Part shown: piece by piece, positions 1-64,000 of the stretch
Numbering within the stretch: position 1 is the stretch's first letter
Layout of the letters: the number at the start of each line of letters is the position of its first letter
Sequence record: OQ411014.1
Strand: one strand, 5' to 3'
Source of the DNA: Escherichia phage EJP2
Length of the DNA: 64,000 nucleotides
Program-made: the position numbers and the translations under genes
Notes under the pieces: model-generated
The model's database searches: none
Seen by the model: only the letters and a program-made list of their open reading frames with translations
What the model was told of the DNA's origin: nothing

Positions 1-245
1 GAGTCCGGTAGTTGTGAAGTAAGTAAACGTCCATTATCGTCGAGCATTGCAAAACGGCGATACGCTACAGAACCGTCATCAAAAGTAATTGCCCCTTCAA
101 ATGCTTCCCATCCTTTGTTATATCTAAACATACCAGCACGTTGAGTGTCATTAGTAGCTTTGCTTGGTGCTTTAGGCACTTCAAGGAATGTAGCACTATC
201 AATGACTACACCACCTTCACCTTTAATTCTATATACACTAGCCAT
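1..245 (-). CDS. Tail-fibre-like protein, N-terminal fragment; gene runs past the window start
   Basis: Minus-strand ATG at 245-243 preceded by AAGGA RBS; frame open to position 1 (MASVYRIKGEGG...RAGMFRYNKGWEAFEG...). The G-x-x-RYN...W-x-FEG motif is typical of phage tail-fibre N-termini. Not in the ORF track because it is truncated. Confidence 0.45.
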   Translation of the reverse strand, partial: MASVYRIKGEGGVVIDSATFLEVPKAPSKATNDTQRAGMFRYNKGWEAFEGAITFDDGSVAYRRFAMLDDNGRLLTSQLPD

Positions 246-276
246 TTAATTGTCCTTAGAATAGATTTATATTAAG

Positions 277-284
277 TATTTATT
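277..284 (-). promoter_or_regulatory. Late-promoter-like motif AATAAATA on minus strand (tail-fibre fragment)
   Basis: Plus-strand TATTTATT, ~32 bp upstream of start 245. Confidence 0.3.
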
Positions 285-300
285 TGATGACCCCAAAAGA

Positions 301-327
301 AAAGGCCAACCGAAGTTGACCTTTTTT
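301..327. terminator. Hairpin terminator, C(UUCG)G tetraloop on the minus-strand RNA
   Basis: GGCCAAC-CGAA-GTTGACC stem-loop (one mismatch) flanked by A-run and T-run; lies after the 210-aa gene. Confidence 0.55.
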
Positions 328-338
328 CTAATTTCAAA

Positions 339-971
339 TTATAGGATTACATCTCCCCATTTAGCTGCTAGACGAACTGCTTCATAATCTTGTGCTGCAT
401 CAATTGCAGAACAGATTTCTTGTTCAGTGTCAAACAAGCCGTCACGATACAAGGAAATTTCCAAGTATAGTGCTTTGATTTCAGCAGCAGACATTACTAC
501 ATCATTTCCTGATTTATCACGAATAGAAAGACTTTCAATGCTTGGGTCTACTAGTAATTCAATTAGCAAACCTTGAAGTTCAAGTCTACCTTCACTAGAT
601 AGGTCAAATACATTCAAATCTTTTTCGTATTCAGATGTTGCGAGATAAGAACGATGTGCTTCAACACGTTGTTTCATCTCTGCACGAACGATTGCCAAAT
701 CCATTGGCTTGTAGGTATAGGTATTAATGATTTTACCTTCTACATCATCCATCACAACTTCTTTTTTCTCAAATTCGCAGAACTCACCAGTACCGACATA
801 ATTATCTTCTTGAATCCAAAAACCGTGAGTTAGACGCCCTTCGGCGTCTAACTTGGTAATGTCTCCAATAGTATAACCAGATACTAATGAACGTTGTCCT
901 ACGGTGGAACTTGTATATTTCACGAATTCCCATTGGTCGAGTTCGTTCTTGTTAACTACTACATAAACCAT
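339..971 (-). CDS. Hypothetical protein (210 aa), downstream of the giant fibre gene; possible fibre-associated protein
   Basis: ORF with strong RBS (AAGGAGATAAATCAA-ATG); no recognisable motif. Confidence 0.5.
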   Translation of the reverse strand: MVYVVVNKNELDQWEFVKYTSSTVGQRSLVSGYTIGDITKLDAEGRLTHGFWIQEDNYVGTGEFCEFEKKEVVMDDVEGKIINTYTYKPMDLAIVRAEMKQRVEAHRSYLATSEYEKDLNVFDLSSEGRLELQGLLIELLVDPSIESLSIRDKSGNDVVMSAAEIKALYLEISLYRDGLFDTEQEICSAIDAAQDYEAVRLAAKWGDVIL

Positions 972-995
972 TTGATTTATCTCCTTTAATTGATA

Positions 996-3900
996 TTATA
1001 CGTTACGTTGTGCAATAAACACGTCAATGGTAGAACCTACACCGCTGTATACTAACTGACAGATAGATACAGAGTTTGGAGTGGTGTTAATCGCAGTATC
1101 AGCACCAATCACACTATATGGAGGTGGTAGAGTTAGCGAGTGGTTACCAGTTGCGTCTTGTGTTACATATACGAACCAAGAACCTGCATATCCTGGGGTG
1201 ATTGGTAGGTTACCAACGGTAGTATCACCTGTTAGGGTAATGTTATACACGTTAGAAGTACCATCAGGAGTCCAAGTACCAGTTGCAGAAGCAGCCGGAG
1301 CAGCTTTAACTAGGTATTTGCTAGTACTTACCGATTCAGTTACTAGGTCGCCGATATCAGCAGTTAGTGTACCAGTTACTGTTAGGTTGTTAGCATTAAT
1401 TGTACCAGTACTATCAATATCAACAGCAGTTACTTTACCAGTGAAATCGGAGGTTCCAGATACAGTAAGGCTTGTAGCAGTGATTGCACCTGTGGTTACA
1501 GCAGCTAAGGTAGAAGTACCAGTTACTGTTAGAGTATCAGTTTCTAGACCGCCAGTAATTGCAGCACCATCAGCACTAACAGTTAGTTTACCACCAGTAG
1601 TTAGTGTAGTACCTACGCTCGCCGCAGCAGAGAAAGTAGCAGTACCAGTGCTGGATAGAGTACCAGTTACTGTGGTTGCACCAGTAATTGCAGCACCATC
1701 AGCACTAACAGTTAGTTTACCACCAGTAGTTAGTGTAGTACCAACTGTTGCAGCACCAGTAACTTCAAGAGTTACACCTTTCAAGAAGGAAGTGGAAGTA
1801 ACAGATTGTGCAACTAGATCAGAAGTACTTTGGTCTAGTGTACCAATGATACGACCATTAACAGTAAAGTCACCAGTACAAACTGCGTTACCGTTAAGCT
1901 GTAGGTTGTTGTTTACAGAACCACTTGCACCGATAACAGCAGAGTCAATTGTTGCTTGACCTTTAACTTCGAGTGTAGTACCAACAGATACCGCTTGGGA
2001 AGTTGTTACAGACCGTGGAGAAATATCACGACCAGTTAAGTCGATTTGAGCAGTGATAGTACCATCAACATCCAAGTTACCTGTGATGTGGGTGTTACCA
2101 GAAATCTCAGCAATATATTCTTCTTCGTCCCATACTAGAGTACCTACGTGTAGGTTTGTGGTAGAGGTCTTCTTGAAAGAAGCGGTTGCAGTTGCAGCAC
2201 CGTTCTGTGCGATATTACCAGCAGTTACTGTTAGGTCACCAGTAGTAATTGTTGCACCGTTATCAGAAGTTACAGAACCAAATTTACCTGCACCTGAAGC
2301 AGTGATTGCACCACCTAGGGTTGTTGCACCAGTAGTTACGGTTAGACCGTTATCAGAGGTTACAGAACCAAATTTACCTGCACCAGTACTGGTTAGAGTA
2401 CCACCAACAGTTGTGTTGCCAGTTACACCTAGTGTAGTACCAACAGTTGCACCAGCAGCAGTAGAAACACTATTAACAGATAGGTCAGCACCCGCGAGGT
2501 TTAGACCACCAGCAGGAGTGAATGTACCATTAACGGTCATGTCACCAGTTGCTACCGTGTTACCTGTGATATCTAGTGATGCTAGAGTTGCTTTACCTGA
2601 AGTACTTAGAGTACTAACAGATGTTGCATCAGCAGTTACATCAGCTAGGGTAGATGCACCAGTTACATTTAGTGTAGTACCGATATTTGCACTGTTTAGA
2701 GTTGCTAGACCAGAAGTACTTACAGTACTTAGGGAAGTATTACCAGATACACCTAGGGTTGTAGTAACGCTTGCAGCGTTCGCATTGACAGTTCCTAGAG
2801 TAGATACGCCAGTTACTTCTAGAGTAGTGTTAACTTTAGCACCGTTTAGTGTTGCCAAACCAGTAGTCGTTAGTGCATCAGTAGTTACATCAGCTAGGGT
2901 AGATGCACCAGTTACATTTAGAGAACCACCAACAGTTGTGTCGTTAGTACTGGATAGTGTTAGTGCACTTAGGTTAGTTGCACTTAGGTCGAATTGACCA
3001 TCAACAGTCAAATCACCAGTTACATGAGCGTTACCGAGAGAGTTAAGAGACTTAACAGTTACATCAGTTGTGCTTAGGTCGATTGCTCCAGCAGTTAGTG
3101 TACCAGTTGCATGGAAATCACCAGTTACGTTGGTAGATTTAGCAAGTTGTACAGTAGTTCCAGCAGTTGTAAAGGAAGCAGCAGATACAGCACCAGTTGC
3201 GGATACAGATGAAGCACCAATTGCACCAGCAGTTACACCAGCAAGAGTAGTTTCACCAGTTACTGCTAGAGTACCAGAAGCAGTTACATCAGCCAGGGTT
3301 GAAGCGGCAGATACAGTTACAGCACCTAGAGTTGCTTCGTCGCTTGCTAATTTAGGGAATGTATTTGTTTTAGCAGCATCAGTAGATACAAAACTTAAAG
3401 CAGTTACATCAGCACCAGATAAGTCAACAGTACCAGATACAGCTAGGTTGCCACCGATTGTTGCACCTTCAGTAGTCGTAATAGACTTGGAAGCAATATC
3501 AACAGAAGATAGGTCAAAACCACCAACTGGGGTAAATGTCCCATTAACTGTTAGGTTTTTATCAGCAACAACATCACTTGCTAGAGTTACTGTGCCAGCA
3601 CCAAGTGGAGCAGCTTGAACAGTTGCGGATTCTACCGAAGCACCTTTAACAATACCAGTTGCAGTAATGTTTGTTGCAGAGATATCACCAATGGATTCAA
3701 TACCGCCATTAGGCTTGAAAGAACCAGTTACAGTTAAGTCTTTTGCAGCGACTGCATTACTTGCCAATGTTACTGTACCAGCACCAGCAGCAGCACCTTG
3801 AATAGATGGAACAGTTGCAGTTGCAGCACTTACATCACCAGTTGCAGCGAAAGATACAGCACTGATATCACCAGTTGCATCAATATCACCAGCATTTACA

Positions 3901-6605
3901 GTACCAGCAGTGATGGTAGTACTAGATAGAGTTGGGATGGTGCTTTGTGCAACAGTTGCAGTAATAGATTTAACATTAATATCCGCAGCACTTAGGTCGA
4001 ATGTACCGTCAACAACAAGGTTTCCACCAACGTTTACGTTACCTGTAGTGGTTACAGATGCAGCATCAACAGCAGTAGTACTTAGGTCAATTGAAGCTGG
4101 GGTTAGAACACCAGAAATAGTTACGTCATTTGCAAAAGTGGTATTACCAGTAATGCTTGGAACAACTAATGAATCAGCAGTTACTGAAGCTAATGTTGAA
4201 GCACCAGTTACGCTTAGAGATGCAGCAGATGCAGCACCGATTGCAGAAGCACCAGTTACATTTAGAGAACCACCATTAACTTCACCAGTTGCAGTGACAG
4301 AAGCAGCAGTTACAGCACCAGTTGCCGCGACAGATTCAGCAGAAACGCCAGCAGTTGCTACAACAGAGTTCGGTGCGATATCAAGACCGTCAACGTTTGC
4401 AGCAGCAGTTACACCAGTAGTAGTACCAGTTACAACTAGGTCTTTAACAGTTACAGTTTGACCATTAACAGTTACGTTACCACCAATTGTTGCACCAGCA
4501 GTTGCAGTGATTTCACCTGTTACGCCTAGAGTACCACCAACAGTTGCGTTGCCAGTTACAGCAGCGTTACCACCTACAGATAGATCAGTACCAACAGTAG
4601 TGGTGGTTACAGATTCTAGAGTATTACCATTAAGGGCAGCAGTTGCTACAACAGAGTTAGGTGTTAGGTCTTGACCACTAACATCAACAGTTAGACCAGT
4701 TACAACACCAGTAAATTCAACATCAGCAAGAATTGATTTACCATCAACTTTTAGTTGTGGTTGTGCAGTACCGATAGTACTGTTACCTTGGATGTGAACA
4801 TAATCCATAGTGGATTTGCCTAGTGCAGTTAGACCAGCAGTACCACCAACGTTACCAACAGATGCGTTCTGTAGTAGTGCTTTATCAGCTACAAGGTCAG
4901 AAGTTGCGATTTTGTATGGTTCGATGCTGGATTTGGTGTCGCTTGGGCGAGCCGGATCGTTATATGCAAATTGTAAAATACCGTGGTTACCAGATTCGCC
5001 ATCAATAACGTTTAGAGTACTAAAGTTAGCGATTGAAGTTCTTGCACCAGTTAAGTTACCAGATAGAGTTAGGTTTTGTAGAGTACTTGGACCAGAAACA
5101 TTTAGAGATGTTGCATTAATATCAGTAAATGAAAGACCAGATACTGCACCAGTAATAATCAAATCACCAACTGTGGTTTTTTGTAGTACTGTATCACCAG
5201 TTACTTCTAGTTTTGGTGTTGCTTCACCAATAGTACTGTTACCAGTAATGCTTAGGTAATCAATAGTTGCTTTACCTAGTGCTTTTAGACCAGCAGTACC
5301 TGCTACATCACCAACTTCAGCAGCTTTAAGAACAGCTTTGTCAGCTACTAGATCAGAAGTTGCCATTTTGTATGGTTCGATACTTGATTTTGTGTCATTT
5401 GGACGAAGTGTGTCATTATAAGCGAATTGTACAATGCCGTGGTTTCCAGCAGTACCGTCATCAACAGTAAAAGTACTGAAGCGTGCTACTGAAGAGTTAC
5501 CACCAGTTAGGTTGCCACTCATGTTAACGCCAGCTAGAGTTGATGCACCAGATACGTTTAGAGTTGCTACGTTTAGGTCAGTGAATGAAAGACCAGATAC
5601 TGCACCAGTAATTGTTAGGTTACGAACTGTAGTATCTTGTAGTACTGATTTACCAGTTACTTCTAGGAAGTTATCAGCAGTACCAATAGTACTGTTACCA
5701 GCAATTTTTAGGTAATCGATTTTTGCATTACCGAGAGCGTGTAGACCGTGGTCATCGCCACCACCAACAACACCAACGGTTGCTACGTCAGTTTGGATAT
5801 CGTTGGTATCAATTTCTTGAGTACTAACTTTGTACGGCTCAAGGCTAGTTTTGATATCAGAAGGACGTAGTGGGTCGTTATATGTGAACTGAACACTACC
5901 AGTTTGACCGGAAACACGATATTGGTTTACGGATACAGTACTGTTTGCACCAGTTACGTTACCTTGGATAGTAGTTGCACCTTTAATGTTTACGTTGTTA
6001 AGATCACTTAGTGTTTTAACTTCGATGTTATTGAAAGTACCAGCATCCATAGTGTAAGTGCCACTTAGAGTACCATTGATTTCCACATCACCTAGTGTTG
6101 TTTTGCCAGTTACGTCTAGAGTACTGTCAAGTACTGCTGCACCTTTAGCATGTAGGGCTTCAGTAGTTGTACTACCTAGAGCTACAGTACTAGTTGGTTC
6201 AGTAGAAAGATTGCCATTAACTTTTGCATTACCAGATACGGTTAGGCTATCAGCAGAAGTTTCTTTAAATGAAGCACTACCAGTAGTTTGAGTAATATTT
6301 GAATTAAAAGTTGCTTCGGCATCAACAGCCAAAGTACCTTTAACACTTACTGTATCAGTTAGAGCGTCACCAAGAACGGTATTACCAGATACGTTAAGAT
6401 TTCCGAGATTAGAAGTACCAGTACTTGTAATGTCAGCGAATTGAGCAGAACCCGTCACTGTGATAGCAGTGAATGTGGCATCTGCGAAAGAAACAGTGCC
6501 TTCTACAGAAAGATTTTGCTTGAATACAGCATTACCCTTCAATAGTAGGTCTTTGTCAATCGTTGCTCCACCGAGAACGCCTAGATCAGTTTTAATTGAA
6601 TACAT
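996..6605 (-). CDS. Giant fibrous repeat protein (1869 aa), T/G/A/S/V-rich; putative tail fibre or adhesin
   Basis: Long ORF with GGAGGG RBS; T4-late-like motif upstream; internal ~153-aa tandem repeats (QF-x-YND-x-x-RP-x-D-x-K-S-x-EPYK three times) and many shorter repeats; low-complexity beta-rich composition typical of fibres. Confidence 0.75.
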   Translation of the reverse strand: MYSIKTDLGVLGGATIDKDLLLKGNAVFKQNLSVEGTVSFADATFTAITVTGSAQFADITSTGTSNLGNLNVSGNTVLGDALTDTVSVKGTLAVDAEATFNSNITQTTGSASFKETSADSLTVSGNAKVNGNLSTEPTSTVALGSTTTEALHAKGAAVLDSTLDVTGKTTLGDVEINGTLSGTYTMDAGTFNNIEVKTLSDLNNVNIKGATTIQGNVTGANSTVSVNQYRVSGQTGSVQFTYNDPLRPSDIKTSLEPYKVSTQEIDTNDIQTDVATVGVVGGGDDHGLHALGNAKIDYLKIAGNSTIGTADNFLEVTGKSVLQDTTVRNLTITGAVSGLSFTDLNVATLNVSGASTLAGVNMSGNLTGGNSSVARFSTFTVDDGTAGNHGIVQFAYNDTLRPNDTKSSIEPYKMATSDLVADKAVLKAAEVGDVAGTAGLKALGKATIDYLSITGNSTIGEATPKLEVTGDTVLQKTTVGDLIITGAVSGLSFTDINATSLNVSGPSTLQNLTLSGNLTGARTSIANFSTLNVIDGESGNHGILQFAYNDPARPSDTKSSIEPYKIATSDLVADKALLQNASVGNVGGTAGLTALGKSTMDYVHIQGNSTIGTAQPQLKVDGKSILADVEFTGVVTGLTVDVSGQDLTPNSVVATAALNGNTLESVTTTTVGTDLSVGGNAAVTGNATVGGTLGVTGEITATAGATIGGNVTVNGQTVTVKDLVVTGTTTGVTAAANVDGLDIAPNSVVATAGVSAESVAATGAVTAASVTATGEVNGGSLNVTGASAIGAASAASLSVTGASTLASVTADSLVVPSITGNTTFANDVTISGVLTPASIDLSTTAVDAASVTTTGNVNVGGNLVVDGTFDLSAADINVKSITATVAQSTIPTLSSTTITAGTVNAGDIDATGDISAVSFAATGDVSAATATVPSIQGAAAGAGTVTLASNAVAAKDLTVTGSFKPNGGIESIGDISATNITATGIVKGASVESATVQAAPLGAGTVTLASDVVADKNLTVNGTFTPVGGFDLSSVDIASKSITTTEGATIGGNLAVSGTVDLSGADVTALSFVSTDAAKTNTFPKLASDEATLGAVTVSAASTLADVTASGTLAVTGETTLAGVTAGAIGASSVSATGAVSAASFTTAGTTVQLAKSTNVTGDFHATGTLTAGAIDLSTTDVTVKSLNSLGNAHVTGDLTVDGQFDLSATNLSALTLSSTNDTTVGGSLNVTGASTLADVTTDALTTTGLATLNGAKVNTTLEVTGVSTLGTVNANAASVTTTLGVSGNTSLSTVSTSGLATLNSANIGTTLNVTGASTLADVTADATSVSTLSTSGKATLASLDITGNTVATGDMTVNGTFTPAGGLNLAGADLSVNSVSTAAGATVGTTLGVTGNTTVGGTLTSTGAGKFGSVTSDNGLTVTTGATTLGGAITASGAGKFGSVTSDNGATITTGDLTVTAGNIAQNGAATATASFKKTSTTNLHVGTLVWDEEEYIAEISGNTHITGNLDVDGTITAQIDLTGRDISPRSVTTSQAVSVGTTLEVKGQATIDSAVIGASGSVNNNLQLNGNAVCTGDFTVNGRIIGTLDQSTSDLVAQSVTSTSFLKGVTLEVTGAATVGTTLTTGGKLTVSADGAAITGATTVTGTLSSTGTATFSAAASVGTTLTTGGKLTVSADGAAITGGLETDTLTVTGTSTLAAVTTGAITATSLTVSGTSDFTGKVTAVDIDSTGTINANNLTVTGTLTADIGDLVTESVSTSKYLVKAAPAASATGTWTPDGTSNVYNITLTGDTTVGNLPITPGYAGSWFVYVTQDATGNHSLTLPPPYSVIGADTAINTTPNSVSICQLVYSGVGSTIDVFIAQRNV
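4600..6000 (-). repeat. Three in-frame tandem repeats of ~459 bp (~153 aa) inside the 1869-aa fibre gene
   Basis: Protein repeats (QF-x-YND..RP.D.K.S.EPYK ... GNSTIG ... ITGAVSGLSFTD) three times; DNA landmarks at ~4911, ~5368 and ~5829. Confidence 0.75.
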
Positions 6606-6664
6606 GTAATCCCTCCATTGGATTGTTAATAAGGAACACTTTTCCTGAGCTATGTTATTTCTTA

Positions 6665-6672
6665 TATTTATA
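6665..6672 (-). promoter_or_regulatory. T4-type late promoter motif TATAAATA on minus strand (giant fibre gene)
   Basis: Plus-strand TATTTATA = minus-strand TATAAATA, ~60 bp upstream of start 6605. Confidence 0.5.
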
Positions 6673-6687
6673 CATCTTCATAATAAT

Positions 6688-6730
6688 AAAACCGGATTAG
6701 GTCGATCCTTTCCGGTTTTATTTTTTATTT
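6688..6730. terminator. Hairpin terminator after the 293-aa gene
   Basis: AAACCGGA...TCCGGTTT stem with flanking A/T runs. Confidence 0.6.
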
Positions 6731-6732
6731 TT

Positions 6733-7614
6733 TTATTTCCCACTAATTACAACTTTCCCACTAAATGGTAGATAAGATGAGAACGTTACATTACCAGCTA
6801 CGTCGATAGTACTGTCAACAGTTACAACGTTATATGGGGAACTTGATGTTGCAGAATCAACCTCATTTTCCATAATAGCCAAATACAACGGACCAATTTC
6901 TTGACCATGTGTTGATTGCGGAATTGTTAGTGAATATTTCCCAGCAGAAGAACTCCATTGAGCCTTATTGACTGGTGAACTATATGGTGCTGTCATAGTT
7001 GTTGCTCCTATAAGTTTTACTATTACATATTCTGTCGGTACTGCGTCTGTACTGATTGTCACATTACCTACTGCATCAAGTGTTACGTTCATACCAATTG
7101 TATTCCCGCCTGGATCTTGCACTTGTACAAGCAGATCTGAACCGCGTTTGTGTACGGATTCAGGTAGACTAAACACATATTGTGAACCTTGCAAAACGAA
7201 ATCACCAGGCATCGAGGTGTGTGCAGTAACATAGTCGGAATCTGTTGTTGGGGCGGGTTTCTTAAAAGGTTTCCAGATGTCCTGGTCTTTAAAGAATATT
7301 TGTACAATACTAGTACCGTCAACTTGGAAATAAGTATCTCCATTAATCCCTAATGAAACGTCAGGCTCATCAGTTCCTGATAAAGCACCACCGGAACCGC
7401 CAGCGTTGTGCTCATTAAAGTAATTCAATGTTACTAAGTGTGATGGATTTATCGGTGCACCTGCACTGACGGGAACAAGTTCAGTTCCTTGATAGTTTTG
7501 GACTTGCATTTCTGTTTTGCCAGGAGCATAATCTACTGAACTAAAACGAACTCCACCCTTACCAAGAAAGAACGTCTTCTTCATGGTTCCTTCTAAGTTA
7601 GAAAAAACTGCCAT
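6733..7614 (-). CDS. Hypothetical virion protein (293 aa)
   Basis: ORF with AAGGAG RBS, immediately downstream of the collagen-like gene in the same leftward late operon. Confidence 0.55.
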   Translation of the reverse strand: MAVFSNLEGTMKKTFFLGKGGVRFSSVDYAPGKTEMQVQNYQGTELVPVSAGAPINPSHLVTLNYFNEHNAGGSGGALSGTDEPDVSLGINGDTYFQVDGTSIVQIFFKDQDIWKPFKKPAPTTDSDYVTAHTSMPGDFVLQGSQYVFSLPESVHKRGSDLLVQVQDPGGNTIGMNVTLDAVGNVTISTDAVPTEYVIVKLIGATTMTAPYSSPVNKAQWSSSAGKYSLTIPQSTHGQEIGPLYLAIMENEVDSATSSSPYNVVTVDSTIDVAGNVTFSSYLPFSGKVVISGK

Positions 7615-7629
7615 TGTGAGTTCTCCTTA

Positions 7630-8748
7630 TTATATGTTATTTGAAATTGGCACATCTGGTAGTTGATATGCCATTTGGATAGTGACATTCATTTTACCAG
7701 TTGGACTGTTGTTAACTGATGAATCAAAAACACAAGAAAGAATTTCATCTTTATCACTTGGTTCGTGATTAACTTCGTTTACTATGTATTTACGTGCTTC
7801 TGCAATATCAAAATAATCTTTAGGTGCAATTACAGTACCGTCAATTTTTGATTGTGCTGTACCACCAAAACGAACGAACATACCATCTTCAATCATTGAG
7901 TAACCTTGAGTAACATCAATTTGAATATCAGTTACTACATAACCTTTAGGACATGTTCCAACCACTAGTACTGCGTTAGTGAATGAGTTATCAATTACGT
8001 TATGAACGATGTAAACACTATCACCATTTTTACCTGGGTCGCCTTGAATACCTTTATCACCCTGAATACCCTGCTTACCACGGAAAGGAATTGGATTACT
8101 CCATTCTTTTTGACCCGGAACACTAGCACTTTCTTTTACATAGTATAACATACCATCATCAGTGTCATATACAGTGTAATTGTATGGAAGGTTAGTAATA
8201 TCTGGAAGTTCAGTTGCTTCTAAATCGATTTTAAAAACACCCTGTTCACCTTTAGGGCCAGTCCACTGATAAGGACCACGCCAATCAGTTGTAGGTTCAT
8301 CATACATCCAAATAGAGCCAGTACTGGTATCGAAGAAAGTATACTCATCGAATAAGTTAGTTGTAGGCTTTGTAGTACCACTGGAATCAATTGTGAATGG
8401 GCGGCCTGGGTCACCTTTTTCACCTTTACCGATTTCAGTACTGTTCCATGTTACTGGTGTTACATCTACATCAGAGGTTTTAAAATAGAGGATACTCTTA
8501 TTGTTTGCTAGACTTAGATATGACCAACCCAATGGTTTTTCGGGTCTAAAAGTCATGTCTGGAATTTCAAATCCAACTTCATCTGGGTAGAAGTCTGTAC
8601 CGTTCTTACCATTCATACCAACAACGTGGCCTAAGTTTTCGATGGTGTTATCGGGGTAGGTACAAATCAAATCACCAGAGGCGTTTATCTTGAATTTTAG
8701 TCCAGCGTTATTACAGGAAGATGAAGATCCATTAAATGAAATTGTCAT
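7630..8748 (-). CDS. Collagen-like repeat-containing fibre protein (372 aa)
   Basis: Gly-X-Y triplet run (GKQGIQGDKGIQGDPGKNGDS) and another (GEKGDPGRP); late-type motif 8783-8790 upstream; RBS AAAGGA. Confidence 0.6.
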   Translation of the reverse strand: MTISFNGSSSSCNNAGLKFKINASGDLICTYPDNTIENLGHVVGMNGKNGTDFYPDEVGFEIPDMTFRPEKPLGWSYLSLANNKSILYFKTSDVDVTPVTWNSTEIGKGEKGDPGRPFTIDSSGTTKPTTNLFDEYTFFDTSTGSIWMYDEPTTDWRGPYQWTGPKGEQGVFKIDLEATELPDITNLPYNYTVYDTDDGMLYYVKESASVPGQKEWSNPIPFRGKQGIQGDKGIQGDPGKNGDSVYIVHNVIDNSFTNAVLVVGTCPKGYVVTDIQIDVTQGYSMIEDGMFVRFGGTAQSKIDGTVIAPKDYFDIAEARKYIVNEVNHEPSDKDEILSCVFDSSVNNSPTGKMNVTIQMAYQLPDVPISNNI

Positions 8749-8782
8749 ATTTATTTCCTTTTTTAAATTGCTTTATTATGAA

Positions 8783-8790
8783 TATTTATC
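8783..8790 (-). promoter_or_regulatory. Late-promoter-like motif GATAAATA on minus strand (collagen-like gene)
   Basis: Plus-strand TATTTATC, ~35 bp upstream of start 8748; divergent from the plus-strand motif at 8815. Confidence 0.4.
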
Positions 8791-8814
8791 ACTCTCTGAT
8801 TACATTCGCTGCCG

Positions 8815-8822
8815 TATAAATA
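8815..8822 (+). promoter_or_regulatory. T4-type late promoter motif TATAAATA
   Basis: Exact TATAAATA 33 bp upstream of ATG 8855; a gp55-like sigma factor is encoded in the window. Confidence 0.55.
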
Positions 8823-8854
8823 AGTAAAAGTTCATAAAAGAGGGGCTTATTAAA

Positions 8855-9352
8855 ATGGCTTTAAGATCAAAGAATTTTCTATTCAAAAGAAAGGGTAAAG
8901 ATGGCGAGTGGTATGATTTCCAAGATTCAGACTCGTGGTACGATACCAATAACGATTATCATTGGAATGAAGTTTCGTTACCACTGGCTGCTGGGGGATA
9001 CTATGGCAGTACTACAGGATTACATACAATTGCATTCACACTACGTCAATTCGTTGGTCGTATATATGTTGAAGCAACTCTGTCAAGCAACCCTGAAGAA
9101 GCGGATTGGTTCCCAATTAAGTTTACTGAATCTTGTCGGTACTATATGGAATTCACGGATACCAGAATTTACGATGAAAATCGTGACAATTTTATTGAAG
9201 AATCAGGGGCAACCGGAACATTTGCCGAAACTCTAGTTGGTAACTTCACATACCTTAGAGTCGGTATTGAACGTAATTACATTAGTATTGACCCAACCGA
9301 GTATCAGAAACGCAAAGGTGGGAAATTAGAAGAAGTTCAAATTAATTTCTAA
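8855..9352 (+). CDS. Hypothetical protein (165 aa), probable late gene
   Basis: ORF with RBS AAGAGGGG; exact TATAAATA late-type motif at 8815-8822. Confidence 0.55.
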   Translation: MALRSKNFLFKRKGKDGEWYDFQDSDSWYDTNNDYHWNEVSLPLAAGGYYGSTTGLHTIAFTLRQFVGRIYVEATLSSNPEEADWFPIKFTESCRYYMEFTDTRIYDENRDNFIEESGATGTFAETLVGNFTYLRVGIERNYISIDPTEYQKRKGGKLEEVQINF

Positions 9353-9363
9353 GGAAAAATAAA

Positions 9364-9972
9364 ATGGAAAACAAAATCGAACAACCAAGATTGTTTGTTA
9401 AAGGTCATGTGCTGATTACTGATGTTACTGACCCAGAAAACACAAAAGTAGTTTTGGATAAATCAAACGCAATCCATCCAGAAAACATGAGTCGTGCTAT
9501 TGCAAACGCTCTGGCAGCAAACGTAGATAGTGCTGGAGTAAGTTTAGGGGCTGTTTCTGAAATGCGTTTTGGTAATGGTGGTACTGTAGTGTTGAGTACT
9601 GGGCGTGTTACCTATAAATCCCCACGCGTCACTTCGTATGGTGGTTTGTATTCTGAAACTTATTCTAAAAAGATTAACCCACGTATTAATACTGGTGTTG
9701 ATGAACAATATAATAACATCACGACCGTTCACATTCCCGGACAGGCATATACTGACTTGGTATGCTTATGTACATTAGGTTTAAGTGAGCCGTCAGACCA
9801 AGCTGTTAGTTCCAGTACTTCAATGGATGGAACTTATGTATTTGATGAACTCGGTCTATATACTGACGGTACTAGTGGTTTACCACTATCACATATTATT
9901 TTCCATCCAGTTGAGAAAAGTGCAAACCGTATTCTACAAGTAAAATATACTGTGCGTGTTCAACTTCAATAA
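9364..9972 (+). CDS. Hypothetical protein (202 aa)
   Basis: ORF with AAGGAAAA RBS, tightly packed after the previous gene. Confidence 0.55.
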   Translation: MENKIEQPRLFVKGHVLITDVTDPENTKVVLDKSNAIHPENMSRAIANALAANVDSAGVSLGAVSEMRFGNGGTVVLSTGRVTYKSPRVTSYGGLYSETYSKKINPRINTGVDEQYNNITTVHIPGQAYTDLVCLCTLGLSEPSDQAVSSSTSMDGTYVFDELGLYTDGTSGLPLSHIIFHPVEKSANRILQVKYTVRVQLQ

Positions 9973-9981
9973 GGATAAGAT

Positions 9982-11079
9982 ATGATTAACTATGAAATTA
10001 AACGTGCCAATGGTAAAATATATGCATCAATCCCCAATAACGCAATATTGGGTCCGAACTCACCAAACCAAAACCCAGTACCGATCAACTTGGTCGGTCG
10101 TAATAAGGTAGGTTATGGTCAAGCATACAATGAAAACGCATTGTGGTTAGCAGAAAACTTTGCTGGTCAATATGCACCAAAGGGTAACGTAACAGGCCAA
10201 CTATGGTATAAGTATACATCTGGTACAGGGGAATTACTAGTAGCTCTTAAAGATGATGCTGCTCAACCAGTAGATTCACAAACCGAATTAGAATGGGGTG
10301 CTATCCCTGCTATTACAGTGTTTAATACTGTCCCTGATGGTACTAACTCAATTATGGGGCGTATGGTACTAACAAATAATGGCGACCGTCTGATGGTTCT
10401 CATGAAGGATAAAGAGTGGCGTGAAATTCAAACTACTCGTCCTTCTAACAAACAGTATGAACGTCTACTAGATATTAACTATGACACAGGTGAGAAATTC
10501 ATTTCTTATACACAAACTAACAGTACTAAACCAGTTGCATACTTTAACGTTGGTGGTGCTCCTATTGTTGATTCGAACGGTTATACTACCTTCCAAGATG
10601 GCGATGGTGTATTCAACTTCGGTGCGAACTATTTCTTTGAAATGAATATTATCGCCCGTCAAGTCACTAATACTGGCACTACTGTAGTTCCCCAACCTGC
10701 AAACTATAAGACTTGGCAGATTAAAGGTCAGTTTTATGTTGATAACGCTGGTAATTTCACACCTGGCGTTACTGTGGCTTCGGCTCTACCAGATCCACGT
10801 AAGGTTGCTAACCTAACACAGATTAAAGATGAAATCACTAGTACTCAAGGTACATGGGATGTTAACGTAGTAATCAACGGGGTTGATACATCAGTCCCTG
10901 GTGCAAACGGAAATACTGGGGCTGATTATGAAAACTACGTCCTAGGTTCACTAAACTCTACAAAACACTTAGGTATTCGTATTGACGGTACTGTTTCTGG
11001 TCTTGGTGCTGGTCAATCTACTCTAACACAGTGGAGTGTACTACTAAAAATCACGGGTGTTCCTCCGGTTGGTGTTTAA
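9982..11079 (+). CDS. Hypothetical structural protein (365 aa)
   Basis: ORF with AAGGA RBS; contains a fibre-like GQLWYKYTSGTGEL motif; followed by a hairpin terminator. Confidence 0.55.
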   Translation: MINYEIKRANGKIYASIPNNAILGPNSPNQNPVPINLVGRNKVGYGQAYNENALWLAENFAGQYAPKGNVTGQLWYKYTSGTGELLVALKDDAAQPVDSQTELEWGAIPAITVFNTVPDGTNSIMGRMVLTNNGDRLMVLMKDKEWREIQTTRPSNKQYERLLDINYDTGEKFISYTQTNSTKPVAYFNVGGAPIVDSNGYTTFQDGDGVFNFGANYFFEMNIIARQVTNTGTTVVPQPANYKTWQIKGQFYVDNAGNFTPGVTVASALPDPRKVANLTQIKDEITSTQGTWDVNVVINGVDTSVPGANGNTGADYENYVLGSLNSTKHLGIRIDGTVSGLGAGQSTLTQWSVLLKITGVPPVGV

Positions 11080-11087
11080 TACAAATG

Positions 11088-11112
11088 AAAAAAGGAACCC
11101 GAAGGTTCCTTT
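11088..11112. terminator. Bidirectional hairpin terminator (GGAACC-CGAA-GGTTCC)
   Basis: Perfect 6-bp stem with CGAA/UUCG loop between convergent genes (ends at 11079 and 11111), A-run 5' and T-run 3'. Confidence 0.7.
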
Positions 11113-11587
11113 AGAATATATATGGCAAGCTGTTGAAAAATGGCTTGCCATTTTTTATTGATTGCCATAGTGAGTTAAAGTCTGTTATAATATTGGTATT
11201 ATACAAAGTGCTTTTAGCTCCAGGGTGTAGTGGTTTAGGCCAGTTTCCTATCTTGACCCACGAATATCCTGCACTTTCATGGTTAAGTTCTGGTATAAAT
11301 TCACCCTGTACCACAACTATAAATGAATAATATTTAAACTTTCCATTTTTAGTACAGAATACATCGAAAGGGATTATATCTTCAATGTCCGGTACTGAAT
11401 CACCCAACTCTTCTGAGATTTCTCTATGAAGTGCTTGAATAGGAGTTTCAGTACTTTCAATCTTCCCACCAACGAAACCCCAGTTGTTTGCATATGTAGA
11501 AGTGTCTGAACGCAAGTTCAGCATCATCCTTCCAGTATTCTTCGATAAAAATATTGCTCCTACTGCTTCGTTAGTCATCTTTGTCAT
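11111..11587 (-). CDS. Nudix hydrolase (158 aa)
   Basis: Exact Nudix box GX5EX7REUXEEXGU: G-KIEST-E-TPIQALH-RE-I-S-EE-L-G-D. Confidence 0.8.
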   Translation of the reverse strand: MTKMTNEAVGAIFLSKNTGRMMLNLRSDTSTYANNWGFVGGKIESTETPIQALHREISEELGDSVPDIEDIIPFDVFCTKNGKFKYYSFIVVVQGEFIPELNHESAGYSWVKIGNWPKPLHPGAKSTLYNTNIITDFNSLWQSIKNGKPFFNSLPYIF

Positions 11588-11589
11588 CC

Positions 11590-12930
11590 TTATGTGTTTC
11601 TAAAGCCAATCCTCCAATACCCTTGTCTATATTTGTTCATAATGGCCTTGTGCCAGCCAAACTTTGTGGTATACTTATACATTCCACTATCACTTGAGTT
11701 ATAAACATAATCAGTAATACTTGCTGGAGGGATAAGTTCAATACCTTGAGAAGTTATTCGAACAATATATTCAGGTGGGATACGATTATCCTTGTAGAAA
11801 ATATCACGTTCTGATATATTTACATAATATTGCTCCGGTATAGCTCCATTTAACTCTTGACTTTCAGTGACGAAAGCAACAATTGCCAATTGACGCTTCA
11901 TTAGTGAGTTATCAACTTCAACAATAATCTTATTCGCGGTATCATCAGAACCAATACTCAGTACTGTACCTTTGATTGCGGATGTGTCTTCAATTCCTCG
12001 TTGGAATTTGATGAACATTTCCTTCTTATCGAAGCTCGGTTCCAAATATTTGAGGTATATAGGCCATGAGAAGATTTTGTTATTGGCACTCAGCTTGTTA
12101 AGAGATGAATTCACAAGTGTTAGCTCATATTTTGACGTGGATGCACCTGGCTGTGTGATTTCATCCACCAATATACACATGTTTTTCGGTGTGAAGACAT
12201 CAACAATCGGTTCAGACCAGTTAGTTAGTTCAATATCGAGTTCGTCTTTCGCGTTATGCACGTTAGTAACGATTTGACTAATGAGTTTTGGTTTTTCAAC
12301 TGTTCCTGGAAGAGAAAACCACACAGTACTTTTGAATGATAAGGTCATTATGTCCATATCAGTGTCTGTGCCTTGTGGCATAGCACGAGAACTGAACTGA
12401 CAATCAATCAATTCAACATCAGTTGCTGAAGTCCAGTCTAATGGGTTCTCCGAAAGCTGTAAAGTTATCGATGGACTGAATAAAGTTGTGATTTGTTCGA
12501 ACAATTCCATTTTATTAGTTAATGTAGTTGTCCAAATGTTCAAATCAAACACAAATGTCCACGGAACAGGGTTGTATCTGGTAATCAAGTACTGTTCATC
12601 CAGTTCTTTTGTGTACTCGTTCTGTGCAGGGGACTTATTAGTCCCCATAATCACCTGTTCAGCCACTGGTGAGCGAATAGAATTGCGTTCCATCTTCAAT
12701 GACTGTACACTTATAGTCATCATTGGAGCAGTTGGTACTGTGTTTTCTGAACCTCCACTGATAATATACGCAGCTAAACGTGAAATATCAGCGTATCTGC
12801 AAGGTACACCACGATAAACTGGTAGACCTGCATCGTCAATTGAGTGTAGTACTTTGAAATCACCAAAAACTCTTATTAAGTGTTTCAGTACTCGTCTGAA
12901 TTGACCGTCATAATAATATTCTACTTTCAT
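11590..12930 (-). CDS. Hypothetical protein (446 aa), probably virion-associated by operon context
   Basis: Long ORF in the leftward late operon, immediately upstream of the Nudix gene. Confidence 0.5.
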   Translation of the reverse strand: MKVEYYYDGQFRRVLKHLIRVFGDFKVLHSIDDAGLPVYRGVPCRYADISRLAAYIISGGSENTVPTAPMMTISVQSLKMERNSIRSPVAEQVIMGTNKSPAQNEYTKELDEQYLITRYNPVPWTFVFDLNIWTTTLTNKMELFEQITTLFSPSITLQLSENPLDWTSATDVELIDCQFSSRAMPQGTDTDMDIMTLSFKSTVWFSLPGTVEKPKLISQIVTNVHNAKDELDIELTNWSEPIVDVFTPKNMCILVDEITQPGASTSKYELTLVNSSLNKLSANNKIFSWPIYLKYLEPSFDKKEMFIKFQRGIEDTSAIKGTVLSIGSDDTANKIIVEVDNSLMKRQLAIVAFVTESQELNGAIPEQYYVNISERDIFYKDNRIPPEYIVRITSQGIELIPPASITDYVYNSSDSGMYKYTTKFGWHKAIMNKYRQGYWRIGFRNT

Positions 12931-12938
12931 GTTGTTCC

Positions 12939-14435
12939 TTATTTCTTATGAACACGGTAAACAATGTTCGGTTTAACTGCATCTTCCAACGGTACTCTGT
13001 TTGGACTATTAACAAAATCAGTTTTAGCTTTATCTGCACCAACCCACGGCTGACGACCGCCATAATCAAATATAGCCCATGATTTCTTATCGTCTGAGTA
13101 CTCCCAAAGCGTAACTGGGGTGTAATCAGTACGGTAAAAGTACTCACCATCAACTGGATTGCTTGGGAATTCAGTACCTTCACCTACAGTTCCTCTAGCT
13201 GGTGGAATCTTAGGTCTAGAGTCCGCAGAAAGAGTGATGTCGGCAGCAATACTACCTGAAGTGAATGGTACGTTGCTATGTTCATCAGGTGGAATCACCC
13301 ATGTAACACCATCATCCAGTACTTGATATAATTGTGGTTCAGCGTATAATACATAGAAGTCACCAGCGTCATTAGGTACACTTTCACCGGACTTAACGTA
13401 CGGTAAATCACAGTTCAACCATTTCTTGACATCTTTATCGTACTGATATAAAGTATATCCACTGACATCTGCTTCTTGCTCTTTAAAAAAGAAATCTCCG
13501 TCACTCGGTCTGCGAGGGAATGTGGTTCCGTACTTAACTTGGACTTCATCCCAGCTAGAATTCTCGAACTCCATCAGTACTGGATATGTTTTCTTAATGT
13601 AGAACATATTTGCTGAAGGTTTTTCAGGGAAATCATATCCACTTAAGATAACTCTTGACAGTTCCCATATATCTGATCTATCATTATATATGTGCTCATT
13701 AGTCCAGTGCATGTATGGCACTTCATCATCGGCTTGGATAATGATTTTGTTCATAATATCCATTTCGTTGTTGTAGTTACTGTTTTCACTACCACCATTA
13801 TTACCACTTGAGTTACCATTTCCGTTATTCGGATCATCTGGGTCATCTGGGAAGTTGTTATTGTCTAGGATTCCAGAATATTCAGGACTATCGGTTAGTG
13901 GTTTAACACGAAGTTTGAAAATATGGTGTTGCCATGTGACGGAGTAACCTTCGGATGTTCTAAACGCATCTTGAACGACATAGAAACGGTTCAAACCTGA
14001 ATCTTTTCCTATAACGTCAAAATCGCGTAAGTTAGGAAGTTCGATGACATCGCCTGGAATAATTTTTCTTCCCACGCGTTGCATCATTGTGTTATAATGG
14101 ATTGTAATGTCCATAGTGTTAAAGTTGAAGAAAATCCCTGGCATTTTTAAGTCAGGAGTTGCTTCTTGAATTTGGTACACTGCACTAAGTGTTATAGCTT
14201 CTAAGTTATATTCACGTTGTGCTGATTCACCGAAGATAATGTCACCGATACTAGAAATATCTAGTTGACCATCTCCGGTTTGTAGTGTACCATCATCATT
14301 AGTTGCTAATTGTTTTGGACCAACATAAGCGTACAGCCACATATCAACACCACCGATATTGTACTGTTCGGCAATGTTGCGGTCGATGAAACTATAATCA
14401 TTAGTTCGACCTTTTTTCCACATTTTGTATGCCAT
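12939..14435 (-). CDS. Hypothetical baseplate/virion protein (~499 aa)
   Basis: ORF track gives 12939..14492; the start is placed at the internal ATG (MAYKMWKK) because it has a GGAGA RBS and a late-type motif ~32 bp upstream (14467-14474). Confidence 0.5.
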   Translation of the reverse strand: MAYKMWKKGRTNDYSFIDRNIAEQYNIGGVDMWLYAYVGPKQLATNDDGTLQTGDGQLDISSIGDIIFGESAQREYNLEAITLSAVYQIQEATPDLKMPGIFFNFNTMDITIHYNTMMQRVGRKIIPGDVIELPNLRDFDVIGKDSGLNRFYVVQDAFRTSEGYSVTWQHHIFKLRVKPLTDSPEYSGILDNNNFPDDPDDPNNGNGNSSGNNGGSENSNYNNEMDIMNKIIIQADDEVPYMHWTNEHIYNDRSDIWELSRVILSGYDFPEKPSANMFYIKKTYPVLMEFENSSWDEVQVKYGTTFPRRPSDGDFFFKEQEADVSGYTLYQYDKDVKKWLNCDLPYVKSGESVPNDAGDFYVLYAEPQLYQVLDDGVTWVIPPDEHSNVPFTSGSIAADITLSADSRPKIPPARGTVGEGTEFPSNPVDGEYFYRTDYTPVTLWEYSDDKKSWAIFDYGGRQPWVGADKAKTDFVNSPNRVPLEDAVKPNIVYRVHKK

Positions 14436-14466
14436 TTTGAATCTCCAAAAAGAAATCGTATAAATG

Positions 14467-14474
14467 TATTTATT
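14467..14474 (-). promoter_or_regulatory. Late-promoter-like motif AATAAATA on minus strand (499-aa gene)
   Basis: Plus-strand TATTTATT, ~32 bp upstream of start 14435; back-to-back with the promoter at 14478. Confidence 0.35.
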
Positions 14475-14477
14475 TTT

Positions 14478-14507
14478 TTGAGACAAATGCAAAAGATGTG
14501 ATATAAT
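14478..14507 (+). promoter_or_regulatory. Sigma70-type early/middle promoter (TTGAGA-N18-TGATATAAT) for the ClpA-like gene
   Basis: -35-like TTGAGA 14478-14483, extended -10 TGATATAAT 14499-14507; one of five copies of a conserved cassette. Confidence 0.7.
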
Positions 14508-14554
14508 AGATTATGAAGCACATAAAACTACTTTTTTTTTAGGAGAGAATTATA

Positions 14555-16840
14555 ATGAGTCAAACTTTCATTCAAATCTTCACCGATACTGAAAACTTTG
14601 CACAGAGTCTTGGTCATCGTTATATGTCTATCGACCATCTTTCAGTAACCGTGCTACAAATTCCTAGCATCATTGAAGCGTTGAATGCAATGTCTCTCGA
14701 TGCGGAACAAATCCAAGAACGTGTTCACCAGTACTTGAAAAGTGCTAACATTCCAGAGATTCCACAGAGTACGATGGAAGCTATTGGTGAAGATCGTGCG
14801 GCTATGAGCATTCAAATGTCTCGTATCATGGCTGAACTAAGCAAGAAAGCTGTACTGGAACAATTGAAGACTGATGATTATACTATTGCTCCGTACTTTG
14901 TACTTTTTGAATGTTTGTCCTTCCCTAATACTGCAATTGAAGCAGTACTGGAAGAATTAGGAACAACTCGTACTGAAGTGGCTCGTTCTCTTCAGAAACA
15001 TGTTGAACAAGTTGAACCATCAGTAGAACTAACTAAAACTTTCCAAGAACCGACTAAAGAGGGTAAACGAGTGGCACAACAACCACAGTCCAAGTCTAAG
15101 GGTATTGAAGATTACACCACTAACCTGACAGAAAAAGCTCGTAATGGCAATCTTGACCCGATGATTGGTCGTACCAAGGAACTCCAGAACCTAATCGAGA
15201 TTGTTTCTCGTAAGAATAAAAAGAATGCGTGTCTGACTGGTGAACCTGGTGTTGGTAAAACTCAAATCATTGATGGTTTGGCTCAAGCAATCGCTGATGG
15301 GAATGTTCCAGAGCATTTACAAGGTATTGAGATTCTTTCTCTGAACATGGGTGCGTTTACTGCGGGTACTAAGTATCGTGGTGAGTTCGAAGAACGTGTT
15401 GATGATTTCTTGAAAGAATTGAAAACTCGTGATAACGTAATCGTATTCATTGACGAACTACATACTATCATGGGTGCAGGTTCCAACAGTTCTGGTTCTA
15501 TGGATATGAGTAATCTTATCAAACCAGCACTATCAAGTGGTGAAATCCGTGTTATCGGTGCAACTACTTACGAAGAATATCGTAAACACATTGAGAAAGA
15601 TGGTGCACTAGCACGTCGCTTCATGAAAGTTGATATTGTTGAACCTTCTTTCAGTGAAACTCGTGAAATTGTACTCGGCGTTACCAGTACTTATGAGAAG
15701 TTCCATGAAGTTTCTTTCAGTGAAGCAGCAATTGAAGCAGTACTGAACCTGTCTAACAAGTTCATGAAAAACAAGCGTTTCCCTGACAAAGCACTAGATC
15801 TTCTTGATGCAGCAGCGGCAATGAAACGTACTCGTGGTGAAGACGATAATATCGTTCAAGAATCACACATCCAAGAAGTTGTGGCACGCATTGCTAACCT
15901 GGATATTTCTGTGGTAGCATGTAACGAAAGCGAACGCATGTCTAACCTACCAAATGCACTACGTTCTCGTGTATTCGGTCAAGATGATGCAGTTGAAAAA
16001 CTGGTTGATAACGTAATGGTTGCTCGTGCAGGTCTACGTGATAGTGCGTCAGTACAGGGTGCGTTCATTTTCCAAGGGCCGTCCGGTACTGGTAAAACTG
16101 AAATCGCTAAAGCACTTGCTGATGCAATGGGTTCTGAACTAATTCGTTTCGATATGTCAGAGTTTGCTCAAGAGCATACTGTATCCAAACTAATCGGTTC
16201 CCCTCCAGGTTATGTTGGTCACGAATCCGGCAACGGTCTACTGTTAGACAAAGTAGAACAATTCCCGAACTGTGTCCTGCTTCTGGATGAAATTGAAAAG
16301 GCTCACCCTAACATTCTACTAACCTTTCTACAGGTTCTAGATGAAGGTCGTCTAACTGGCTCTCAAGGTAAAACAGTATTCTTCAATAACGTAACTGTTA
16401 TCATGACTACTAACCTAGGTGCTAAACAAGCAGAAGTTCGTGCAATCGGTGGTTCCGGTGGCGACGATGGTATGGACAAAGCACTAAAAGCGTTCCTCCG
16501 TCCAGAGTTTCTAAACCGTATCGACAGTGTTGTGAAATTCAAAGAACTATCTGCTGAGGCAATTGATTCTGTAATCACCAAGTTCATGGCTTCTCTGGAA
16601 GAAACCGTTGCACCTAAAGGTGTTACCGTGAAACTAACTACCGAAGCACGTGCATGGTTGGCTAAGAATGGTGTTCAGGTTGGTATGGGTGCACGTCCAA
16701 TGAAACGTACCATCGAAAAACACATTCGTGTCCCACTAGCTAAAGAAATGCTTTGTGGTTCTCTACAAAATGGTGGTTCAATTACGTTTGACGTGATTGA
16801 TGGAACTCTAGGTGTAAAATCCAAACGTTCTAAAAAATAA
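14555..16840 (+). CDS. ClpA-like class-I AAA+ unfoldase (761 aa)
   Basis: Clp N-domain; NBD1 Walker A GEPGVGKTQI and Walker B VIVFIDELH; NBD2 Walker A GPSGTGKTEIAKALA, Walker B VLLLDEIEKAHPNI, LIGSPPGYVGH, sensor-2 GARPMKRTIE; no ClpB-type middle domain; own sigma70-type promoter and terminator. Confidence 0.9.
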   Translation: MSQTFIQIFTDTENFAQSLGHRYMSIDHLSVTVLQIPSIIEALNAMSLDAEQIQERVHQYLKSANIPEIPQSTMEAIGEDRAAMSIQMSRIMAELSKKAVLEQLKTDDYTIAPYFVLFECLSFPNTAIEAVLEELGTTRTEVARSLQKHVEQVEPSVELTKTFQEPTKEGKRVAQQPQSKSKGIEDYTTNLTEKARNGNLDPMIGRTKELQNLIEIVSRKNKKNACLTGEPGVGKTQIIDGLAQAIADGNVPEHLQGIEILSLNMGAFTAGTKYRGEFEERVDDFLKELKTRDNVIVFIDELHTIMGAGSNSSGSMDMSNLIKPALSSGEIRVIGATTYEEYRKHIEKDGALARRFMKVDIVEPSFSETREIVLGVTSTYEKFHEVSFSEAAIEAVLNLSNKFMKNKRFPDKALDLLDAAAAMKRTRGEDDNIVQESHIQEVVARIANLDISVVACNESERMSNLPNALRSRVFGQDDAVEKLVDNVMVARAGLRDSASVQGAFIFQGPSGTGKTEIAKALADAMGSELIRFDMSEFAQEHTVSKLIGSPPGYVGHESGNGLLLDKVEQFPNCVLLLDEIEKAHPNILLTFLQVLDEGRLTGSQGKTVFFNNVTVIMTTNLGAKQAEVRAIGGSGGDDGMDKALKAFLRPEFLNRIDSVVKFKELSAEAIDSVITKFMASLEETVAPKGVTVKLTTEARAWLAKNGVQVGMGARPMKRTIEKHIRVPLAKEMLCGSLQNGGSITFDVIDGTLGVKSKRSKK

Positions 16841-16846
16841 GAAAAT

Positions 16847-16875
16847 AAAAAGGAGCCTTTCGGCTCCTTTTTTTT
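16847..16875. terminator. Bidirectional hairpin terminator after the ClpA-like gene
   Basis: AAAAAGGAGCC-TTTC-GGCTCCTTTTTTTT; also terminates the convergent 3337-aa gene. Confidence 0.75.
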
Positions 16876-19800
16876 ATTTGATTAATCCAATAAGAATTAC
16901 AGGTGCAATATCCAAACTATCAGAATAAGTACTCAATGGGATTGGTTCATAACCATCACCGTATACTGCAATTTCATTAGTGTTACCTAAATTCAATCCA
17001 GTACTGGTATACGTTACATCCTTTTCGTAATAATTCTGAACAGTACCGTTATAAGCTCGAACAACGAAGTTGTTTTTGCGAACAAGCATTTGTTCTGCAT
17101 TAGATAGGATAATATCGTCAGGTACAACACCAGGCATTGTAGCGATACCATTTTCATAGGTCATGGTGCTTGCCATCTTCGGCTGACTTACGTGAGTGAA
17201 GCTGTCAAACATTGACTTATAAACAACAGTAACAGTACTGTTAGTGTTAATATACACACCATCAACTAGTGGTTTACTATAGATCCAAGAACCATTGTTA
17301 GCAGTAGGGTTAATTTCAGCTACATCGTATTCAAATACTGAAATTTCCAACGCGTCGGTCATTTTAGTACGAACCAATTCACTTAGTACACCTTTACCGT
17401 ACACTGGTAGGTAATATCCATTATCAACCACAGTTCCATCTTCTAGTGTTTGTGTCTCATTAGTACTGTACCATACATCATAGTCATTGGTAGTTAGTTC
17501 TGGTTCATAATTACCACCAATTAAGGAAGTGTCATAGAACACATCATAATCTAGAGCATCGACTCTGTAAGAACGGTTATTAGTATAACGAGTAATTCCA
17601 CCAGCACTAAACTCTGGGTCATTGAAAGATGTAACTCTAACAATGTTGATACTAGTTGGTTTGTTCTGGTTGTAAAGTGATTCATCAGTACTGTTATAAG
17701 TACTAGTGAAAGTTAATCCACCAATAGTTACAGTATTACCAGATACCGAAGTTACTTTAAACAACTTAGGACGATTAGCATCTTTAATTGTTGCTACACT
17801 CAATACAGTTTTCCAAGAACCATCGTTAATAGCGACTGCGTAATCTGAATTGTCTGGGACAAATACAGCTACCGTTTCGCCAACAACGAAATCATTATCA
17901 CCGTCAAGTTCAACAACACCACTTACTGAAGTTACGTTCTTAATACGATATGAATATTGAATTTCATTCTTTTCCAAAATGCTTCTATTCATGTATTCAA
18001 GAGCAACATCATAACGTGGAATACTTACAAGGGCTTCTGAGCGATTATATGGGTTTTGTACGATATAACCTTCAATATTAAAGTTACCTTGATCACGTAA
18101 TTGTGTCTGTACTGAAGTATCAAATCCATATCCATCAACTGTGAATCTTAGCTGTGCCATATCACGTTTAGATGGGTTAAGTTCTGAAATGTCTACAAAT
18201 ACAGGATCGTTAGTACTGTTAGCGACACCAACAACGGAGTTAATAATAGTTTTAGTTTGTGATTCTAGAGCTAAGTTATCGAATGCGTTTTTATCATCAA
18301 AGAATACTTCTTTATTCAAGCCTGACATGATTTGTAAGAAATCACTATATAGTGGGTTCTTATCATCTTCTGGAACGTCATCAAGTGATGGTTGGCTTAG
18401 GCGAACCATATCCCCATCAGTGATATACACTTCTTCCATATATTCTTCTATGCCAACATTCGAAGGAATGCTATAATCTTTTCCTGGAGTAGTTTCACTC
18501 ATTAGGAAAACATATTTCCTAGGCATCAACACTACTGCATAAGCATCAACATCAAGATTCTCTAATACTTTCTCTGCTGCACTATACGGGTCAGTTTCAT
18601 CAGGATTATAAGTCCCTCTAAGTGCTGATAGAACGTGTACTGCATCAGTATAGAAACGATTAGATTCTGGATTATCATCAGTTTCAGGGATTACATATTT
18701 CCATGTATATAAACCGTATTCATATTCCATGTACTCTAGAATCTCAATGTGAGAGAATCCAGGGTTTGCTTCCTTAACTTGATCATAAATCAAATCATAC
18801 ATTGGTTTGCTGTAAGAGATATAACCATAGTTTTCACCATTGCTTGCACTAAATCCAAACGGCAACCTTGTGCTTGGGTTATCACTCAGTACTAGACCTT
18901 TAAATGGACAACCTACTTCAGAACCAATAGTTTCATCAGATTTGGAAGTTGTTAGCTTCAAACGGTTTGAAAGCGTGTTGTACTGAACATAGTTGCGTAC
19001 TTCACTAACCGATTCAGATTTCTCTTCTGCTTCTGCAATTACACGATTAAGTGTAGCTGTAAATTCATCAGATGCTTCAACATCATTAATTAGTGTTGCA
19101 TACATTTGGTCTAAACCATATTTCAAACCACTACTAATATTCATGTTCGGATAGTACTGCGTAATACCGTTCATGATTAATGTTTCCAACTCAGCATTAT
19201 TAATTTCAGGGAAAGTATATGCATAACGCTGGAGCATGTAGTGGGAGCCTTTTACAAGGAAGTCACCAGTATTAGATTGGTATTTCTTGTTCACGTTTTC
19301 TAGTGTTGTTATATCTGCCATATCGGAAGATGGTTTGCACTGGAAGTTGTCAAAGTCAAGAATAACATCAATCTCTTGGAAACGGCGGTTTGGTAGTACG
19401 AAGTTATTTGGTAGTGAGCCTACGATTTCCCACTTCTGACTTACATCGTTGAATTGAGCATATTCGTAATCCCAAATATCTTTTTGTGTTTTAACCCAAG
19501 CACCATCAACATAGATATAACCGTTAGGATCTAAATCGTTTAATAGACCGTTGATTTCATCTTCATCAGATGTCTTCTGCTCTATTTGTGAACGGATTTT
19601 AGTTCTGTATGGTTTCACTTCTTCAAAGTACTGTACGATTTCATTTATTAAATTACCATCAGTAGTTGATCTTTGTTGTAGTGATTGGTCTAGACCAATA
19701 ATATAAATGTAAGAGGTTTTGAATACCCAGTCCACGACTTTCTGCTCAGTGTGTACGTACTTAACCATGTCAAATACTACAGTACTTTGTACAGAGTTGA

Positions 19801-22800
19801 ATGAACCTTTGAGTAGTGCTAATGCTGCACGAACGTTTTTCTCATTATTCGTTAATGCACCATCGCTGTTGTATTGTGAGTAGTTGTTATAAAGAACATT
19901 GTTCAATTGTACAGTGCTCTTCTCACGACCAACTGCTACCCATTGAACTTGACCACGTGATTCAGTTTTTTCATATAATGTCCAGACACCATCGGCATCG
20001 GTAATACGAATCAAATCACCAATCTGGTAGTTTTTAGTGTTAGCAATTTGAATGCTTGTTTCTTCGGTATATTCTGATTCTTCATCAAAACCAACACTAT
20101 ACCAATCAGCATAATCCCAGTAGGTTGTCATATCTAATGAAGTACCAAGCTGATCAATATAGTCAGTTTGCTTAATCATAGTATGTTGACCTTCACCACG
20201 ACTCTCTAGAGTGATAGTTACCGCAGTACCAGAAGTACTTGGGCTATTCATCAAGTGAATGTAACCGTTGTCGTCGTAATGCACAAAGTACACACTAGTA
20301 CGGTTTAGTGGTGCTGGTAATGTACCATTAGTATTAACCAGTACTGCGTCATTCTCTACAAATTTGTTTTCATTTGTGGTGATAACCAATTCGTTGTTAT
20401 AAGTTAGTACTTTAAATCCAACTTCGTTCGGGTTCACAGCGTCAGTCTTCTTAAAGAAGATATCATCCATTACTACAGTGTCAGTTGTCATGTTAATATG
20501 CTTGTACACATTGTTTGCTGAATCAACAAACGTCCTACGAGCTTCTATAACGTCCATAAACCATGTTTTGTTTGCACCTAGACCCAAGTCAGTACTTGGA
20601 TAAGATAACTCAACCACGTTGCCGTTTAGGAGGGTTTCTTGAGACTCCAAAGAGTTCCATAGAGAATTCCAAATAGCTGGGTTGAAGTTGTATTCTTCAC
20701 CTTCTTTACAAAGTTGATACTGTTCATGTTTAATAACATCATCATTATTTTCTTTGTAAGAAACAGTCAATATACTCTTATCATCGTTAATGTCGTGCTG
20801 CATATTAGATAGAATAAAAGAATTCTCATCTACTGGGGAGAACCAAGGAACTCCGAGTACTGAAGGATCAGCAATAATGCGAGCAATCTCATTACAAGAT
20901 TTGGTACGATGCTTAACATGTGGAGTATAGATTGTATCTTTAACCCAGAAGTAATACATTGGCACATAAGTGTTAGTACTAGCATCATATTCAACAAAAT
21001 AAGAATAGTTTTCAGTAACTGCTGTACCGGATGGTAGGTAAGTGGTCTGGCCTTTATTTTGTTTTTGTTGTTCAGTGCAATACTGATCCCAGTTATATGG
21101 TTCTACTGGCGATTTAACCCATTCGTACACATCAATACTACCATGTGGAAGGATTTTACCCCAATTATAACGCTTATATTCTAGAGTCTTATTTACATCG
21201 ACGTTCCCATTAGCATCAAGGATTGGACGAGTATAATCCATGAAGAATGCAGAAGAAGTATCCCACCAAACTTCACCAACTTTATCAGAACCCCAAGCTA
21301 GTAATGTTTCACCATCACTATTGTAGGTTGCTGGGTCACGAGTAGAGGTATATGAAACGTTTGACATTGCCACACCAGGGATAATACCATTGATTGGGTC
21401 ATATGTGTTAATATACATCTCAACAACGTTAGTCATGGAGTTGTAGGTACTTGGGCGGTCGAACAACGAACTGTTAGGTGCTAAGTACTCATATTTTTTC
21501 TGAACGTATGCATCTTTCGCTGCTTTAGTACTGAAACGTGGAACGTATTTGTACATTACAGGTTCTGCACCACTGAAATCAAAATCTACAGTACTGTCGA
21601 ATGCAACAACTATAGTATTTGCAGTAACACCATAGAATTGTGTTTCTTCACGTAGGAAATCAGGCATATAACCGGACTCATCAACGAAGAAGTAAGTATC
21701 ACCATTACTTAGTGTAGATGAAGAACTTAATTCTAGTGTTACTTTCTGTGCTGCGTATTGGTCATCAGTAATAATTGGAGTAATTTTCTTCAAAGTGATA
21801 TTGGTTTTAACAATATCATAGATATTCCAGTTATCATTAGAATCCTGAAGAACCCATACAGACGATGGTAGTGTATTGTAATCGGAAGTATACTTAGAAC
21901 GGTCTTCATAAGCAGTTTGTAGGTCTAGAGTAGTGAATGACACTTCATCTAGAGTTACAGGGCCGATATTTGGCAACTGAATGTTGTCAGATGCACCTTT
22001 ACGCATTGGGAAAGAGAACAAACCATGTGGACGAGTAATCCAACGTGGGTCTACACCTGTTTTACCAAAATAAACGATGTTATTTGCAGTACTGTCCACA
22101 GTTGCATTCTGGTCGAATGTAACCAATTGTGGTTGTTGAGCAAATTCGTTGTTAATTAGTTGGAACTGTAGGTTCTTTTTGCCATATACGTTGCCATATT
22201 CACCGATTTTGAAAGCCCACTCTTGTAGTGCTTTGTAACCTTCGGTATTATAGGTTTTTGATACACGTAGAACACGTTCGAGTACTTGATTAGTACCTTT
22301 GTCACGGATGAAGCCTTTATAGAAATCAACGCGGGCTGGTTCTGATGTGATCATTTCGTTTAAGTAACTTCTGGACTGGTATCCAATTAAATGATTCGCT
22401 AGGGAACGCAATTGAACATCAGATACTGGATTTTCAGTGTCATAATAGTGTCTAAAGTCATCTACTAGTTTTTCAAAGTCAGGTAGTGTGCCAGTTTCGA
22501 GGATAATAAAGCCAGGTGCTTCCAAACGACCATTCCATGAGCCAGTTACATAACCGTACATACGAATCAATTCTTGAATTGAACCATAAGTTGGAATATA
22601 GATGTTATCACCAAAAATAGTTTTATCATCAAACACGATAGCATGTTCATAAGCGATTAAGCTCAAACGAATAAGAGCAATACGCTTGTTGTATTCTTCT
22701 AAACTACGAACAGTGATGATGTTACCGATACGTGCAGTTTCAATTTCATACGGACGAATACCTGTATTATTATCATCTAGTAGAGTCCATAGACCACCAC

Positions 22801-25800
22801 TATATTGTGCAACTGATTCAACAGAACCAAAAGACGCACCGAATTTAACACTTTTAGTACTTGGAGAACAAGAAATATATTCACCACGAGCTAGAGCAGT
22901 CTGACTCCAGTTCAAATAATCCTTCGCAATTTGATTCCAGTTTAGAGTGTTGCCGTTCTCGTCAGTTTCTTCGAAAATAAACCCAACACGTTCCAAATAT
23001 TCACCATAAGCACACAAGAAAGTGTAAACTTCTTGGAAAGAATTCAGTACTGTACCGTATTCAATACTTTGAACTTTATCAGTGTACTCATTGTAATGAA
23101 CTACTGTACGATTACCTTCACGAATAGTAACACGCTTACCATTACGGTTAGGAGTTAAGTATTTGAAGGATGCACCAACTAGATCATAACCAGTAATCTG
23201 ATATCCAGTGCCGTTCCATGTGATATCAACAGCACTCATTGATTCTTCACGGATGGAAGAGCTACGAACTAGACCGATATGTTGGTTTTCTTGAGAAATT
23301 AGACCGAATGTATCAGAATAAAAACTCAATTGGTCTTCTTTACTGAATCCACCAAGTTTATGACCCACATTAATATGTGAACTACGTAAAACGTCACCGT
23401 ACTTAGTAGTAATATCCATTTGTTTGTACTGTAGGTGATCAGTTATGAACATTTGGTATCCTAGGATACGGCTATTGTTCTCATTGTTCACTAGTGTAGT
23501 ACTGTTTAGGTTCAAACGTTGGTTGGTTTCACCAAATAGGAACTGTTCTTTACCACGATAAACTGTTTTAAGAGTACTACCACGAGTATCATAGAAATAG
23601 TTTGCAAACTGTGCTGGTTTAGCACGATATAGTAGTAGAGCTTCATCATATGGGAACATTGCAGTGTTGCGGTAAGTGAATTCAATATCACCCATGTCAC
23701 CATAAGACCACGGTTCTGCACGATGATCAAGGGAACCAGCCACTAAACCTAGAACTTCTGGAGCAATCAGTTCAAATGTGCGAATTTCTTCACCATCTGC
23801 TGTGAAATTACCAGTACCTTTAATAACGAATGGCTGTTTACCAAAACGTTTGTATTTTGCATAAGTTCCTTTGTTCTTACCATATAGAATTGTACCAGTA
23901 CTAGCGTCACCTTTAATACTACCAACATCCCATAGACCACTTGGTACTAATTGGTTGTTTTCATCAATAACTTCAGCTTCATACACGTATACAACTTCAG
24001 TTGGGTCTTCACCAATACGAATTTTGGTTGGTTCATATTCTTGGTTCCACCAAGATGGGCGTTGAGCAAAACCTAACATTTCCCACGGGTGGGTTGCTGG
24101 GCGATATGTACCGAACATGTCACTATAAATTGCTCTCCATGAGCCACGTGCTGGAATATCGGTAACAACGCCATCAACAACATAAGTTGTTCCTTTGTAG
24201 TTCCAAGTTAACCAGTTATTTGCATCATAATCATGTGTACTGTTATCAATACCGTTAGTTGCGATGAAGTTAGTGTAACCACGTAGTAGAAGTGTTTGCT
24301 TCTCGTCACGAGTATAGTCAGTTTCAGTAAAATAAGGAGTCGGGAATAGATCACTCTGAACAAGTTCAGGTACATAATCAATATCTTTGAAATCATTATC
24401 AATACTGTTGAAAATACGGTTTTCTAGTTCGTAAATCACATCATCCATACGACCTACACCATTCAGTACTTTATACGCCTTGGTAATTGTACCAGTATGG
24501 CTTACGTTATAACAACCTAGGTCACGACCAGCATACATATAAGTCGCTTTCTGTGGAGCGTACGCTTTTAGAATACCAATAAACTGTGGAGTCGGTGGAA
24601 TGAAGGCACGAATGTTAGAACTGGAACTACCCATCGCATCAATGAAGAATGGGAAAGTATTATTCTTACCAACGTTAATATTATTAAGAATTGCGTCAAC
24701 AATATTAGATGCACTGTTGGAAGTGAATGCAGATGGATCTTCATTGTACATATTAACCATTTGAGTATTGAATTTGTTCATGAAACGGAAGTATTCAGAT
24801 TGCATAAATTCAATTGCAGCAAATAGGTCAATATTTTCATTCGCTGTGTTAATCATTAGTGGAAGCATAGATGCTTCGTTCTGGATAATCTTAGTACCGA
24901 CAGAGTTATCAACTAGACCTTTAGCAAGACGTTCTTCGTAGTCGTTAAAATCATTTACTGTACCAGTAGTGATGTTACGTTGAATAATTTCTTGGAAATG
25001 TGGTGTATATAGACTTTGATCAATATAAGTGATAAAATCATTATACGGGTTGTTCTGTAGGTTGATTGGAATTTCATAAGAACCCAAGTTAGTATCTGGT
25101 GTTTGTACAGGACTGTAAGTTCTGATTTCAACAATGCTATCATCGGTTAGTTTGATAGAACTATCTAGAGTTATAGATTCAACAAGACCATTTTTATCCA
25201 ATTTAGTACTGAACTTTGTGGTTTCTTCTGTACCAACACGCACATAAAGTACATCTGTGCTTGATGATAGGTTGACACGTTGAGCTAGTTCAAATGTGTG
25301 GTTAAAAAGTTCAGATGGAACGTAGTCATTACCAGCTTCACGATGCCAGTCCATAAAAGTACTGTTATCTGCTTTGTAATATTTGAATGTTGCATCAATA
25401 TCCATTACATAAGCGTACATATTTTCAATTGGATTTTGGAAATTATTCATCTCTTGTACAGTACTGAATACATTGTACATAGAGGTTTTGGTCATAGCAG
25501 GAACTTGACGAACATACTGTTTGGTAAATTCATCGCTACGATCCCAGTCTGATTTTAGATTTACTGAACCGTCAGAACCAATTACGTTATAGTAATACAA
25601 ACCAGAAATTTCAGTAGTTGCTCCAACTTTATCATAATCATAACGAGTACTCTGAATGAAGTTCTCGAAAACATAATAGTTGTAAGAGTTCAATTCAACG
25701 TTAGTGTTATAGATTTTATTGTAGTTGTAGTCAAAGTTAACTTTAAGGCCAAATAGTGGGGAACCTTTAAAAGAACTACTTGGGTAAATTTGAGGATCGT

Positions 25801-26887
25801 TTAGTTTAGTCCCGTTGCGATCATACAATTGGAACAATGGGGTACTGTTAATACCTGATTTAACTTGTGTACGAATCCATGCTGAACCATTCCAGTACAT
25901 AGAAGTGTTTTCATAAACTTGACCAGATTTAATTAGAACAACGTCACCACGCAAAGGTTCACCCGTTGGGCGTAGCTCAGATTCTTCATCTTCATCAAGA
26001 GCAAGACCATATACACGAGTGCCAGCTTCGGTTTGTTTAATGTAAACTTTATAGATTCTGTTATTTTCACCGCTGTTACCGATACTAGTGAATAGAATAC
26101 GGTCACCAGCTTTAAGAATAAAACCATCAACACGAATTTCATCAGAAACTGATTTCTGTACAATATCTTCTGGTTTGATGGAGTCTGATAGGTACGTGAC
26201 TACACCACGGAAAGTAGTTCCGTAATTCATTAGTTCGATGTTTTTGTTATATTCAATGATTGGTGCTTGAGCATGAGTGAAGCGTTCATCTTGAGTCATG
26301 TCATCAGTTAGTACTGTGCCGTCTGGTAATTCTTGACCTACAGTAAACCAATAGTTTTGTAGTGACCATGTGTTACCGTTATCAGCACCACGTTCCATAA
26401 CGATATAATCCGGTGCAATACCAAATTCGTTATTATTGTCCCAAACATAAGAACTGTAGTTCATCATTTTATTTGGGTTGATTGGTGGAGTCCATGAATA
26501 AAACTTACCATCAAATAGGCGTGACTGGTTATCAGTTAAGGAACCATAATGGGACATATATCCTACTAGGTCTTCATAGAACTGCATAGAGCGAACGCTT
26601 GTGTCGGTATTACGAGACACATAAACTGGTGATAGTTGGTAGTCTTGGCGTTGTTGAGAACTTTCTTTGATGAAAATCTTTCCAGCCGCTGACGGAGTAC
26701 CACGGTCACCTATATACCCGTCAACAATTTCTTGTTCGGCAGGGTTGAACCATTGCTGGATTACATCATCACAAAAAGTTTGGATCTGTTCTAGACCTTG
26801 CATCCACTCAGGCAATCTTTTAATGAATAGCTTTTTTTGTACAGCATCTGCCGCTAGGGTTGGCTGGAACTTAAATTCATTCGACAT
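16874..26887 (-). CDS. Giant virion structural protein (~3337 aa), probable baseplate or tail-fibre component
   Basis: Uninterrupted ~10-kb ORF. Track start is 26908; the third ATG (MSNEF) at 26887 has a GGAGAAT RBS and an exact late motif at 26923-26930. Lies next to the gp6-like gene. Confidence 0.7.
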   Translation of the reverse strand: MSNEFKFQPTLAADAVQKKLFIKRLPEWMQGLEQIQTFCDDVIQQWFNPAEQEIVDGYIGDRGTPSAAGKIFIKESSQQRQDYQLSPVYVSRNTDTSVRSMQFYEDLVGYMSHYGSLTDNQSRLFDGKFYSWTPPINPNKMMNYSSYVWDNNNEFGIAPDYIVMERGADNGNTWSLQNYWFTVGQELPDGTVLTDDMTQDERFTHAQAPIIEYNKNIELMNYGTTFRGVVTYLSDSIKPEDIVQKSVSDEIRVDGFILKAGDRILFTSIGNSGENNRIYKVYIKQTEAGTRVYGLALDEDEESELRPTGEPLRGDVVLIKSGQVYENTSMYWNGSAWIRTQVKSGINSTPLFQLYDRNGTKLNDPQIYPSSSFKGSPLFGLKVNFDYNYNKIYNTNVELNSYNYYVFENFIQSTRYDYDKVGATTEISGLYYYNVIGSDGSVNLKSDWDRSDEFTKQYVRQVPAMTKTSMYNVFSTVQEMNNFQNPIENMYAYVMDIDATFKYYKADNSTFMDWHREAGNDYVPSELFNHTFELAQRVNLSSSTDVLYVRVGTEETTKFSTKLDKNGLVESITLDSSIKLTDDSIVEIRTYSPVQTPDTNLGSYEIPINLQNNPYNDFITYIDQSLYTPHFQEIIQRNITTGTVNDFNDYEERLAKGLVDNSVGTKIIQNEASMLPLMINTANENIDLFAAIEFMQSEYFRFMNKFNTQMVNMYNEDPSAFTSNSASNIVDAILNNINVGKNNTFPFFIDAMGSSSSNIRAFIPPTPQFIGILKAYAPQKATYMYAGRDLGCYNVSHTGTITKAYKVLNGVGRMDDVIYELENRIFNSIDNDFKDIDYVPELVQSDLFPTPYFTETDYTRDEKQTLLLRGYTNFIATNGIDNSTHDYDANNWLTWNYKGTTYVVDGVVTDIPARGSWRAIYSDMFGTYRPATHPWEMLGFAQRPSWWNQEYEPTKIRIGEDPTEVVYVYEAEVIDENNQLVPSGLWDVGSIKGDASTGTILYGKNKGTYAKYKRFGKQPFVIKGTGNFTADGEEIRTFELIAPEVLGLVAGSLDHRAEPWSYGDMGDIEFTYRNTAMFPYDEALLLYRAKPAQFANYFYDTRGSTLKTVYRGKEQFLFGETNQRLNLNSTTLVNNENNSRILGYQMFITDHLQYKQMDITTKYGDVLRSSHINVGHKLGGFSKEDQLSFYSDTFGLISQENQHIGLVRSSSIREESMSAVDITWNGTGYQITGYDLVGASFKYLTPNRNGKRVTIREGNRTVVHYNEYTDKVQSIEYGTVLNSFQEVYTFLCAYGEYLERVGFIFEETDENGNTLNWNQIAKDYLNWSQTALARGEYISCSPSTKSVKFGASFGSVESVAQYSGGLWTLLDDNNTGIRPYEIETARIGNIITVRSLEEYNKRIALIRLSLIAYEHAIVFDDKTIFGDNIYIPTYGSIQELIRMYGYVTGSWNGRLEAPGFIILETGTLPDFEKLVDDFRHYYDTENPVSDVQLRSLANHLIGYQSRSYLNEMITSEPARVDFYKGFIRDKGTNQVLERVLRVSKTYNTEGYKALQEWAFKIGEYGNVYGKKNLQFQLINNEFAQQPQLVTFDQNATVDSTANNIVYFGKTGVDPRWITRPHGLFSFPMRKGASDNIQLPNIGPVTLDEVSFTTLDLQTAYEDRSKYTSDYNTLPSSVWVLQDSNDNWNIYDIVKTNITLKKITPIITDDQYAAQKVTLELSSSSTLSNGDTYFFVDESGYMPDFLREETQFYGVTANTIVVAFDSTVDFDFSGAEPVMYKYVPRFSTKAAKDAYVQKKYEYLAPNSSLFDRPSTYNSMTNVVEMYINTYDPINGIIPGVAMSNVSYTSTRDPATYNSDGETLLAWGSDKVGEVWWDTSSAFFMDYTRPILDANGNVDVNKTLEYKRYNWGKILPHGSIDVYEWVKSPVEPYNWDQYCTEQQKQNKGQTTYLPSGTAVTENYSYFVEYDASTNTYVPMYYFWVKDTIYTPHVKHRTKSCNEIARIIADPSVLGVPWFSPVDENSFILSNMQHDINDDKSILTVSYKENNDDVIKHEQYQLCKEGEEYNFNPAIWNSLWNSLESQETLLNGNVVELSYPSTDLGLGANKTWFMDVIEARRTFVDSANNVYKHINMTTDTVVMDDIFFKKTDAVNPNEVGFKVLTYNNELVITTNENKFVENDAVLVNTNGTLPAPLNRTSVYFVHYDDNGYIHLMNSPSTSGTAVTITLESRGEGQHTMIKQTDYIDQLGTSLDMTTYWDYADWYSVGFDEESEYTEETSIQIANTKNYQIGDLIRITDADGVWTLYEKTESRGQVQWVAVGREKSTVQLNNVLYNNYSQYNSDGALTNNEKNVRAALALLKGSFNSVQSTVVFDMVKYVHTEQKVVDWVFKTSYIYIIGLDQSLQQRSTTDGNLINEIVQYFEEVKPYRTKIRSQIEQKTSDEDEINGLLNDLDPNGYIYVDGAWVKTQKDIWDYEYAQFNDVSQKWEIVGSLPNNFVLPNRRFQEIDVILDFDNFQCKPSSDMADITTLENVNKKYQSNTGDFLVKGSHYMLQRYAYTFPEINNAELETLIMNGITQYYPNMNISSGLKYGLDQMYATLINDVEASDEFTATLNRVIAEAEEKSESVSEVRNYVQYNTLSNRLKLTTSKSDETIGSEVGCPFKGLVLSDNPSTRLPFGFSASNGENYGYISYSKPMYDLIYDQVKEANPGFSHIEILEYMEYEYGLYTWKYVIPETDDNPESNRFYTDAVHVLSALRGTYNPDETDPYSAAEKVLENLDVDAYAVVLMPRKYVFLMSETTPGKDYSIPSNVGIEEYMEEVYITDGDMVRLSQPSLDDVPEDDKNPLYSDFLQIMSGLNKEVFFDDKNAFDNLALESQTKTIINSVVGVANSTNDPVFVDISELNPSKRDMAQLRFTVDGYGFDTSVQTQLRDQGNFNIEGYIVQNPYNRSEALVSIPRYDVALEYMNRSILEKNEIQYSYRIKNVTSVSGVVELDGDNDFVVGETVAVFVPDNSDYAVAINDGSWKTVLSVATIKDANRPKLFKVTSVSGNTVTIGGLTFTSTYNSTDESLYNQNKPTSINIVRVTSFNDPEFSAGGITRYTNNRSYRVDALDYDVFYDTSLIGGNYEPELTTNDYDVWYSTNETQTLEDGTVVDNGYYLPVYGKGVLSELVRTKMTDALEISVFEYDVAEINPTANNGSWIYSKPLVDGVYINTNSTVTVVYKSMFDSFTHVSQPKMASTMTYENGIATMPGVVPDDIILSNAEQMLVRKNNFVVRAYNGTVQNYYEKDVTYTSTGLNLGNTNEIAVYGDGYEPIPLSTYSDSLDIAPVILIGLIK

Positions 26888-26922
26888 TTTATTCTCCATA
26901 AAATTCATTTCTTCATTTGTTT

Positions 26923-26930
26923 TATTTATA
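26923..26930 (-). promoter_or_regulatory. T4-type late promoter motif TATAAATA on minus strand (3337-aa gene)
   Basis: Plus-strand TATTTATA, ~36 bp upstream of start 26887. Confidence 0.5.
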
Positions 26931-26938
26931 AAAGAAAT

Positions 26939-26960
26939 AAAGGCGACCGAAGTCGCCTTT
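26939..26960 (-). terminator. Hairpin with UUCG tetraloop after the gp6-like gene
   Basis: GGCGAC-CGAA-GTCGCC with T-rich tract on the minus strand. Confidence 0.55.
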
Positions 26961-26964
26961 AATG

Positions 26965-29900
26965 TTAGTTACCAATATTAATGTTACTCTTAGCCAAAGA
27001 ACTGACTATCTGAACGTTATCTACCGTTGCAGTACTGATAAACAACTGGTCAGGTCTACAAGGTATTTCAAACAATTCACCGAACTTACTATTGGGGTCT
27101 TGTGGAACGATCACAACTGCTGCCACATCAGTAGCCATACTTACTTGAATGTAAGTACTCAATTCTGTGAAGTAGAATGTCTCACCAAAGTCCCAGTTCT
27201 GAACATCGAAGTAATTACGAGTCAACTCGACAACTTTCTGACGAATTTCATCATTACTCAATGTGGTAGTAGGTAGTTTAACGATTTTTAAATCTGCACG
27301 ATAATCTTCATCTGCACTTGCACCAAATAGTTTTAAGAACTCAGCACTATGCCAAATGGAACTATCACTAATTACCATTTTACCCTCAACTTCAGTAAAC
27401 ATGTCTTGTAATTCAACTGATGTTGGTGGTTTAGGGAATTCACCAACTGCACCATTCTTAATCCAGATATTAACTGAATCATAATAGTTAGTAGTTAGAA
27501 CATACATATCAATTAAGTTTGTACGGCTTGGGTCGATACGGTTATCATCTGGAGCATAATGTTTCCATTGGAAATTTATACCGGTACGTGCACCAGTCCT
27601 GACAGTGTATTCATTACTCACATCAACATAACCATAATAAGACAATTTTAGCTTCTCGTCTTTATCATCTTGACCTTCATTCTGTGTTGCACGATAGAAT
27701 GCGAGTTCAGGACTGATAGTACTAGTGTCAGTTGGTAGCATCAGGTTGGAAATGAAATTATCAAGACGTTCGTTGTTGTTACCAACTGTTTGTTGAATGA
27801 AATGATATTCACCATCGTACTGATATGCAATCAAATACCCTGAACCATGATTATACAAATCACTAAAAGAATTGCTTCTTATTTGAACATTTCGCAAGAA
27901 CTCTTTTCTACGATACGCATTCACTTCTGCGTTTGCTTGTGCAGTGGTGTAAGTCCATGATGTATCAAGAATAGTATATGAATCATCATCTTCCAACATA
28001 TCAATAGTAAAATCATCGTTCTCATGGAATATCAACACACCACCATATTTTTGAAGGTCAGTACCGGACAATGTTGGAACTAAGCTACTGTACAAATCTG
28101 GTTCAAGAGGAATACCGTTGCTATCAGTGTTTTTACTAGTTATGATAACACGAGAACCATCAAGATATCCATTCTCTTGTTGAATAGTATCGTAGATTTG
28201 GAAATCAATATTCTGACTGTAACCCAAGTTACTTGTGTAAGATGCGTTATTGTTTAGGATTGCAATCTTGTCAGACTGAACAGTACCAGTACTGATATCA
28301 CTAATCTTCTTGGATGAAACAAAGTAGAATTTAACTTTAGAACCACCAACAAAAATGTACTCAACACCATTACTAACAAATTCCCATGATTCCGCAGTGT
28401 ATTGAACGTTCACTAGAATTGGATATGTAATACCATTATATAGAATTGTTGAACCACTGTATGTTCCTTCAATTGGAATCCATGTATGGGATGATGTGTC
28501 ATAGATGATAACGAAATCAGTCTTCTTATCAATGGCTGCTGCAATTTGTTGAACTTCAGAAGTATTGAACTTAACACGATATGGTTCAATATAAGAATCA
28601 ATAGTCATTGCTGCATCTACTGGTGTAGACAATACATAATAACCATCATCCAGTACTGATACGATAGAAGTCCAAACGGAGTTACCAGTAGTACCTTCCA
28701 TCTTAATCAACGTACCAACTTCATAGGTTTCAATCGGTACACCACTCTGTAGGAATTGACCATAAGTATTGTTCGTATAAGATGAGTTGTGCTCTGGAGT
28801 CCATATTTGGTTAAACGTAACAACGATTGTGTTGCTGTCCCATTGTTGATAATATTGAATAACAGAGTTCTCCCCAAGCAATGGTTGAATATTATCTATC
28901 ACAATACTTTCATTGCTTTTTGGTGATGGTAGAAGAAGAGTGTTACTCTTATTCACGTTCTCTTTATACATTGCACCATCATCACTAAACACATCAGTGT
29001 TTTGATATTTCCCAGTAGGGTCATTGATATCAATGAATCTGGACATACCGCTATAGATACGGTTTAGTGCTTTTCCTTTAATTACTGCGTTACCTAGCAT
29101 TAGTGGTGCGATATTATAATCTTCACCAGTAACGAAACGGTCTTGGGTGTAATACATTTGTGGAGCACGGTCTTTAATCTGTTCGATGGTTTCAGCACTC
29201 TGTGCTAGTCTGGATTCACGTTGTAGTGTGAATTTGACATCCAATGAACTATTTTCATAATCAGTTTGTGACTTAGTACGGTAAACATACTTAACACTTT
29301 TATTCTGAATTGAACTGGTCTTGATAGTGTATGATTTACCATTACTAACACGATACCATACACGGTATGTACCACGAGGAACAGTACCTGAACGTGCATC
29401 TGGATACTTAATTGTGATTTGGTCACGGTCACGAGTAGTTACAGAATAAATTGTTTTCTTTTGACGATCAACTGAGTTATATGCAATACTTTCCATTGAT
29501 GGAACTTGTGTCCATTTGGTTCTTACTATACCATCTTCGTTGATTTCTTGAACCCATACATCAGTTTGGTTTATATTGTCAACGTTCACATCCTGTAAAC
29601 GGTTTTCAATTCGAGTATCATACTGATAATCACTATAAGACAATGAACCTTGTTTAAAGTAAACAAAGAAGCCTGTATCTGGTGAACTAAAACCATTACC
29701 ATCATTTGAATAGATAATGTACTTCTGGTCTTGTGGTTCTGGCATACGTTCAGAAACACCAACAGTACTGATATCTGGGTTAACAACTTCGAACGTTACT
29801 GTTTCGCCGTTGATGTTTGCACTAAATGGCATATTAGGAGCACTCATAGGTAGAGTGTTCATGCGATACAATTGAGTGTTAATACCATTAATCATAATCT

Positions 29901-30426
29901 TCTTAACTGGATTACCAAATTGGTTAGTACTGATGAATGAACTATTCATAACTAGAATAAAGTTCTCGTACCAGTTAGGATCTGCTGGGTCATTCCATTG
30001 AATCGTACGGCCTTTAAGAGATTGGTTGTAGCTGTTTAGTACGTCTTGGTTTGTTTTAATTTCAGTAATTTTGGCTACTGCACGACCTGGATAAGCACGC
30101 TTAGGTGAATACGAAATCATCTTAGCAAGTTTCAGTACTGAAGCTCTGCGTTCTGCGGTATCTAGGAAGTTTTCACGAGTGTTCATGTCCATACGGAATG
30201 CCAAGTTCTGCCCTAGCATACTAATGGTGTCGAGAATGAAGATGAATTCGTCGTTTTCAATCCAGTCGTTGAACTGATCTGGATAAGTGATTCGTAGATA
30301 CTCTACCATACTTTCACGAATCGTATCAAAGTCAAAAGCGGTAAGGTTGATCTTATAAAAACTCTCATACACCTGCTTCCAGTCCTCGGCAGTGTATAAG
30401 TTGGACTGTCTTTTTTGTTGTGCCAT
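26965..30426 (-). CDS. 6: Baseplate wedge protein, gp6-like (~1153 aa)
   Basis: N-terminal region INLTAFDFDTIRESMVEYLRITYPDQF resembles the T4 gp6 N-terminus (..DYDFEGSRLNVLCDLLAYNTLYIQQF); sits directly after the gp25-like gene as in T4-like baseplate clusters. Start moved to MAQQKRQ (AAGGA RBS). Confidence 0.55.
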   Translation of the reverse strand: MAQQKRQSNLYTAEDWKQVYESFYKINLTAFDFDTIRESMVEYLRITYPDQFNDWIENDEFIFILDTISMLGQNLAFRMDMNTRENFLDTAERRASVLKLAKMISYSPKRAYPGRAVAKITEIKTNQDVLNSYNQSLKGRTIQWNDPADPNWYENFILVMNSSFISTNQFGNPVKKIMINGINTQLYRMNTLPMSAPNMPFSANINGETVTFEVVNPDISTVGVSERMPEPQDQKYIIYSNDGNGFSSPDTGFFVYFKQGSLSYSDYQYDTRIENRLQDVNVDNINQTDVWVQEINEDGIVRTKWTQVPSMESIAYNSVDRQKKTIYSVTTRDRDQITIKYPDARSGTVPRGTYRVWYRVSNGKSYTIKTSSIQNKSVKYVYRTKSQTDYENSSLDVKFTLQRESRLAQSAETIEQIKDRAPQMYYTQDRFVTGEDYNIAPLMLGNAVIKGKALNRIYSGMSRFIDINDPTGKYQNTDVFSDDGAMYKENVNKSNTLLLPSPKSNESIVIDNIQPLLGENSVIQYYQQWDSNTIVVTFNQIWTPEHNSSYTNNTYGQFLQSGVPIETYEVGTLIKMEGTTGNSVWTSIVSVLDDGYYVLSTPVDAAMTIDSYIEPYRVKFNTSEVQQIAAAIDKKTDFVIIYDTSSHTWIPIEGTYSGSTILYNGITYPILVNVQYTAESWEFVSNGVEYIFVGGSKVKFYFVSSKKISDISTGTVQSDKIAILNNNASYTSNLGYSQNIDFQIYDTIQQENGYLDGSRVIITSKNTDSNGIPLEPDLYSSLVPTLSGTDLQKYGGVLIFHENDDFTIDMLEDDDSYTILDTSWTYTTAQANAEVNAYRRKEFLRNVQIRSNSFSDLYNHGSGYLIAYQYDGEYHFIQQTVGNNNERLDNFISNLMLPTDTSTISPELAFYRATQNEGQDDKDEKLKLSYYGYVDVSNEYTVRTGARTGINFQWKHYAPDDNRIDPSRTNLIDMYVLTTNYYDSVNIWIKNGAVGEFPKPPTSVELQDMFTEVEGKMVISDSSIWHSAEFLKLFGASADEDYRADLKIVKLPTTTLSNDEIRQKVVELTRNYFDVQNWDFGETFYFTELSTYIQVSMATDVAAVVIVPQDPNSKFGELFEIPCRPDQLFISTATVDNVQIVSSLAKSNINIGN

Positions 30427-30492
30427 AATTAATCCTTGCGTTCTAATATGAGTTATATATCTTACGTTTTCTATGCACACGTATTATGAATT

Positions 30493-30500
30493 TATTTATC
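30493..30500 (-). promoter_or_regulatory. Late-promoter-like motif GATAAATA on minus strand (gp6-like gene)
   Basis: Plus-strand TATTTATC, ~67 bp upstream of start 30426. Confidence 0.35.
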
Positions 30501-30506
30501 CAAAAA

Positions 30507-30530
30507 GAAAGACACCCGAAGGTGTCTTAG
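30507..30530 (-). terminator. Hairpin with UUCG tetraloop after the gp25-like gene
   Basis: GACACC-CGAA-GGTGTC followed on the minus strand by TCTTTCTTTTT. Confidence 0.6.
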
Positions 30531-30533
30531 AAA

Positions 30534-30926
30534 TTATGCGGCATTTGAAACAATTGCCATCTTTTCGTTCGCTTCTCTGTCGAACTGTATGAATAGAGTT
30601 TCTTCGGTGTCGAGTTCCACATAGTAAAGGAACAAGTTAACACGAAAACCTCTATCAGTACTTAGGACTTCAACATATTGGAGTGAAACTCTAGGGTCAC
30701 CAGCAACAATGCGACGAGCATCCGCTTCTAATAGATTTTTATTACTATAAATGTCCAATTCAAATAATAAATCCCACCCTACAAATCCATATTGTGCATC
30801 CATAGCACGTTCACCTTTTCTGGTGTTGAAGTGGTTTAATAGATCGCGTTTGACTAGCTCCACATCATAAAGAACTTCAGTTCTTCCCACCTGTGGGGAT
30901 GCAAACCCCTTGTATATCACTGCCAT
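30534..30926 (-). CDS. 25: Baseplate wedge protein, gp25-like (130 aa)
   Basis: Size and motif (YDVELVKRDLLNHFNTRKGERAMDAQYG) match the gp25/GPW family. Confidence 0.65.
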   Translation of the reverse strand: MAVIYKGFASPQVGRTEVLYDVELVKRDLLNHFNTRKGERAMDAQYGFVGWDLLFELDIYSNKNLLEADARRIVAGDPRVSLQYVEVLSTDRGFRVNLFLYYVELDTEETLFIQFDREANEKMAIVSNAA

Positions 30927-30941
30927 ATTATTTTATCCTTA

Positions 30942-31430
30942 TTATTGGGATTCTACAATACGAGCTAATTTCTCTGCACGTGAAGTAGTTTGCTTATACC
31001 AAGTACTATCACGCATTTGACGTCCAGCTTCTTTATAATCACCCGCACCCATAGCAGCTAATGCTTTTTTGAAACCTAGAACACGACGTTTACCCATTTG
31101 AAAACACATTTGCCACAATACACGCTGGAGATCAATACCACCTTTCATACCGAATTGCTCATAAATCTCTTTTGCGTCATTAAATGCAACAGTTGCGTCT
31201 TTAATTAGTAGTGCATCGCCTTCTGACTCAGTTAAACCATTAGGAAATGTTTCGCCATTTACTAGCAAGTGACCATAACCAATAGTTGGTAAACCTAGAC
31301 TGTCTTTATATACATGAAACCGCCCGTTTTTAAAATATCCCTTCTTAGTTTGATAAGCGATAGTACCTTCATGCTCACGTACTTCTTTGTGGAAGATACT
31401 ATCGTCATTTTTTAAAACCCAATTGCTCAT
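30942..31430 (-). CDS. T4-lysozyme-like GH24 endolysin (162 aa)
   Basis: EHEG...YKDSLGLPTIGYGHLL and C-terminal MRDSTWYKQT align to T4 lysozyme with the catalytic Glu/Asp/Thr positions conserved; paralog of the C-terminal domain of the adjacent spike gene. Confidence 0.85.
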   Translation of the reverse strand: MSNWVLKNDDSIFHKEVREHEGTIAYQTKKGYFKNGRFHVYKDSLGLPTIGYGHLLVNGETFPNGLTESEGDALLIKDATVAFNDAKEIYEQFGMKGGIDLQRVLWQMCFQMGKRRVLGFKKALAAMGAGDYKEAGRQMRDSTWYKQTTSRAEKLARIVESQ

Positions 31431-31463
31431 AATTTACCCTCTGTTATGTTAGTGGTAAATTAT

Positions 31464-34157
31464 TTATGCACATGCCTCGATTCTGCGTGCTAATTCCTCA
31501 ACACGTCTACGAGTTTGTCTATACCAAGTACTGTCACGCATTTCATGGGCTGCTAATTTGTAATTGCCTGCTGCTAGTGCTTTTAAGAAATTGGTAAACC
31601 CACGAACGCCACCACCACGTGTTTTACTACCAGCACCAAGCTGGAATACCATCTCTGTCAGTACTATCTGTGCCATATAAGGTGTTTGCATCTTATATTC
31701 AGCATAAATTTGACATGCAGAGTTTACGGATGAAACCAAATCTTTTTTAAGAATAGTTTCAGCTTCAGCTTCTGTAATACCATTAGGGAAACCACCATCT
31801 GCTCTAGTTAGGAAGTGACCATAACCAATTGTCAGACCATGAGCATCAACATAAGGCCAGAATCTACCATTACGGAAGGTTCCAACTGATGTTTGGTATC
31901 CAATGTTACCTTCAAACTCTTTAATATCCGAAACAAGCTGGTTATCACTCGGTTGTACCTTCCAACCAATCTTGGATTTGTCAATAGAACTCAAATCAAC
32001 ACGTGAAGCAGGTGGCTCATTGGTTGCATTACTAGTTGAGCGTCGTTTCGCTGTTGTTCTTCGTGGGATACGTTTAGAACCACGTTGTGCATATCCAGTA
32101 CCGATACCACTTACCTTGCGAATGACAACCAAATCAGTACTGTCAACCGAACTTTGACTATCTGTAATTGGTGGAGCGTTCTTATTCGATACTTCACCCT
32201 TAGTTAGTGACTTGCCAGCGGCATCTTCACCTTGTCCAGTGACTGTTGTGTAGAATAATCCAGGGTCAACTGTACCACTAAAGCCAAATAAGTTTGCAGA
32301 ACGGGTTCTGACCTCAAAATTGAGCACTCCATTAACTGTACCAATTACTGCACCCTTTTGTACCATATCTTTATTGTACAAATTAGTACTGATACCGTAG
32401 AATATACTCTTATAACCACTCTTATGTGTAATTACTAAACCATTCTTACCTACAGTTGTGATTAATCCACCATCAGGGGCAACTACATCACCTTTGGCTT
32501 GAATAATCCAACCATTTCTGTTAGTTTGTGTTCCCTTATCAGTAGGTACTTGTTTACCCCAATAACCGAACTCACGAATAACACCACTCACAGGCATTAC
32601 CATCTGTAATCCTTCAAATGTTTGTGGATATGTCATTTCTGATGGAGATTGTGTTAAATCTTGTGTCATTACTTCACCAACTTCTTCAGTAGTGTTTATG
32701 AACTGAACTGCTTCTGTTTCCTGAACTGGAACAGTTTGAACTTCAACATCATTTGCTGGTTCTGGCTGTACTGGGTCAGTTGTTGAGCTTCTACCACCAC
32801 CATTTACTGGAGGATTCATTGCATCACTATGGTTTTCTGCATCAGTGAACTGTGAGTGATAGTGGATGTGGTCATTAAGGCCAACACTAGGAGTTTTGAA
32901 GTTTGGAGCCATAAATTCTGCACTTCCGTGGTTACCAGATGAATCAACTGTTAGTGTTTGTCCACCCCCACTAATATTAACTGTGGTTCCACCAATCAAG
33001 TTAGCAGATGTTTCACCTTTAATGGAAACAGTTGTTCCAGCAGTCATGTCCGTATTAGATCCACTCTGCATACGCAAAGATGCAGCAGTAACTAGACGTA
33101 AATCTGCTCCAACGTTAACAACTACCTGACCAGATACTTTAGTATCTAAAGAACCAAGCAATTCTAACTTAGTAGCTCCTGCTACACGCCAGTTCATATC
33201 TTTACCTACATCAAAGTTAACAGAACCTGTTGCATTGAAGTTAATGTCTTGACCAGAACGAATATTCACGTTCTTGTCACAATATAAATCAATATCACCA
33301 TCAGCAGTAAATTTAATACGAGCAGTACCATCGCGGTTAATCAAAAGAACGTCACCACTTGCTTCACTCAATAGTAATTGAGCACCACTACGAGTTCTTA
33401 GTACAATGCCTTCGTTTTTACGACCACCAACGGTTGTATCATTGACTGGGTTACTAAATTGGGTATCCTGATAACCATCTGGGTCATCAGCCCATGTAGG
33501 AGCATTCAATTCAGCATCTGTGTAGCCATCATCCAGAATAAAACTGTTTCCACGAGGTGAAGACATACCATAAACAGTACTGGTAGTTTGTCTAGTGGAA
33601 CTTCTGTTAGCAACACCTGCTTCTTCATCATATAGTAAGTTTTGTTTCTTCAATCCTTCAATCATTGGGACGTTTGGGTACTTTTCTTCACGATTTGTTT
33701 GAATTGTGTTACGATCATAGTCAGTTACTGGTACTGGCATGTCATGACCACTATTAGGCATCACTTCGGTTGCCATACCAGGAACCATTGTGTTCATACG
33801 CTCATCATATAGACATGCAAACCAATAAGCATCGAAAATACGACCTTGCTTAAAGCATACGGCAACTGTACAACCAACATCCGGTGGTACAGCCCAGAAT
33901 CCGTATCCTTTTGGGTACTGTTGATATGAGTTAGCTCCAGGAACACCCGGAGTTCTTCCTGCGAATGGGGCAAGATATCTTGCCTCAATCCATGAATCTT
34001 TAGAATCTCTGTCACTCTGAGAACCTTCAATCCAAACCTTTAGTTTCCCACTATGAGTTGGGTCACGGTTATCCATTACTGTAGCTAATTGGATAAATCT
34101 GGGGTCAAAACGTGCTAGTTGGTTTTCAGCGAACTGTTTACTGTTATTGGTCGCCAT
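31464..34157 (-). CDS. Baseplate hub spike, gp5-like, with OB-fold, beta-helix (HIHYH), degenerate M23/LytM-like domain and C-terminal T4-lysozyme-like domain
   Basis: N-terminal gp5/VgrG-type OB motif (ATVMDNRDPTHSGKLKVWIEG...WIEARYLAPFAG); beta-helix repeats with HIHYH; M23-like block (32307-32600) with zinc-ligand positions substituted; C-terminal domain (31464-31964) aligns to T4 lysozyme with catalytic residues intact. Start placed at MATNNSK (AAGGA RBS); track start is 34196. Confidence 0.8.
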   Translation of the reverse strand: MATNNSKQFAENQLARFDPRFIQLATVMDNRDPTHSGKLKVWIEGSQSDRDSKDSWIEARYLAPFAGRTPGVPGANSYQQYPKGYGFWAVPPDVGCTVAVCFKQGRIFDAYWFACLYDERMNTMVPGMATEVMPNSGHDMPVPVTDYDRNTIQTNREEKYPNVPMIEGLKKQNLLYDEEAGVANRSSTRQTTSTVYGMSSPRGNSFILDDGYTDAELNAPTWADDPDGYQDTQFSNPVNDTTVGGRKNEGIVLRTRSGAQLLLSEASGDVLLINRDGTARIKFTADGDIDLYCDKNVNIRSGQDINFNATGSVNFDVGKDMNWRVAGATKLELLGSLDTKVSGQVVVNVGADLRLVTAASLRMQSGSNTDMTAGTTVSIKGETSANLIGGTTVNISGGGQTLTVDSSGNHGSAEFMAPNFKTPSVGLNDHIHYHSQFTDAENHSDAMNPPVNGGGRSSTTDPVQPEPANDVEVQTVPVQETEAVQFINTTEEVGEVMTQDLTQSPSEMTYPQTFEGLQMVMPVSGVIREFGYWGKQVPTDKGTQTNRNGWIIQAKGDVVAPDGGLITTVGKNGLVITHKSGYKSIFYGISTNLYNKDMVQKGAVIGTVNGVLNFEVRTRSANLFGFSGTVDPGLFYTTVTGQGEDAAGKSLTKGEVSNKNAPPITDSQSSVDSTDLVVIRKVSGIGTGYAQRGSKRIPRRTTAKRRSTSNATNEPPASRVDLSSIDKSKIGWKVQPSDNQLVSDIKEFEGNIGYQTSVGTFRNGRFWPYVDAHGLTIGYGHFLTRADGGFPNGITEAEAETILKKDLVSSVNSACQIYAEYKMQTPYMAQIVLTEMVFQLGAGSKTRGGGVRGFTNFLKALAAGNYKLAAHEMRDSTWYRQTRRRVEELARRIEACA

Positions 34158-36489
34158 TGCTTGCTGTTCCTTCATCATAATCAGTAGTTTGGTCACGACG
34201 ACGTAGTGAACGGATCACTAATCCACCAGTTAATTGCTGGGTGAACTTACCAGAACCATCAAATTCACTCACAACACTGTTTACACGGTAAATTGTTTGC
34301 GTGAAGATGGTTGGTGTGTCGATTTCCAAAATACCTGTGTTGTTACTAATAGCAACAACGGGTTTAATATTCAATAGTAGATATGCTTCACTGTCAATGT
34401 AGTTTGCGAAGTGAATATCGTCATCACCGACAGCCATTTCTTGGTCATTTACAACTCTATCAAGGTATTGTAGGTAAGAGTAGTCACTCCATCCCAACCA
34501 GTACGGATCACCAATAACCTTCATGTCCAATTTACCTAAGAATGCACGGTTATAGTAGTTGTCACGCATCAAACGACGATCCATTTCGTATTCAGTACTG
34601 TTATCGTTTACAGAACCACTGGTTGCTGTTACGATGTTTGTTGGTTCCAACGGAATTGACTTAACTTGTCCATTATCAGAGCCAATACCTTCAGTACCTG
34701 CATAAGTTAGGTCATATTCATCACGATAGTCTTCAATATATTCATTTACACGAGCGTGAACGTCCAAACGTGTCTCAAGTTGTTCCTTGACACCTTCAAT
34801 TGATAAACCTAGTTTATCAGAAGCGGCTGCGGTTGCATCACGTATGAATTGTTGCTCTTCATCTGATAGTGCACGACCTTCACGCTCATCTTTCTCCAAC
34901 TGAACCTTCTTTGACCACATTGCAGTTACGTTTGTGGTTACTGACGTATCATATCGAACATCATCGAGTACTAATATTTCAGCATTGTGAGTACCTAAAC
35001 GGTTGTCGAAGTCGATTTGTGTTGTTGGGTTACGTGTTACTGCTAAGTTGAATCCTTGGTCGAATTTAATATCCAGATTAAGAATTTCTTGGTTAAGACC
35101 TGTAAACTGATAGTCATAACGTTTAATATTCAATTTAGGAGTATTGTCATTTGGGTCTGCGAATTTATCTGCATTCTCAAAGAAGTATTCAATGTTGAAT
35201 TTGTCTTGCTTTAAGTCATCTTCACTAGTTACATCACCAATTTTATATTTTACAATATAGAAATCGTTTTTATAGACTGATGTATTACGAATATTATCAA
35301 ATCCGACATAACGACGAACTGGAATGATATTCACGAACTGACGTTTGCGGTCAGTACTTTCATGTAGAGGAACACAACAGTCCAGTACATCATCTATTGC
35401 ACGAGAGAATGGCACGTTAGCAGCCCAAGAGAAGTTCTTAGCACCTTGTTGACCATTCTTAGTATTACCAACTTCAGTACTTTGTTTAGCATCATAGTTG
35501 ATAGTCATAGTTGCTAGTTCAGAAGGAACATGAATAGTAAAGAATTCATTGTTTGCAAATTCTGGATATTTAAATGTTAAATAACCATACTGTTCTTCTG
35601 CTTGTTCATTTAGTTTATCCTGAATGCTTTGAAGAAAGTCACCAAAGGTTGCTGATGTGCATGTATATGGTTCTAGCATTGTCCAGTCTTTGTTATCAAC
35701 CAATGCAGTACGGTTTGCCACTAAATTCATGTCGTACTTAACAGTACCACCAGATTCAGTTGCACGACCTTTAATATCGTTAATCCTCACACACCATTTA
35801 CGGTTCAATCCAGTTATAGTTTCTGGTTTACCAGTATTTTGGTCATATCCAACGAAGTTCAATTCTAATACCATTGGCACGTCCATGAATTTTTGATATC
35901 CAAGACGGTTAGACATTACAACTATCTCATCCCATAAACTCATACCTGAGTCTTCTGAAATTTCAATAGTACATTCGTTGAATGAGAAGTTTGAAGTACT
36001 GGCTGGTGTCGCTGGTGCTACACTTTTGATTTTTACGTTAGTAATTGAATATCTTCCAGTTACCCCAGATTGTGCTATAATATATTTTGTAATTTGTTGG
36101 TTCGGTGATGACCAAAACAACGCATATTCTTCGGGTTCCATACTGTACAAAGAAAAGTTCCAAGTTACATTATGATACTTCAAAAGAATATTTTCATATG
36201 GTAGTACTATGTCGTTTAGGTTCCAGTCATTCTTAACTGACAAGTCATCAGTACTTCTAGCGTTAGTATTCTTTGGTCTTTCATCATTCGGTTTAGCACT
36301 AAATGGGTTAGAAATATTTGGCATTGCACCTTTAACCACATTAGTGACTTCTCCTTTGACAGTACTTTTTACTTTATCGATTGAAGGAATCTTACCTTTA
36401 ATTTCGGCAACTTTCTCTTGAGCAACTTCAACTGGTCTGTTGAGTTGGTCAACTGTAGCTGTAACGATTCCTTGTACATTATTTGCCAT
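34144..36489 (-). CDS. Hypothetical baseplate-associated protein (781 aa)
   Basis: Long ORF immediately upstream of, and overlapping, the gp5-like gene; RBS AAAGGA. Confidence 0.5.
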   Translation of the reverse strand: MANNVQGIVTATVDQLNRPVEVAQEKVAEIKGKIPSIDKVKSTVKGEVTNVVKGAMPNISNPFSAKPNDERPKNTNARSTDDLSVKNDWNLNDIVLPYENILLKYHNVTWNFSLYSMEPEEYALFWSSPNQQITKYIIAQSGVTGRYSITNVKIKSVAPATPASTSNFSFNECTIEISEDSGMSLWDEIVVMSNRLGYQKFMDVPMVLELNFVGYDQNTGKPETITGLNRKWCVRINDIKGRATESGGTVKYDMNLVANRTALVDNKDWTMLEPYTCTSATFGDFLQSIQDKLNEQAEEQYGYLTFKYPEFANNEFFTIHVPSELATMTINYDAKQSTEVGNTKNGQQGAKNFSWAANVPFSRAIDDVLDCCVPLHESTDRKRQFVNIIPVRRYVGFDNIRNTSVYKNDFYIVKYKIGDVTSEDDLKQDKFNIEYFFENADKFADPNDNTPKLNIKRYDYQFTGLNQEILNLDIKFDQGFNLAVTRNPTTQIDFDNRLGTHNAEILVLDDVRYDTSVTTNVTAMWSKKVQLEKDEREGRALSDEEQQFIRDATAAASDKLGLSIEGVKEQLETRLDVHARVNEYIEDYRDEYDLTYAGTEGIGSDNGQVKSIPLEPTNIVTATSGSVNDNSTEYEMDRRLMRDNYYNRAFLGKLDMKVIGDPYWLGWSDYSYLQYLDRVVNDQEMAVGDDDIHFANYIDSEAYLLLNIKPVVAISNNTGILEIDTPTIFTQTIYRVNSVVSEFDGSGKFTQQLTGGLVIRSLRRRDQTTDYDEGTASNGDQ

Positions 36490-36503
36490 GTTGATTTATC
36501 CTT

Positions 36504-36815
36504 TTATTTTACGTTACGTGATCCACTCAAGTAGCTTTGGACTCGCTGGACTGTAGGTATACGAATTGTCTTTCCAGCTTGAAAATCATAGATTGGGTCT
36601 TCTAGTGATGGATTTAATAATGAAAAGATGTATAATAGTCTTTCATTACCATATAGTTCAGCAGCAAGTCTCCACGGCTGACAGTCATACTTCGATGGGA
36701 TGACATAATCTACATCAGAGTCTGCTGGTAGCAGACCGCGTGGAAGATTGTAATCCAGATACCACGTTTGTTTAACTTTTGAGTACGGTGAGTACTGGCT
36801 ATATTTAGAGGCCAT
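36504..36815 (-). CDS. Hypothetical protein (103 aa)
   Basis: Small ORF in the operon; its start overlaps the stop of the upstream gene. Confidence 0.45.
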   Translation of the reverse strand: MASKYSQYSPYSKVKQTWYLDYNLPRGLLPADSDVDYVIPSKYDCQPWRLAAELYGNERLLYIFSLLNPSLEDPIYDFQAGKTIRIPTVQRVQSYLSGSRNVK

Positions 36816-37546
36816 TAGATGAACCCTCCTTTGCGTAATAGTTTACCTGTTTTATAGTCATTTAGGTTGAACTTCTTTGTCATAAAATCAGATGTTGGTT
36901 GTTCTTCCATCTGAAGAGTTACAGATACTTTCTGTGGAACCCAGACTTCATTCTCTGCGTTCATGAATCCAGTACTTCTAAGTTGTTGGAAGAAAGCACG
37001 AGTACCTTTATCGGTAAAATCGTACGTATCAGAGCTTGTATTCACTGGCACTTGTATGTATGATACGTCATTAGCTAAGTTAATGGTGTAGCTTTTAAGT
37101 ATCACAGGAATATCATTGTACATGTACCGACCATAACCACTTAGTAATAGGATTGGTGGTGGTGCACCAACGACTGCACGGTTTTCAACTTGGTTAGCTG
37201 CTGCTTTTCGACCGAAGTCCATCAACGAGACGGAACGAATGAAATGTAAGCAACTCAACAAGTACATACCTTCTGCTGCTGTATTGGCATAGAAGTCACC
37301 TTGGATGGTGAAGTTCGTGTTGGAAGTACATTTATAGTTGTTGTATGAACTATTAGAATGAACTGGTTGTTCTGTTTCATAGTTCACTTGTCTACTTTCT
37401 GAGATAATAGGGGTATAGTTCCATACCATACCGTTAGTTGAACGTAGAAACGATAGTATTGTAGGATTCTTTGTGTCACCCAAGTCTCCGTACACGTAAT
37501 CACGTGCGGCATCCTTCGGGCGTAAACGGATTCTGCGGTCAATCAT
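36815..37546 (-). CDS. Hypothetical baseplate/tail protein (~244 aa)
   Basis: Start placed at MIDRRIRL with GGAGA RBS and a late-type motif (37577-37584) ~31 bp upstream; track start is 37570. Confidence 0.5.
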   Translation of the reverse strand: MIDRRIRLRPKDAARDYVYGDLGDTKNPTILSFLRSTNGMVWNYTPIISESRQVNYETEQPVHSNSSYNNYKCTSNTNFTIQGDFYANTAAEGMYLLSCLHFIRSVSLMDFGRKAAANQVENRAVVGAPPPILLLSGYGRYMYNDIPVILKSYTINLANDVSYIQVPVNTSSDTYDFTDKGTRAFFQQLRSTGFMNAENEVWVPQKVSVTLQMEEQPTSDFMTKKFNLNDYKTGKLLRKGGFI

Positions 37547-37576
37547 TTTTATTCTCCAAAAATTTGTCATTTGATG

Positions 37577-37584
37577 TATTTATG
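37577..37584 (-). promoter_or_regulatory. Late-promoter-like motif CATAAATA on minus strand (244-aa gene)
   Basis: Plus-strand TATTTATG, ~31 bp upstream of start 37546; back-to-back with the promoter at 37586. Confidence 0.35.
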
Positions 37585-37585
37585 A

Positions 37586-37615
37586 TTGAGACAACCAGAA
37601 AAAATGTGATATAAT
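37586..37615 (+). promoter_or_regulatory. Sigma70-type early/middle promoter for the gp55/gp47/gp46 operon
   Basis: TTGAGA 37586-37591, TGATATAAT 37607-37615; same architecture as 14478-14507. Confidence 0.7.
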
Positions 37616-37668
37616 AGAGTGGTAGGACACGGATAGTCCTCTGAGATGTAAAACATGGAGACAATATA

Positions 37669-38532
37669 ATGATAAACACTAAGCCGAAGCGTAAGAAGTA
37701 TTTGAATAACGCTGACTTACTAAGAGAGATACACATAAGTAAAATGTCGTATTGCTATCTGCTAGATCGTGCTTATAGTATGTATGACTACATAGTTTTT
37801 GATGAATCCGAAATCACTGAAGAAATCTTAGAAAAGGCTTCAGCGGCTCGAATCAAACGACTAAACAATGAAGCGATTGACAAGATTCGCGTAAAAGATG
37901 GACTATCAGCTAAGAAAGCGAAAGAACAAGCTGAAAGTTTAGGTGTAGTATTGAGTACTGTACCACAAGATGAAGTAGTGATTCGTGTAATCACCGATGA
38001 ACATATCCCTTTCGATGCTTCCAACAAGAAAGGTGAGAAGTTCCGAGTAAACTTTGAACCATTCAAACACTACATCGTTGATGATTGTGGAGAGATAGTT
38101 GAAGTTGGTCGGTCACATTGGCGTGGTGATTTAGAAAACGGTGAGTTCTCAATGGACCACGGTCGAATTACAAATGAACTCGGTAAAATGTTTATCAAAC
38201 TTGCTGAACAGATTTCACACAAGACTAACTATAGACGTTATACGTACTTGGATGAAATGATGGGCGATGCTCGTGTTCAACTAGTCAAGAATGCTCTTCT
38301 CTTCAAAGAAAGTATTCTGTACAAAAAAGTGAAACCTGCTGTGCAGTTGAATCCCTTTTCATATTATACATCGTTTGTTAACAACGCGTTTCGTTCAGTA
38401 CTGAATGCTGAAAAGAATGTACGTAACATCCGTGATGATTTGTTGGAATTGAATGGCTTTAACCCAAGTCATACTCGTCAACTAGAAATCGAAATTCAAA
38501 TGCAAGAAAGGAAAAACAATGGCACTATTTGA
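37669..38532 (+). CDS. 55: Late-transcription sigma factor, gp55-like (287 aa, with a ~100-aa insertion relative to T4 gp55)
   Basis: N-terminal TKPK..Y.NN.DLL motif and C-terminal region (LAEQIS..NYRRYTYLDEMMGDA...NPFSYYTSFVNNAFRSVLNAEKN) align to T4 gp55; sigma70-type promoter at 37586-37615. Confidence 0.75.
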   Translation: MINTKPKRKKYLNNADLLREIHISKMSYCYLLDRAYSMYDYIVFDESEITEEILEKASAARIKRLNNEAIDKIRVKDGLSAKKAKEQAESLGVVLSTVPQDEVVIRVITDEHIPFDASNKKGEKFRVNFEPFKHYIVDDCGEIVEVGRSHWRGDLENGEFSMDHGRITNELGKMFIKLAEQISHKTNYRRYTYLDEMMGDARVQLVKNALLFKESILYKKVKPAVQLNPFSYYTSFVNNAFRSVLNAEKNVRNIRDDLLELNGFNPSHTRQLEIEIQMQERKNNGTI

Positions 38533-39553
38533 TAAAGCAGTTACTTTTACAGATATTCATCTTGGTCTAAAGAACAACAGTAAAGAACACAACGAAGATT
38601 GTTTGAACTTCGTGAAGTTCATGATTGCTGAAGCGAAGAAACAAAATATACGTACTTGCATCTTTATGGGAGATTTCTTCCATAATAGAAGCAACGTAAA
38701 CATAAGTACTTTGAACTATGGTTTGGAAGTTATGAAACTTCTAAACGAGAACTTCGATAAAGTATATTTTCTTGTCGGGAACCACGATATGTACCACAAG
38801 AACAAACGTGACATTACCAGTATCAATATGGCACAGGCGTTCGAGAACATACATTTCGTGAATGAGATGGAAACTATTGATGATTGCACTTTCATTCCTT
38901 TTATGATTGATGACGAATACACAAAGTTACCATCTCTACGAAGCAAATACGTTTTTGGTCACTTAGAATTACCTGGATACCTCTTGAATAAAATGGTCGA
39001 AATGCCTAACCACGGTAAAGAGACTCAAGAGTCATTCAATGGTTGTGAATACGTCTTTAGTGGACACTTCCATAAACGACAATCTAAAATTACACCAAGC
39101 GGTACTAAGGTACTGTACACTGGAAACTGTTTTCCACATGACTTTTCTGATACATGGGATGATGCACGTGGTATTATGATTCTTGAACACGGTAAAGACC
39201 CATATTTTGTTGCTTGGGATAAAGCACCGAAGTATAGAACCTTTACTTTGTCTGAACTTCTGTCTGACCCATCATATTACGTCCAAGATGATGTAATTGC
39301 TAAAGTTCAAATTGATATTCCTGTTACTATGGATGAGATTAGTTACATTCGTGAACTATTCAGTACTATTCATAATATCAGAGAGTTCAACGTAGTAACG
39401 AACAAGAAAGCAGTGATGGATGATGTTGAGAAGATGGTGGATTCATCTGAAGGGACTGAAACAGTCGATGAGATTGTACTACGTCAAATCAGTGAAATTG
39501 ATTCACCAATATTCGACAAGAATCTACTAATGCAAATTTACACATCACTATAA
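38519..39553 (+). CDS. 47: Recombination/repair nuclease subunit, gp47-like (Mre11/SbcD family)
   Basis: Calcineurin-like phosphoesterase motifs (TDIHLG, GDFFHNR, GNHDMY, GHxH) and T4 gp47-like size; followed by the Rad50-like gene as in T4. Confidence 0.8.
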   Translation: MALFDKAVTFTDIHLGLKNNSKEHNEDCLNFVKFMIAEAKKQNIRTCIFMGDFFHNRSNVNISTLNYGLEVMKLLNENFDKVYFLVGNHDMYHKNKRDITSINMAQAFENIHFVNEMETIDDCTFIPFMIDDEYTKLPSLRSKYVFGHLELPGYLLNKMVEMPNHGKETQESFNGCEYVFSGHFHKRQSKITPSGTKVLYTGNCFPHDFSDTWDDARGIMILEHGKDPYFVAWDKAPKYRTFTLSELLSDPSYYVQDDVIAKVQIDIPVTMDEISYIRELFSTIHNIREFNVVTNKKAVMDDVEKMVDSSEGTETVDEIVLRQISEIDSPIFDKNLLMQIYTSL

Positions 39554-39568
39554 TCAAGGAGAGCACGG

Positions 39569-41713
39569 ATGCTTACAATCAAGAATATTACAATGAGAAA
39601 CTTTTTCTCCTTTGGGAATGCACCACAGACTGTAGTACTGGATAGTACTGATATATCCTTAGTTCTGGGTCAGAACAATGATGTACTTCTCGATGGAGCA
39701 GACAATTCCGGTCGTCGTAATGGGGTGGGTAAATCTGCCCTCATTCAAGGCATCGTATATGGTCTGTATGGTAAAAGTATCGGTAATGATATCAAGATTT
39801 CTAACTTGGTGAATAAAATCAACACTAAGAACTGTGAAGTATTCTTAGAGTTCAGTAAAGATGGTGTTGATTATCGAGTTGAGCGTGGGCGTAGCCCAAC
39901 GTATTTCAACTTCATCACCATGAATCAGGATAAAGCTGATGATGAATCTCGTGGTGAGAAGAAAGATACCCAAGAAGATCTAATTGAAGTTCTTGGTATC
40001 TCGCAACAATTGTTTGAACACATTGTAGTACTGAATGCTAACGTTGAGCCGTTCTTGTCATTGCCTGTTATCAAACAGCGTGATATGATTGAAGAACTTC
40101 TTGGTATTACTCAACTAACCGAGAAAGCTGAACTACTAAAGGACATGCATAAAGAATCGAAACGTCAAGCTGAACAAGAAAAGTTCAAGATTGAAACTAT
40201 TACTGCTTCGAACGAGCGTATCCAGCAGAGTATTTCTATTCTCCAGGATCAAGCCGCTGCGTTTGAGAAAGCTAAGTCTGAAAAGATTGATAGTATCCAA
40301 TCTAAGCTGGTGGATTTTGAGGGAGTTGATTTTGCTAACTTATTTGAAGTTGCGACTAAGAATGAGATGGCTAAACAATGTAATGCAGACAGAGCAGTTC
40401 TTGAAGGTCGAGTGAATACACTTGCTCAGAAATATCAAGACTACGATGCACAGTTAGTTGCAAATAAAGAGTTGATTCAACAAAGCATCCAAGAATTGAA
40501 CACTATTGACATTGTTCAGGAATTGAGTAACCACAATGAATTATCTTCGTGGTTAGAATTGGAGAAGATTCTAAAAGAATCATTGAGTACTAAGAAATTC
40601 AAGGAACAACAGATCAGTACTGCTGAACGTAACTTGAATATGCTAAAAAGTACTTTAGCAAAAGAAGAAAGTTCACTCCAAGATGTTCTTGATAACAAAT
40701 GTTCTCTATGTAAGGGTAATCTAGACCATGATGAAAATCATAAAACTCTAAAAGAGAAAGTACTAAGTTCGATTCAATCACTAAAGGAAGAGATTTCAGT
40801 TGTGGAATTGCAGATTAGTGCAACCGTAGCAGAAATTGATGCTTTGGAGATATTTGACTTGCCAGCTAAACCAGTTACAGTGTATCCTACATTGTCTGGT
40901 GCACAACTTCATGAACATAAACTAGCTGAATTAGTAAAACAGTTAGATGAAGTACAGGTCAATATCTATGAAGAAGAGTTACAGAATTCATATGCTAAGT
41001 TAGCAGAGACACCAGTACTGGAAGTACTAGATTGGTATAGTGTTCAAGAAGTTACTGAATTGAATTTCATGTTCGATGGACTAAAGTCTGATTTAGAACG
41101 AGAAATGAAGTCTGAGAATCACTTCGTATCTCAAATTGAGACACTAAAAACTACATCTCTACAAGCTGTATCGTATGATGAGTTCAATGAGTTCGATAAG
41201 TTGGCTAATCACCAAGAATTCTTGGCTAAATTGCTAATCAATAAGGACTCTTATGTTCGTAAACGTATCATTGAACAGAATATCTCGTTCTTGAATACAC
41301 GTTTACAGTACTATATCGATGCTGTTGGTTCATCTCATCAGGTAGTATTCATGAATGACCTAAGTGTTGATATTACATTGAATGACCAGACCTATGACTT
41401 CAAACAATTGTCTCGTGGTGAGCGTACTAGGGTTAACATTGCGTTATCCTTAGCATTCCGTGATACCTATGAGTCTCTATACCAAGCAATTAACCTCATT
41501 TGTATTGATGAGATGATTGATGTTGGTCTTGATAGTTCTGGTGTAATGAAAACGTGGACAATATTCCAAGATCTTGCAGCTATTCGTAACAAGAACGTAT
41601 TTGTCATCTCTCATAGAGAGGAATTACTCAGTAAAACTGACAAGATACTCAAGATTACGAAAGAAGCTGGATTTAGTTCAGTTGCTTATACAACATTGGA
41701 TGATTTTTTCTAA
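39569..41713 (+). CDS. 46: Recombination ATPase subunit, gp46-like (Rad50/SbcC family)
   Basis: N-terminal Walker A (GVGKSALIQGIVYGLYGK), long coiled-coil middle, C-terminal ABC signature/D-loop region (QLSRGERTRVNIALSLAF...ICIDEM). Confidence 0.8.
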   Translation: MLTIKNITMRNFFSFGNAPQTVVLDSTDISLVLGQNNDVLLDGADNSGRRNGVGKSALIQGIVYGLYGKSIGNDIKISNLVNKINTKNCEVFLEFSKDGVDYRVERGRSPTYFNFITMNQDKADDESRGEKKDTQEDLIEVLGISQQLFEHIVVLNANVEPFLSLPVIKQRDMIEELLGITQLTEKAELLKDMHKESKRQAEQEKFKIETITASNERIQQSISILQDQAAAFEKAKSEKIDSIQSKLVDFEGVDFANLFEVATKNEMAKQCNADRAVLEGRVNTLAQKYQDYDAQLVANKELIQQSIQELNTIDIVQELSNHNELSSWLELEKILKESLSTKKFKEQQISTAERNLNMLKSTLAKEESSLQDVLDNKCSLCKGNLDHDENHKTLKEKVLSSIQSLKEEISVVELQISATVAEIDALEIFDLPAKPVTVYPTLSGAQLHEHKLAELVKQLDEVQVNIYEEELQNSYAKLAETPVLEVLDWYSVQEVTELNFMFDGLKSDLEREMKSENHFVSQIETLKTTSLQAVSYDEFNEFDKLANHQEFLAKLLINKDSYVRKRIIEQNISFLNTRLQYYIDAVGSSHQVVFMNDLSVDITLNDQTYDFKQLSRGERTRVNIALSLAFRDTYESLYQAINLICIDEMIDVGLDSSGVMKTWTIFQDLAAIRNKNVFVISHREELLSKTDKILKITKEAGFSSVAYTTLDDFF

Positions 41714-41716
41714 CAG

Positions 41717-41742
41717 AAAGGGAGCTTTATGCTCCCTTTTTT
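41717..41742. terminator. Bidirectional terminator between the gp46-like and endoVII-like genes
   Basis: AAAGGGAGC-TTTAT-GCTCCCTTTTTT. Confidence 0.7.
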
Positions 41743-42218
41743 ATTAATCTCATATCTAACTTACCTTCCTTGATGAGTGTCCTCGCTTGGTTGGCTCTTT
41801 TCTTAACATTAGTCTCTGGTTCAGTACCTAATGAACTCAGTACTTCACATTGCTGCTTTGCTGGTAGTGCTTTAAACTTCTTCACATCCACTGTAAGAGC
41901 CGTATGGTGAATAACTTGCTCTTCTGGTGGTATATTGTTATGATGCTCTAGATAGTCTGCTAGATTGCGTAGAACTTCGTATAATGGCTTATCAGTCAAG
42001 TGCCTTACACACCTATTAAATGAGTTCTGTACGCGTCCCTCCCAGCCGTTAACCTCATTCTGTAGTACTCCCCTACAGTGCTGGTTATCTTGGTGGTAGT
42101 GGTCTAATACGGGCTTTGTGATGGGTATTTGAAGGATAGGATCAATACCACCTTGTGCCTTTAGTAGTTCCTTACGATATTTTGCTGCATCGTCAGGGTT
42201 TTTAAGTCTTCTTTTCAT
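41727..42218 (-). CDS. Endonuclease VII-like His-Me finger nuclease (163 aa)
   Basis: LDHYHQDNQHCRGVLQNEVNGWEG...FNR resembles the T4 endo VII core HLDHDHELNGPKAGKVRGLLCNLCNAAEG..FNR. Confidence 0.5.
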   Translation of the reverse strand: MKRRLKNPDDAAKYRKELLKAQGGIDPILQIPITKPVLDHYHQDNQHCRGVLQNEVNGWEGRVQNSFNRCVRHLTDKPLYEVLRNLADYLEHHNNIPPEEQVIHHTALTVDVKKFKALPAKQQCEVLSSLGTEPETNVKKRANQARTLIKEGKLDMRLIKKGA

Positions 42219-42263
42219 ATCTACACCTTTTGGACAATGATTCTAGTTACTTTATTTAGTTTA

Positions 42264-42464
42264 AGTACTATCATTGTCATCCACCAGCATTCAGTACTTC
42301 TATTATGCATGTTCTGTGTATACAGGAATCACAAAAGTACTAATGACCTTTCTGAAATCCTTGCAGTACTAAGGATGTCCAAAACTCTTGGAGAATGTAC
42401 TTAGTTGCAGTACATAGAGAAGAGTACTATGCTCACGTAATGAAATTATTTTCGAAAAAGTACT
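42264..42464. repeat. Cluster of six AGTACT(A) palindromic hexamers in non-coding DNA
   Basis: AGTACT at 42264, 42293, 42336, 42365, 42423 and 42459; five are AGTACTA; between the endoVII-like start and the promoter at 42471. Confidence 0.6.
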
Positions 42465-42470
42465 AGAAAA

Positions 42471-42500
42471 ATGAGATGCAAACATAAAATGTGATATAAT
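42471..42500 (+). promoter_or_regulatory. Sigma70-type promoter firing rightward into the ORF-free locus
   Basis: ATGAGA 42471-42476, TGATATAAT 42492-42500; no ORF with RBS downstream for ~700 bp. Confidence 0.65.
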
Positions 42501-43040
42501 ATAAGTACAAGTTCATAAGGTCAGTTTTTACTGATACAGATTAAACCCAATTCACTCGAAAATGTAGAGGATGGATGAGTAGACTTATGACTACGTAGTG
42601 CAAAAGAAACCCGTTAGGAGATGGCATAGTTTGTACCACCCACGGCAATGTGGCACTTTAAATGAACGCGATAAGCAGACAGACGTTCACTAGATAGACA
42701 TATAAGGCTACCTTACCACACTTGCTAAGGGAGTTCAGTTCAGAACTTGTTTTGAGCTTGAACAGCATTAAGATTCGATTGTATGGATTTTAATGTATGC
42801 GTACTAAGACTACGACCGTTGCACATGACCGTGATAGAGAGAAACAGAGCAACCCGCTTTCGTTCTGACTTGTTCAGAAATTCACGATACAATAATTCCG
42901 ATGCTATCAGCGTCAAGCAATATTTCAGATCCTTAATTGGGTCTTTTTTATTGTCTTCATTCCCCTGCGGGGGGATGAAATTGCCTCAACAAATCTCGTC
43001 AAGTATTAAAGTATTAATTAGTTCTTAATAATTAAATTAT

Positions 43041-43105
43041 TAAATGAATTGAGATTCATTAGAGTGAAACGAAGTGAACGATAAATGAATTGAAGATTCT
43101 TAGAC
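43041..43105. repeat. AT-rich direct repeats (iteron-like) in the ORF-free locus
   Basis: TAAATGAATTGAGATTCATTAGAG (43041-43064) and TAAATGAATTGAAGATTCTTAGAC (43082-43105), a third AATGAATT near 43164 and tandem AGTATTAA x2 at ~42998-43013, within a very AT-rich stretch 42990-43180. Confidence 0.55.
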
Positions 43106-43179
43106 AATCGAAGATTGGCTAATCAAATACTTTCTCCTAAAGAATGATTCAATAATAATTCTTAATGAATTTTAAATAC

Positions 43180-43205
43180 AAAAAAAACCAGCAACAATGT
43201 GCTGG
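43180..43205 (-). terminator. Minus-strand terminator after the 83-aa gene
   Basis: CCAGCA-ACAATG-TGCTGG hairpin preceded on plus by AAAAAAAA (U-run on the minus-strand RNA). Confidence 0.6.
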
Positions 43206-43457
43206 CTATTGATTCATTTTCTTCATTCTTTTGTTATACGACTTCACCATTAAATCCCTTGTCTGTACTGGCATATTCAGTAATGACTCATAGGAAGTGT
43301 TCTCTATAGCAACAGCAGCATCCATCAATGACACCTGAATGTCATTGACATTAAACTCCATATCACTTAGAATCTCTTTTATTTCTTCCGGTTCACTAAT
43401 GAGAAGTCTAGTCCGAAAAAATGGGATGGGTCGTATTTTAGTCCAGTCAATTCCCAC
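43206..43457 (-). CDS. Small hypothetical protein; start uncertain (83 aa from first ATG, ~51 aa from MEFNV)
   Basis: The longest ORF overlaps the upstream 288-aa gene by 79 nt in a different frame; the internal start at 43361 removes the overlap. Confidence 0.3.
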   Translation of the reverse strand: MGIDWTKIRPIPFFRTRLLISEPEEIKEILSDMEFNVNDIQVSLMDAAVAIENTSYESLLNMPVQTRDLMVKSYNKRMKKMNQ

Positions 43458-44245
43458 TGATGATTACAGTTACTACATTCAACATCCATAGTATGACTGA
43501 TACCTACATCAAATACACTATCAGACTTTTCACTAATGATTTTGAGATCATTCTTGTTCAAAGTACCAAGCCATTCAGAAATAAATTCTGGTTCAGTTAC
43601 TTCTTCATCATTAGGAGTGACTATCTTCGCAATACTACTGCAAATCATATCATAGTTCAGTTGAGTCATTTTCTCAAAAATGTCACTGAAAATTTCCATT
43701 CTTTCTTTCTCTTCCAAATCAGCACTCATATCAATAACACGAGAACGACTTTGTTGAGCAAACATACGCTCACCAAAAGCAGAATGCTCTTCCCATGTAT
43801 GTGGTCTAAAGTATACTGTTAGTCCATTTTCCATTAGTACTACAGGCTCTTCAGTAAATGAAGTAGTAGTATTGAGTAGATAGTTCAAATCACGACTAAA
43901 TCCACCCACATGTTCACACTCTGGACATGTAACATTGATATCATATGATTCATCTTTAGTAGCTAATTTAATAGCAATAAGTAGTTGCTCTACGTCGTTT
44001 ACATAGAGTTTAGAAGCATCAAGTACTGAAGGGACACAGTTCTCAATTACTTTAGCAATGGCATCACCACCAATTAGTGCATCAGCAGTATTAAGTAGAA
44101 TTTCATCACGTGCAGAACGAGCACATACACCACACTTAGTATTACTTACTACACCTTCAGGGTACTTGATTACATCGTTTGAAACTAGTTTAGTGAACAG
44201 TACTTCAATTTTACTGTACTGTGACAAAGGGTTCATCTTGCTCAT
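43379..44245 (-). CDS. Hypothetical Cys-rich protein (288 aa) with three CxxC motifs, possible hub or assembly protein
   Basis: ORF diverging from the tape-measure-like gene; CGVC, CPEC, CSNC motifs. Confidence 0.5.
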   Translation of the reverse strand: MSKMNPLSQYSKIEVLFTKLVSNDVIKYPEGVVSNTKCGVCARSARDEILLNTADALIGGDAIAKVIENCVPSVLDASKLYVNDVEQLLIAIKLATKDESYDINVTCPECEHVGGFSRDLNYLLNTTTSFTEEPVVLMENGLTVYFRPHTWEEHSAFGERMFAQQSRSRVIDMSADLEEKERMEIFSDIFEKMTQLNYDMICSSIAKIVTPNDEEVTEPEFISEWLGTLNKNDLKIISEKSDSVFDVGISHTMDVECSNCNHQWELTGLKYDPSHFFGLDFSLVNRKK

Positions 44246-44258
44246 ATATACTCCATAT

Positions 44259-44266
44259 CATAAATA
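44259..44266 (+). promoter_or_regulatory. Late-promoter-like motif CATAAATA (tape-measure-like gene)
   Basis: 7/8 match, 33 bp upstream of ATG 44299. Confidence 0.35.
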
Positions 44267-44298
44267 GTTTTAATATAATTATTTATTAAGGATAGGAT

Positions 44299-46491
44299 AT
44301 GGCAATTTCACAGAGTGATTACTTATTGCAAGAGATGTTGAATAAATCATCCAGTGCAAATGATAATCTTAGTGCTATGCGTGATTTGCTCATAGAACTG
44401 AATAAAAACGTTAAAAAAGGGTCAAGTAACTCACCTGGGAGTGGTGGTGGCGGTGGTTCTGGTGGTGGCGGCAGCGGCAGTTCTGATAGTAATGGAGCAG
44501 ATCCGAAGAAGTACTCAAACATGTTTAAACAGATGTTCGGTAATATGAGAGGGGCCGGAAACACCATACTTGGAAACAACGGAAATGCTGCTAACGTAAT
44601 GGGTTCACTAGGAACTACAGCAACTGGCCTTGCATCGTCATTAGGTAGGGCAATTCCAGTAGTTGGTGGGGTAACTCAAGCATTTACATTATTAGTAGAC
44701 GCTGGAATGGCAGTTTACAACTATATGAATGCTCAGTTGGAGATGTATAATGAGTTAAACAGTTCAGGTTTGACACTTGCAACTGGTATGAGTACGCTAG
44801 AACGTGCTTCTGCTAAGAGTTTGATGAGTAATGCAGAATTTGGTGAAGCATTGAAACGAAACTCTGACGTTTTAGCAGCTATGGAAGGTCAATATGGTCA
44901 TGGTGTTGAAGGTTTTGGTAATTTATTGAATACAGTTCAGAAATTGCAATCAGTTAACGGTCTATATGGTGTTTCTCAACAACAATTAGCTGATATGGCA
45001 GCAAGAAACTTCAAATATCAGAAATTATATGGCACACAAGAGTCATTACGCTCTGCTGCACAGGCTCAAAGTACTGATCTCTTTGTTCGTCAGATGACTT
45101 CATTGAGTAAGAGTGTTGGTAAGAGTGTTGACCAACTATTAGGTAATTTTGAGAACCTAACTGACAGTTTTGACAGTCAAACAAACGCCCGTTCATTGGA
45201 ACGTTTCTGGGGTCTATCAACAGACCAAGCGGCTGATGTAAACAAGGCAATGAACACTGTTTATGCTAGTTTAGGTGAAGTTGGTGTTAAGTTGCAAGCA
45301 GCAAACACTATGAAAATGTCCCAACAGCCATTGACTGAAGAATTTAATAACTTTTTTACACAAATGTTAACCGATAGAATGCGTGAAATACAACGTGCTG
45401 GTGTAAAAGATCCGAAACAAATACAGAAATATCTATCTGACTATATAAAATCTCATCAAAAGCAATTGCAGCTTGAAATTGATGCACAATATGATGCAAA
45501 AAATATACCAGCAGCAAAATTCCTTGAAGATTTGCGTAATTCAATGCAAATGTTGAACGAAAATACTTCTGATGTTAGTCCAGTAATGGAAGAATTTACA
45601 AATAGATTCAATACATGGCTACAAGACTCAGTAACTGGACCATTTAAAACTATGTGGGCTGATACACGTGATAGTGCATTGCGTTATTTGATGGATACAT
45701 ATGATTCAGTTGACAGTATATTCATGATGCCAGCACAAATGATGAAAGATTTGTTATCATATATAACTGAAGGTATGGGAGGAATGGGAACTCTGTTCTT
45801 AGGACTACCAGGACAACTGATGGATATAATTACAACAAACTTTGGTCCTGTTAAGGAAGCATTTGGTAAATTCATGGGTGATTTGATGGATATCCCAGGT
45901 CGATTGGGTGAATTCCTATGGGGAATGCTCACTGGTGATGGTTTATCTAAGAGTGCTGAGGGTCTTCAGAAGACAATTAATAGTCTATTTGGTCATATTA
46001 CTGAGATGTTTGACGGTATTATGGATTTAGAATTCAATTATGATGACATGAAAGAGAAAGTACTGGGTGTTTTCCAATCAATGAAGGATAAATTATCTGG
46101 AATTTGGGATAGTGCTAAGTCATGGATTATGGGTGACGACAAAAAAACACCAGAACCTAGTAAAAAATCCAAAACTGAAAAACTTTCAGAGAAAAATAAG
46201 ACAGAAACTAAAGCACCAACGCCTCCACCTACTAGTGTTGAGAAGAAACATCAAACAGCACAGGTAACGGAACCTCCACAATATACAAAACCTGAGAAAA
46301 TTGAGAAGGTAGAGAAGGAAGTAGCACCAGTAATGGATGTTGCTAACAATCAAGCGACGCTAGAAGAGAGCATTTTAAAAACACTAAATAATCTCATGAG
46401 TGTTGCAGAACAAACTAACCAAATCAATAATAACGCTGGCATGTATCTACGTCAAATCGCAGAAAACACCGCTGGTGCACAGAATGTATAA
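44299..46491 (+). CDS. Putative tail tape-measure / tail-length determinator (730 aa)
   Basis: Helical, Q/A/M/L-rich with Gly-rich linker (GSGGGGGSGGGGSGSS) and GxxxG-rich segment typical of tape-measure proteins; lies upstream of the portal gene; late-type motif at 44259-44266. Confidence 0.4.
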   Translation: MAISQSDYLLQEMLNKSSSANDNLSAMRDLLIELNKNVKKGSSNSPGSGGGGGSGGGGSGSSDSNGADPKKYSNMFKQMFGNMRGAGNTILGNNGNAANVMGSLGTTATGLASSLGRAIPVVGGVTQAFTLLVDAGMAVYNYMNAQLEMYNELNSSGLTLATGMSTLERASAKSLMSNAEFGEALKRNSDVLAAMEGQYGHGVEGFGNLLNTVQKLQSVNGLYGVSQQQLADMAARNFKYQKLYGTQESLRSAAQAQSTDLFVRQMTSLSKSVGKSVDQLLGNFENLTDSFDSQTNARSLERFWGLSTDQAADVNKAMNTVYASLGEVGVKLQAANTMKMSQQPLTEEFNNFFTQMLTDRMREIQRAGVKDPKQIQKYLSDYIKSHQKQLQLEIDAQYDAKNIPAAKFLEDLRNSMQMLNENTSDVSPVMEEFTNRFNTWLQDSVTGPFKTMWADTRDSALRYLMDTYDSVDSIFMMPAQMMKDLLSYITEGMGGMGTLFLGLPGQLMDIITTNFGPVKEAFGKFMGDLMDIPGRLGEFLWGMLTGDGLSKSAEGLQKTINSLFGHITEMFDGIMDLEFNYDDMKEKVLGVFQSMKDKLSGIWDSAKSWIMGDDKKTPEPSKKSKTEKLSEKNKTETKAPTPPPTSVEKKHQTAQVTEPPQYTKPEKIEKVEKEVAPVMDVANNQATLEESILKTLNNLMSVAEQTNQINNNAGMYLRQIAENTAGAQNV

Positions 46492-46506
46492 TAATGGAGA
46501 TCTCCG

Positions 46507-48261
46507 ATGAGTAGTTGGAAACGACATATGACCACCGCCCGTTCTAAAGTTTCAACAACCAAACAGGAACAGGCAAAAAACAAATCAGGATTGGAAACAT
46601 CAGGTTCTAAATCTAACTTTGCTTCATATCTCCCAGTGGTATACACTGGGTTACCAAACCGTACTGATAGATATCGTCAGTACGATCAAATGGACCAAGA
46701 CCCTGAAATCCGAACCGCATTAAACATCATTGCTGACTTTTGTACTCAAAGTACTGAAGATTTTGGCCTACCATTTAAGATTAAGTATAGAGATAACATT
46801 GGTGATACTGAAGTTACTACTCTTGAAGACCGTCTTGAATCATGGGCTGACCAGAATGATTTTAAAACCAGAATGTATGAAATTGTTCGTGGTCTATTAA
46901 AGTATGGCGACCAATTCTTTATCCGTGACCCAGAAACATTTGACTGGTACTGGGTAAACCCAATGAACGTAGAGCAGGTATTCGTAAACGAAGCTACTGG
47001 TAAGAACCCAGTTGTTTATTATATCCGTGACGTATCATTGAACCTACATGATAAAGTATTTTCTAACTTACAAATTGGTTTTGACCGTATGACATATCCT
47101 GGTGCAGTACCGAACGGTATGAACACTAACAGTAATATGTTTAGTAACAGTTCTGGTGGTGGATATGGTAACAGTGCAAACAGTGCTGACCCATTCAACA
47201 CAAATGGACGTATGGATATTATCCCAGTTGCCGCAGAACACGTTATTCACTTAACATTAAATACTGGACAAGATGGTGTATGGCCTTTCGGTACTAGTAT
47301 CTTAGAAGATGTGTTTAAAGTTTATAAACAAAAAGAACTTCTTGAAGATAGTATCATTATCTATCGTGTACAACGTGCTCCAGAACGTCGTGTATTTAAA
47401 ATTGACGTTGGTGATATGCAAATACCACAAGCAATGGCACACGTAGAGCGTATCAAGAATGAAATCCACCAGCGTCGTATACCTTCCAATAAAGGTGGCA
47501 GTACTTCATTAATGGATGCAGCGTATAACCCACTTAGTATTCTAGAAGACTACTTCTTCCCACAAACATCTGAAGGTCGTGGTTCATCTGTTGAAACTCT
47601 TCCTGGTGGTGATAACCTAGGTCAGATTGATGACTTGCGTTACTTCAATGATAAATTGATTCGTGGCTTACAGATTCCATCTTCTTATCTACCAATGGGG
47701 CCAAGTTCTGATGGTGGCGTTTCCTTATTTGGTGACGGTGCTACTCAAGCTATGGCAAGTGAATTACGCTTTAACAACCAATGTATGCGTTATCAACGTT
47801 TGGTTGCACGTGTATTTGATAAAGAATTCAAACGTTATATGATTTACAATGGTTATACTATTAGTGATTCTTCGTTTGAAGTGATTTTCAATCCACCAAT
47901 CAACCTAGCGTCTTATCGTCGTGCTGAACTTGATGCTCGTCTAATTAACACTTATCTACCACTAAATGACATTCCATACATTGCGAAACAAACCATTCTT
48001 AATAAGATGGGCTTTGACCAAGGTGAAATTGTCAAGAACGAACAGCTATGGATTCAAGAAAATCCAGATGCATTTGACGGTACTGGTGCTAATCCAGATG
48101 GTGAAGAAGAAGCAGGTCTTGCGTCAGTAGGTATTAATGCACCAAACGATGCTGGTACTGATTTAGGTATTGATGATGATGGAAATCTAGAAAGTGCCGA
48201 TGCGAAGTTCCAGGACATGCAAGCGGATTTTAACCCTAATACATTAGGCGATTCTTTCTAA
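46507..48261 (+). CDS. 20: Portal vertex protein, gp20-like (584 aa)
   Basis: Core region IIIYRVQRAPERRVFKIDVGDM...ETLPGGDNLGQIDDLRYF aligns to T4 gp20 ([22 protein letters not shown]...DTLPGADNTGNMEDIRWF). Confidence 0.85.
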   Translation: MSSWKRHMTTARSKVSTTKQEQAKNKSGLETSGSKSNFASYLPVVYTGLPNRTDRYRQYDQMDQDPEIRTALNIIADFCTQSTEDFGLPFKIKYRDNIGDTEVTTLEDRLESWADQNDFKTRMYEIVRGLLKYGDQFFIRDPETFDWYWVNPMNVEQVFVNEATGKNPVVYYIRDVSLNLHDKVFSNLQIGFDRMTYPGAVPNGMNTNSNMFSNSSGGGYGNSANSADPFNTNGRMDIIPVAAEHVIHLTLNTGQDGVWPFGTSILEDVFKVYKQKELLEDSIIIYRVQRAPERRVFKIDVGDMQIPQAMAHVERIKNEIHQRRIPSNKGGSTSLMDAAYNPLSILEDYFFPQTSEGRGSSVETLPGGDNLGQIDDLRYFNDKLIRGLQIPSSYLPMGPSSDGGVSLFGDGATQAMASELRFNNQCMRYQRLVARVFDKEFKRYMIYNGYTISDSSFEVIFNPPINLASYRRAELDARLINTYLPLNDIPYIAKQTILNKMGFDQGEIVKNEQLWIQENPDAFDGTGANPDGEEEAGLASVGINAPNDAGTDLGIDDDGNLESADAKFQDMQADFNPNTLGDSF

Positions 48262-48262
48262 G

Positions 48263-48270
48263 AATAAATA
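48263..48270 (+). promoter_or_regulatory. Late-promoter-like motif AATAAATA (upstream of the 76-aa gene)
   Basis: 7/8 match, ~57 bp upstream of ATG 48327; weakest of the plus-strand set. Confidence 0.25.
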
Positions 48271-48285
48271 ACTATGATTAGATAA

Positions 48286-48307
48286 TTCACCCCTTCAGTG
48301 GGGTGAA
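48286..48307 (+). terminator. Hairpin after the portal gene (weak T-tract)
   Basis: TTCACCCC-TTCAG-TGGGGTGAA; only a short T-run, so possibly an attenuator or RNA-stability element. Confidence 0.4.
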
Positions 48308-48326
48308 TAACATTTAGGAGTGAACA

Positions 48327-48557
48327 ATGTTAGATGAAATCTTTGAATCAAGAGACGATTCTATGTACGACCCTGAAGATGATCAGACTGTTTATAAACT
48401 AACTGATACCAGAAAACCTAAATTGACGCTTCAGATTTTAAATAATCTAAGAAAATATCGTGAATTTAAGAAGAATGAAGAGGCACGTCGTGCTTCTGTT
48501 GTATCTGTTGTGTATGCAACACCATCTGAACCATCCGGTGGAAGTGGAATGATGTAA
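48327..48557 (+). CDS. Small prohead-associated protein (76 aa), gp67-like by position
   Basis: Small ORF between the portal and acidic core genes, as in the T4 20-67-68-21-22-23 order; followed by a strong terminator. Confidence 0.4.
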   Translation: MLDEIFESRDDSMYDPEDDQTVYKLTDTRKPKLTLQILNNLRKYREFKKNEEARRASVVSVVYATPSEPSGGSGMM

Positions 48558-48590
48558 AAGAGCGATTTTAAACCCCTTTTAAAAATCGCT
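48554..48590 (+). terminator. Rho-independent terminator after the 76-aa gene
   Basis: AGCGATTTTAAA-CCCCTTTT-AAAAATCGCT followed by TTTTTTT. Confidence 0.65.
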
Positions 48591-48596
48591 TTTTTT

Positions 48597-48604
48597 AAAA
48601 AGTA
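48597..48604 (+). promoter_or_regulatory. T4-type late promoter motif TATAAATA (acidic core protein)
   Basis: Exact TATAAATA ~52 bp upstream of ATG 48656; extended TATAAATAATCACATACTGAAA resembles the motif upstream of the capsid gene. Confidence 0.55.
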
Positions 48605-48655
48605 TAAATAATCACATACTGAAATATAAAATTTTGTATATCTTTGGAGGATATC

Positions 48656-49525
48656 ATGGCAAACAAAAAATTACTACAAGAAGCTATTCAGGCTTTTGCA
48701 AATGGTGAACACGCTGTTGCTGATAAAAAACTACGTAAATATTTTATCGAAACCGCTCAAGAAATTAACAAGAAACTAGAAGAAGAAATGGAAGCGGAAG
48801 AGTGTGAAGAAATCTCTGAAGCGGAAGAAGTAGAAGACTGTGAAGAAGTCGTTGCTGAAGACATTCATTCTGGTCAATCAGAAGATCTAACTGGTGAAAT
48901 TCAATATGCACTAGGTGAAGCTGAAGACGAAGAAGTTGAAGCTGGCGAAGAAGAAATTGGTATCGACGGTGACGAAGAAGTTGCTGGCGAAGAAGAAGTT
49001 GAAGTTGAGTCTGGTGACCTACCAACTCAAGACCAATGGGCTTCCATTAAAGATGCAATTGATTCTCTAAGCAAGCGTTTCGATGAAATCGAAGGCGAAG
49101 GCGACATTGACCTAGATGTTGAAGGTGATGATGTTGGTGATGAAGAAGAAATTTCCGATTTCGAAATTGACGATGCAGGTGAAGAAGAATTTGGTGATGT
49201 ACAGTTCGGTGATGAGAAATTTGGCGAATCTTACAAAATGAAACCAGTTTCTAAACCAGGTAACGATGCAGCTAAATCTAAATCTCCAGTTGCACCAAAC
49301 GCTAAATCTCCAGTAGACGGCGTTGACCCAGTTAAGATCAAAGATGGTAACGTTGTTACTAACGATGGCGAACTTCTAAAAAATAAAGATGCTGACACTG
49401 CTAAAGTGGAAGACATGAACAACGTTATGGATAATGCTAAAGGTCTAATGAAAGACGTTAAGAAACCAGCTAATAAAGCTGACAAATCTAAGTCTGTAGT
49501 TCCATCAAAAGCACCAAAGTTCTAA
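48656..49525 (+). CDS. Highly acidic prohead core / internal protein (~290 aa)
   Basis: Asp/Glu-rich with EEVE/GEEE repeats; start placed at MANKKLL (GGAGGA RBS); exact TATAAATA at 48597-48604. Confidence 0.55.
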   Translation: MANKKLLQEAIQAFANGEHAVADKKLRKYFIETAQEINKKLEEEMEAEECEEISEAEEVEDCEEVVAEDIHSGQSEDLTGEIQYALGEAEDEEVEAGEEEIGIDGDEEVAGEEEVEVESGDLPTQDQWASIKDAIDSLSKRFDEIEGEGDIDLDVEGDDVGDEEEISDFEIDDAGEEEFGDVQFGDEKFGESYKMKPVSKPGNDAAKSKSPVAPNAKSPVDGVDPVKIKDGNVVTNDGELLKNKDADTAKVEDMNNVMDNAKGLMKDVKKPANKADKSKSVVPSKAPKF

Positions 49526-49526
49526 T

Positions 49527-49534
49527 CATAAATA
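49527..49534 (+). promoter_or_regulatory. Late-promoter-like motif CATAAATA (prohead protease)
   Basis: 7/8 match, 26 bp upstream of ATG 49560. Confidence 0.35.
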
Positions 49535-49559
49535 ATATAAAGAAAGGAGATCATTAATT

Positions 49560-50183
49560 ATGAACATGATAAGAGAGTGGTCTTCATTCAGTGATTCGAA
49601 CATTGTACTTGAATATCAAGAAAACAAATTAGGCGGTAAGGATTGCTACCTTCGTGGTATTGCAATCCAAGCCGATAAACGAAACCTGAACGAACGTATC
49701 TACCCACTAAATGAAATTGCTCATGCTGTTGAAGTTATGCAACAACGTCTGCAACGTGGTGAGAGCATTCTTGTTGAATGTGACCACCCAGAAACACTAA
49801 CTATTAACTTAGACCGAGTTGCAGCCAAAATTACGAAAGTATGGATGGAAGGTCACAATGGTATGGCAGAAATTAAACTTCTACCAACCTCACATGGCAA
49901 AAACATTCGGGCTATGCTCGAAGCAGGTGTAAAATTGGGTGTAAGCTCACGTGGTTCTGGTAACGTTGACCATAACGGTATCGTATCAGATTTCGAAATT
50001 GTTACTATTGATATTGTTGCTCAACCAAGTGCTCCAGATGCTTATCCAGAAGCAGTATTTGAGTCTCTAAACTATAAGTACGGTTCACCTGCTAACGGAA
50101 GAAAATCTATCGTTGAAAACAAGAAAGTTCCTACTTCAGTAGAAAACGAAATTCACGATTTTTTCAAGAAATTAAAAGGTTAA
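49560..50183 (+). CDS. Prohead core protease, gp21-like (207 aa)
   Basis: Size, position before scaffold and capsid genes, and motifs (YLRGIAIQADKRNLNERIYP...GVSSRGSG) consistent with the T4 gp21 protease family; recalled from memory. Confidence 0.6.
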   Translation: MNMIREWSSFSDSNIVLEYQENKLGGKDCYLRGIAIQADKRNLNERIYPLNEIAHAVEVMQQRLQRGESILVECDHPETLTINLDRVAAKITKVWMEGHNGMAEIKLLPTSHGKNIRAMLEAGVKLGVSSRGSGNVDHNGIVSDFEIVTIDIVAQPSAPDAYPEAVFESLNYKYGSPANGRKSIVENKKVPTSVENEIHDFFKKLKG

Positions 50184-50194
50184 AAAAAATTTTT

Positions 50195-50202
50195 TATAAA
50201 TA
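50195..50202 (+). promoter_or_regulatory. T4-type late promoter motif TATAAATA (scaffold gene)
   Basis: Exact TATAAATA ~54 bp upstream of ATG 50256. Confidence 0.55.
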
Positions 50203-50255
50203 TTTGTACATCAAAAGTGCTAATATTTAAAAAGTACTTTAAAGGAGAACAAACA

Positions 50256-51371
50256 ATGTCGAAATTAGATAAGTTTCTAAACGAATCTAGTCTTTCTGAT
50301 GAGGCTAAAGCACTTATCCAGGAAGCATGGAATGAAGAAAAAGCTATTGTAGCTGCCGAAATGCGTGAAGAAATGAAAGGACGTTACCAAGAAGATTTAG
50401 GTCGCTTAACTGAAGGTCTAAATACAATGATGACTGGTGTCATCAACGAAGAAATGAAAACCGTATATGATGAACGTAAACGTCTATCAGAAGATCGTGT
50501 TACTCTTCGTAAAACCCTTGGCAACTTTTCACAATTTGCAAACGGTGTGCTAGCTGAAGAAGTTAAAGGTATGCGTACTGAACGTATCCAAGTTCAAGAA
50601 AGTCTAGACAAGTTCATCGGTTTTAGTAATAAAATCCTAGCTGAAGAACTAAAAGACTTCCATACAGAAAAAACCCAACTAGTTGAAGCACGCGTTAAAC
50701 TAATCGCTGAAGGTCATAAGCAAATTGCTGAAGCCCGTCAGAACTTTGTAAAACGTGCCGCTGAATCCGCTGCTGTTTATATCGCAGAAACCACTCACAA
50801 AAATCTATCGTCTCTTAAAGATGATCTTCGTGAAGCTAAACAAAATATGTTTGGTCGTAAAATTTTCGAAGCGTTTGCGAATGAGTTCCACAATAAACAA
50901 TATAGCGAAAATTCAATTCTACGTCAGTTGACCGAATCTGTGAAACAACATGAAAGCGAAGTGATGGATATGAAGGTCGCTCTTCAAGAATCCAAACAAG
51001 TAGCTGCTGATGCACAACGTAAGATGCGTATCATGGAAGATACTCAAGCTCGTGCAGCAATCATGTCTGAACTGGTTAAGCCTCTTAACCCACAGCAAAA
51101 ACAAATTATGGAATCACTACTTCAAACTTCCCCTACTGCGAAGCTAAAAGACGATTTCAACAAGTATCATAAATCTGTACTGAAAGGTACACTAAATGAG
51201 TCTGCTGCAAAAGGCCGCCCAGCAGTTGATAATAAGGCAAACAAACAAACTCTAGCTGAAGGTAAAGTTATTACCGGAAATCGAGCAGCGATTGTTGAAA
51301 ATGAAATGGACAGTACTGATATGGCGTTCCTCAAAGAAATCGAACACCTTGCAGGAATGACCAAAAAATAA
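50256..51371 (+). CDS. Prohead scaffold protein, gp22-like (coiled-coil, ~371 aa)
   Basis: Charged helical protein immediately upstream of the major capsid gene; exact TATAAATA at 50195-50202; start placed at the ATG with AAGGAGA RBS. Confidence 0.55.
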   Translation: MSKLDKFLNESSLSDEAKALIQEAWNEEKAIVAAEMREEMKGRYQEDLGRLTEGLNTMMTGVINEEMKTVYDERKRLSEDRVTLRKTLGNFSQFANGVLAEEVKGMRTERIQVQESLDKFIGFSNKILAEELKDFHTEKTQLVEARVKLIAEGHKQIAEARQNFVKRAAESAAVYIAETTHKNLSSLKDDLREAKQNMFGRKIFEAFANEFHNKQYSENSILRQLTESVKQHESEVMDMKVALQESKQVAADAQRKMRIMEDTQARAAIMSELVKPLNPQQKQIMESLLQTSPTAKLKDDFNKYHKSVLKGTLNESAAKGRPAVDNKANKQTLAEGKVITGNRAAIVENEMDSTDMAFLKEIEHLAGMTKK

Positions 51372-51399
51372 TTATTTTATAAAGCTAATCTTTTTCAGT

Positions 51400-51407
51400 G
51401 ATAAATA
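51400..51407 (+). promoter_or_regulatory. Late-promoter-like motif GATAAATA (major capsid gene)
   Basis: 7/8 match to TATAAATA, 48 bp upstream of ATG 51455; shares downstream ACATACTGAAA with the 48597 motif. Confidence 0.4.
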
Positions 51408-51454
51408 ATAACATACTGAAAAGCGAAATAAACCATCTTTTAAGGAGATATAAA

Positions 51455-52630
51455 ATGTCACAACTATTAACTGAATCTAAATGGGCACAAGTTAAGAGCA
51501 AACTAACCGAAGGTCTAAAAGACAACCGTAAACTAGTAATGGAATCTGTTCTAGAAAACCATCGTAAAGTAATGCTAAACGAAAACGCTTCTGGCGGTGC
51601 AACTTCTGCTGGTAACATTGCTACCCTAAACAAAGTAATTCTACCAATCATGCGTCGTGTAATGCCAACCGTTATCGCTAACGAAATCATCGGTGTTCAA
51701 CCAATGTCTGGCCCAGTTGGTCAAATCCATACCCTACGTGTTCAATATGCTGATAACGCACCAGGCGTTGTAGCTGGTGAAGAAATGCTATCCCCATACA
51801 AAATCGCTAAGTCCTATACTGGTGATGTGAATGGCGATAACGAAAATCCACGTGCTGCTCCTACTAGTCAACTAGAAGGTACTATGGGTCGTCGCGTTAA
51901 CATCCGTATCCTACGTGAAACCGTTGAAGCGAAATCTCGTCGTCTATCCGCTCGTTGGACTGTTGAATCTGCACAAGATGCACAATCTCAACACGGTATC
52001 GATATCGAAGCTGAACTAATGGCTGCTATCGCTCAAGAAGTTACTACTGAAATCGACCAAGAGCTACTACACAAACTACGTGCTCTACCTGGTGCTGCTG
52101 CTGTAACTTATGACCAATCCAAAGTTACTGGTGTTGCTACTTTCGTTGGTGATGAACATGCTGCTCTAGCTACTCTAATCAACCGTCAAGCGAACGAAGT
52201 TGCTCGTCGTACCAAACGTGGTGCTGCAAACTGGGCTGTTGTTTCCCCAACCGCACTAACCATTCTACAGTCTGCAACTACTTCTAGCTTTGCTCGTACC
52301 ACCGAAGGTACTTTCGAAGCACCAACTAACGTTAAGTTTGTTGGCGTACTAAACAGTACTATGCGTATCTATGTTGATACCTATGCAGATGACAGTACTG
52401 ATGTACTAATCGGTTACAAAGGTAATGCTGAAACTGATGCTGGCGTGTTCTACTGCCCGTACATCCCACTAATGGCTTCCGGTACTGTAATGGACCCTAA
52501 CACTGGGGAACTCGTAACAACATTCTTAACCAGATATGGCTACGTACAGTTGACCGACAGTACCAGTTCTCTTGGTAACGCGGCTGACTACTACAGCAAA
52601 ATTGCTATCCGCAACGTAACCTTCATGTAA
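51455..52630 (+). CDS. 23: Major capsid protein, gp23-like (~391 aa)
   Basis: Three blocks align to T4 gp23: ILPIMRRVMPTVIANEIIGVQPMSGPVGQIHTLRVQY; VNIRILRETVEAKSRRLSARWTVESAQD; MRIYVDTYADDSTDVLIGYKGNAETDAGVFYCPYIPL. Start at ATG 51455 with GGAGAT RBS. Confidence 0.9.
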   Translation: MSQLLTESKWAQVKSKLTEGLKDNRKLVMESVLENHRKVMLNENASGGATSAGNIATLNKVILPIMRRVMPTVIANEIIGVQPMSGPVGQIHTLRVQYADNAPGVVAGEEMLSPYKIAKSYTGDVNGDNENPRAAPTSQLEGTMGRRVNIRILRETVEAKSRRLSARWTVESAQDAQSQHGIDIEAELMAAIAQEVTTEIDQELLHKLRALPGAAAVTYDQSKVTGVATFVGDEHAALATLINRQANEVARRTKRGAANWAVVSPTALTILQSATTSSFARTTEGTFEAPTNVKFVGVLNSTMRIYVDTYADDSTDVLIGYKGNAETDAGVFYCPYIPLMASGTVMDPNTGELVTTFLTRYGYVQLTDSTSSLGNAADYYSKIAIRNVTFM

Positions 52631-52646
52631 TATGTTTTAAAACCTT

Positions 52647-52679
52647 AAAAGGGACTCTTGACGAGTCCCTTTTCTTTTA
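52647..52679 (+). terminator. Rho-independent terminator after the major capsid gene
   Basis: AAAGGGACTC-TTGAC-GAGTCCCTTTT then CTTTTATT. Confidence 0.75.
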
Positions 52680-52686
52680 TTATAAT
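52658..52686 (+). promoter_or_regulatory. Near-consensus sigma70 promoter (TTGACG-N17-TATAAT) for the homing-endonuclease-like gene
   Basis: TTGACG 52658-52663 lies inside the capsid-gene terminator stem; TATAAT 52681-52686. Confidence 0.5.
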
Positions 52687-52728
52687 CACACGTATACAAA
52701 GAAACCCCAACTGAAGAGAATTAAAAAA

Positions 52729-53823
52729 ATGCCTAAATCATCAATGACTCAACAAGAATTCGAAACTAAAATGACCGAGAAGTATGGTAAAGTAGATTTC
52801 AGTACTATGACGTTTAAGTTGAGTAAAACTACAATCAATTGTCCTAAGTGTGGAAACGCAAATACCAAATCTGCAATCCGACACATTGAATGTACTTGTG
52901 CAAACTGTTTTTCCAATATGTCACAACGTTCTAGTAATGAAATTTTCATCGAAAAAGTAGAAAACAAATTCGGAGCAGGTAAGTTCAAATTCGACAAACT
53001 AAATTATCATAACGCCAAAACTCCGGTTGAATTGTTCTGCACTGAACATAATGCATATTTCACCATTGTCCCAAATAAAATGCTCACTGGACATGGTTGT
53101 AATGTATGTAATAAAAATGAAGCACATACTACTGAAAGTTTCATTACAATTGCGAAAAAGAATTATGGCACTACCACGTTTGACTTCACTAATACAGTGT
53201 ATGTTAACCGCCAAACTAAAGTATCAATCCATTGTAACGAAGGTAATCACGAATGGTTAGTTAACCCAGCAACTATAATCGCCGGAATAAACCAATGTGG
53301 TGTCTGTAAACGCAAATCTGGTATGACAACGGAACGTTTTATTAGTGATGCAAACTCTGTACATGATAATGCATACACATATGAGAACACTGTTTATAAA
53401 AGAAGTGAATGTGTCGTAGATATCACATGTCCAAAGCATGGAAACTTTACACAATCACCAAAGTCACACCTTCGTGGTCGTGGATGTCCAAAGTGTGGTA
53501 AGTATGGTTATCAACAAACACAGCCAGGTTACTTCTATATTCAGAAGTTGACGAATGAGAACAAAACTGTGTATAAGTACGGAATCACTGGTGACATGAA
53601 ACGTCGCGTCCAAGAACAATCCCGTGATTCTGTATTTGAACACGAAGTGCTTGTTGAAATGTACTTTGAAGACGGAAAGAAACCAATGGCATTAGAATCA
53701 CTGTTGAAGAACTATATTGAGAGTGGAGTCACCAGTACTGAAGAATTGCCATCAGGATTTTCGGAAACCTTTGATGAGAAGTACTTAGATGAAGTACTAT
53801 CCATAGTAAATAACTTTAGGTAA
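52729..53823 (+). CDS. Homing-endonuclease-like protein: N-terminal zinc-ribbon repeats plus C-terminal T5orf172 (GIY-YIG-related) domain
   Basis: Four repeats of C..C / HG-F...P..H-x-G-x-GCP-x-C type; C-terminal GYFYIQKL...VYKYGITGDMKRRVQE block; own near-consensus sigma70 promoter at 52658-52686. Confidence 0.6.
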   Translation: MPKSSMTQQEFETKMTEKYGKVDFSTMTFKLSKTTINCPKCGNANTKSAIRHIECTCANCFSNMSQRSSNEIFIEKVENKFGAGKFKFDKLNYHNAKTPVELFCTEHNAYFTIVPNKMLTGHGCNVCNKNEAHTTESFITIAKKNYGTTTFDFTNTVYVNRQTKVSIHCNEGNHEWLVNPATIIAGINQCGVCKRKSGMTTERFISDANSVHDNAYTYENTVYKRSECVVDITCPKHGNFTQSPKSHLRGRGCPKCGKYGYQQTQPGYFYIQKLTNENKTVYKYGITGDMKRRVQEQSRDSVFEHEVLVEMYFEDGKKPMALESLLKNYIESGVTSTEELPSGFSETFDEKYLDEVLSIVNNFR

Positions 53824-53843
53824 TAACAGAAGGACAAGAATTC

Positions 53844-54236
53844 ATGGATGAAAACACAATAGTAACGGTATATCGATTCGGAAAGGAAGTTTACCTAAAG
53901 AACAGTACTGGAAACTTTGAATCTCTCATTGAAGGATACCCATTAGTAGCATATAATGCAGATACAGAAGAGCTATACCAGTATCAGGATGCACATAGAT
54001 ACAGTAAAGGTAGTTTTGTGCAGGATATGCTACAGATTGACGGCACTGAGATGAGTTATAAGATGTACTTAGACGTCTACAAGGCTGAAATGAACAAGAA
54101 ACACATCTCTGCACCAGTACTGGCAGAGATTTACGAAAATCAACACCAAAATCCGCACTTAACTGATGATTTGAAGCCAGTTAATGCGTTTGACAAGCTA
54201 AGTAAGCTCGGATTGAACTTCAAAATCAGTAGATAA
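53844..54236 (+). CDS. Hypothetical protein (130 aa)
   Basis: ORF with GGACAAGAA RBS-like sequence between the two endonuclease-like genes. Confidence 0.45.
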   Translation: MDENTIVTVYRFGKEVYLKNSTGNFESLIEGYPLVAYNADTEELYQYQDAHRYSKGSFVQDMLQIDGTEMSYKMYLDVYKAEMNKKHISAPVLAEIYENQHQNPHLTDDLKPVNAFDKLSKLGLNFKISR

Positions 54237-54239
54237 ATA
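54232..54239 (+). promoter_or_regulatory. Late-promoter-like motif GATAAATA (T5orf172 gene)
   Basis: 7/8 match, 38 bp upstream of ATG 54277. Confidence 0.3.
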
Positions 54240-54276
54240 ATCCCAGAGTACAATTCAGTACTATGGGAGAGATTAA

Positions 54277-54582
54277 ATGCAAATATGTTACGTAATCACC
54301 AATAAAGCATGGCCTGAGTGGGTAAAAATTGGATTCACATCTAAATCAGAGATGAAATCCAGACTAAGTACATACCAGACGGGTTCACCATTTAGAGATT
54401 ATGAAGTATATCATGAAGTACTATTTGATGATGCGAAATCCGCTGAAAAAGAAGTACATAAGCGTTTAAAACAAATGAATGCAACTAGATCACCAGGGAC
54501 TGAGTGGTTTAAAATGAGTAAAAAAATAGCAGCCAATATGATTGATTCAGTTCTAGATGATATAGAGAACGACTTGCTATAA
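54277..54582 (+). CDS. Stand-alone T5orf172-domain protein (101 aa), homing-endonuclease-like
   Basis: ICYVITNKAWPEWVKIGFT...RLSTYQTGSPF...EKEVHKRL...GTEWF matches the T5orf172 pattern; GGGAGA RBS. Confidence 0.6.
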   Translation: MQICYVITNKAWPEWVKIGFTSKSEMKSRLSTYQTGSPFRDYEVYHEVLFDDAKSAEKEVHKRLKQMNATRSPGTEWFKMSKKIAANMIDSVLDDIENDLL

Positions 54583-54585
54583 ATA
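54578..54585 (+). promoter_or_regulatory. T4-type late promoter motif TATAAATA (tail fibre gene)
   Basis: Exact TATAAATA 38 bp upstream of ATG 54623. Confidence 0.55.
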
Positions 54586-54593
54586 TCAATATA

Positions 54594-54622
54594 TTGACAT
54601 ACGATAAAAAGGATTTTATAAT
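54594..54622 (+). promoter_or_regulatory. Perfect consensus sigma70 promoter (TTGACA-N17-TATAAT) abutting the tail-fibre start codon
   Basis: TTGACA 54594-54599, TATAAT 54617-54622, ATG at 54623; the predicted start site would fall inside the ORF, so function is uncertain. Confidence 0.35.
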
Positions 54623-56332
54623 ATGAGTATTAGTTTTAACCATCCTTCCAACATTGTAACGAGTACGAGTACTCTTGAGATTACAGCATTGGGTGGAACA
54701 GCTAGTAATCCTAAACCAATACGTTTGAATGCATCATCGTTGATTGTTCCGGTTAAACCTCTTCCAGCAGGTGAAATGGGTGCATTAGTATTCGACAATT
54801 CAACCCATACTATGAAGTATCATGACGGTACTAGTTGGGTAGAACTATTGGCTAAAGATGTAATACTACAACCAATCATTAATGATATTGCAACCATTAA
54901 TACTAAATTAGGAACTAAAGTAGATAGTGTTACTTACTCATCTAGTGCCATCCCAAGTGCATCTGTGAGTGGTACAACATTAAACATTATCTTCCCAACT
55001 GGTAGTACTGGCGGTACTGGCCCAACAGGGTTGTATACTTCCCTTAAACCTGGTACAATAACCCACTATGCATTAACATCAGGTCAAAACGCAGCATCTA
55101 TTCGTGAACAGATGTCTGGTGTTTCCGGTGGTCAATCAGGCCGCAACGGAACTTCAGGATCTCCATACAAAACTTCCGATGGTTGGTGTTTCGCTGATGG
55201 ATTATACTGGACATGGGCTGGTGAAAATGGTACAGTAACAAAACAGGTTCCGAACTTAAACCAAGATGCTTATTTGAAACCAATGACTGTTTCTGGTGTA
55301 ACACAAATCGCATCTGTTATTGCTGGTTCAGCACAAATTGGTCAAACTGCATTATCTATTGCTCAATTGCCACCACACAGCTTCACTGTGAGTGGACAAA
55401 CAAGCACAGCGGGTGAGCACATCCACTCCCAACAACTTAGAGGTAATGACCGTTCAGGACACACTGCAATCACTTCTTCTGCTGATGCAGGTATCCCAAC
55501 AGTAATTACTAACGTTAACGCTGCTGGTAATCACATCCATACATTCTCTGGTTCATCCAATACTATTGGTTCTGGTCAGGGTCATGGACATACAATTTCA
55601 AATATTGATGTTAACCACTTTACTGTTGCTGTTTTATATAACATCGCAGAAGGTTCAGTTGCATTGAGTGAGAAAGTTGCAAGTACTAAGTACGTACTGA
55701 AAGCTGGAGACGTAATGACTGGTTCACTTACTATTGCCAACGCATCAATTCTTCGTGGTGATGACGCTTCTCTAGTCCAGTACTTCAGATATGCAAACAA
55801 CACAGAACGTGCAGCAATTTATCATTCATCTTCTAACAACACATTACGTTTACGTAGTAGTGGTGGCACAGAAGTAACGATTGCCAATAACGGTACTTTG
55901 TTCGCTAGTGCATTAACAGGTTCGTCTGGTAACATCAGCGGTACTTTAACAGCTAGTACTATTAGTGCAACTAACGGTACTTTCAGCGGTACTTTAACTG
56001 TTAACTATACCAATACATCTTCATTGAACGTAACAAGTCAATCTGCTGTAGTTGGTGGTAAGAACATTGTTCGCTCCATTAACGGTACTGGTGCTGATGG
56101 AAACGGTAACGTAACACTAACTCTAGGTGCTATCCAAAATATTAAACTTGGGCCACGCCGCCAAACTCCAAAAATGAAAGATGCTTCTTGGACGCATGTC
56201 GAAGCAGGTGGTTTATTGGATGGTGCTTGGATTTCTGTCAACGGTAGTTCAGGAACACACTTAGAAAGATTGAGTTATAGAATGGTTTCTGTTATGGTTA
56301 ACGGCGTATGGAAAACAATTGACGTTGAATAA
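54623..56332 (+). CDS. Tail fibre protein with His-rich tip (569 aa)
   Basis: N-terminal fibre motif (GALVFDNSTHTMKYHDGTSWVEL); His-rich HxH segment (HIHSQ...GNHIHTF...GQGHGHT) like metal-binding tips of T4-type fibres; exact TATAAATA at 54578-54585; followed by a chaperone-like gene. Confidence 0.7.
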   Translation: MSISFNHPSNIVTSTSTLEITALGGTASNPKPIRLNASSLIVPVKPLPAGEMGALVFDNSTHTMKYHDGTSWVELLAKDVILQPIINDIATINTKLGTKVDSVTYSSSAIPSASVSGTTLNIIFPTGSTGGTGPTGLYTSLKPGTITHYALTSGQNAASIREQMSGVSGGQSGRNGTSGSPYKTSDGWCFADGLYWTWAGENGTVTKQVPNLNQDAYLKPMTVSGVTQIASVIAGSAQIGQTALSIAQLPPHSFTVSGQTSTAGEHIHSQQLRGNDRSGHTAITSSADAGIPTVITNVNAAGNHIHTFSGSSNTIGSGQGHGHTISNIDVNHFTVAVLYNIAEGSVALSEKVASTKYVLKAGDVMTGSLTIANASILRGDDASLVQYFRYANNTERAAIYHSSSNNTLRLRSSGGTEVTIANNGTLFASALTGSSGNISGTLTASTISATNGTFSGTLTVNYTNTSSLNVTSQSAVVGGKNIVRSINGTGADGNGNVTLTLGAIQNIKLGPRRQTPKMKDASWTHVEAGGLLDGAWISVNGSSGTHLERLSYRMVSVMVNGVWKTIDVE

Positions 56333-56347
56333 TAATAGGAATATAGT

Positions 56348-56860
56348 ATGCTTAATCTGAAAAATTTCAAAAAGTACAAACCGGAAGGTATCATTGACGG
56401 TTTTATGTATCTTATATCAGAAGATGGGTTAGATTGGTATGAGGCACGTGAAATGTTCCAAGAAGATACAGTGAAGATTTTGTATGAGAATGACGGCACT
56501 ATTGTATGTGCCGACTACACGGCACTATTCATGCCCCCATTAGATTGTAGTATTGCTGAAATATACTATGACGGAAACTTGAATGATTTGTATGGGATGG
56601 TTTTCGATGGTGAAAAAGTAGTACCATACGATGAACCAAACTCTGAACGGATTGAGCGTTTAAAATCTGAGCAAAAGAATCTTAAAGTATCTGCAATCAA
56701 CGAACTGAATAACTTAAAAATGGCAATCGACCTTGATGTAGCAACCGAAGATGAAAAGAAACTCTTCCCAGTACTGAAGAGTTACATCATGAAACTATCC
56801 ACTTTCACTGATGATGATTTCACTGATAAACTGTTTGAATTTCCAGTTAAACCAGTTTAA
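56348..56860 (+). CDS. Tail fibre assembly chaperone, Tfa-like (170 aa)
   Basis: Immediately downstream of the fibre gene; C-terminal region (AINELNNLKMAIDLDVATEDEKKLFPVLKSYIMKL...FPVKPV) resembles the conserved Tfa C-terminus. Confidence 0.55.
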   Translation: MLNLKNFKKYKPEGIIDGFMYLISEDGLDWYEAREMFQEDTVKILYENDGTIVCADYTALFMPPLDCSIAEIYYDGNLNDLYGMVFDGEKVVPYDEPNSERIERLKSEQKNLKVSAINELNNLKMAIDLDVATEDEKKLFPVLKSYIMKLSTFTDDDFTDKLFEFPVKPV

Positions 56861-56869
56861 CAAAAAAAT

Positions 56870-56899
56870 ATGAGACAAATCGAAAACGTCTGATATAAT
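56870..56899 (+). promoter_or_regulatory. Sigma70-type promoter upstream of the 99-aa gene and DNA polymerase
   Basis: ATGAGA 56870-56875, TGATATAAT 56891-56899; followed by a 7-bp inverted repeat (GTCATCT...AGATGAC) around 56903-56927. Confidence 0.65.
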
Positions 56900-56956
56900 A
56901 GAGTCATCTGACATGGTGTTAGATGACTTTTCTAAAATCCAAATGGAGAAAACATA

Positions 56957-57256
56957 ATGGCTAAGAAACTCGAAAACAAAGTTGAACTACACGATCTAAA
57001 CGATGAACAACGTAAACGTCTAGGTGACGGCTTGACAAATGCTGTAGTTCAGCTAACATACCATAAGAGTGTAAAAGAGTCTTACAAAGAGTTTATCAAC
57101 AGCCTAGCTGATGAACTTGGTATTGATGCTGGAACTATTCGTGCAGCAGCAGCCCGTATGGAAAAAGGTGATTTCTTCGAGAAGGTTCGTAAGCAAGATG
57201 AAATCGAAACTATGCTACAAATCACTGGTAATCTACCAGCAGAAGATGACGAGTAA
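56957..57256 (+). CDS. Hypothetical early protein (99 aa)
   Basis: ORF downstream of sigma70-type promoter 56870-56899; GGAGAAAA RBS; terminator follows. Confidence 0.5.
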   Translation: MAKKLENKVELHDLNDEQRKRLGDGLTNAVVQLTYHKSVKESYKEFINSLADELGIDAGTIRAAAARMEKGDFFEKVRKQDEIETMLQITGNLPAEDDE

Positions 57257-57270
57257 TAACAAGTAACTAT

Positions 57271-57300
57271 AAGCCTCCAAATGATTGGGGGCTTTTATTT
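57271..57300 (+). terminator. Terminator after the 99-aa gene
   Basis: AGCCTCC-AAATGATT-GGGGGCTTTTATTTT (one G-U pair). Confidence 0.55.
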
Positions 57301-57338
57301 TGCATTAAGTTTATCGTTTATTTTATAAGGAGATAAGT

Positions 57339-60300
57339 ATGTACGTAGATGGATATATGGAACGTAAGCGTGGTTCAGAAGTTCTTCACGTAGCTGAACG
57401 TGTCAATGGTAAACGTGTACTACGAGAACTAGATCCAGTGTACGAGTACTATGTTGAGTCACCGTACGGTACACAAAAGACAATTCACGGAACTATGGCT
57501 GAGAAGTTTGAGTTCAGTACATATCGTGATATGAAAGCATCCCTAGAGCGTCACGCCGGATGCAAAATCTTTGAATCTGACTGTAACGTCACCTTCAAAA
57601 CACTAGCTAAACGTTATATGGGTAAAGCATCACCAGACCTGAACGTATTGTTCTTCGATATCGAGACAGACTTTCATGAAAAGTTTGGTTATGCACCAAC
57701 ACATGATCCATTCAACCGTGTAACTGCAATTTCTCTGTATCAAAGTTGGACTGGTTGTGATTATGTTCTAACACTACCACCTGCAAGTATGAGTCTTATC
57801 CAGGCACAAGAAATTGTGAATGAACTCAACGCAGAGACTAATGATGAAAACAGTAAAGTAATTCTTTACACTGACGAAAAAGAGATGTTCATCGAATTCT
57901 TCTCTCTAATGCAGGACGCAGATGTATTGTCCGGCTGGAACAGTGAGTTCTATGATATTCCTTACATGATCAACCGTACTAAGAAGCTATTCAATGAAGC
58001 AATGTTGGCTCATTGGTGTCTTTGGAACAAAAAACCTGTTTCCCGTGAAGCTGATAACTTTGGTAAAGTTGTTGTTACATATGACCTAGTAGGTCGTGTA
58101 CACCTTGACTACTTAGCACTTTACAAGAAACACGCCGGACAAGTTGAACAGTCCTATCGTCTAGATGATATTGCTGAGAAAGTAACTGGCGAAAACAAAG
58201 TTGCATACGATGGTTCTTTGAACAAACTATACAACGAAGATTACAAAATGTTCTTACGATATTCTAAGCAGGATAGTATCCTACTGAAGAAAATTGATGA
58301 GAAGATGGACTTCATCAGTCTACATAACCGACTAGCTCATAAAGAATGTGTACTAATCAGTACTACAATGGGTTCGGTAGCACTAATCGACACATCTATC
58401 ATCAACAAAGCACACAAACGTGGTGAAGTAGTTTTTGATAAGAAGAATCAGGACGAAGTTGAAGTTGATGATCGTTATGATTTTATGGGTGACGATAATG
58501 ATGATGGTGAAGAAGAGAAAGTAGCAGCAAAAGCAGCGGGTGCATGGGTACAAGATCCAGTACTGGGTTTAGTTGACTTCTTAGGATGTACTGACTTTAA
58601 CAGTCTATATCCAACAGTTCTTCGTTCACTAGGTATGAGTACTGAATGTATTATCGGGCAATTGCGTCATGATTATACTGAAGCACACCTTGAGAAACGT
58701 GTTGCAGACCAACGTGCTAAATCTAAATCCAAAGCATTTGAACCGGATTGGACAGCAGCATGGCATGGTTTGTTTGCTAGTATTGAGTTCACAATGGTTC
58801 GTGAGAAATCACAAAGCCTAATCAATGTTGATTTGGAAGATGGTAGTACTTTCCAAGCAACTGGTGAACAACTATATGAACTAATCTTTGCTGAAGATAG
58901 TACTATTGTTCTTTCCGCTAACGGAACACTATTTGATAAAACCAAAAATGGTGTAATCCCAGAGATCCTTACTGAATGGTACTCTGAGCGTAAATGTCAG
59001 CAGAAGATGGTCATCGATTATAAACACATGTACAGTGACGGTTGGGAATTGCCTTCATCTTCTCTTGACAAGATTGAAGCTGCTATGCAAAACTACACAG
59101 CAGGTACAGAATTTTACCGTACTAACTTACATGATGATGACCCAGTATATCTCCTACGTATTGCACTAACTAATGCAAACTATGAAGATGTAGCTAAACT
59201 TGTGGTTGAGAACGGTCTAGTACTGAAAGATGGTCGTCTATTCTGTAAGAAAGAAGATAAAGACTACTTCAAGAAACAAAGTGCGTTCTGGAAACAGAAC
59301 CAGCAGATTCGTAAGATTCTTCTGAACTCCCTCTATGGTGCACTACTAAACAAAGGTTCTCGTTTCTTTGATAAGCGTCTAGGTCAGTCTGTAACCCTAA
59401 CAGGTCGTAGTATGACTAAACACATGGCATCTCGTATCAATGAGATTGTTACTGGTGAATACAACCACGAAGGTGGATGTGTAATCTATGGTGATACCGA
59501 CTCCGTATATTTCAGTGTTGCTCACTATATGAAAGAACAAGGTTTTGAATTCAACCTAAACCGTACTGAAGTAGTTGATTTGTATGTCAAGATTGGTGAT
59601 GAAATGGGTGAAAACTTCTATGAATTCATGAATGATAGCTTCAACACTGGTATTGAGAAAGGTAAATTGGTTGGTGCAGATCTTGAGATGGTTGGTTCAC
59701 GCGGACTATTCCTGAAGAAGAAGCGTTATGCTATTCTGAAGTACTGGGAAGATGGTTTCCGTAAAGATGAAAATGGTGAAGTTGGTGAAATCAAAGCGAT
59801 GGGATTGGAAATCAAACGTTCCGATACACCTAAGTACATCCAGAACTTCCTACAAAGTACTTTGATTGCACTACTTGTTGGTGAATCCGAAGATGAACTT
59901 CGTGCTCGTGTTCGTGAATTCAAATGTACATTCAAGGATAAACCATCACATGAGAAAGGTGCTCCACGTACAGTGAAGAAGTACACTCATCACGAGGAAG
60001 AGTATCAGAAAACTGGTAAATGTTCCGTATCACACGTTCTAGCTGCAATTCAGTGGAACAAACTATGTGGAATTTACGAAGATAAAACTGTACCAGAAGC
60101 AACTGACGGTACTAAAGTAATCGTCTGTGATCTAAAGCCAAACCCTACAGGTATTCTGAAAATTGGTTATCCAATTGACTGTGTTGAATATCTACCTGAA
60201 TGGTTCCTTGACTTACCATTTGATGATGATAAAATGGAACAATCAATTCTAACCAAGAAACTAAACAACATCTTTGGTATTCTTGATATGGATATTGGTA

Positions 60301-60350
60301 TCAATGAGAAGAGTACACTAGCACTTGACAGTGGTTTCTTCGAGTGGTAA
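57339..60350 (+). CDS. 43: Family-B DNA polymerase, gp43-like (1003 aa)
   Basis: Exo I motif FFDIETD; polymerase motif C YGDTDSVYF; motif A-like region; size typical of T4-type polymerase; RBS AAGGAGA. Confidence 0.9.
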   Translation: MYVDGYMERKRGSEVLHVAERVNGKRVLRELDPVYEYYVESPYGTQKTIHGTMAEKFEFSTYRDMKASLERHAGCKIFESDCNVTFKTLAKRYMGKASPDLNVLFFDIETDFHEKFGYAPTHDPFNRVTAISLYQSWTGCDYVLTLPPASMSLIQAQEIVNELNAETNDENSKVILYTDEKEMFIEFFSLMQDADVLSGWNSEFYDIPYMINRTKKLFNEAMLAHWCLWNKKPVSREADNFGKVVVTYDLVGRVHLDYLALYKKHAGQVEQSYRLDDIAEKVTGENKVAYDGSLNKLYNEDYKMFLRYSKQDSILLKKIDEKMDFISLHNRLAHKECVLISTTMGSVALIDTSIINKAHKRGEVVFDKKNQDEVEVDDRYDFMGDDNDDGEEEKVAAKAAGAWVQDPVLGLVDFLGCTDFNSLYPTVLRSLGMSTECIIGQLRHDYTEAHLEKRVADQRAKSKSKAFEPDWTAAWHGLFASIEFTMVREKSQSLINVDLEDGSTFQATGEQLYELIFAEDSTIVLSANGTLFDKTKNGVIPEILTEWYSERKCQQKMVIDYKHMYSDGWELPSSSLDKIEAAMQNYTAGTEFYRTNLHDDDPVYLLRIALTNANYEDVAKLVVENGLVLKDGRLFCKKEDKDYFKKQSAFWKQNQQIRKILLNSLYGALLNKGSRFFDKRLGQSVTLTGRSMTKHMASRINEIVTGEYNHEGGCVIYGDTDSVYFSVAHYMKEQGFEFNLNRTEVVDLYVKIGDEMGENFYEFMNDSFNTGIEKGKLVGADLEMVGSRGLFLKKKRYAILKYWEDGFRKDENGEVGEIKAMGLEIKRSDTPKYIQNFLQSTLIALLVGESEDELRARVREFKCTFKDKPSHEKGAPRTVKKYTHHEEEYQKTGKCSVSHVLAAIQWNKLCGIYEDKTVPEATDGTKVIVCDLKPNPTGILKIGYPIDCVEYLPEWFLDLPFDDDKMEQSILTKKLNNIFGILDMDIGINEKSTLALDSGFFEW

Positions 60351-60361
60351 TATAAATGAAT

Positions 60362-60381
60362 GAACCCCAGAAATGGGGTTC
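60362..60381 (+). terminator. Hairpin after the DNA polymerase gene (no T-run)
   Basis: GAACCCC-AGAAAT-GGGGTTC; lacks a U-tract, so more likely a stability or processing hairpin. Confidence 0.3.
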
Positions 60382-60395
60382 GATAAGGATAAAAT

Positions 60396-60812
60396 ATGAA
60401 AAATATTTATGAACGTATTGGTGAAGCAATTCTACAAGGTACTAACAGCCTGTTCTTGGTATGTGACAGTACTGAAGTAGCGTTAGTCAAACGCAAATAC
60501 AATTCCATTGGTACAACCAATCTAAACGGTATTGTATACACCGTATTTGACTTACAGGACGAAGTATCTAATACAGACTCTGACGATTTATCAGAAATGT
60601 ACCGTATTCTTCCTGTATCGCCTTCTACGCAGCCAAACATTACACCTAGTCACAATCATTGGTATAGTCCAAATAACCCGTGGAACGACCCGTGGAATGA
60701 TTGGAATCGAATGAACCCTCTCACTACACCAGTAACACATCCATTCTGGGACAAATTTGGTACATGGTCTAGTACTACTGACTATGATGTGACTTACAAA
60801 GTAAAGAAATAA
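60396..60812 (+). CDS. Hypothetical protein (138 aa)
   Basis: ORF after the polymerase gene, with RBS-like AAGGATAAAATATG. Confidence 0.45.
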   Translation: MKNIYERIGEAILQGTNSLFLVCDSTEVALVKRKYNSIGTTNLNGIVYTVFDLQDEVSNTDSDDLSEMYRILPVSPSTQPNITPSHNHWYSPNNPWNDPWNDWNRMNPLTTPVTHPFWDKFGTWSSTTDYDVTYKVKK

Positions 60813-60824
60813 AAGTTCAAAAAA

Positions 60825-60854
60825 ATGAGACGTATCTATTTTCTGTGATATAAT
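60825..60854 (+). promoter_or_regulatory. Sigma70-type promoter upstream of the putative clamp gene
   Basis: ATGAGA 60825-60830, TGATATAAT 60846-60854. Confidence 0.65.
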
Positions 60855-60906
60855 AGATACGTAAATTGATGATGTTACCATAAACAAATATTTTGGAGAT
60901 ATAATA

Positions 60907-61638
60907 ATGGATCTACGCAATGTACTACGTGACCTAGTAAACACCACTTCCGGTATCGATTTCACCTGTATCGCAGTTTCTAATGAAGACCGTGGTGAAG
61001 GTCAACGTGTGTATATGGAATCTTATACAGAAGACAAAACCCTAGTAATGCGTGCTTTCACTAAAGAGAACGTACCAGACTTCGAAGGTCGTTTTGGTCT
61101 AACCAACCTCGGAACTCTTCAAGGTCTAATGAACCTCAAAACCTTCAGTACTGAAGGAACTACTATCACAGTAAACCAGAAAGCTGGTAAGGTTCAAAGT
61201 CTAGGTTTTGCTTCTGAAGATGCAAGTACTGTATTCGTTGTACAGTCCGAGAAATTCATTCCAGCACAACCACGCTTCACTGAGAAAGATTATGCAGTAA
61301 CAGTTGTCCCAACTGCTGCTAAAGTTCAAGAACTAAAGAGCTTCTCTGGTGTGTTCAAGGCAATCAGTGCACTAGCTACTCCATACACTGAAGACGGCAA
61401 TATGTTCTTCCACGTTGGTGAAAAGAACAAGAATAACCACACTGGTGCGATTCAGTTCTCTAAAGCTGAAGGTGATTTGAAACTACAATACGGTTATGCA
61501 ATTGACCGCATTCTTCAAACCCTAGGTCGTGTATCCAATGCAGAATCTGCTTCACTGTCTGTAAGTGCAACTGGTATTCTGAAAGTTACAATTGATACTG
61601 GTCTTGTTGTTTATCAGTTCTTTGTACACGGTTGCTAA
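60907..61638 (+). CDS. Putative sliding clamp, gp45-like (243 aa)
   Basis: Size, acidic character, position after the polymerase, and weak N-terminal resemblance to T4 gp45; own sigma70-type promoter 60825-60854. Identity tentative. Confidence 0.35.
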   Translation: MDLRNVLRDLVNTTSGIDFTCIAVSNEDRGEGQRVYMESYTEDKTLVMRAFTKENVPDFEGRFGLTNLGTLQGLMNLKTFSTEGTTITVNQKAGKVQSLGFASEDASTVFVVQSEKFIPAQPRFTEKDYAVTVVPTAAKVQELKSFSGVFKAISALATPYTEDGNMFFHVGEKNKNNHTGAIQFSKAEGDLKLQYGYAIDRILQTLGRVSNAESASLSVSATGILKVTIDTGLVVYQFFVHGC

Positions 61639-61646
61639 TATTTGAT

Positions 61647-61674
61647 GGGAGATGAATAATCTCCCAATTTTTTA
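61647..61674 (+). terminator. Rho-independent terminator after the putative clamp gene
   Basis: GGGAGAT-GAATAA-TCTCCCA then ATTTTTTATT. Confidence 0.65.
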
Positions 61675-61688
61675 TTCAGGAGAATACA

Positions 61689-62309
61689 ATGGCAGTCCCA
61701 CGTTTTATTGCTGACCCACATTTGGGGCATCGTAACATTCATAAGTACAGAACAGTATTTGAAAGTCAAAAACATAACGATTTGTATTTCATTCGTGTTC
61801 TTCAAGAATGTAGTACTAAACGTGATAGTATGTTCTTTCTAGGTGATGTAGTATTTGATGAGTACTATCTTGGTGCAATCAAAGAACTTCCTGGTAAGAA
61901 AATTCTTATTCCAGGAAACCATTGTACTGAATATATCCCAATGAAGAAGCTGGTGGATGTGTATGATGAAGTACATGCTTTATTGAAATATAAAGAGTTC
62001 TGGCTCTCACATGCCCCACTTCATCCTGACGAATTGCGTGGGAAACGAAACATTCATGGTCATGTACATACTGCATCAGTACCTGACACAAAGTACTTAA
62101 ACGTATCAGTTGATAGTACTTTTATGAATTATCTACCACGTACACTAACAGAAGTACGAACTGCTTTTGGAGAGCAACAAAGTACTTCACAGCATTACCG
62201 AGGAATTGATGATGCAGATGCATTATCAGTTATTACCTCAAATCCAATTTCCAAGAGTGCATACTATTGGGCGTTGGAAGAATCACGGAAGATTACAATT
62301 ATTTTATAA
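61689..62309 (+). CDS. Calcineurin-like metallophosphoesterase (206 aa)
   Basis: Motifs DPHLGH, GDVVFD, GNHC, HGHVH in canonical order. Confidence 0.7.
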   Translation: MAVPRFIADPHLGHRNIHKYRTVFESQKHNDLYFIRVLQECSTKRDSMFFLGDVVFDEYYLGAIKELPGKKILIPGNHCTEYIPMKKLVDVYDEVHALLKYKEFWLSHAPLHPDELRGKRNIHGHVHTASVPDTKYLNVSVDSTFMNYLPRTLTEVRTAFGEQQSTSQHYRGIDDADALSVITSNPISKSAYYWALEESRKITIIL

Positions 62310-62319
62310 GGAATAAAAA

Positions 62320-62520
62320 ATGCCACTATATACATTTCGCTGCACAGATGAGAAGTGCAACCACTCTGAAGACAAAATTGTAAAGATTGCAGATCGTGAG
62401 AATCCACGGCCTTGTACTAAATGCAATGGTGAAATGCGTCATGAGGCATTTACTGCAGGGGATAAAGGTGCTAACCTATATTTCCGTGGTAACTGGTTCG
62501 CAACAACAGGGAGATACTAA
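62320..62520 (+). CDS. Small zinc-ribbon protein (66 aa)
   Basis: CTDEKCNH...CTKCNG: two CxxC pairs. Confidence 0.5.
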   Translation: MPLYTFRCTDEKCNHSEDKIVKIADRENPRPCTKCNGEMRHEAFTAGDKGANLYFRGNWFATTGRY

Positions 62521-62521
62521 T

Positions 62522-62818
62522 ATGACTAAACTACGAGCAAACACGGATTACGTTATCGTTGAACTAGTAGGTACTAAGAGCAACGTTACCGAAGCAGGTA
62601 TTATCATGTCCAACGTTGAACAACCAACTCTAGGTCGAGTCATCAGTGTTGGAGCAGGTAAATACTTACCTAATGGTGAACGTCAAGAACATAACATCAT
62701 CGATGGTGATATTGTTATTTTCGGTAAGTCATCACTCAACCAACCAATCCAGATTGATGAAGATAATGTATACTACGTCATGAAGGTTGATGAAGTATTT
62801 GGAACCTATAATGTCTAA
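62522..62818 (+). CDS. GroES-like co-chaperonin (Cpn10, ~98 aa)
   Basis: Aligns along its length to bacterial GroES, including the mobile-loop region (GTKSNVTEAGIIMSNVEQPTLGRVISVGAG) and IDGDIVIFGK. Start at ATG 62522 with GGGAGA RBS; track ORF starts at 62387. Confidence 0.75.
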   Translation: MTKLRANTDYVIVELVGTKSNVTEAGIIMSNVEQPTLGRVISVGAGKYLPNGERQEHNIIDGDIVIFGKSSLNQPIQIDEDNVYYVMKVDEVFGTYNV

Positions 62819-63530
62819 AAAACTACCATTTTGGATAATCCCCGCTCACTGGGGGTTGTCCGGTAAAGCAAAGAAAATTGCTCAAATCAACTATTACAGT
62901 ACTGATCAGTACCAAGCAGATTATGAATGTGCAGAACATATCTATTTGACTGAATATGAAATTGATTCAGCACGTAATGATATTGCGTTGCGTCATAGTA
63001 AGATTCAGAATCTGGAATACAGACTAAACAAACTATCCATTGATGAAAAGCACGGTCGAATCACTGAAAACGAACAAAAGAACAAAGCACTTGACATTCG
63101 TTTGGAAGAGAAAGATATTAGTGAAAAGGATTATGACCGTGAAAAACTTGAACTCCTTCCTGATGGTGAAGAGAAGAGTATTGGAACTATTGAGTACTTG
63201 TTCAAGTACCATGAAATTACTGAACGTGAATATAGCAAAGAACTATATACGTTGCGTAAAGAGCCGTGGATGGATTTCGATTTAGAATTGAATCAAGAAA
63301 CGAATGAGATTGAGTTATCATTTGACTATAATGAATTCTTCTGGAAGAAGTTGAAACATGATGGTCATCCAGGTAATGATGAATATGAAATCATCGAAAA
63401 CTTCATTCGTGATTGGGGACGTAAGATGGCATCAGATGAATACGTAGATGATTACGATTCTAAACTGATGAATGAGAATACTGAACCAGATCTTACTGGA
63501 CTACCGGAAGGTTATCGAGTTTATAAATGA
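62811..63530 (+). CDS. Hypothetical protein (~239 aa)
   Basis: ORF whose ATG overlaps the GroES-like stop codon; no recognisable motif. Confidence 0.45.
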   Translation: MSKKLPFWIIPAHWGLSGKAKKIAQINYYSTDQYQADYECAEHIYLTEYEIDSARNDIALRHSKIQNLEYRLNKLSIDEKHGRITENEQKNKALDIRLEEKDISEKDYDREKLELLPDGEEKSIGTIEYLFKYHEITEREYSKELYTLRKEPWMDFDLELNQETNEIELSFDYNEFFWKKLKHDGHPGNDEYEIIENFIRDWGRKMASDEYVDDYDSKLMNENTEPDLTGLPEGYRVYK

Positions 63531-63534
63531 CAAG

Positions 63535-63567
63535 AAAAAAGGAGAACATTGCGTTCTCCTTTTTTTT
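63535..63567. terminator. Bidirectional terminator between convergent genes
   Basis: AAAAAAGGAGAAC-ATTGC-GTTCTCCTTTTTTTT. Confidence 0.75.
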
Positions 63568-63583
63568 ATACTATACTGAAAAA

Positions 63584-63955
63584 TTAATCAAGAATAGCAG
63601 GAATCTGCTTGTGAATCTTGATTGCGAAGTTACCTGCTTGAGCAGGAGTCGCAGATGATTCCAATTTAACTTCACCACCAGTACTGGTCATGAATGGAAC
63701 ACCTGTTAGGTCATCAATTAGTAGACGGCCTTGGTCGATTGCAGTAGTTGGTACGCCTTGGAAAGTAGTAGCGTCACGGTCAAATACGTCAGCACGTTCG
63801 ATTAGGAAAGTGAGAGCACTTGCACCAGTAACGGAAGCAGCACCAGAGATACCATTTGGAGCGTTTTTCCAACCAACAACATCAGCAGCTTGTGCAATGA
63901 GGGAGGTGGATAGAATTACCGCACGTTGTTGAACAACGTCGATAACACGCTTCAT
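63584..63955 (-). CDS. Hypothetical protein (123 aa)
   Basis: Complete minus-strand ORF (in-frame stop upstream at 63989-63991); ends at a bidirectional terminator. Confidence 0.45.
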   Translation of the reverse strand: MKRVIDVVQQRAVILSTSLIAQAADVVGWKNAPNGISGAASVTGASALTFLIERADVFDRDATTFQGVPTTAIDQGRLLIDDLTGVPFMTSTGGEVKLESSATPAQAGNFAIKIHKQIPAILD

Positions 63956-64000
63956 ATTTGTTTGAGCAGCGAAAGCAGCAGTGTAGTCAACTTCTACGGT

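Follow-up and report, generated by a model that had tools for sequence, protein, structure and literature searches.

The gene at positions 14,555–16,840 (plus strand) of the 64-kb stretch of phage DNA analyzed here (the window) encodes, as judged from its sequence, a ClpA-type unfoldase with all catalytic motifs intact, and its ClpP-docking loop reads IGG instead of IGL. The contact between an [LIV]-G-[FL] loop and a hydrophobic pocket is regarded as the universal Clp docking code, and ADEP-type antibiotics target this contact. The explanation that we favor, with a confidence that is about even, is that the gene would encode the ATPase of a Clp protease (ClpA, ClpP and ClpS) that belongs to the phage and whose docking interface has been rewired.

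The gene starts with ATG and comprises 761 codons plus a stop codon, and its product matches phrog_4871 (1e-288). A divergent Clp N-domain (aa 1–155; 14,555–15,019, plus strand) and a disordered linker (aa 156–185) precede the D1 AAA+ module (aa 186–465; 15,110–15,949, plus strand) and the D2 AAA+ module with its small domain (aa 470–750; 15,962–16,804, plus strand), which share 48.8% and 46.1% identity with D1 and D2 of E. coli ClpA, respectively. D1 contains the Walker A motif GEPGVGKT, the pore loop KYRG, the Walker B motif FIDELH, sensor-1 IGATT and the Arg fingers ALARRF. The corresponding motifs of D2 are GPSGTGKT, GYVG, LLLDEIEKA and MTTN, together with the Arg finger PEFLNRID and sensor-2 GARPMKR. 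In both rings, Walker A/B, pore-1 loops, sensor-1, Arg fingers and sensor-2 agree nearly residue for residue with E. coli ClpA, which bears out the original prediction of two complete AAA+ modules with intact Walker A/B and sensor motifs. Pfam matches were obtained for AAA (D1), AAA_lid_9, AAA_2 (D2) and ClpB_D2-small. The predicted Clp N-domain was also recovered, though as one weak Clp_N repeat (23.6 bits, above the cut-off of 20.7) with 20% identity to the N-domain of E. coli ClpA; PF02861 is precomputed for many orthologues of the protein. In the AlphaFold2 model, the N-domain is helical (pLDDT about 60–89), residues 160–180 of the linker have a pLDDT below 50, and the D1-D2 body superposes on the ClpA chains of ClpAP complexes (Foldseek: 6w20_E, TM 0.87).

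That the protein would be ClpA-like, and not a ClpB-type disaggregase, was upheld by the alignments. E. coli ClpA (1KSF) and the phage protein form a single collinear alignment (residues 18–745 to 19–733, E = 1e-171), whereas the ClpB and ClpV models align as two separate stretches with the M-domain region absent. The phage protein lacks the M-domain that ClpB/Hsp104 carries inserted in D1 and is shorter (761 versus about 857 aa). Two AAA+ modules with functional motifs, a weakly matching Clp_N domain and the absence of a coiled-coil middle domain are all shared with ClpA, a class I Hsp100/Clp ATPase; the last feature sets ClpA apart from ClpC as well as from ClpB and Hsp104. ClpA is also the best-scoring family, though the scores stay below the equivalog cut-offs (749.6 versus 993.15 bits for TIGR02639 of NCBIfam, and 622.2 versus 1350 bits for PRK11034). 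The protein thus resembles the ClpA of the E. coli ClpAPS system (1KSF, 6W20, 7UIV) in having an N-domain, D1 and D2 without an M-domain and a flexible loop at the base of D2.

The segment equivalent to the ClpP-docking helix-loop-helix of ClpA (aa 620–648, NLGAKQAEVRAIGGSGGDDGMDKALKAFLR; 16,412–16,498, plus strand) is three residues shorter than its E. coli counterpart. Within it, the tripeptide IGG (aa 631–633; 16,445–16,453, plus strand) is aligned to I617-G618-L619 of ClpA, with ClpA ‘rksIGLihqdns’ over phage ‘vraIGGsggddg’ in the HMMER alignment, and the flanking anchors MTTN and PEFxNR fix the register. Residues 629–635 form one of only four segments with a pLDDT below 50 in the AlphaFold2 model and lie inside a coil (620–638). 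Alignment, register and model agree with the original prediction that IGG stands in place of the docking IGL: the loop is in the right place on the D2-base helix-loop-helix, and its tip departs from [LIV]-G-[FL]. The loop between the anchors counts 29 residues, versus a mode of 31–32 among 134 diverse ClpA-family representatives. The third position was Gly or Ala in none of these 134 sequences, of 73 other viral-contig homologues or of 13 cellular ClpAs, and hence in none of about 220 comparators overall. A canonical tripeptide in another properly positioned loop, which would have spoken against the prediction, was looked for and not found; the sole other [ILVM]G[FLM] match in the protein, VGM at 709–711, is not in a loop and was rejected as it belongs to the sensor-2 segment GMGARPM. 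It is doubtful, as had been suspected, that the protein docks to a standard ClpP in the canonical manner, because in E. coli ClpXP the smaller changes F270L in the ATPase or R192K in ClpP already suffice to abolish binding (PMC7112951).

Across 107 sequences of the Rak2-type clade, the docking loop was deleted in none. Its first tripeptide position is I, M, L or V in all 107, the second is Gly in 89 and the third is hydrophobic in 88. The clade consensus is hydrophobic-Gly-Met; most orthologues have a hydrophobic third residue (IGM, LGM, MGM, IGV or LGL), and basal lineages carry IGL or IGF. Gly or Ala at this position is confined to the sublineage of the window and at least two other small lineages, with independent IGA in clusters P0026, P0045, P0060 and P0061 and IAG in P0020. 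In the cluster representative P0001, which is 99.6% identical to the window's protein (3 of 761 residues differ), one of the changes is G633A, so the tripeptide is polymorphic. IGG/IGA therefore appears from the sequences to be a derived, polymorphic state of one sublineage and not a property of the whole family, and this Gly-rich, G/A-variable tip would fit relaxed constraint no less than adaptation. The third position ranks as the 39th most variable among 570 AAA+ positions. Throughout the clade, the ATPase motifs are invariant or nearly so and the reading frame is intact in >100 clusters. Mean entropy was 0.79 bits in the AAA+ modules versus 1.47 bits in the N-domain, indicating strong purifying selection on the motor.

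Neither ClpP nor ClpS was found within the 64-kb window. A search of related phages for co-occurring genes, as the original prediction had proposed, recovered both a ClpP (ClpP1) and a ClpS-like protein. ClpP1 is present in 69 phage records at 60% identity or more and the ClpS-like protein in 71 records. As with the ClpA-like protein, all these records belong to a single phage group, of which Hallingskeid, the closest relative, is a member. In essentially all complete genomes of relatives, the ClpP and ClpS-like genes lie 80–95 kb away from the ClpA-like gene, and the three genes do not form one operon. From these relatives we infer that ClpP1 and the ClpS-like protein are present in the window's own phage as well. 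The unknown partner that had been suggested as one possibility thus has an obvious candidate in the ClpP of the phage lineage, whose docking pocket has diverged as well.

ClpP1 is, by sequence and model, a true ClpP. It matches Pfam CLP_protease (1e-41 to 1e-47), its model (pLDDT 90.5) superposes on S. aureus ClpP with a TM of 0.95 and an rmsd of about 1–1.8 Å, and triad, fold and N-terminal gate agree with MEROPS family S14. All 81 clusters retain the Ser-His-Asp triad. In the same clusters, the axial gate hardly varies at E8, E14 and R15, which implies that an opener is needed. No ClpX was detected in the Escherichia members of the group at E ≤ 1e-6 among the best 40 of 273 matches, and the ClpA-like protein is therefore the evident phage-encoded partner of ClpP1. 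The ClpP1 gene adjoins DNA-metabolism genes and has a non-late promoter of the sigma-70 type with an extended −10 and a TGATATAAT core, as does the ClpA-like gene. Many automatic annotations label ClpP1 as prohead protease. This assignment was rejected, given the neighborhood of DNA-metabolism genes and a separate head-maturation protease of the gp21 type, which is encoded at 49,560–50,183 of the window and is CBB_255 in CBB. The ClpS-like partner has a ClpS fold with additional domains, and most residues of the N-degron pocket are missing from it.

The docking pocket of ClpP1 deviates from the canonical set of L48, F49, Y62, F82, L114, L189 and R192. Of 81 clusters, 78 have G or T at position 114 and none has L; most have a polar residue (N, S or Q) at position 82, and all 81 lack Arg192. 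Y62 is largely kept. ClpP1 also has a C-terminal extension of 18–19 aa, as opposed to 0–7 aa in 73 other viral ClpPs, among which position 114 is L in 71 and position 82 is aromatic in 70. Loop and pocket both differ between lineages of the clade: in the basal phage lineage, IGL is found together with a pocket of greater hydrophobicity (L82), and in derived ones hydrophobic-Gly-Met is found together with N82/G114. In the window's sublineage, G or A in the loop is accompanied by Y189 and S26 in ClpP1 in all 12 ClpA and 15 ClpP1 clusters. This pairing was observed in one genome in Hallingskeid and in one assembly (ERZ27235603) for P0010 and P0136, the latter being the one match obtained when metagenomic clusters were paired by sample. 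No shared samples were found between the independent IGA (P0026, P0045, P0060 and P0061) and IAG (P0020) lineages and the ClpP1 clusters with an aromatic residue 189 (P0138, P0140, P0146, P0155 and P0168). IMG/VR contigs with both a ClpA-like protein and ClpP1 comprised only about four Rak2-like ones. The Tyr189 association goes back, in essence, to a single evolutionary event.

ClpA, ClpP and ClpS also occur together within single genomes of other jumbo phages, namely the Pseudomonas phage PA5oct group and Agrobacterium phage Atu_ph07. Unlike the window's protein with its IGG, these ClpAs keep the canonical IGF. The ClpP pocket of Atu_ph07 is canonical, and that of the PA5oct group is partly altered (S114 and K192) without a C-terminal extension. 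Since S114 and K192 coexist with IGF in the PA5oct group, changes in the pocket are not always accompanied by changes in the loop.

The ClpA-like gene appears to be transcribed from a middle-class promoter of the sigma-70 type, unlike its late structural neighbors. A promoter scan of its upstream region returned TTGAGA-18-TATAAT (11 of 12 matches) with a TG preceding the −10. The promoter consists of TGAGACA (14,479–14,485), a 13-nt spacer and TGATATAAT (14,499–14,507, plus strand), an extended −10 of the sigma-70 type. TGTGaTATAAT is kept in Hallingskeid and CBB, while the remainder of the spacer has diverged. Within the window, TGAGAC[AG]-N13-TGATATAATAG has five intergenic copies, and TGATATAAT occurs 6 times versus 1.1 times expected, a count reached in none of 100 shuffles. 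The motif matches the ‘divergent RpoD-like’ promoter class of CBB and GAP32 (PMC5259590). A Shine-Dalgarno sequence, AGGAG (14,541–14,545, plus strand), lies 9 nt before the ATG and is also kept in Hallingskeid and CBB. Close to this promoter, but not part of the Clp gene, is a late-type core, ATAAATAC (14,466–14,473, minus strand), which faces the minus-strand structural gene with its true start at ATG 14,435. This core is kept in the window, Hallingskeid and CBB and corresponds to the late motif ATAAATA described for CBB and GAP32 (PMC5259590). Downstream, a bidirectional intrinsic terminator hairpin, AAAAAGGAGCC-TTTC-GGCTCCTTTTT (16,847–16,872), separates the convergent genes for the ClpA-like protein and a 3344-aa protein. 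The scan called it on either strand, with 11 pairs and T tracts. Hallingskeid has the identical hairpin, and that of CBB differs in its loop and has one more G-C pair in the stem. The gene thus has its own promoter and terminator, as had been claimed, and both are conserved in relatives. No transcriptome of any Rak2-like phage was found in the literature search, and nothing was found on the expression timing of the Clp genes in the PA5oct omics paper.

The two immediate neighbors of the gene are virion genes on the minus strand. Three genes at 8,855–11,079 also run rightward. The original description of a single rightward gene in a leftward block is therefore correct with respect to the opposite-strand neighbors, but the structural block is not uniformly leftward. 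The order tail-completion, structural, ClpA-like, giant protein and baseplate wedge genes is conserved in Hallingskeid, CBB and several metagenomic lineages. The ClpA-like gene is found in about 70 related genomes (phage records at 60–80% identity), and its product is 79% identical to that of Hallingskeid and 61–65% identical to those of CBB and RaK2. Annotated orthologues (61–79% identity) in the same position and orientation are 121Q gp581, RaK2_00069, CBB_235, Hallingskeid CDS0428 and the GAP32 protein. GC3 and codon composition of the gene are phage-like. Recent horizontal acquisition was therefore rejected on the basis of synteny, GC3 and the phage-type promoter, and the proposal of an acquired accessory gene does not stand: the gene has the same position in relatives, occurs in about 70 genomes, and uses the phage's own middle-promoter family. 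Comparative sequence data instead indicate that the gene is syntenic, inherited vertically and part of the core of jumbo phages of the Rak2/121Q/GAP32 type. Earlier papers have noted it in Rak2-like phages (PMC5259590, PMC6102473, PMC7824862), whose ClpA, ClpP and ClpS genes are already annotated. We found no discussion of the docking loop and ClpP pocket of these phages, or of a divergence on both sides of the interface, in the literature searched.

If protease docking had been lost, at least in the IGG/IGA sublineage, the protein would be a ClpP-independent unfoldase or chaperone that acts alone, for example in folding or assembling the adjacent very large virion proteins or in dismantling host complexes. 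We regard this as the main rival and a live one, though less likely than the favored explanation. Several observations point to it: no comparator has Gly or Ala where the key docking residue lies, this position is polymorphic, and a change of the F270L type already breaks ClpXP docking (PMC7112951). The place of the gene between a virion structural gene and the gene for the 3344-aa virion protein is conserved in every lineage examined, and a translocase or assembly role has been proposed by Iyer et al. The loss of hydrophobic pocket residues in ClpP1 could equally mean that nothing docks there. On the other hand, the loop is of near-normal length, its first position is hydrophobic throughout and its Gly is mostly retained. 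Such a tip is missing from ClpP-independent relatives of the ClpB/Hsp104 type, which are double-ring Hsp100 AAA+ motors too; the phage protein lacks their M-domain and keeps the ClpA-type hydrophobic-Gly loop tip. ClpB does not bind ClpP for want of a docking tip, and in BAP, an engineered ClpB, a grafted ClpA helix-loop-helix is enough to confer docking. That the gene always occurs together with genes for a ClpS-like adaptor and for a ClpP whose gate and catalytic residues are intact also argues against independence, as do the strand opposite to the late structural genes, the middle-class promoter and the isolating bidirectional terminator. A role as virion component was rejected, since the ClpA-like protein (CBB_235) is missing from the mass-spectrometry table of the CBB virion proteome, in which the products of all four flanking genes were detected; against an assembly chaperone this absence weighs little, as a non-packaged chaperone would be absent as well. 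If the ATPase were ClpP-independent, it would be a natural ClpA turned into a stand-alone unfoldase without a ClpB-type middle domain.

It is improbable that the protein is a host-directed ClpA mimic, which would redirect or block host proteolysis either by docking onto host ClpP or as a competitor of host ClpA for ClpP, ClpS or substrates. The 46–49% identity of D1 and D2 to E. coli ClpA would fit such a role, and IGL or IGF in basal clade members suggests that host docking may be the ancestral mode. However, the tip is IGG on a shortened loop and smaller changes abolish binding in E. coli (PMC7112951), the N-domain is only 20% identical to that of E. coli and the divergent ClpS-like protein is supplied by the phage, and a phage-supplied ClpP makes host ClpP unnecessary. 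A decaying gene, in which the docking loop degenerates as function is lost, would account for the variable (39th of 570) and polymorphic third position, but is very improbable given the frame intact in >100 clusters, the near-invariant ATPase motifs, the lower entropy of the AAA+ modules than of the N-domain (0.79 versus 1.47 bits), and the conserved promoter, Shine-Dalgarno sequence and terminator.

In the favored explanation of a phage-owned Clp protease, the ClpA-like hexamer would dock on the phage ClpP and not on host ClpP, with the interface rewritten on both sides, the ATPase loop and the ClpP pocket. On the ATPase side, the loop with its hydrophobic-Gly-x tip would have been kept, while Phe/Leu would have drifted to Met or Val and, here, to Gly or Ala. 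In ClpP, L114 would have been replaced by Gly or Thr and F82 in most cases by a polar residue, Arg192 would have been lost, and a folded C-terminal extension of 18–19 residues would have been gained beside the pocket; in the window's sublineage, Tyr189 and Ser26 would also have arisen in ClpP1. The outcome would be a degradation machine insulated from host ClpA, ClpX and ClpP, made before the late phase and presumably remodeling host or phage proteins. As in E. coli ClpAPS, partners of the ClpP and ClpS type occur in the same genomes in the phage relatives. The phage system differs from E. coli in its IGG instead of IGL, the loop shortened by three residues, the N-domain with 20% identity and the score of 750 versus 993 bits, as well as in a presumed ClpP with a remodeled pocket and C-terminal extension and a ClpS-like protein with extra domains and most N-degron pocket residues gone. 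A precedent for partner-specific docking is provided by mycobacterial ClpC1 and ClpX with ClpP1P2, where the ATPase loops recognize one kind of ClpP ring; these ATPases keep the [LIV]-G-F tip, however, and specificity there depends on which ring has a competent pocket and not on a changed tripeptide.

A further-reaching version, which we put forward tentatively as possible rather than probable, is that the Rak2-type ClpA-ClpP-ClpS machine is fully orthogonal. Its code for docking hexamer on heptamer would have been rewritten by co-evolution, from IGF/IGL through hydrophobic-Gly-Met to IGG/IGA on the loop and toward a pocket with G114, a polar residue 82, no Arg192, Tyr189 and a new C-terminal beta-element. 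Such a machine would neither borrow host partners nor be hijacked by them, would rely on a ClpS-like adaptor whose degron specificity is new, and would remodel the proteome of the infected cell before late expression. A natural lineage with changes on both contact sides and with intermediates that can be traced from IGL/IGF to IGG would show how the Clp docking code can be rewritten. It would also offer ready-made orthogonal unfoldase-peptidase pairs for synthetic biology, and would give a handle on why very large phages own regulated proteolysis that is made before the late phase, and on its targets.

The ClpA-like gene of the window (14555..16840, plus strand) encodes a protein of 761 amino acids and starts at an ATG, with AGGAG 9 nt upstream. 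Its top NCBIfam model was ClpA TIGR02639, matched in a single stretch over residues 2–745 with 749.6 bits, short of the 993 bits set as the curated equivalog threshold. Because the ClpB and ClpV models matched in two pieces only, the protein lacks a middle domain. Pfam domains AAA (D1), AAA_lid_9, AAA_2 (D2), and ClpB_D2-small were identified, and a Clp_N match in residues 1–182 was weak but above threshold. In the PDB, 1KSF (E. coli ClpA) matched best, aligning collinearly across residues 18–745 with E = 1e-171. In both rings the Walker A/B, sensor-1, Arg finger, and sensor-2 motifs, as well as the pore-1 loops (KYRG and GYVG), were nearly residue-identical to those of E. coli ClpA (reference sequences checked against NC_000913.3). 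An AlphaFold2 model (pLDDT 79) superposed on the ClpA chains of ClpAP cryo-EM complexes, with TM 0.87 and 45% identity to 6w20_E. The family match, the 1KSF match, and the motif-by-motif comparison thus agree with the original prediction of a ClpA-like protein with two complete AAA+ modules and no ClpB-type middle domain.

The same prediction had noted IGG (residues 631–633) in place of the ClpP-docking tripeptide IGL, and this reading was upheld by alignment register, structural model, and comparator sequences. HMMER placed the phage segment 'vraIGGsggddg' beneath 'rksIGLihqdns' of ClpA, with the register set by flanking invariant anchors, MTTN (sensor-1) upstream and PEFxNR (Arg finger) downstream. 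The anchor-to-anchor segment comprises 29 residues, compared with 32 in E. coli and a mode of 31–32 in 134 diverse relatives. Structure prediction and alignment to ClpA confirmed the loop at residues 620–638, which are modeled as coil; pLDDT falls below 50 in just four segments, residues 629–635 among them, as expected for a flexible docking loop. No other canonical tripeptide was found in a loop of the protein, the sole further [ILVM]G[FLM] being VGM at 709–711 in the sensor-2 segment. None of 134 diverse ClpA-family representatives (~90% Phe or Leu), 73 other viral-contig ClpA homologues (70 IGF, 3 IGL), and 13 cellular ClpAs has Gly or Ala as its third tripeptide residue, and hence the IGG assignment is correct and not due to chance.

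Within the phage clade, the docking loop was present in every one of 107 ClpA-like sequences. The first tripeptide position was I, M, L, or V in all of them and the second was Gly in 89, while the third was M (57), V (12), L (10), F (6), I (3), G (9), A (9), or H (1). In a tree of the clade built with the loop columns left out, basal lineages carry IGL, IGF, and LGF; hydrophobic-Gly-Met, M-[SN]-M, and I-G-[GA] are derived, and a small third residue arose at least three separate times. Codon 633 (16451–16453) is polymorphic among near-identical phages, with a Gly codon in the window and an Ala codon in P0001, a cluster representative with an IGA tip that is 99.6% identical to the window's protein (3 differences in 761 residues). 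In E. coli ClpX, the changes I268L, F270L, and V274A and an altered loop length severely weaken docking (PMC7112951). Docking may thus have been lost, at least in the sublineage of jumbo phages with IGG or IGA tips that includes the window and Erwinia phage Hallingskeid, leaving a stand-alone unfoldase that perhaps serves the adjoining huge virion proteins; with the loop retained throughout the clade, we consider this, the main rival to the reading favored below, rather unlikely.

Neither ClpP nor ClpS was found within the 64-kb window. A search for co-occurring genes in related phages showed that both a ClpP and a ClpS-like protein are encoded across the phage group. The ClpP homologue, ClpP1 (121Q gp464, CBB_104, Hallingskeid CDS0577), occurred in 69 records at ≥60% identity, in the same set of genomes as the ClpA-like gene. 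In these relatives it lies 85–95 kb from that gene, amid DNA-metabolism genes. Pfam matches of 1e-41 to 1e-47, a model with pLDDT 90.5 and TM 0.95 to S. aureus ClpP, a catalytic triad intact in 81/81 clusters, and nearly invariant gate residues (E8, E14, R15) in these clusters indicate that ClpP1 is a true ClpP. Its frequent automatic annotation as 'head maturation protease' was rejected as a mis-annotation because the window has a separate T4 gp21-type head maturation protease (49560–50183, plus strand; phrog_207, 7e-57), as does CBB (CBB_255). The window's protease gene adjoins the portal (46507–48261) and major head protein (51398–52630) genes. Directly after the latter, an HNH-type endonuclease ORF (52729–53823, plus strand; phrog_681 5e-73, phrog_559 1e-30) may represent a homing endonuclease that has inserted into the head module. 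About 4–5 kb from ClpP1, relatives encode a second serine protease, ClpP/NfeD-like but very divergent, whose N-terminus is hydrophobic and signal-like (Hallingskeid CDS0568, L004:11747–12367; 121Q gp473 and gp475, L003:421–1029 and 1357–1953), and 121Q also has a gene annotated 'ClpYQ-like' that gave no Pfam match.

The ClpS-domain protein (Pfam 1.9e-13) was detected in 71 records of the same phage group, including Hallingskeid (L176:1489–2025), Kaldavass (L175:2282–2815), and 121Q (gp48, L177:301–846). Its gene always adjoins an IF3 homologue and, in 121Q, also a DnaJ-like gene. The protein has additional parts at both ends, a conserved N-terminal domain of ~70 amino acids and a C-terminal extension. 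Of the residues that form the N-degron pocket in E. coli (N34, D35, T38, H66), most are replaced; at H66, Hallingskeid and 121Q have Asn and Kaldavass retains His. A ClpX probe matched only 10 Escherichia phage records versus 33 genomes, too few for ClpX to belong to the repertoire of the Escherichia phages in the group.

The docking pocket of ClpP1 was compared between 81 ClpP1 clusters and 73 other viral ClpPs at the positions listed for ClpAP (10.1101/820209). Position 114 was G or T in 78/81 ClpP1 clusters and never L, whereas 71/73 other viral ClpPs have L; position 82 was N, S, or Q in most clusters but aromatic in 70/73 of the others; and Arg at position 192 occurred in 0/81 clusters, compared with Arg or Lys in 58/73. 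In E. coli ClpP, R192K by itself abolishes ClpX binding (PMC7112951). ClpP1 also carries a C-terminal extension of 18–19 residues (7/7 Rak2-like IMG/VR contigs; 0–7 residues in other viral ClpPs), which is confidently folded in the model. Mimicry directed at host ClpP is poorly supported alongside this phage-encoded ClpP1, and we regard it as quite improbable.

Among 12 same-genome ClpA-like/ClpP1 pairs from ~8 lineages, the basal IGL lineage was paired with a more hydrophobic pocket (L82, T114), hydrophobic-Gly-Met lineages with N82 or S82 plus G114, and only the IGG lineage (Hallingskeid) with Tyr189 and Ser26. Tyr189 was present in 15/15 ClpP1 clusters of the sublineage, all ClpA clusters of which have Gly or Ala, and its most divergent ClpA (P0010, IGA) shares an assembly with a Y189, S26 ClpP1 cluster (P0136). 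A second aromatic-189 ClpP1 group occupies a tree position mirroring that of an independent IGA lineage in the ClpA tree; sample matching found no link between the two. These sequence pairings suggest compensatory change but do not prove it. Pocket drift may, however, extend beyond the Rak2-like clade: the PA5oct group of unrelated jumbo phages has a ClpP with S114 and K192 (and F189 in Pseudomonas phage MIJ3), unlike the canonical pocket, while its ClpA keeps IGF. Atu_ph07 is canonical on both sides.

The window's phage belongs to the Rak2/121Q/GAP32/CBB jumbo-phage group, with Hallingskeid as the closest deposited genome (76% identical in nucleotide sequence across part of the region). The ClpA-like protein is 79% identical to that of Hallingskeid and 62% to that of CBB. 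A fixed order of tail-completion (−), structural (−), ClpA-like (+), ~3,300-aa virion protein (−), and baseplate wedge (−) genes is common to the window, Hallingskeid, CBB, and several metagenomic lineages. With GC3 of 0.30, equal to that of the phage's structural genes, and a monophyletic phage clade at most ~47% identical to any cellular ClpA, the gene is an old core gene and no recent moron, contrary to the suggestion of an acquired accessory gene. Gene decay is poorly supported and almost certainly the wrong explanation. The convergent gene for the 3344-aa virion protein (16874–26908, minus strand) is paired with the ClpA-like gene in every lineage examined, and 21 peptides of its CBB orthologue, CBB_236, were detected in virions. 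On the other side, the mechanical ORF call at 12939–14492 (minus strand; TTG at 14492, 517 aa) is an over-extended virion structural gene with its true start at ATG 14435, preceded by a GGAGATT Shine-Dalgarno sequence; orthologues have 498 aa.

The gene had been predicted to possess its own promoter and terminator, and both were recovered as conserved elements. The promoter belongs to a set of five intergenic copies of TGAGAC[AG]-N13-TGATATAATAG in the window, all on the plus strand (14479–14509, 37587–37617, 42472–42502, 56871–56901, and 60826–60856); TGATATAAT occurs 6 times versus 1.1 expected. One copy precedes a gp55-like late-sigma gene (37669). For CBB and GAP32, a 'divergent RpoD-like' middle class and a late promoter class have been described (PMC5259590), and by sequence the window's family corresponds to the former. 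A conserved late-type ATAAATAC at 14466–14473 on the minus strand corresponds to the late class. The extended −10 of the ClpA-like promoter is kept from the window to CBB, and at the point where the ClpA-like and giant genes converge, a hairpin forms a bidirectional terminator that is likewise conserved. Owing to this promoter class and terminator, the gene would be expressed as a separate, pre-late unit within the late block. Each of the four flanking genes yielded a product detected in CBB virions; the ClpA-like protein (CBB_235) was not detected there.

The ClpA-like gene and its Clp neighbors are already annotated in these phages, the former as ClpA-like or 'ATP-dependent protease', and the gene is mentioned in three papers. 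In the literature searched, no discussion of the docking loop or of matching ClpP-pocket changes in these phages was found. The components exist, are co-inherited, retain catalytic integrity, and have diverged; their physical ClpA-ClpP1 pairing, insulation from host partners, and substrates are what we infer. The reading that we favor, to which we give roughly even chances, is that the ClpA-like motor, ClpP1, and the ClpS-like adaptor would assemble as a phage protease before the late phase, with a docking interface rewritten on both the ATPase and the ClpP1 side away from the cellular code and possibly insulated from host partners.

Follow-up and report, generated by a model that had tools for sequence, protein, structure and literature searches.

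What role does a protein of more than three thousand residues play when its gene lies beside the baseplate wedge genes of Escherichia phage EJP2? The question is raised by one locus in the window, by which we mean the whole 64,000-nucleotide stretch analysed here (sequence record OQ411014.1). The protein, referred to below as the giant, is the largest gene product of RaK2-like jumbo myoviruses; it is universally kept beside the wedge genes and is without a solved structural counterpart.

Reading frame and expression signals

The giant is encoded by a single uninterrupted ORF (window 16874..26908, minus strand) that counts 3344 aa from its first ATG and is translated without an internal stop. 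The ATG at 26887, which gives 3337 aa, is the better start, because a GGAG sequence lies six bases upstream and the orthologues align from that methionine; M1 of the 3337-aa form is invariant in two orthologue alignments. The gene and the signals surrounding it are as follows.

16874..26887, minus strand: giant gene, 3337 aa plus stop codon, 380 kDa, pI 4.6
26894..26897, minus strand: Shine-Dalgarno sequence GGAG, at a distance of six bases from the ATG at 26887, read from the sequence
26923..26930, minus strand: T4-type late-promoter core TATAAATA, 36 nt upstream of the giant start codon
26938..26961, minus strand: terminator-like hairpin between the gp6-like and giant genes, with a 10-bp stem, 5 G-C pairs and a T-run
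16847..16872, both strands: bidirectional terminator-like hairpin directly past the giant stop codon, shared with a convergent ClpA/B-like gene, with an 11-bp stem and T-runs on both strands

The TATAAATA core is a putative promoter. All six of its copies in the window lie at most 65 nt upstream of a same-strand ORF start, and a gene for a gp55-like late sigma factor was assigned by synteny in the same window.

The first-pass annotation had proposed one ORF of 3337 aa at 16874-26887, and both its integrity and its start are upheld. At a G+C content of ~38%, stops would make up ~6.6% of random codons, and this composition arithmetic places the probability of 3337 open codons by chance near 1e-100. 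In a codon comparison with Erwinia phage Hallingskeid, Ka/Ks ranged from 0.05 to 0.15 in each 300-codon interval, C-terminus included (pS 0.59-0.76 versus pN 0.07-0.35); at the codon level, purifying selection acts over the entire length of the gene. The ORF is unbroken, at 3326-3342 aa, in GAP32, PHA46, RaK2 and Hallingskeid, and in 72 of the 92 phage records, 80% or more of residues 1-3000 fall within a single collinear tblastn place. Additionally, a 3344-aa product identical in sequence was found on an independent assembly.

Family membership and presence in virions

The giant matched the phrog_10938 profile end to end (E = 0, 4810 bits), with residues 1-3327 aligned on profile positions 1-3315 of 3324. 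Its orthologues include RaK2 ORF070, GAP32_230, CBB_236, phAPEC6 gp245, PA5oct gp128 and Hallingskeid CDS0427. By sequence, it is the conserved "largest protein" of RaK2-like jumbo phages, a family that is already catalogued and uncharacterised. The PHROGs category given for phrog_10938, "head and packaging", is attached to every "virion structural protein" family among the matches. The wider family encompasses at least 1,100 clusters (50% identity) of jumbo-phage proteins of 2,000-6,300 aa, which have a colinear core of ~2,450 aa in common.

Mass spectrometry detected CBB_236 in CBB virions with 21 peptides (PMC5259590), and phAPEC6 gp245 (381.9 kDa) was represented by 17 peptides in the virion proteome (PMC7247149). 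For PA5oct gp128, the GenBank record carries an ESI-MS/MS flag. Sequence coverage of the virion-detected orthologues was low (7.6-7.7%). By orthology to these three proteins, the EJP2 giant is a virion protein, as had been proposed from the DNA alone. The accompanying remark that very large structural proteins are typical of some large T4-related phages agrees with the 92 phage records and with the 1178 cluster representatives retrieved by a profile of the segment aa 1395-1600. The accessible papers yielded no experiment localising the giant within the virion, and no functional or structural assignment for it was found in the literature.

Conserved gene order around the giant

Three features define the neighbourhood of the giant and its rearrangement in the window.

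26965..30426, minus strand: gp6-like gene for a baseplate wedge protein of 1153 aa (ATG at 30426), next to the giant on its upstream side
30534..30926, minus strand: gp25-like wedge / sheath-initiator gene (Pfam GPW_gp25)
9364..11079, plus strand: two genes of 202 aa and 365 aa, whose homologues lie directly after the giant in distant relatives (hmmsearch E 5e-52 and 1e-10)

The proposed adjacency to a gp6-like wedge gene is borne out. The upstream product matches phrog_10646 and phrog_219 ("baseplate wedge subunit") as well as Pfam DUF8360 (on an identical contig), and its N-terminus was aligned with those of the orthologues. The order GPW_gp25, DUF8360 (gp6-like), giant was observed in all 12 loci compared, namely the window, GAP32, PHA46, RaK2, Hallingskeid, PA5oct, Atu_ph07 and five metagenomic contigs, one of them of 570 kb. 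Within this set of genes, stop and start often abut or overlap (loci L008, L015 and Atu_ph07). The window, GAP32, RaK2 and Hallingskeid all have a convergent ClpA/B-like ATPase gene downstream; the PHA46 record has no annotation for this gene. Judged by gene order, the giant fills the genetic slot of T4 gp7, P2 gpI and Mu gp48.

Downstream of the PA5oct giant come two small genes and then the gene for a Gp10_C protein (E 1e-23), an arrangement that echoes the T4 order gp6-gp7-gp8-gp9-gp10. That protein, gp125, is the counterpart of the 365-aa product encoded at 9982-11079 in the window. Relative to the distant relatives, the 202-aa and 365-aa genes are, on their sequence matches, relocated and inverted in the window. 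For CBB, the listed T4 homologues are gp6, gp25 and gp53 only, with no other gp7 candidate (PMC5259590).

Comparison with known domains and baseplate proteins

The absence of a recognisable motif was confirmed, as Pfam and NCBIfam scans of the giant gave no match (Pfam E <= 0.01). Relaxed PHROGs and Pfam scans of the most conserved block returned phrog_10938 only, and phmmer and profile searches of PDB sequences gave no meaningful match, whether the query was the entire giant, its family profile or either of two block profiles. Carbohydrate-binding or enzymatic domains, which the giant had been suggested to carry, were not detectable by Pfam/NCBIfam (CBM_5_12, FG-GAP and YHYH, or polymerase, nuclease and other enzyme motifs). 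In this family, CBM5/12, FG-GAP and YHYH are confined to inserts of distant members.

T4 gp7 was not retrieved by BLASTP, and the giant did not match Pfam PF21428, PF21456 or PF21427, which are carried by all 120 listed gp7 homologues. Ten blocks of the giant compared with a 40-sequence T4 gp7 alignment stayed below 1% probability in hhalign, with negative hmmsearch scores. Likewise, profile and HMM comparisons with T4 gp5, 6, 7, 8, 9, 10, 11, 12, 53 and wac gave no similarity, and hhalign of the giant blocks against the gp6-like family found no paralogy of the gp6/gp7 type. These negatives are weak, the hhalign set-up being insensitive; because a true pair, the gp6-like family and T4 gp6, reached only 11.7% probability, the comparisons decide neither for nor against gp7 homology. 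One of the early suggestions, a fusion of T4 gp7, gp8 and gp10, is not supported by them, within the reach of that control, and a separate Gp10_C protein exists in PA5oct, with its relative in the window.

Modular architecture and structural models

The giant is divided into conserved blocks separated by variable positions.

25538..26830, minus strand: conserved block A (aa 20-450), interrupted past aa 149-157 by an insertion hot spot; AlphaFold pLDDT mostly >85 from aa 80
21938..25090, minus strand: conserved block B (aa 600-1650), longer than any other conserved stretch
22088..22705, minus strand: most conserved segment (aa 1395-1600), partly helical, with invariant residues in the family alignment
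20438..21490, minus strand: conserved block C (aa 1800-2150), following the main insertion hot spot (aa ~1650-1800)
19538..20140, minus strand: conserved block D (aa 2250-2450), the final one that distant relatives share
16877..19537, minus strand: lineage-specific C-terminal part (aa 2451-3337), under purifying selection

Distant members, including PA5oct gp128 (3857 aa), Atu_ph07 AUZ94962 (4449 aa) and metagenomic proteins of up to 6281 aa, share the four core blocks with the window protein, in collinear order and at 24-32% BLASTP identity, and keep the gp25 - gp6-like - giant gene order. They differ from the window protein by large inserts, of ~200 aa after aa 149-157 and of several hundred aa, up to ~2500 aa in the largest members, at aa 1650-1800, where the inserts include FG-GAP repeats. 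Their C-termini also differ, with CBM_5_12, FG-GAP, YHYH, Ig-like and Rcc01698_C-type modules that are absent or degenerate in the window protein. Conservation of aa 2451-3337 is limited to the RaK2-like homologues and the metagenomic relatives closest to them; distant members have other modules instead. Overall, the extracellular binding modules at variable positions of relatives comprise CBM_5_12, FG-GAP, YHYH, Big_9, He_PIG and TIG.

AlphaFold was run on single chains (aa 1-1200 and aa 1259-2458) with input alignments of 24 rows. The model of aa 1-1200 (pLDDT 82.8, pTM 0.79) has the appearance of a compact body and not of a fibre, while aa ~1412-1550 fell below pLDDT 50 when modelled alone. 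Neither model showed convincing fold similarity to T4 gp7 or another T4 baseplate protein; the few weak fold matches were to glycosidases and tailspikes. Self-BLAST of the giant revealed no internal repeats, and self-BLAST, family scans and models gave no repetitive fibrous or beta-helical architecture and no fibre family match. A tail fibre was accordingly rejected (no repeats, compact model), as was a tape-measure protein, the models being mainly beta and not the long helical coil expected.

A candidate outer-wedge scaffold and its alternatives

On balance, we lean towards the giant being a single-chain outer-wedge scaffold that docks the fibres, a low-copy structural protein in the gp7 slot. 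The balance is tipped slightly this way by the gene order, Gp10_C downstream in PA5oct, the lack of a rival gp7 candidate in CBB, virion mass spectrometry, the compact model, binding modules at variable positions and the late-promoter motif. The giant most likely forms the peripheral part of each baseplate wedge, and probably also holds the architectural place that gp7 has in smaller contractile-tail phages. One chain would be present per wedge, six per virion, and would use a conserved segment to bind the (gp6-like)2/gp25 inner wedge. As inner-wedge interface, the helical N-terminus (aa 1-57) and the block of highest conservation (aa ~1400-1560) are the candidates; modelled alone, the two are of low confidence. 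The remainder of the ~2,450-aa core would constitute a rigid multi-domain body that is mainly beta but includes helical sub-domains. Outward-pointing parts may be the variable loops (after aa 149-157; aa 450-600, 1650-1800 and 2150-2250) and the lineage-specific C-terminal 890 aa, either as docking sites for the tail-fibre apparatus or in direct contact with the cell surface.

A lesser but real chance belongs to a baseplate-associated accessory protein, such as a fibre-network hub or a secondary receptor-binding structure, in which case an unrecognised smaller protein would play gp7 in the (gp6)2-gp7 module. The giant indeed has no detectable similarity to gp7-type proteins, relatives carry adhesion-type inserts, and the module includes several uncharacterised "virion structural protein" genes (517, 781, 251, 202 and 365 aa). 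However, no neighbouring small protein matched the gp7, gpI or TssG family, and the conserved core is far bigger than a binding function requires. Furthermore, the strict placement after the gp6-like gene in 12/12 loci, across very large evolutionary distances, is the gpI/gp7 position of contractile systems.

It is unlikely that the giant is a virion protein sited elsewhere, in tail-surface "whiskers", the neck or the head interior, or ejected into the host. Such a site would suit the PHROGs label and the unusual hair-like tail fibres on CBB and phAPEC6 (PMC5259590, PMC7247149), and other phages do have giant virion proteins with internal roles, for example the N4-type virion RNA polymerase (PMC10925440). 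RaK2, PA5oct, Atu_ph07 and marine relatives, however, conserve the gene equally well, and it sits within the hub/wedge gene block; the aa 1-1200 model is compact, fibre-type repeats were not found by self-BLAST, and Pfam and NCBIfam scans showed no enzyme motif, whether polymerase, nuclease or other. To our knowledge, going by the accessible text on these phages, whiskers are not described for RaK2, PA5oct, Atu_ph07 or the marine relatives.

A chiefly tail-borne enzyme, such as a polysaccharide depolymerase or a peptidoglycan hydrolase, is quite improbable; the carbohydrate-binding modules of relatives and the weak matches to glycosidases and tailspikes are what speak for it. An artefact of mis-assembly or read-through fusion of several genes has a negligible probability, since the two or three related GenBank records with the region split into several CDS are outweighed by the identical product on an independent assembly, intact ORFs in dozens of independently sequenced phages, uniform purifying selection and a 382-kDa product in the phAPEC6 virion proteome (PMC7247149). 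Frameshift splits in relatives, which would point to sequencing or assembly error, occur in few records only: the gene is split into three CDS in SD-1_S14 (frames 1/0/1) and is also split in SD-2_S15. These are most simply read as sequencing errors, because both are short assemblies (311 and 322 kb) in a genus whose other members have the intact gene.

Returning to the outer-wedge scaffold, a broader version is possible, if doubtful. The giant may be a single-chain "mega-wedge", largely of folds without solved counterparts, that takes the place of the multi-protein T4 baseplate periphery (gp7, gp8, gp10 and their partner proteins) in a jumbo-phage clade that is very large and for the most part uncultured (at least 1,100 clusters at 50% identity, genomes to ~570 kb), with the insertion hot spots and the C-terminus as exchangeable host-range cassettes.

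RaK2-like jumbo phages are under development against Klebsiella, E. coli, Salmonella, Erwinia and Pectobacterium. For RaK2 gp528, the anchor domain has been defined and the docking partner has not (PMC10253068). If the giant is a scaffold in the gp7 slot, it would be the obvious candidate for the fibre docking platform and for passing the attachment signal to the sheath, and its variable inserts would map the sites of exchangeable host-range modules. The gp25 - DUF8360 - giant triplet is a practical metagenome marker of this jumbo-phage clade.

Comparison with known systems

One small element is common to the family and the RcGTA "megatron" Rcc01698: in 4 of 12 members, Rcc01698_C was matched (best E 7e-5) by the "ERIEY...RGTxGT" domain that distant members have close to their C-terminal end. 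The motif is degenerate in the window protein, and the remainder of the proteins is unrelated. In the RcGTA structure paper, Rcc01698 is reportedly a tail-tip/baseplate protein of a non-contractile tail. The minimal gp7-type proteins Mu gp48, P2 gpI, Pam3 gp23 and T6SS TssG are roughly twenty times smaller, and their similarity to the giant is at noise level, with no sequence relation shown.

The closest counterparts are the giants of RaK2-like phages (RaK2 ORF070, GAP32_230, CBB_236, phAPEC6 gp245 and Hallingskeid CDS0427), which are collinear over the full length at 58-74% amino-acid identity, have the length of the window protein where checked (3326-3342 aa) and follow gp25-like and gp6-like genes. 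They differ from the window protein only by sequence divergence, the nearest isolate being Hallingskeid (74% identical), so that the phage collection searched does not include this phage at the species level. T4 gp7, the wedge initiator (PF21428, PF21456, PF21427), is likewise a large multi-domain late structural protein encoded directly after a gp6 homologue, and its placement upstream of a gp10 homologue is also seen for the giant in PA5oct.

Gene structure and integrity

The giant gene is a single minus-strand ORF running from 26908/26887 to 16874 in the ORF listing and translation of the window. ATG 26887, the start chosen in the first-pass annotation (3337 aa), is the likely one, with GGAG six bases upstream and orthologues aligning from the same methionine. 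The product has a mass of 380 kDa and a pI of 4.6, and no internal repeats were detectable by self-BLAST. At 38% G+C, about 1 in 15 random codons is a stop (computed from composition), which rules out a chance origin of 3337 open codons. A public assembly of independent origin (P0001, Logan SRR25245152) encodes an identical product, and tblastn with the first 3000 aa matched 92 phage records, 72 of them at a single collinear place spanning at least 80% of the query. Compared with the orthologue of Erwinia phage Hallingskeid, the closest protein in the phage collection (74% amino-acid identity), Ka/Ks was 0.05-0.15 in every 300-codon window, C-terminus included; pS was 0.59-0.76, near saturation, and pN 0.07-0.35.

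Frameshifts splitting the gene in relatives had been named beforehand as a sign of sequencing or assembly error. Such splits were indeed observed, limited to a few records: the orthologue in Salmonella phage SD-1_S14 (1501-11448 of locus L012) forms three CDS in frames 1/0/1, i.e. two compensating frameshifts, that of SD-2_S15 is annotated as four CDS, and RefSeq K64-1 carries 18 "hypothetical protein" features under the match besides "virion structural protein". Since the SD-1_S14 and SD-2_S15 assemblies are shorter than those of relatives, their splits are read as sequencing errors, and the features in all three records are probably errors of sequencing or annotation. Against these stand the intact ORFs of Cronobacter phage GAP32 (10,026 nt), Salmonella phage PHA46 (10,029 nt), Klebsiella phage RaK2 (ORF070, 9,981 nt) and Hallingskeid (9,993 nt). 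The giant gene is a real ORF, and the chance of an artefact is negligible.

Neighbouring genes and transcription signals

The window belongs to a RaK2-like jumbo myovirus; the phage collection searched does not contain this phage itself, and the best nucleotide match there is ~74% identical, over part of the giant gene. The adjoining gene is gp6-like, as the first-pass annotation had proposed, and the surroundings comprise the following features.

Features flanking the giant gene
14555-16840 (+), ClpA/ClpB-like double AAA+ ATPase, convergent to the giant gene
same side as the ATPase, 517-aa structural protein and gp15-like protein
16847-16872 (both strands), bidirectional hairpin after the giant stop codon, consensus match
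26930-26923 (-), exact T4-type late-promoter core TATAAATA, consensus match
26961-26938 (-), terminator-like hairpin 3' of the upstream gp6-like gene, consensus match
26965-30426 (-), gp6-like wedge gene (phrog_10646, phrog_219; Pfam DUF8360 on the identical contig)
30534-30926 (-), gp25
30942-31430 (-), free-standing lysozyme, 162 aa
31464-34196 (-), gp5-like hub with lysozyme
past the hub on the same side of the giant gene (-), 781-aa structural protein, gp53-like protein and 251-aa structural protein

These consensus matches suggest that the giant gene forms a late transcription unit of its own. Exact copies of TATAAATA occur in the window at 6665-6672 (-), 8815-8822 (+), 26923-26930 (-), 48603-48610 (+), 50195-50202 (+) and 54578-54585 (+), a count that is no excess over chance (6 observed vs 5.4 expected); all six have a same-strand ORF start at most ~65 nt downstream.

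The ATPase contains two AAA+ modules and a ClpB D2-small domain, and its gene has a terminator hairpin in common with the giant gene. GAP32, RaK2 and Hallingskeid keep this convergent neighbour; PA5oct, Atu_ph07 and the metagenomic loci lack it at this place. The ATPase might help, as a chaperone, to assemble the 380-kDa protein. The free-standing lysozyme looks like a tandem duplicate of the hub's C-terminal lysozyme domain, because both match the same positions of phrog_13211 (727-885). The hub also gave a weak M23 peptidase match, under the Pfam cut-off. A tail-fibre protein of 1869 aa (996-6605, -) matched phrog_4549 in seven separate stretches and is therefore internally repetitive; the five overlapping ORFs on its opposite strand (149-314 aa, all with GTG starts) are probably spurious.

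Family distribution and virion proteomes

The giant protein matched phrog_10938 ("virion structural protein") end to end (4810 bits) and so joins a known, catalogued family, a finding that is in itself ordinary annotation. Its designation as a virion protein is borne out by orthologues in published or deposited virion proteomes: CBB_236 (21 peptides, 7.7% coverage; PMC5259590), phAPEC6 gp245 (381.9 kDa, 17 peptides, 7.6% coverage), listed beside the 131-kDa "baseplate wedge" gp244 (PMC7247149), and PA5oct gp128, flagged ESI-MS/MS in its sequence record and one of that phage's two largest proteins (PMC7318152). Genome comparisons in the CBB study were anchored on "the largest ORF" (PMC5259590), and the RaK2 adsorption study placed the fibre anchor at the gp528 N-terminus, leaving its baseplate partner undefined (PMC10253068). 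No function or virion place assigned to the giant protein was found in the searchable literature.

Among 5.8 billion proteins searched, 174 relatives were retrieved, and the 120 listed span 2,386-5,765 aa. A profile of the 206 most conserved residues (aa 1395-1600), searched against 1.84 billion 50%-identity cluster representatives, matched 1,178 at E <= 1e-3, of which 700 reached E <= 1e-30. Of the best 150 of these 1,178, almost every one has a length of 2,000-6,300 aa and carries the block at a distance of 1,300-2,200 residues from its N-terminus. Among phage records searched by tblastn, the isolates with the family are jumbo phages only: the RaK2-like group, Vibrio 2.275.O, Atu_ph07, Phosso, PA5oct-like phages, SCTP-2, Stenotrophomonas CM1 and Xanthomonas Xoo-sp13. 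Members also lie on very long contigs, of 570,549 bp (ENA ERZ27315719 contig k141_202852) and up to 853 kb in the P0076 cluster. One relative (P0021), annotated as a Salmonella enterica serovar Braenderup hypothetical protein on a 371-kb contig, probably belongs to a jumbo phage within a bacterial assembly.

Conserved gene order

GPW_gp25, DUF8360 (gp6-like, 1,150-1,470 aa) and the giant gene follow one another in every locus examined, with stop and start frequently abutting or overlapping; seven of these loci are from isolates and five from metagenomic contigs, of which one measures 570 kb. Loci outside the RaK2-like group usually have a tiny ORF (41-53 aa) next after the giant gene, then one of ~200 aa; a third, of ~500-700 aa, lies farther along, and its product in PA5oct carries Pfam Gp10_C (E 1e-23). 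Homologues of the two larger genes were located elsewhere in the window.

Homologues of the downstream genes
9364-9972 (+), 202-aa ORF, homologue of the ~200-aa gene, E 5e-52
9982-11079 (+), homologue of the larger gene family (Gp10_C in the PA5oct counterpart), E 1e-10

Both sit on the strand opposite the giant gene; by these matches, the downstream block is relocated in the RaK2-like lineage, ~7 kb away and inverted. A weak match (E 3e-4) links the tiny ORF of the distant loci to the stop-to-stop frame 9346-9969, within which the 202-aa ORF lies. The ancestral order we infer is gp25 - gp6 - giant - x - x - gp10-like.

Block anatomy and predicted structure

Four collinear blocks are common to the giant protein and distant members: aa 20-450, 600-1650, 1800-2150 and 2250-2450. 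The stretches that separate the blocks, at aa 450-600, 1650-1800 and 2150-2250, are variable or hot spots for insertion; relatives differ by a further insertion of ~200 aa after aa 149-157. The aa 1650-1800 hot spot accommodates several hundred residues, ~2,500 in the largest members, and carries FG-GAP repeats in distant ones. Their inserts and tails also carry CBM_5_12, YHYH, Big_9, He_PIG, TIG and cadherin-like modules. All of these modules are of extracellular binding type, an indication that the insert and tail positions lie at the particle surface. Near their C-terminus, distant members have a small "ERIEY...RGTxGT" domain that matches Pfam Rcc01698_C; it is only vestigial in the giant protein, whose C-terminal 890 aa are kept only among RaK2-like homologues and the nearest metagenomic relatives.

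Two AlphaFold2 models were built, each from a 24-row alignment. The first (aa 1-1200; mean pLDDT 82.8, pTM 0.79) points to a compact body of several domains, mainly beta, with helical sub-domains at aa 624-737 and 812-878; only aa 1-57 and the variable aa 470-525 fall to low confidence. In the second (aa 1259-2458; mean pLDDT 74.3, pTM 0.48), most 10-residue blocks of aa ~1560-2400 exceed pLDDT 70; prediction is poor for aa ~1412-1550, the most conserved segment, within which several helices are predicted. Foldseek found nothing in the PDB for the first model (best E 0.36), and T4 gp7 was absent from the best 60 matches of either. The confident parts appear to be without a close solved counterpart, and the predicted fold gives at most a hint of a gp7-like core.

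Comparison with T4 wedge proteins

Pfam PF21428, PF21456 and PF21427 are present in all 120 listed T4 gp7 homologues, and a Pfam search found none of them in the giant protein; BLASTP and the family HMM likewise gave nothing against gp7. Profile-profile comparison of ten giant blocks with the gp7 family and T4 gp5, 6, 8, 9, 10, 11, 12, 53 and wac returned no match, nor did profile comparison with the gp6-like family. The hhalign set-up was insensitive: these negatives exclude close but not remote relatedness, since the true pair of gp6-like family and T4 gp6 reached only 11.7% probability. No PDB sequence matched the protein or its profiles. The C-terminal 888 aa (16877-19540, -) returned no match in the large database, yet the identical P0001 is in it, so that this result is untrustworthy.

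The suggested fusion of gp7, gp8 and gp10 is thus spoken against by the HMM and profile comparisons. As a curiosity, 3337 aa is near the length of one gp7, two gp8 and three gp10 (1032 + 668 + 1806 = 3506 aa), a stoichiometry from established T4 work; the coincidence is no evidence of fusion.

Proposed role

We lean towards the giant protein being an outer-wedge baseplate scaffold. One copy per wedge would attach to the (gp6-like)2/gp25 inner wedge, with the variable loops and C-terminal third on the outer face, to dock fibres or make surface contact. Candidate interfaces with the gp6-like chains, purely by inference, would be aa 1-57 and ~1400-1560, conserved helical regions poorly predicted alone. 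The absence of gp7 matches would fit an accessory baseplate protein beside a separate, so far unrecognised gp7 equivalent, a plausible reading that the constant gene order makes less probable. Given the hub and wedge neighbours, we consider a place in another part of the virion, or ejection, unlikely. A primarily enzymatic role is very doubtful.

The family is a very widespread, giant and strongly conserved baseplate-module protein, for which sequence and predicted-structure searches gave no solved counterpart. The third chain of the wedge heterotrimer in contractile systems (T4 gp7, P2 gpI, Mu gp48, Pam3 gp23) is the product of the gene that follows the gp6 homologue, and the T4 order gp6 - gp7 - gp8 - gp9 - gp10 parallels the inferred ancestral order of the giant loci. 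In Pam3 the docking sites for fibres are on this third chain (PMC9942802), and the giant family occupies the exact gene position expected for such a fibre-docking wedge protein.

Follow-up and report, generated by a model that had tools for sequence, protein, structure and literature searches.

Analysis of a 64,000-nucleotide stretch of the Escherichia phage EJP2 genome (sequence record OQ411014.1; hereafter the window) confirms that two T4-type (GH24) lysozymes are encoded side by side, one as the C-terminal module of the central spike and the other as a free-standing protein of 162 amino acids. The window covers the tail and baseplate module of a Rak2-like jumbo myophage, and the gene pair found there is old and conserved in this phage group, for which it has been described before. 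Sequence comparisons support the two copies as true paralogs within one GH24 subfamily. The overall explanation that we favor, tentatively and with a confidence that falls a little short of even, is that the free copy is an old spike-derived paralog that would be expressed late, in part from its own promoter, would remain cytoplasmic and would serve as an accessory endolysin.

The free lysozyme gene occupies positions 30942..31430 on the minus strand and encodes an 18.4-kDa protein with a pI of 9.1 and no signal or transmembrane segment. The protein scores 33.7 bits against PF00959 (Pfam cut-off 22.3), a PDB sequence search finds T4 lysozyme and gp5 at E values of 1e-10 to 1e-12, and the catalytic residues E21, D43 and T49 align with Glu11, Asp20 and Thr26 of T4 lysozyme. 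An AlphaFold2 model with a mean pLDDT of 92.9 and a pTM of 0.85 has T4 lysozyme structures as its best Foldseek matches (TM 0.71-0.72, rmsd 2.7-3.0 Å). The lysozyme fold and a 10-residue N-terminal extension account for all 162 residues, and Pfam and PHROG searches found a single GH24 domain and no other. No structural or docking domain is present in the free copy, whereas the spike copy does have such a fusion. The N-terminus (MSNWVLKNDDSIF) is polar, and Kyte-Doolittle hydropathy reaches no more than 0.52 in any 19-residue segment. The Glu/Asp/Thr triad is invariant in 69 of 69 orthologs, and dN/dS values of 0.09-0.23, which are only approximate because dS is saturated, indicate purifying selection. 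A 68% identical ortholog, LysUE1 from Escherichia phage UE-S1 (Asteriusvirus), has been purified and lyses EDTA-permeabilised cells (PMC12805682, 2025). With fold and active site taken from our analysis and activity from this ortholog, the 162-aa product is predicted to be an intact, soluble and catalytically competent GH24 muramidase.

The spike gene (31464..34196, minus strand) is located on the same strand and is separated from the free lysozyme gene by 33 nt. It encodes a central spike or baseplate hub protein of 910 amino acids that contains an N-terminal OB fold (aa 37-84; PF04717, 25.1 bits versus a cut-off of 23.8), a beta-helix (about aa 290-420) that ends in a DHIHYH motif at aa 442-447, a degenerate M23-like domain at aa 565-622 and the GH24 lysozyme module at aa 745-910 (31467..31964, minus strand), which was defined by BLASTP against the free copy and by alignment with T4 e and gp5. 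"Evolved" VgrG proteins of type VI secretion systems carry C-terminal effector domains, an example being the peptidoglycan hydrolase of Vibrio cholerae VgrG-3. Evolved VgrG and the window spike have in common an OB-fold/beta-helix spike with a wall-degrading enzyme placed C-terminally beyond the helix, although the window protein is a phage structural protein with a GH24 enzyme and the likeness concerns only the spike and not the free gene. The 910-aa spike does not match the T4 gp5-type order of OB fold, lysozyme and beta-helix, as its lysozyme is not placed between the first and last of these but at the extreme C-terminus, past the beta-helix and the M23-like domain. This difference from gp5 has already been remarked upon by the authors of the RaK2 (PMC3622015) and CBB (PMC5259590) studies. 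The spike C-terminus scores 33.4 bits against PF00959 (Phage_lysozyme; Pfam cut-off 22.3), and E762, D784 and T789 correspond to Glu11, Asp20 and Thr26 in the T4 lysozyme alignment, which bears out an initial annotation of this DNA in which both copies were said to keep the catalytic Glu, Asp and Thr. The GH24 module is retained in all 95 full-length spike homologs retrieved, none of which has two lysozyme modules. Among the core spikes Glu and Asp are invariant (79/79), and the Thr26-equivalent residue is replaced by D, S or N in 25 of the 79. Spike orthologs have been detected in virions of CBB (PMC5259590), phAPEC6 and the pEa_SNUABM phages.

The similarity between the two copies that the same annotation had noted from short motifs, all of which are present, is far beyond chance. 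BLASTP aligns residues 4-161 of the free copy with residues 745-908 of the spike (nt 31964-31473) with 75/165 identities (45%) and an E value of 4e-42. In both copies, too, an insert of 13 residues separates the catalytic Glu from the catalytic Asp, the N-terminus is extended by a "W.v...D..l" segment and the C-terminus bears the signature "RAE..A+.vE"; the insert and the terminal signatures are missing from 150-aa prophage endolysins. In a neighbor-joining tree of GH24 domains (153 columns) the two copies do not fall into distant clades but group together, apart from T4 e and gp5 with 100% bootstrap support.

T4 likewise uses the GH24 fold twice, in a free basic enzyme of ~18 kDa and in a module of the cell-puncturing spike, and T4 e and gp5 share the catalytic Glu/Asp/Thr with the Rak2-like copies. 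Identity within a phage is also comparable (47% for the T4 pair and 45-47% for the window pair) but is about 31% across the groups, and the 13-residue Glu-Asp insert of the Rak2-like subfamily is absent from T4. As had been stated in the initial annotation, the T4 genes are far apart (about 11 kb), in contrast to the 33 nt that separate the window genes. T4 e and gp5 form a clade of their own with 100% bootstrap support, and T4 and the Rak2-like phages therefore came independently to combine a spike lysozyme with a free lysozyme. A mutation in gene 5 can rescue lysis of e-defective T4, and tail and free lysozymes can in this respect substitute for each other.

The order of spike, free lysozyme and gp25-like gene is found in 74 deposited phage genomes from several genera and in every core-clade locus that was analysed, metagenomic loci included. 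In 68 records the free lysozyme has matches of 61-82% identity that span at least 98% of its length, with orthologs diverged to about 53% identity, and the spike is 57-79% identical to its Rak2-like orthologs with an unchanged domain order. Among deposited phages, Erwinia phage Hallingskeid is the nearest relative, and megablast returned no match in the GenBank phage collection searched. Rak2-like phages share with the window the gene order spike, lysozyme, gp25-like and gp6-like, and they contain a trio of lysozyme-domain genes that corresponds to ORF078, ORF073 and ORF029 in RaK2 and to CBB_240, CBB_239 and CBB_187 in Pectobacterium phage CBB. Orthologs of the free copy are RaK2 ORF073, CBB_239, 121Q gp586 and LysUE1; the third lysozyme of the trio (the ORF029 type) is encoded beyond the 64 kb analysed here. 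That the free lysozyme resembles the spike lysozyme was pointed out for RaK2 in 2013 (PMC3622015), and the trio of baseplate-linked lysozyme-domain genes was described for CBB in 2017 (PMC5259590).

This degree of conservation bears on the interpretation offered in the initial annotation, namely that the adjacency of the two genes results from local duplication, or from fusion or fission, captured in an intermediate state, which we take to mean a recent and unstable one. The genes are indeed adjacent on the same strand, with a 33-nt spacer that keeps one reading frame, but we regard this interpretation as highly improbable, given that the copies are only 45% identical as proteins with no extended similarity in DNA, that each copy is under purifying selection and that the arrangement is fixed across all of these genomes and genera. 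The pair is not transitional, as its orthologs have moved apart to about 53% identity while purifying selection acted on them, and the absence of any two-lysozyme spike among the 95 homologs also argues against an intermediate. Three specific variants were examined and rejected. Stop-codon read-through or fusion was considered since the two open reading frames are in frame in the window and in Hallingskeid, but the spacer holds a second in-frame TAA, and in fHe-Yen9-03 the spacer is 35 nt long so that the two frames do not match there. Recent duplication is contradicted by blastn between the copies, which gives just one 79-nt and one 24-nt stretch, both over conserved motifs. Finally, gene conversion or concerted evolution is not evident, as the free copy is equally close to the spike of its own phage (53% identity) and to the spikes of other phages (52%).

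We instead favor, on the basis of sequence comparisons, an old event: the 3' end of the upstream spike gene, with its lysozyme module, would probably have been duplicated in an ancestor of the core Rak2-like clade, and purifying selection would have kept the resulting free paralog since. Such a duplication is favored, not proven: it is favored because the free copy is closest to core-clade spike domains (mean identity of 50%, versus 42-48% to other groups) and because four of the six more distant lineages sampled lack it and have the spike gene abutting gp25, and it is only favored because lysozymes with a different signature occupy this site in two distant lineages. A competing explanation, which we hold to be possible but on the unlikely side, is that the free gene came by horizontal transfer, as an endolysin of this GH24 subfamily that was inserted beside the spike gene, perhaps more than once, so that its likeness to the spike module reflects nothing beyond shared subfamily membership. 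Bootstrap support is close to nil at the deep nodes of the domain tree, which leaves room for acquisition, and the free lysozymes of the two distant lineages (L010 and L033) end in a "QTPNR" C-terminus and are nearer to stand-alone lysozymes such as P0069, and to P0073, than to their own spikes. The contig that encodes P0073 also has terminase and portal genes of the lambda-like type. In the spike tree L033, which carries a free copy, is sister with 100% support to L012, which does not, a relationship implying that the gene was gained or lost more than once. In RaK2 and K64-1 the spike and lysozyme genes are ~1.8 kb apart with four small ORFs between them, as opposed to 33 nt in the window, and these ORFs in RaK2 indicate that the junction tolerates insertions. 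Against acquisition, the core free copies share a "RAE..A+.vE(S/A)(C)" C-terminus with core spikes and not with the PNR-type or 150-aa endolysins, their highest mean identity is to these same core spikes, and tandem duplication is the simplest account of the adjacency. Moreover, among neighbor-joining bootstraps that recover a monophyletic free-copy clade, a sister group composed only of spikes is about three times as frequent as one that contains no spikes.

The surroundings of the free lysozyme gene suggest how an old paralog of this kind would be expressed. The gp25-like baseplate wedge gene (30534..30926, minus strand; 130 aa; PF04965, 31.7 bits versus a cut-off of 27.2; phrog_43) starts 15 nt past the free-lysozyme stop codon. 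A T4-type late-promoter-like motif, CATAAATA, is present at 31461..31468 on the minus strand, where it overlaps the spike stop codon and lies 31 nt upstream of the lysozyme ATG, and a Shine-Dalgarno sequence, GAGGG, can be read at 31437..31441 (minus strand). Motifs of this type are placed non-randomly in the sense that 9 of 14 occurrences of NATAAATA, and all six occurrences of the exact TATAAATA, are situated 7-38 nt upstream of a gene start on the same strand. The motif is conserved at the matching place in Hallingskeid, fHe-Yen9-03 and RaK2, which represent three other genera, and the window encodes a gp55-like late sigma factor (37669-38532). From these features we infer that CATAAATA functions as a T4-type late promoter of the lysozyme gene. 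Downstream of gp25, a terminator scan detected a hairpin of the intrinsic-terminator type, AAGACACCTTCGGGTGTCTT, with a T run behind it (30509..30528, minus strand), that closes the lysozyme-gp25 unit, and a further late-promoter-like motif, GATAAATA, is located after the hairpin at 30500-30493. The succession of hairpin and ATAAATA motif is likewise kept in Hallingskeid, fHe-Yen9-03 and RaK2. The free-lysozyme gene would accordingly be placed among genes expressed late in infection, with transcription that may come both from read-through of the spike gene and from initiation at its own T4-type late promoter, and with a transcript that probably runs through the gp25-like gene and stops at the hairpin behind it.

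This genomic setting is not that of a holin/spanin lysis cassette. The free lysozyme gene has the spike gene on one side and the gp25-like gene on the other, with no small hydrophobic ORF nearby, in agreement with the initial annotation, which saw no holin or spanin next to it, and none was found anywhere else in the window. Searches with tblastn detected no lysozyme copy in the 64 kb beyond the spike module and the free copy, and no ORF029-type endolysin. In a hydropathy scan of 50 non-overlapping ORFs in the window, only two tiny ORFs and one 1003-aa protein were hydrophobic, and both tiny ORFs are situated at 42.2-42.8 kb within a non-coding RNA region. This region contains an unannotated structured RNA of ~350 nt (42543-42892) with strong covariation, for which an Rfam search gave only noise-level matches and ARAGORN predicted no tRNA or tmRNA; no copy of its core motif occurs in 185,579 bacterial and archaeal genomes.

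Regarding function, the role that we prefer for the free copy is that of an accessory endolysin alongside a membrane-anchored LysM-GH24 enzyme, a presumed part in lysis that is unproven. Like T4 e it is a soluble, basic protein, and it has neither a signal nor a SAR sequence, as in a soluble cytoplasmic enzyme. As it has no export signal it is expected to stay in the cytoplasm, and it would reach the cell wall after the membrane is breached. SAR endolysins such as P1 Lyz and proteins of the RaK2 gp506/CBB_187 type belong to the same GH24 catalytic family as the window copies, and the catalytic domain of RaK2 ORF029 is 28-31% identical to both of them. However, those proteins have an N-terminal hydrophobic segment (hydropathy 1.63 at residues ~12-30 in RaK2 ORF029) and a LysM-like middle region and the 162-aa protein has neither, so that the latter could not cross the membrane on its own and would rely on its disruption. 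The membrane-anchored LysM-GH24 protein is the published endolysin candidate for Rak2-like phages (PMC5259590) and is predicted to be their main endolysin. This protein, which has a transmembrane segment, a LysM-like region and a GH24 domain, is conserved in the same 70 genomes, and in the closest relative its gene is about 57 kb from the free lysozyme. Given this separate endolysin candidate, the free copy may not be needed for lysis.

The fixed place of the free gene in a baseplate operon and its predicted co-transcription with gp25 suggest a link to the tail, which raises an alternative to the accessory endolysin. The free lysozyme could be a low-copy virion component, bound to the spike or to the gp25 region, that enters the periplasm as a second or third wall-degrading activity, a role that we consider doubtful but worth weighing. 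In its favor, the free gene has an invariant position between spike and gp25 in a late structural operon, two distant lineages hold a free GH24 gene at exactly this junction, and replacement of the Thr26-equivalent residue in 25 of 79 core spikes but never in the free copy fits a division of labor. Both neighbors of the free copy have been found in virions in one study or another, but the free copy itself was not found by virion mass spectrometry in CBB (PMC5259590), in phAPEC6 or in earlier Rak2-like proteomes, and the CBB authors concluded that only the gp25-like and spike proteins are confirmed as structural in Rak2-like phages (PMC5259590). On the other hand, one proteomic study lists an 18.1-kDa "tail lysozyme" with 1-2 peptides in particle preparations of three Eneladusvirus phages. 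Virion mass spectrometry results on the free copy are thus contradictory across studies, and the data set behind the single-peptide detections lists non-structural proteins as well. A virion role is further weakened by the bare T4-lysozyme fold, which has no docking domain, and by the four of six distant lineages that do without a free copy. A cryo-EM paper on phiKp24 was considered and set aside, as this phage is unrelated and the paper contains no lysozyme or baseplate model.

The distribution of junction types, which is a spike-like "RAE" lysozyme in the core clade, a "PNR" lysozyme in two distant lineages and none in four others, also allows a broader proposal in which the spike-gp25 junction is a site of repeated gain and loss of free GH24 genes, this recurrence is functional and the free enzyme is a true baseplate partner. 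We think this proposal rather improbable. If it were true, the free enzyme could travel with the spike as a second lysozyme that can detach, or it could back up spike modules that have a changed Thr26-equivalent residue, and either role would constitute an arrangement of tail-associated enzymes not yet described structurally.

In itself the gene pair reported here is a further example of the pair known from RaK2 (2013) and CBB (2017), and the free enzyme was expressed as an antibacterial in 2025. What our analysis adds is modest: a conserved late unit that joins the free gene to gp25 and has a promoter motif and a terminator to itself, the independent pairing of spike and free lysozymes in T4 and in Rak2-like phages, tighter constraint on the free copy than on the spike copy as seen in an invariant triad and lower dN/dS, and a patchy distribution of the free gene among distant relatives that involves two sequence types. 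These observations sharpen the question of what the free enzyme does to a choice between an accessory endolysin and a hidden virion component, and the answer would end the inconsistency among proteomic studies of these phages.

The minus strand of the window carries two lysozymes side by side. A 910-aa ORF (31464-34196) encodes a baseplate spike with a C-terminal GH24 lysozyme module, and 33 nt beyond it lies a 162-aa free lysozyme ORF (30942-31430, minus strand), followed by a 130-aa gp25-like ORF (30534-30926, minus strand). Residues 4-161 of the free lysozyme align by BLASTP with residues 745-908 of the spike at 75/165 identities (45%, E = 4e-42), and both regions exceed the Pfam threshold for PF00959 (Phage_lysozyme). 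The initial annotation had given the position, the shared motifs and the catalytic Glu/Asp/Thr of this pair correctly, the residues being E21/D43/T49 in the free copy and E762/D784/T789 in the spike. No third lysozyme locus was found in the window by tblastn with either copy as query.

PHROG and Pfam scans identify the spike as a baseplate hub and tail lysozyme that matches phrog_13211 end to end, flanked by the gp25-like wedge protein, a 1171-aa gp6-like wedge protein and a 3344-aa virion protein. Genes for a tail sheath, fibres, portal, SbcCD, endonuclease VII and a gp55-like late sigma factor lie farther away. No near-identical DNA was present among 50,697 deposited phage records, while public read assemblies contain the spike at 100% and the lysozyme at 99% identity. 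At E <= 1e-30 the free lysozyme protein has 74 matching records, all of them ~350-kb Rak2-like jumbo myophages from genera that include Asteriusvirus, Alcyoneusvirus, Eneladusvirus and Mimasvirus, with Erwinia phage Hallingskeid as the top match (82%). Thus, gene content and Rak2-like protein matches indicate that the window is the tail and baseplate module of a member of this group.

The order of spike, free lysozyme and gp25-like genes is found at all loci of the core Rak2-like clade recovered from IMG/VR. By identity and synteny the free lysozyme belongs to the orthologous group of CBB_239 and RaK2 ORF073. In RaK2 and K64-1 the two lysozyme genes are kept apart by about 1.8 kb that contains four small ORFs (074-077, two per strand; L004 4391-5884, corresponding to 64.8-66.3 kb of the RaK2 record). 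The RaK2 genome was described with three lysozymes, ORF029, ORF073 and ORF078, with 66% similarity between ORF073 and the lysozyme domain of ORF078 and a remark on the odd domain order of the spike (PMC3622015). In phage CBB, CBB_238 was described as gp25-like, CBB_239 as a T4-type lysozyme and CBB_240 as a spike with a gp5 OB domain, a possible M23 domain and a C-terminal lysozyme (PMC5259590). Additionally, the 162-aa ortholog LysUE1 from Asteriusvirus UE-S1 has been cloned, purified and found to be lytic on EDTA-treated cells (PMC12805682). The lysozyme pair is real, but it is ordinary and previously described.

Profile, catalytic residues and fold place both copies in GH24. The free lysozyme (18.4 kDa, pI 9.1), which lacks a hydrophobic segment, was modeled by AlphaFold2 from 49 homologs at a pLDDT of 92.9, and Foldseek superimposed the model on T4 lysozyme structures with TM scores of 0.71-0.72. 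Its catalytic triad is unchanged in 69/69 free orthologs. All 79 core-clade spike domains retain Glu and Asp, and at the position equivalent to Thr26 a T occurs 54 times, D 20 times, S 4 times and N once; the spike in the window retains T and that of Hallingskeid (L001 5259-7967) has Asp. Some distant spikes have Ile, Cys, Ala or Val at this position, and in one distant spike, P0215, none of the three catalytic residues is left. Pairwise dN/dS, which is rough since dS is saturated, was 0.09-0.23 for the free gene versus 0.17-0.39 for the spike lysozyme module, values that indicate purifying selection on both copies that is tighter on the free one.

To place the two copies, we assembled 222 lysozyme domains comprising free orthologs, spike modules, ~150-aa prophage-type endolysins, RaK2 ORF029, T4 e and T4 gp5. 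All but the two T4 sequences have a 13-residue insert between the catalytic Glu and Asp, and T4 e and gp5 stood apart from all others in 100% of neighbor-joining bootstraps, with the free copy and the spike module of the window together on the other side. The pairing of a spike with a free lysozyme thus arose independently in T4 and in Rak2-like phages; the pair in the window works like T4 e and gp5, yet does not descend from them. The free orthologs were monophyletic in 62-76% of bootstraps, with deeper nodes lacking resolution. On average, free copies are 50% identical to core-clade spikes, 48% to free lysozymes of a second type that ends in 'QTPNR' (PNR-type), 43% to distant spikes and 42% to the 150-aa endolysins. 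Free copies and core spikes also have in common a C-terminal 'RAE..A(R/K).(V/I)E(S/A)(C)' signature where other groups have 'QTPNRV', and the sister of the recovered free clade consisted exclusively of spikes in 34% of replicates versus exclusively of non-spikes in about 11%. The identity ranking, the common signature and the sister frequencies together favor an origin from a spike module.

The free gene is present at all core-clade loci analyzed, and homologs of the free lysozyme and of the spike come from contigs of matching length down to spikes 49% identical to that of the window. In four distant lineages (P0196, P0200, P0208 and P0215) the spike gene adjoins gp25 with no free lysozyme, the corresponding non-carrier junctions being L008, L009, L011 and L012. 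Two other distant jumbo-phage lineages carry a PNR-type free lysozyme at the same junction (L010 8633-9145, with P0197, and L033 8654-9142) that shows no greater similarity to its own spike than to other sequences. A well-resolved tree of spike N-terminal regions (705 columns) joins the carrier L033 and the non-carrier L012 as sisters at 100%, which indicates repeated gain or loss at the spike-gp25 junction. From these sequence comparisons, the most economical, though not proven, account is that the free gene of the window would derive from a duplicated spike 3' end in the core-clade ancestor. The initial annotation had taken the adjacency to suggest an event captured in an intermediate state, and this view is not sustained. 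A recent or transitional event is excluded: the two copies have no extended DNA similarity; concerted evolution is not seen, as the free copy is 53% identical to its own spike versus 52% to other spikes; and not one spike has two lysozyme modules. Separately, a 236-aa protein from a 4.2-kb contig of a JGI metagenome (P0068) joins the first ~43 gp25-like residues to a spike linker and lysozyme module, which probably reflects a chimeric assembly or a rearranged variant.

The signals around the free gene point to its mode of expression. The spike stop codon falls within CATAAATA (31468-31461), 31 nt 5' of the lysozyme ATG, and a Shine-Dalgarno GAGGG is read at 31441-31437 on the minus strand. The window contains six copies of the T4 late-promoter consensus TATAAATA (6665-6672 and 26923-26930 on the minus strand; 8815-8822, 48603-48610, 50195-50202 and 54578-54585 on the plus strand), a number no greater than chance, with a notable placement in that 6/6 lie 15-60 nt 5' of same-strand gene starts. 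The relaxed form NATAAATA is located 7-38 nt 5' of a same-strand gene start in 9/14 cases in the window; TATAAAT[CGT] is mainly intragenic there. The gp55-like late sigma factor gene is at 37669-38532 (plus strand). A good intrinsic terminator (30528-30509, minus strand) follows the gp25-like gene, and GATAAATA (30500-30493, minus strand) lies directly past it, before the next gene. Hallingskeid, fHe-Yen9-03 and RaK2 all retain the promoter-like motif 5' of the lysozyme as well as the terminator and motif past gp25. In RaK2 the promoter motif matches TATAAATA exactly and lies about 40 nt 5' of the lysozyme. We infer that lysozyme and gp25-like genes would form a late two-gene unit into which transcription from the spike gene would also read through.

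The endolysin proposed for CBB is not CBB_239 but CBB_187, in which a transmembrane segment at the N-terminus is combined with a LysM-like region and a lysozyme domain; the homolog in RaK2 is gp506, that is, ORF029 (PMC5259590). Proteins of this type are encoded by the same ~70 genomes as the free lysozyme. In Hallingskeid the gene is 57 kb away from the free lysozyme, a distance that explains its absence from the window. It neighbors RNA ligase and tRNA nucleotidyltransferase genes, and no annotated holin is among its neighbors, a context that leaves the lysis system of Rak2-like phages poorly defined. We tentatively regard the free lysozyme as a soluble, late accessory endolysin dependent on a membrane breach. 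That it is instead a low-copy virion component seems less likely, and virion proteomics are contradictory on this point. In Eneladusvirus preparations of three phages an 18.1-kDa 'tail lysozyme' was represented by 1-2 peptides, compared with 5-49 for the spike and 6-12 for a 14.8-kDa baseplate protein; that study detected 89 proteins, five of which belong to nucleotide metabolism. In CBB virions the spike was detected and CBB_239 was not, and the authors limited structural confirmation in Rak2-like phages to the gp25-like and spike proteins (PMC5259590). The phAPEC6 virion list likewise has gp241 (the spike) and gp244 and lacks the two genes in between. RaK2 virion proteomics missed even the spike (PMC3622015).

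The window also contains an unannotated structured RNA candidate that is unrelated to the lysozyme pair. A 1.16-kb stretch (42219-43378) between endonuclease VII-like and baseplate-hub-like genes has a longest ORF of 83 aa, and its DNA conservation exceeds that of surrounding genes (84% identity with Hallingskeid and 78% with Salmonella phage Munch, with about 160 nt 100% identical to Munch). The candidate comprises ~350 nt (42892-42543, minus strand) within a wider conserved block (42484-43376). On its 5' side, past a small conserved ORF whose substitutions have a codon-phase bias, lies a conserved rho-independent terminator made up of ATAGCCAGCACATTGTTGCTGG and a T8 tail (43209-43180, minus strand). 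Two -35-like CTTGACG boxes (42990-43003 and 42903-42917, minus strand) lie between terminator and RNA; the putative -10 of the second overlaps the first RNA helix and the start site is therefore ambiguous. RNAalifold folded 13 sequences into 61 pairs in 10 helices with 96.8% paired cells versus 37-48% when partners were slid by 1-3 columns, compensatory double changes in 27 pairs versus 2-6, and a covariation score of 0.361 versus about 0.05. Nothing in Rfam 15 matched 42543-42892, and no tRNA or tmRNA was found there. In at least two phages the genome contains two copies of the core motif GAACGAAAGCGGGTTNCTCTGTTTCTCTC, paralogs whose peripheral helices differ, and the motif is found in none of 185,579 bacterial and archaeal genomes. 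By nhmmer a profile of the RNA family also matches RaK2 weakly (E 1e-19; L005 3-304, RaK2 ~7.0-7.3 kb), in a match that ends at the locus edge and is non-syntenic, close to ORF014w and an rI.-1-like gene; blastn with the window's RNA copy gave no match in RaK2. The element looks like a phage RNA family not yet described.

The spike itself differs from T4 gp5 in its domain order. A segment resembling M23 peptidases (aa 565-622, with aa 589-629 at 32310-32432) scores 21.8 bits, under the Pfam threshold of 28.7; it has VLNFEV at what we take to be the position of the zinc-binding HxH of active M23 enzymes and no evident HxxxD. This segment looks like a degenerate LytM-type domain that is probably non-catalytic. 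At the end of the beta-helix region the spike has DHIHYH (aa 442-447, 32856-32873), in which H443 and H445 are constant in 14 diverse spikes. Spikes of the P2 gpV type bind iron at their apex by HxH motifs. If DHIHYH marks the tip, then about 460 residues comprising the linker, the M23-like domain and the lysozyme would extend past it, as do the domains beyond the tip in 'evolved' VgrG proteins.
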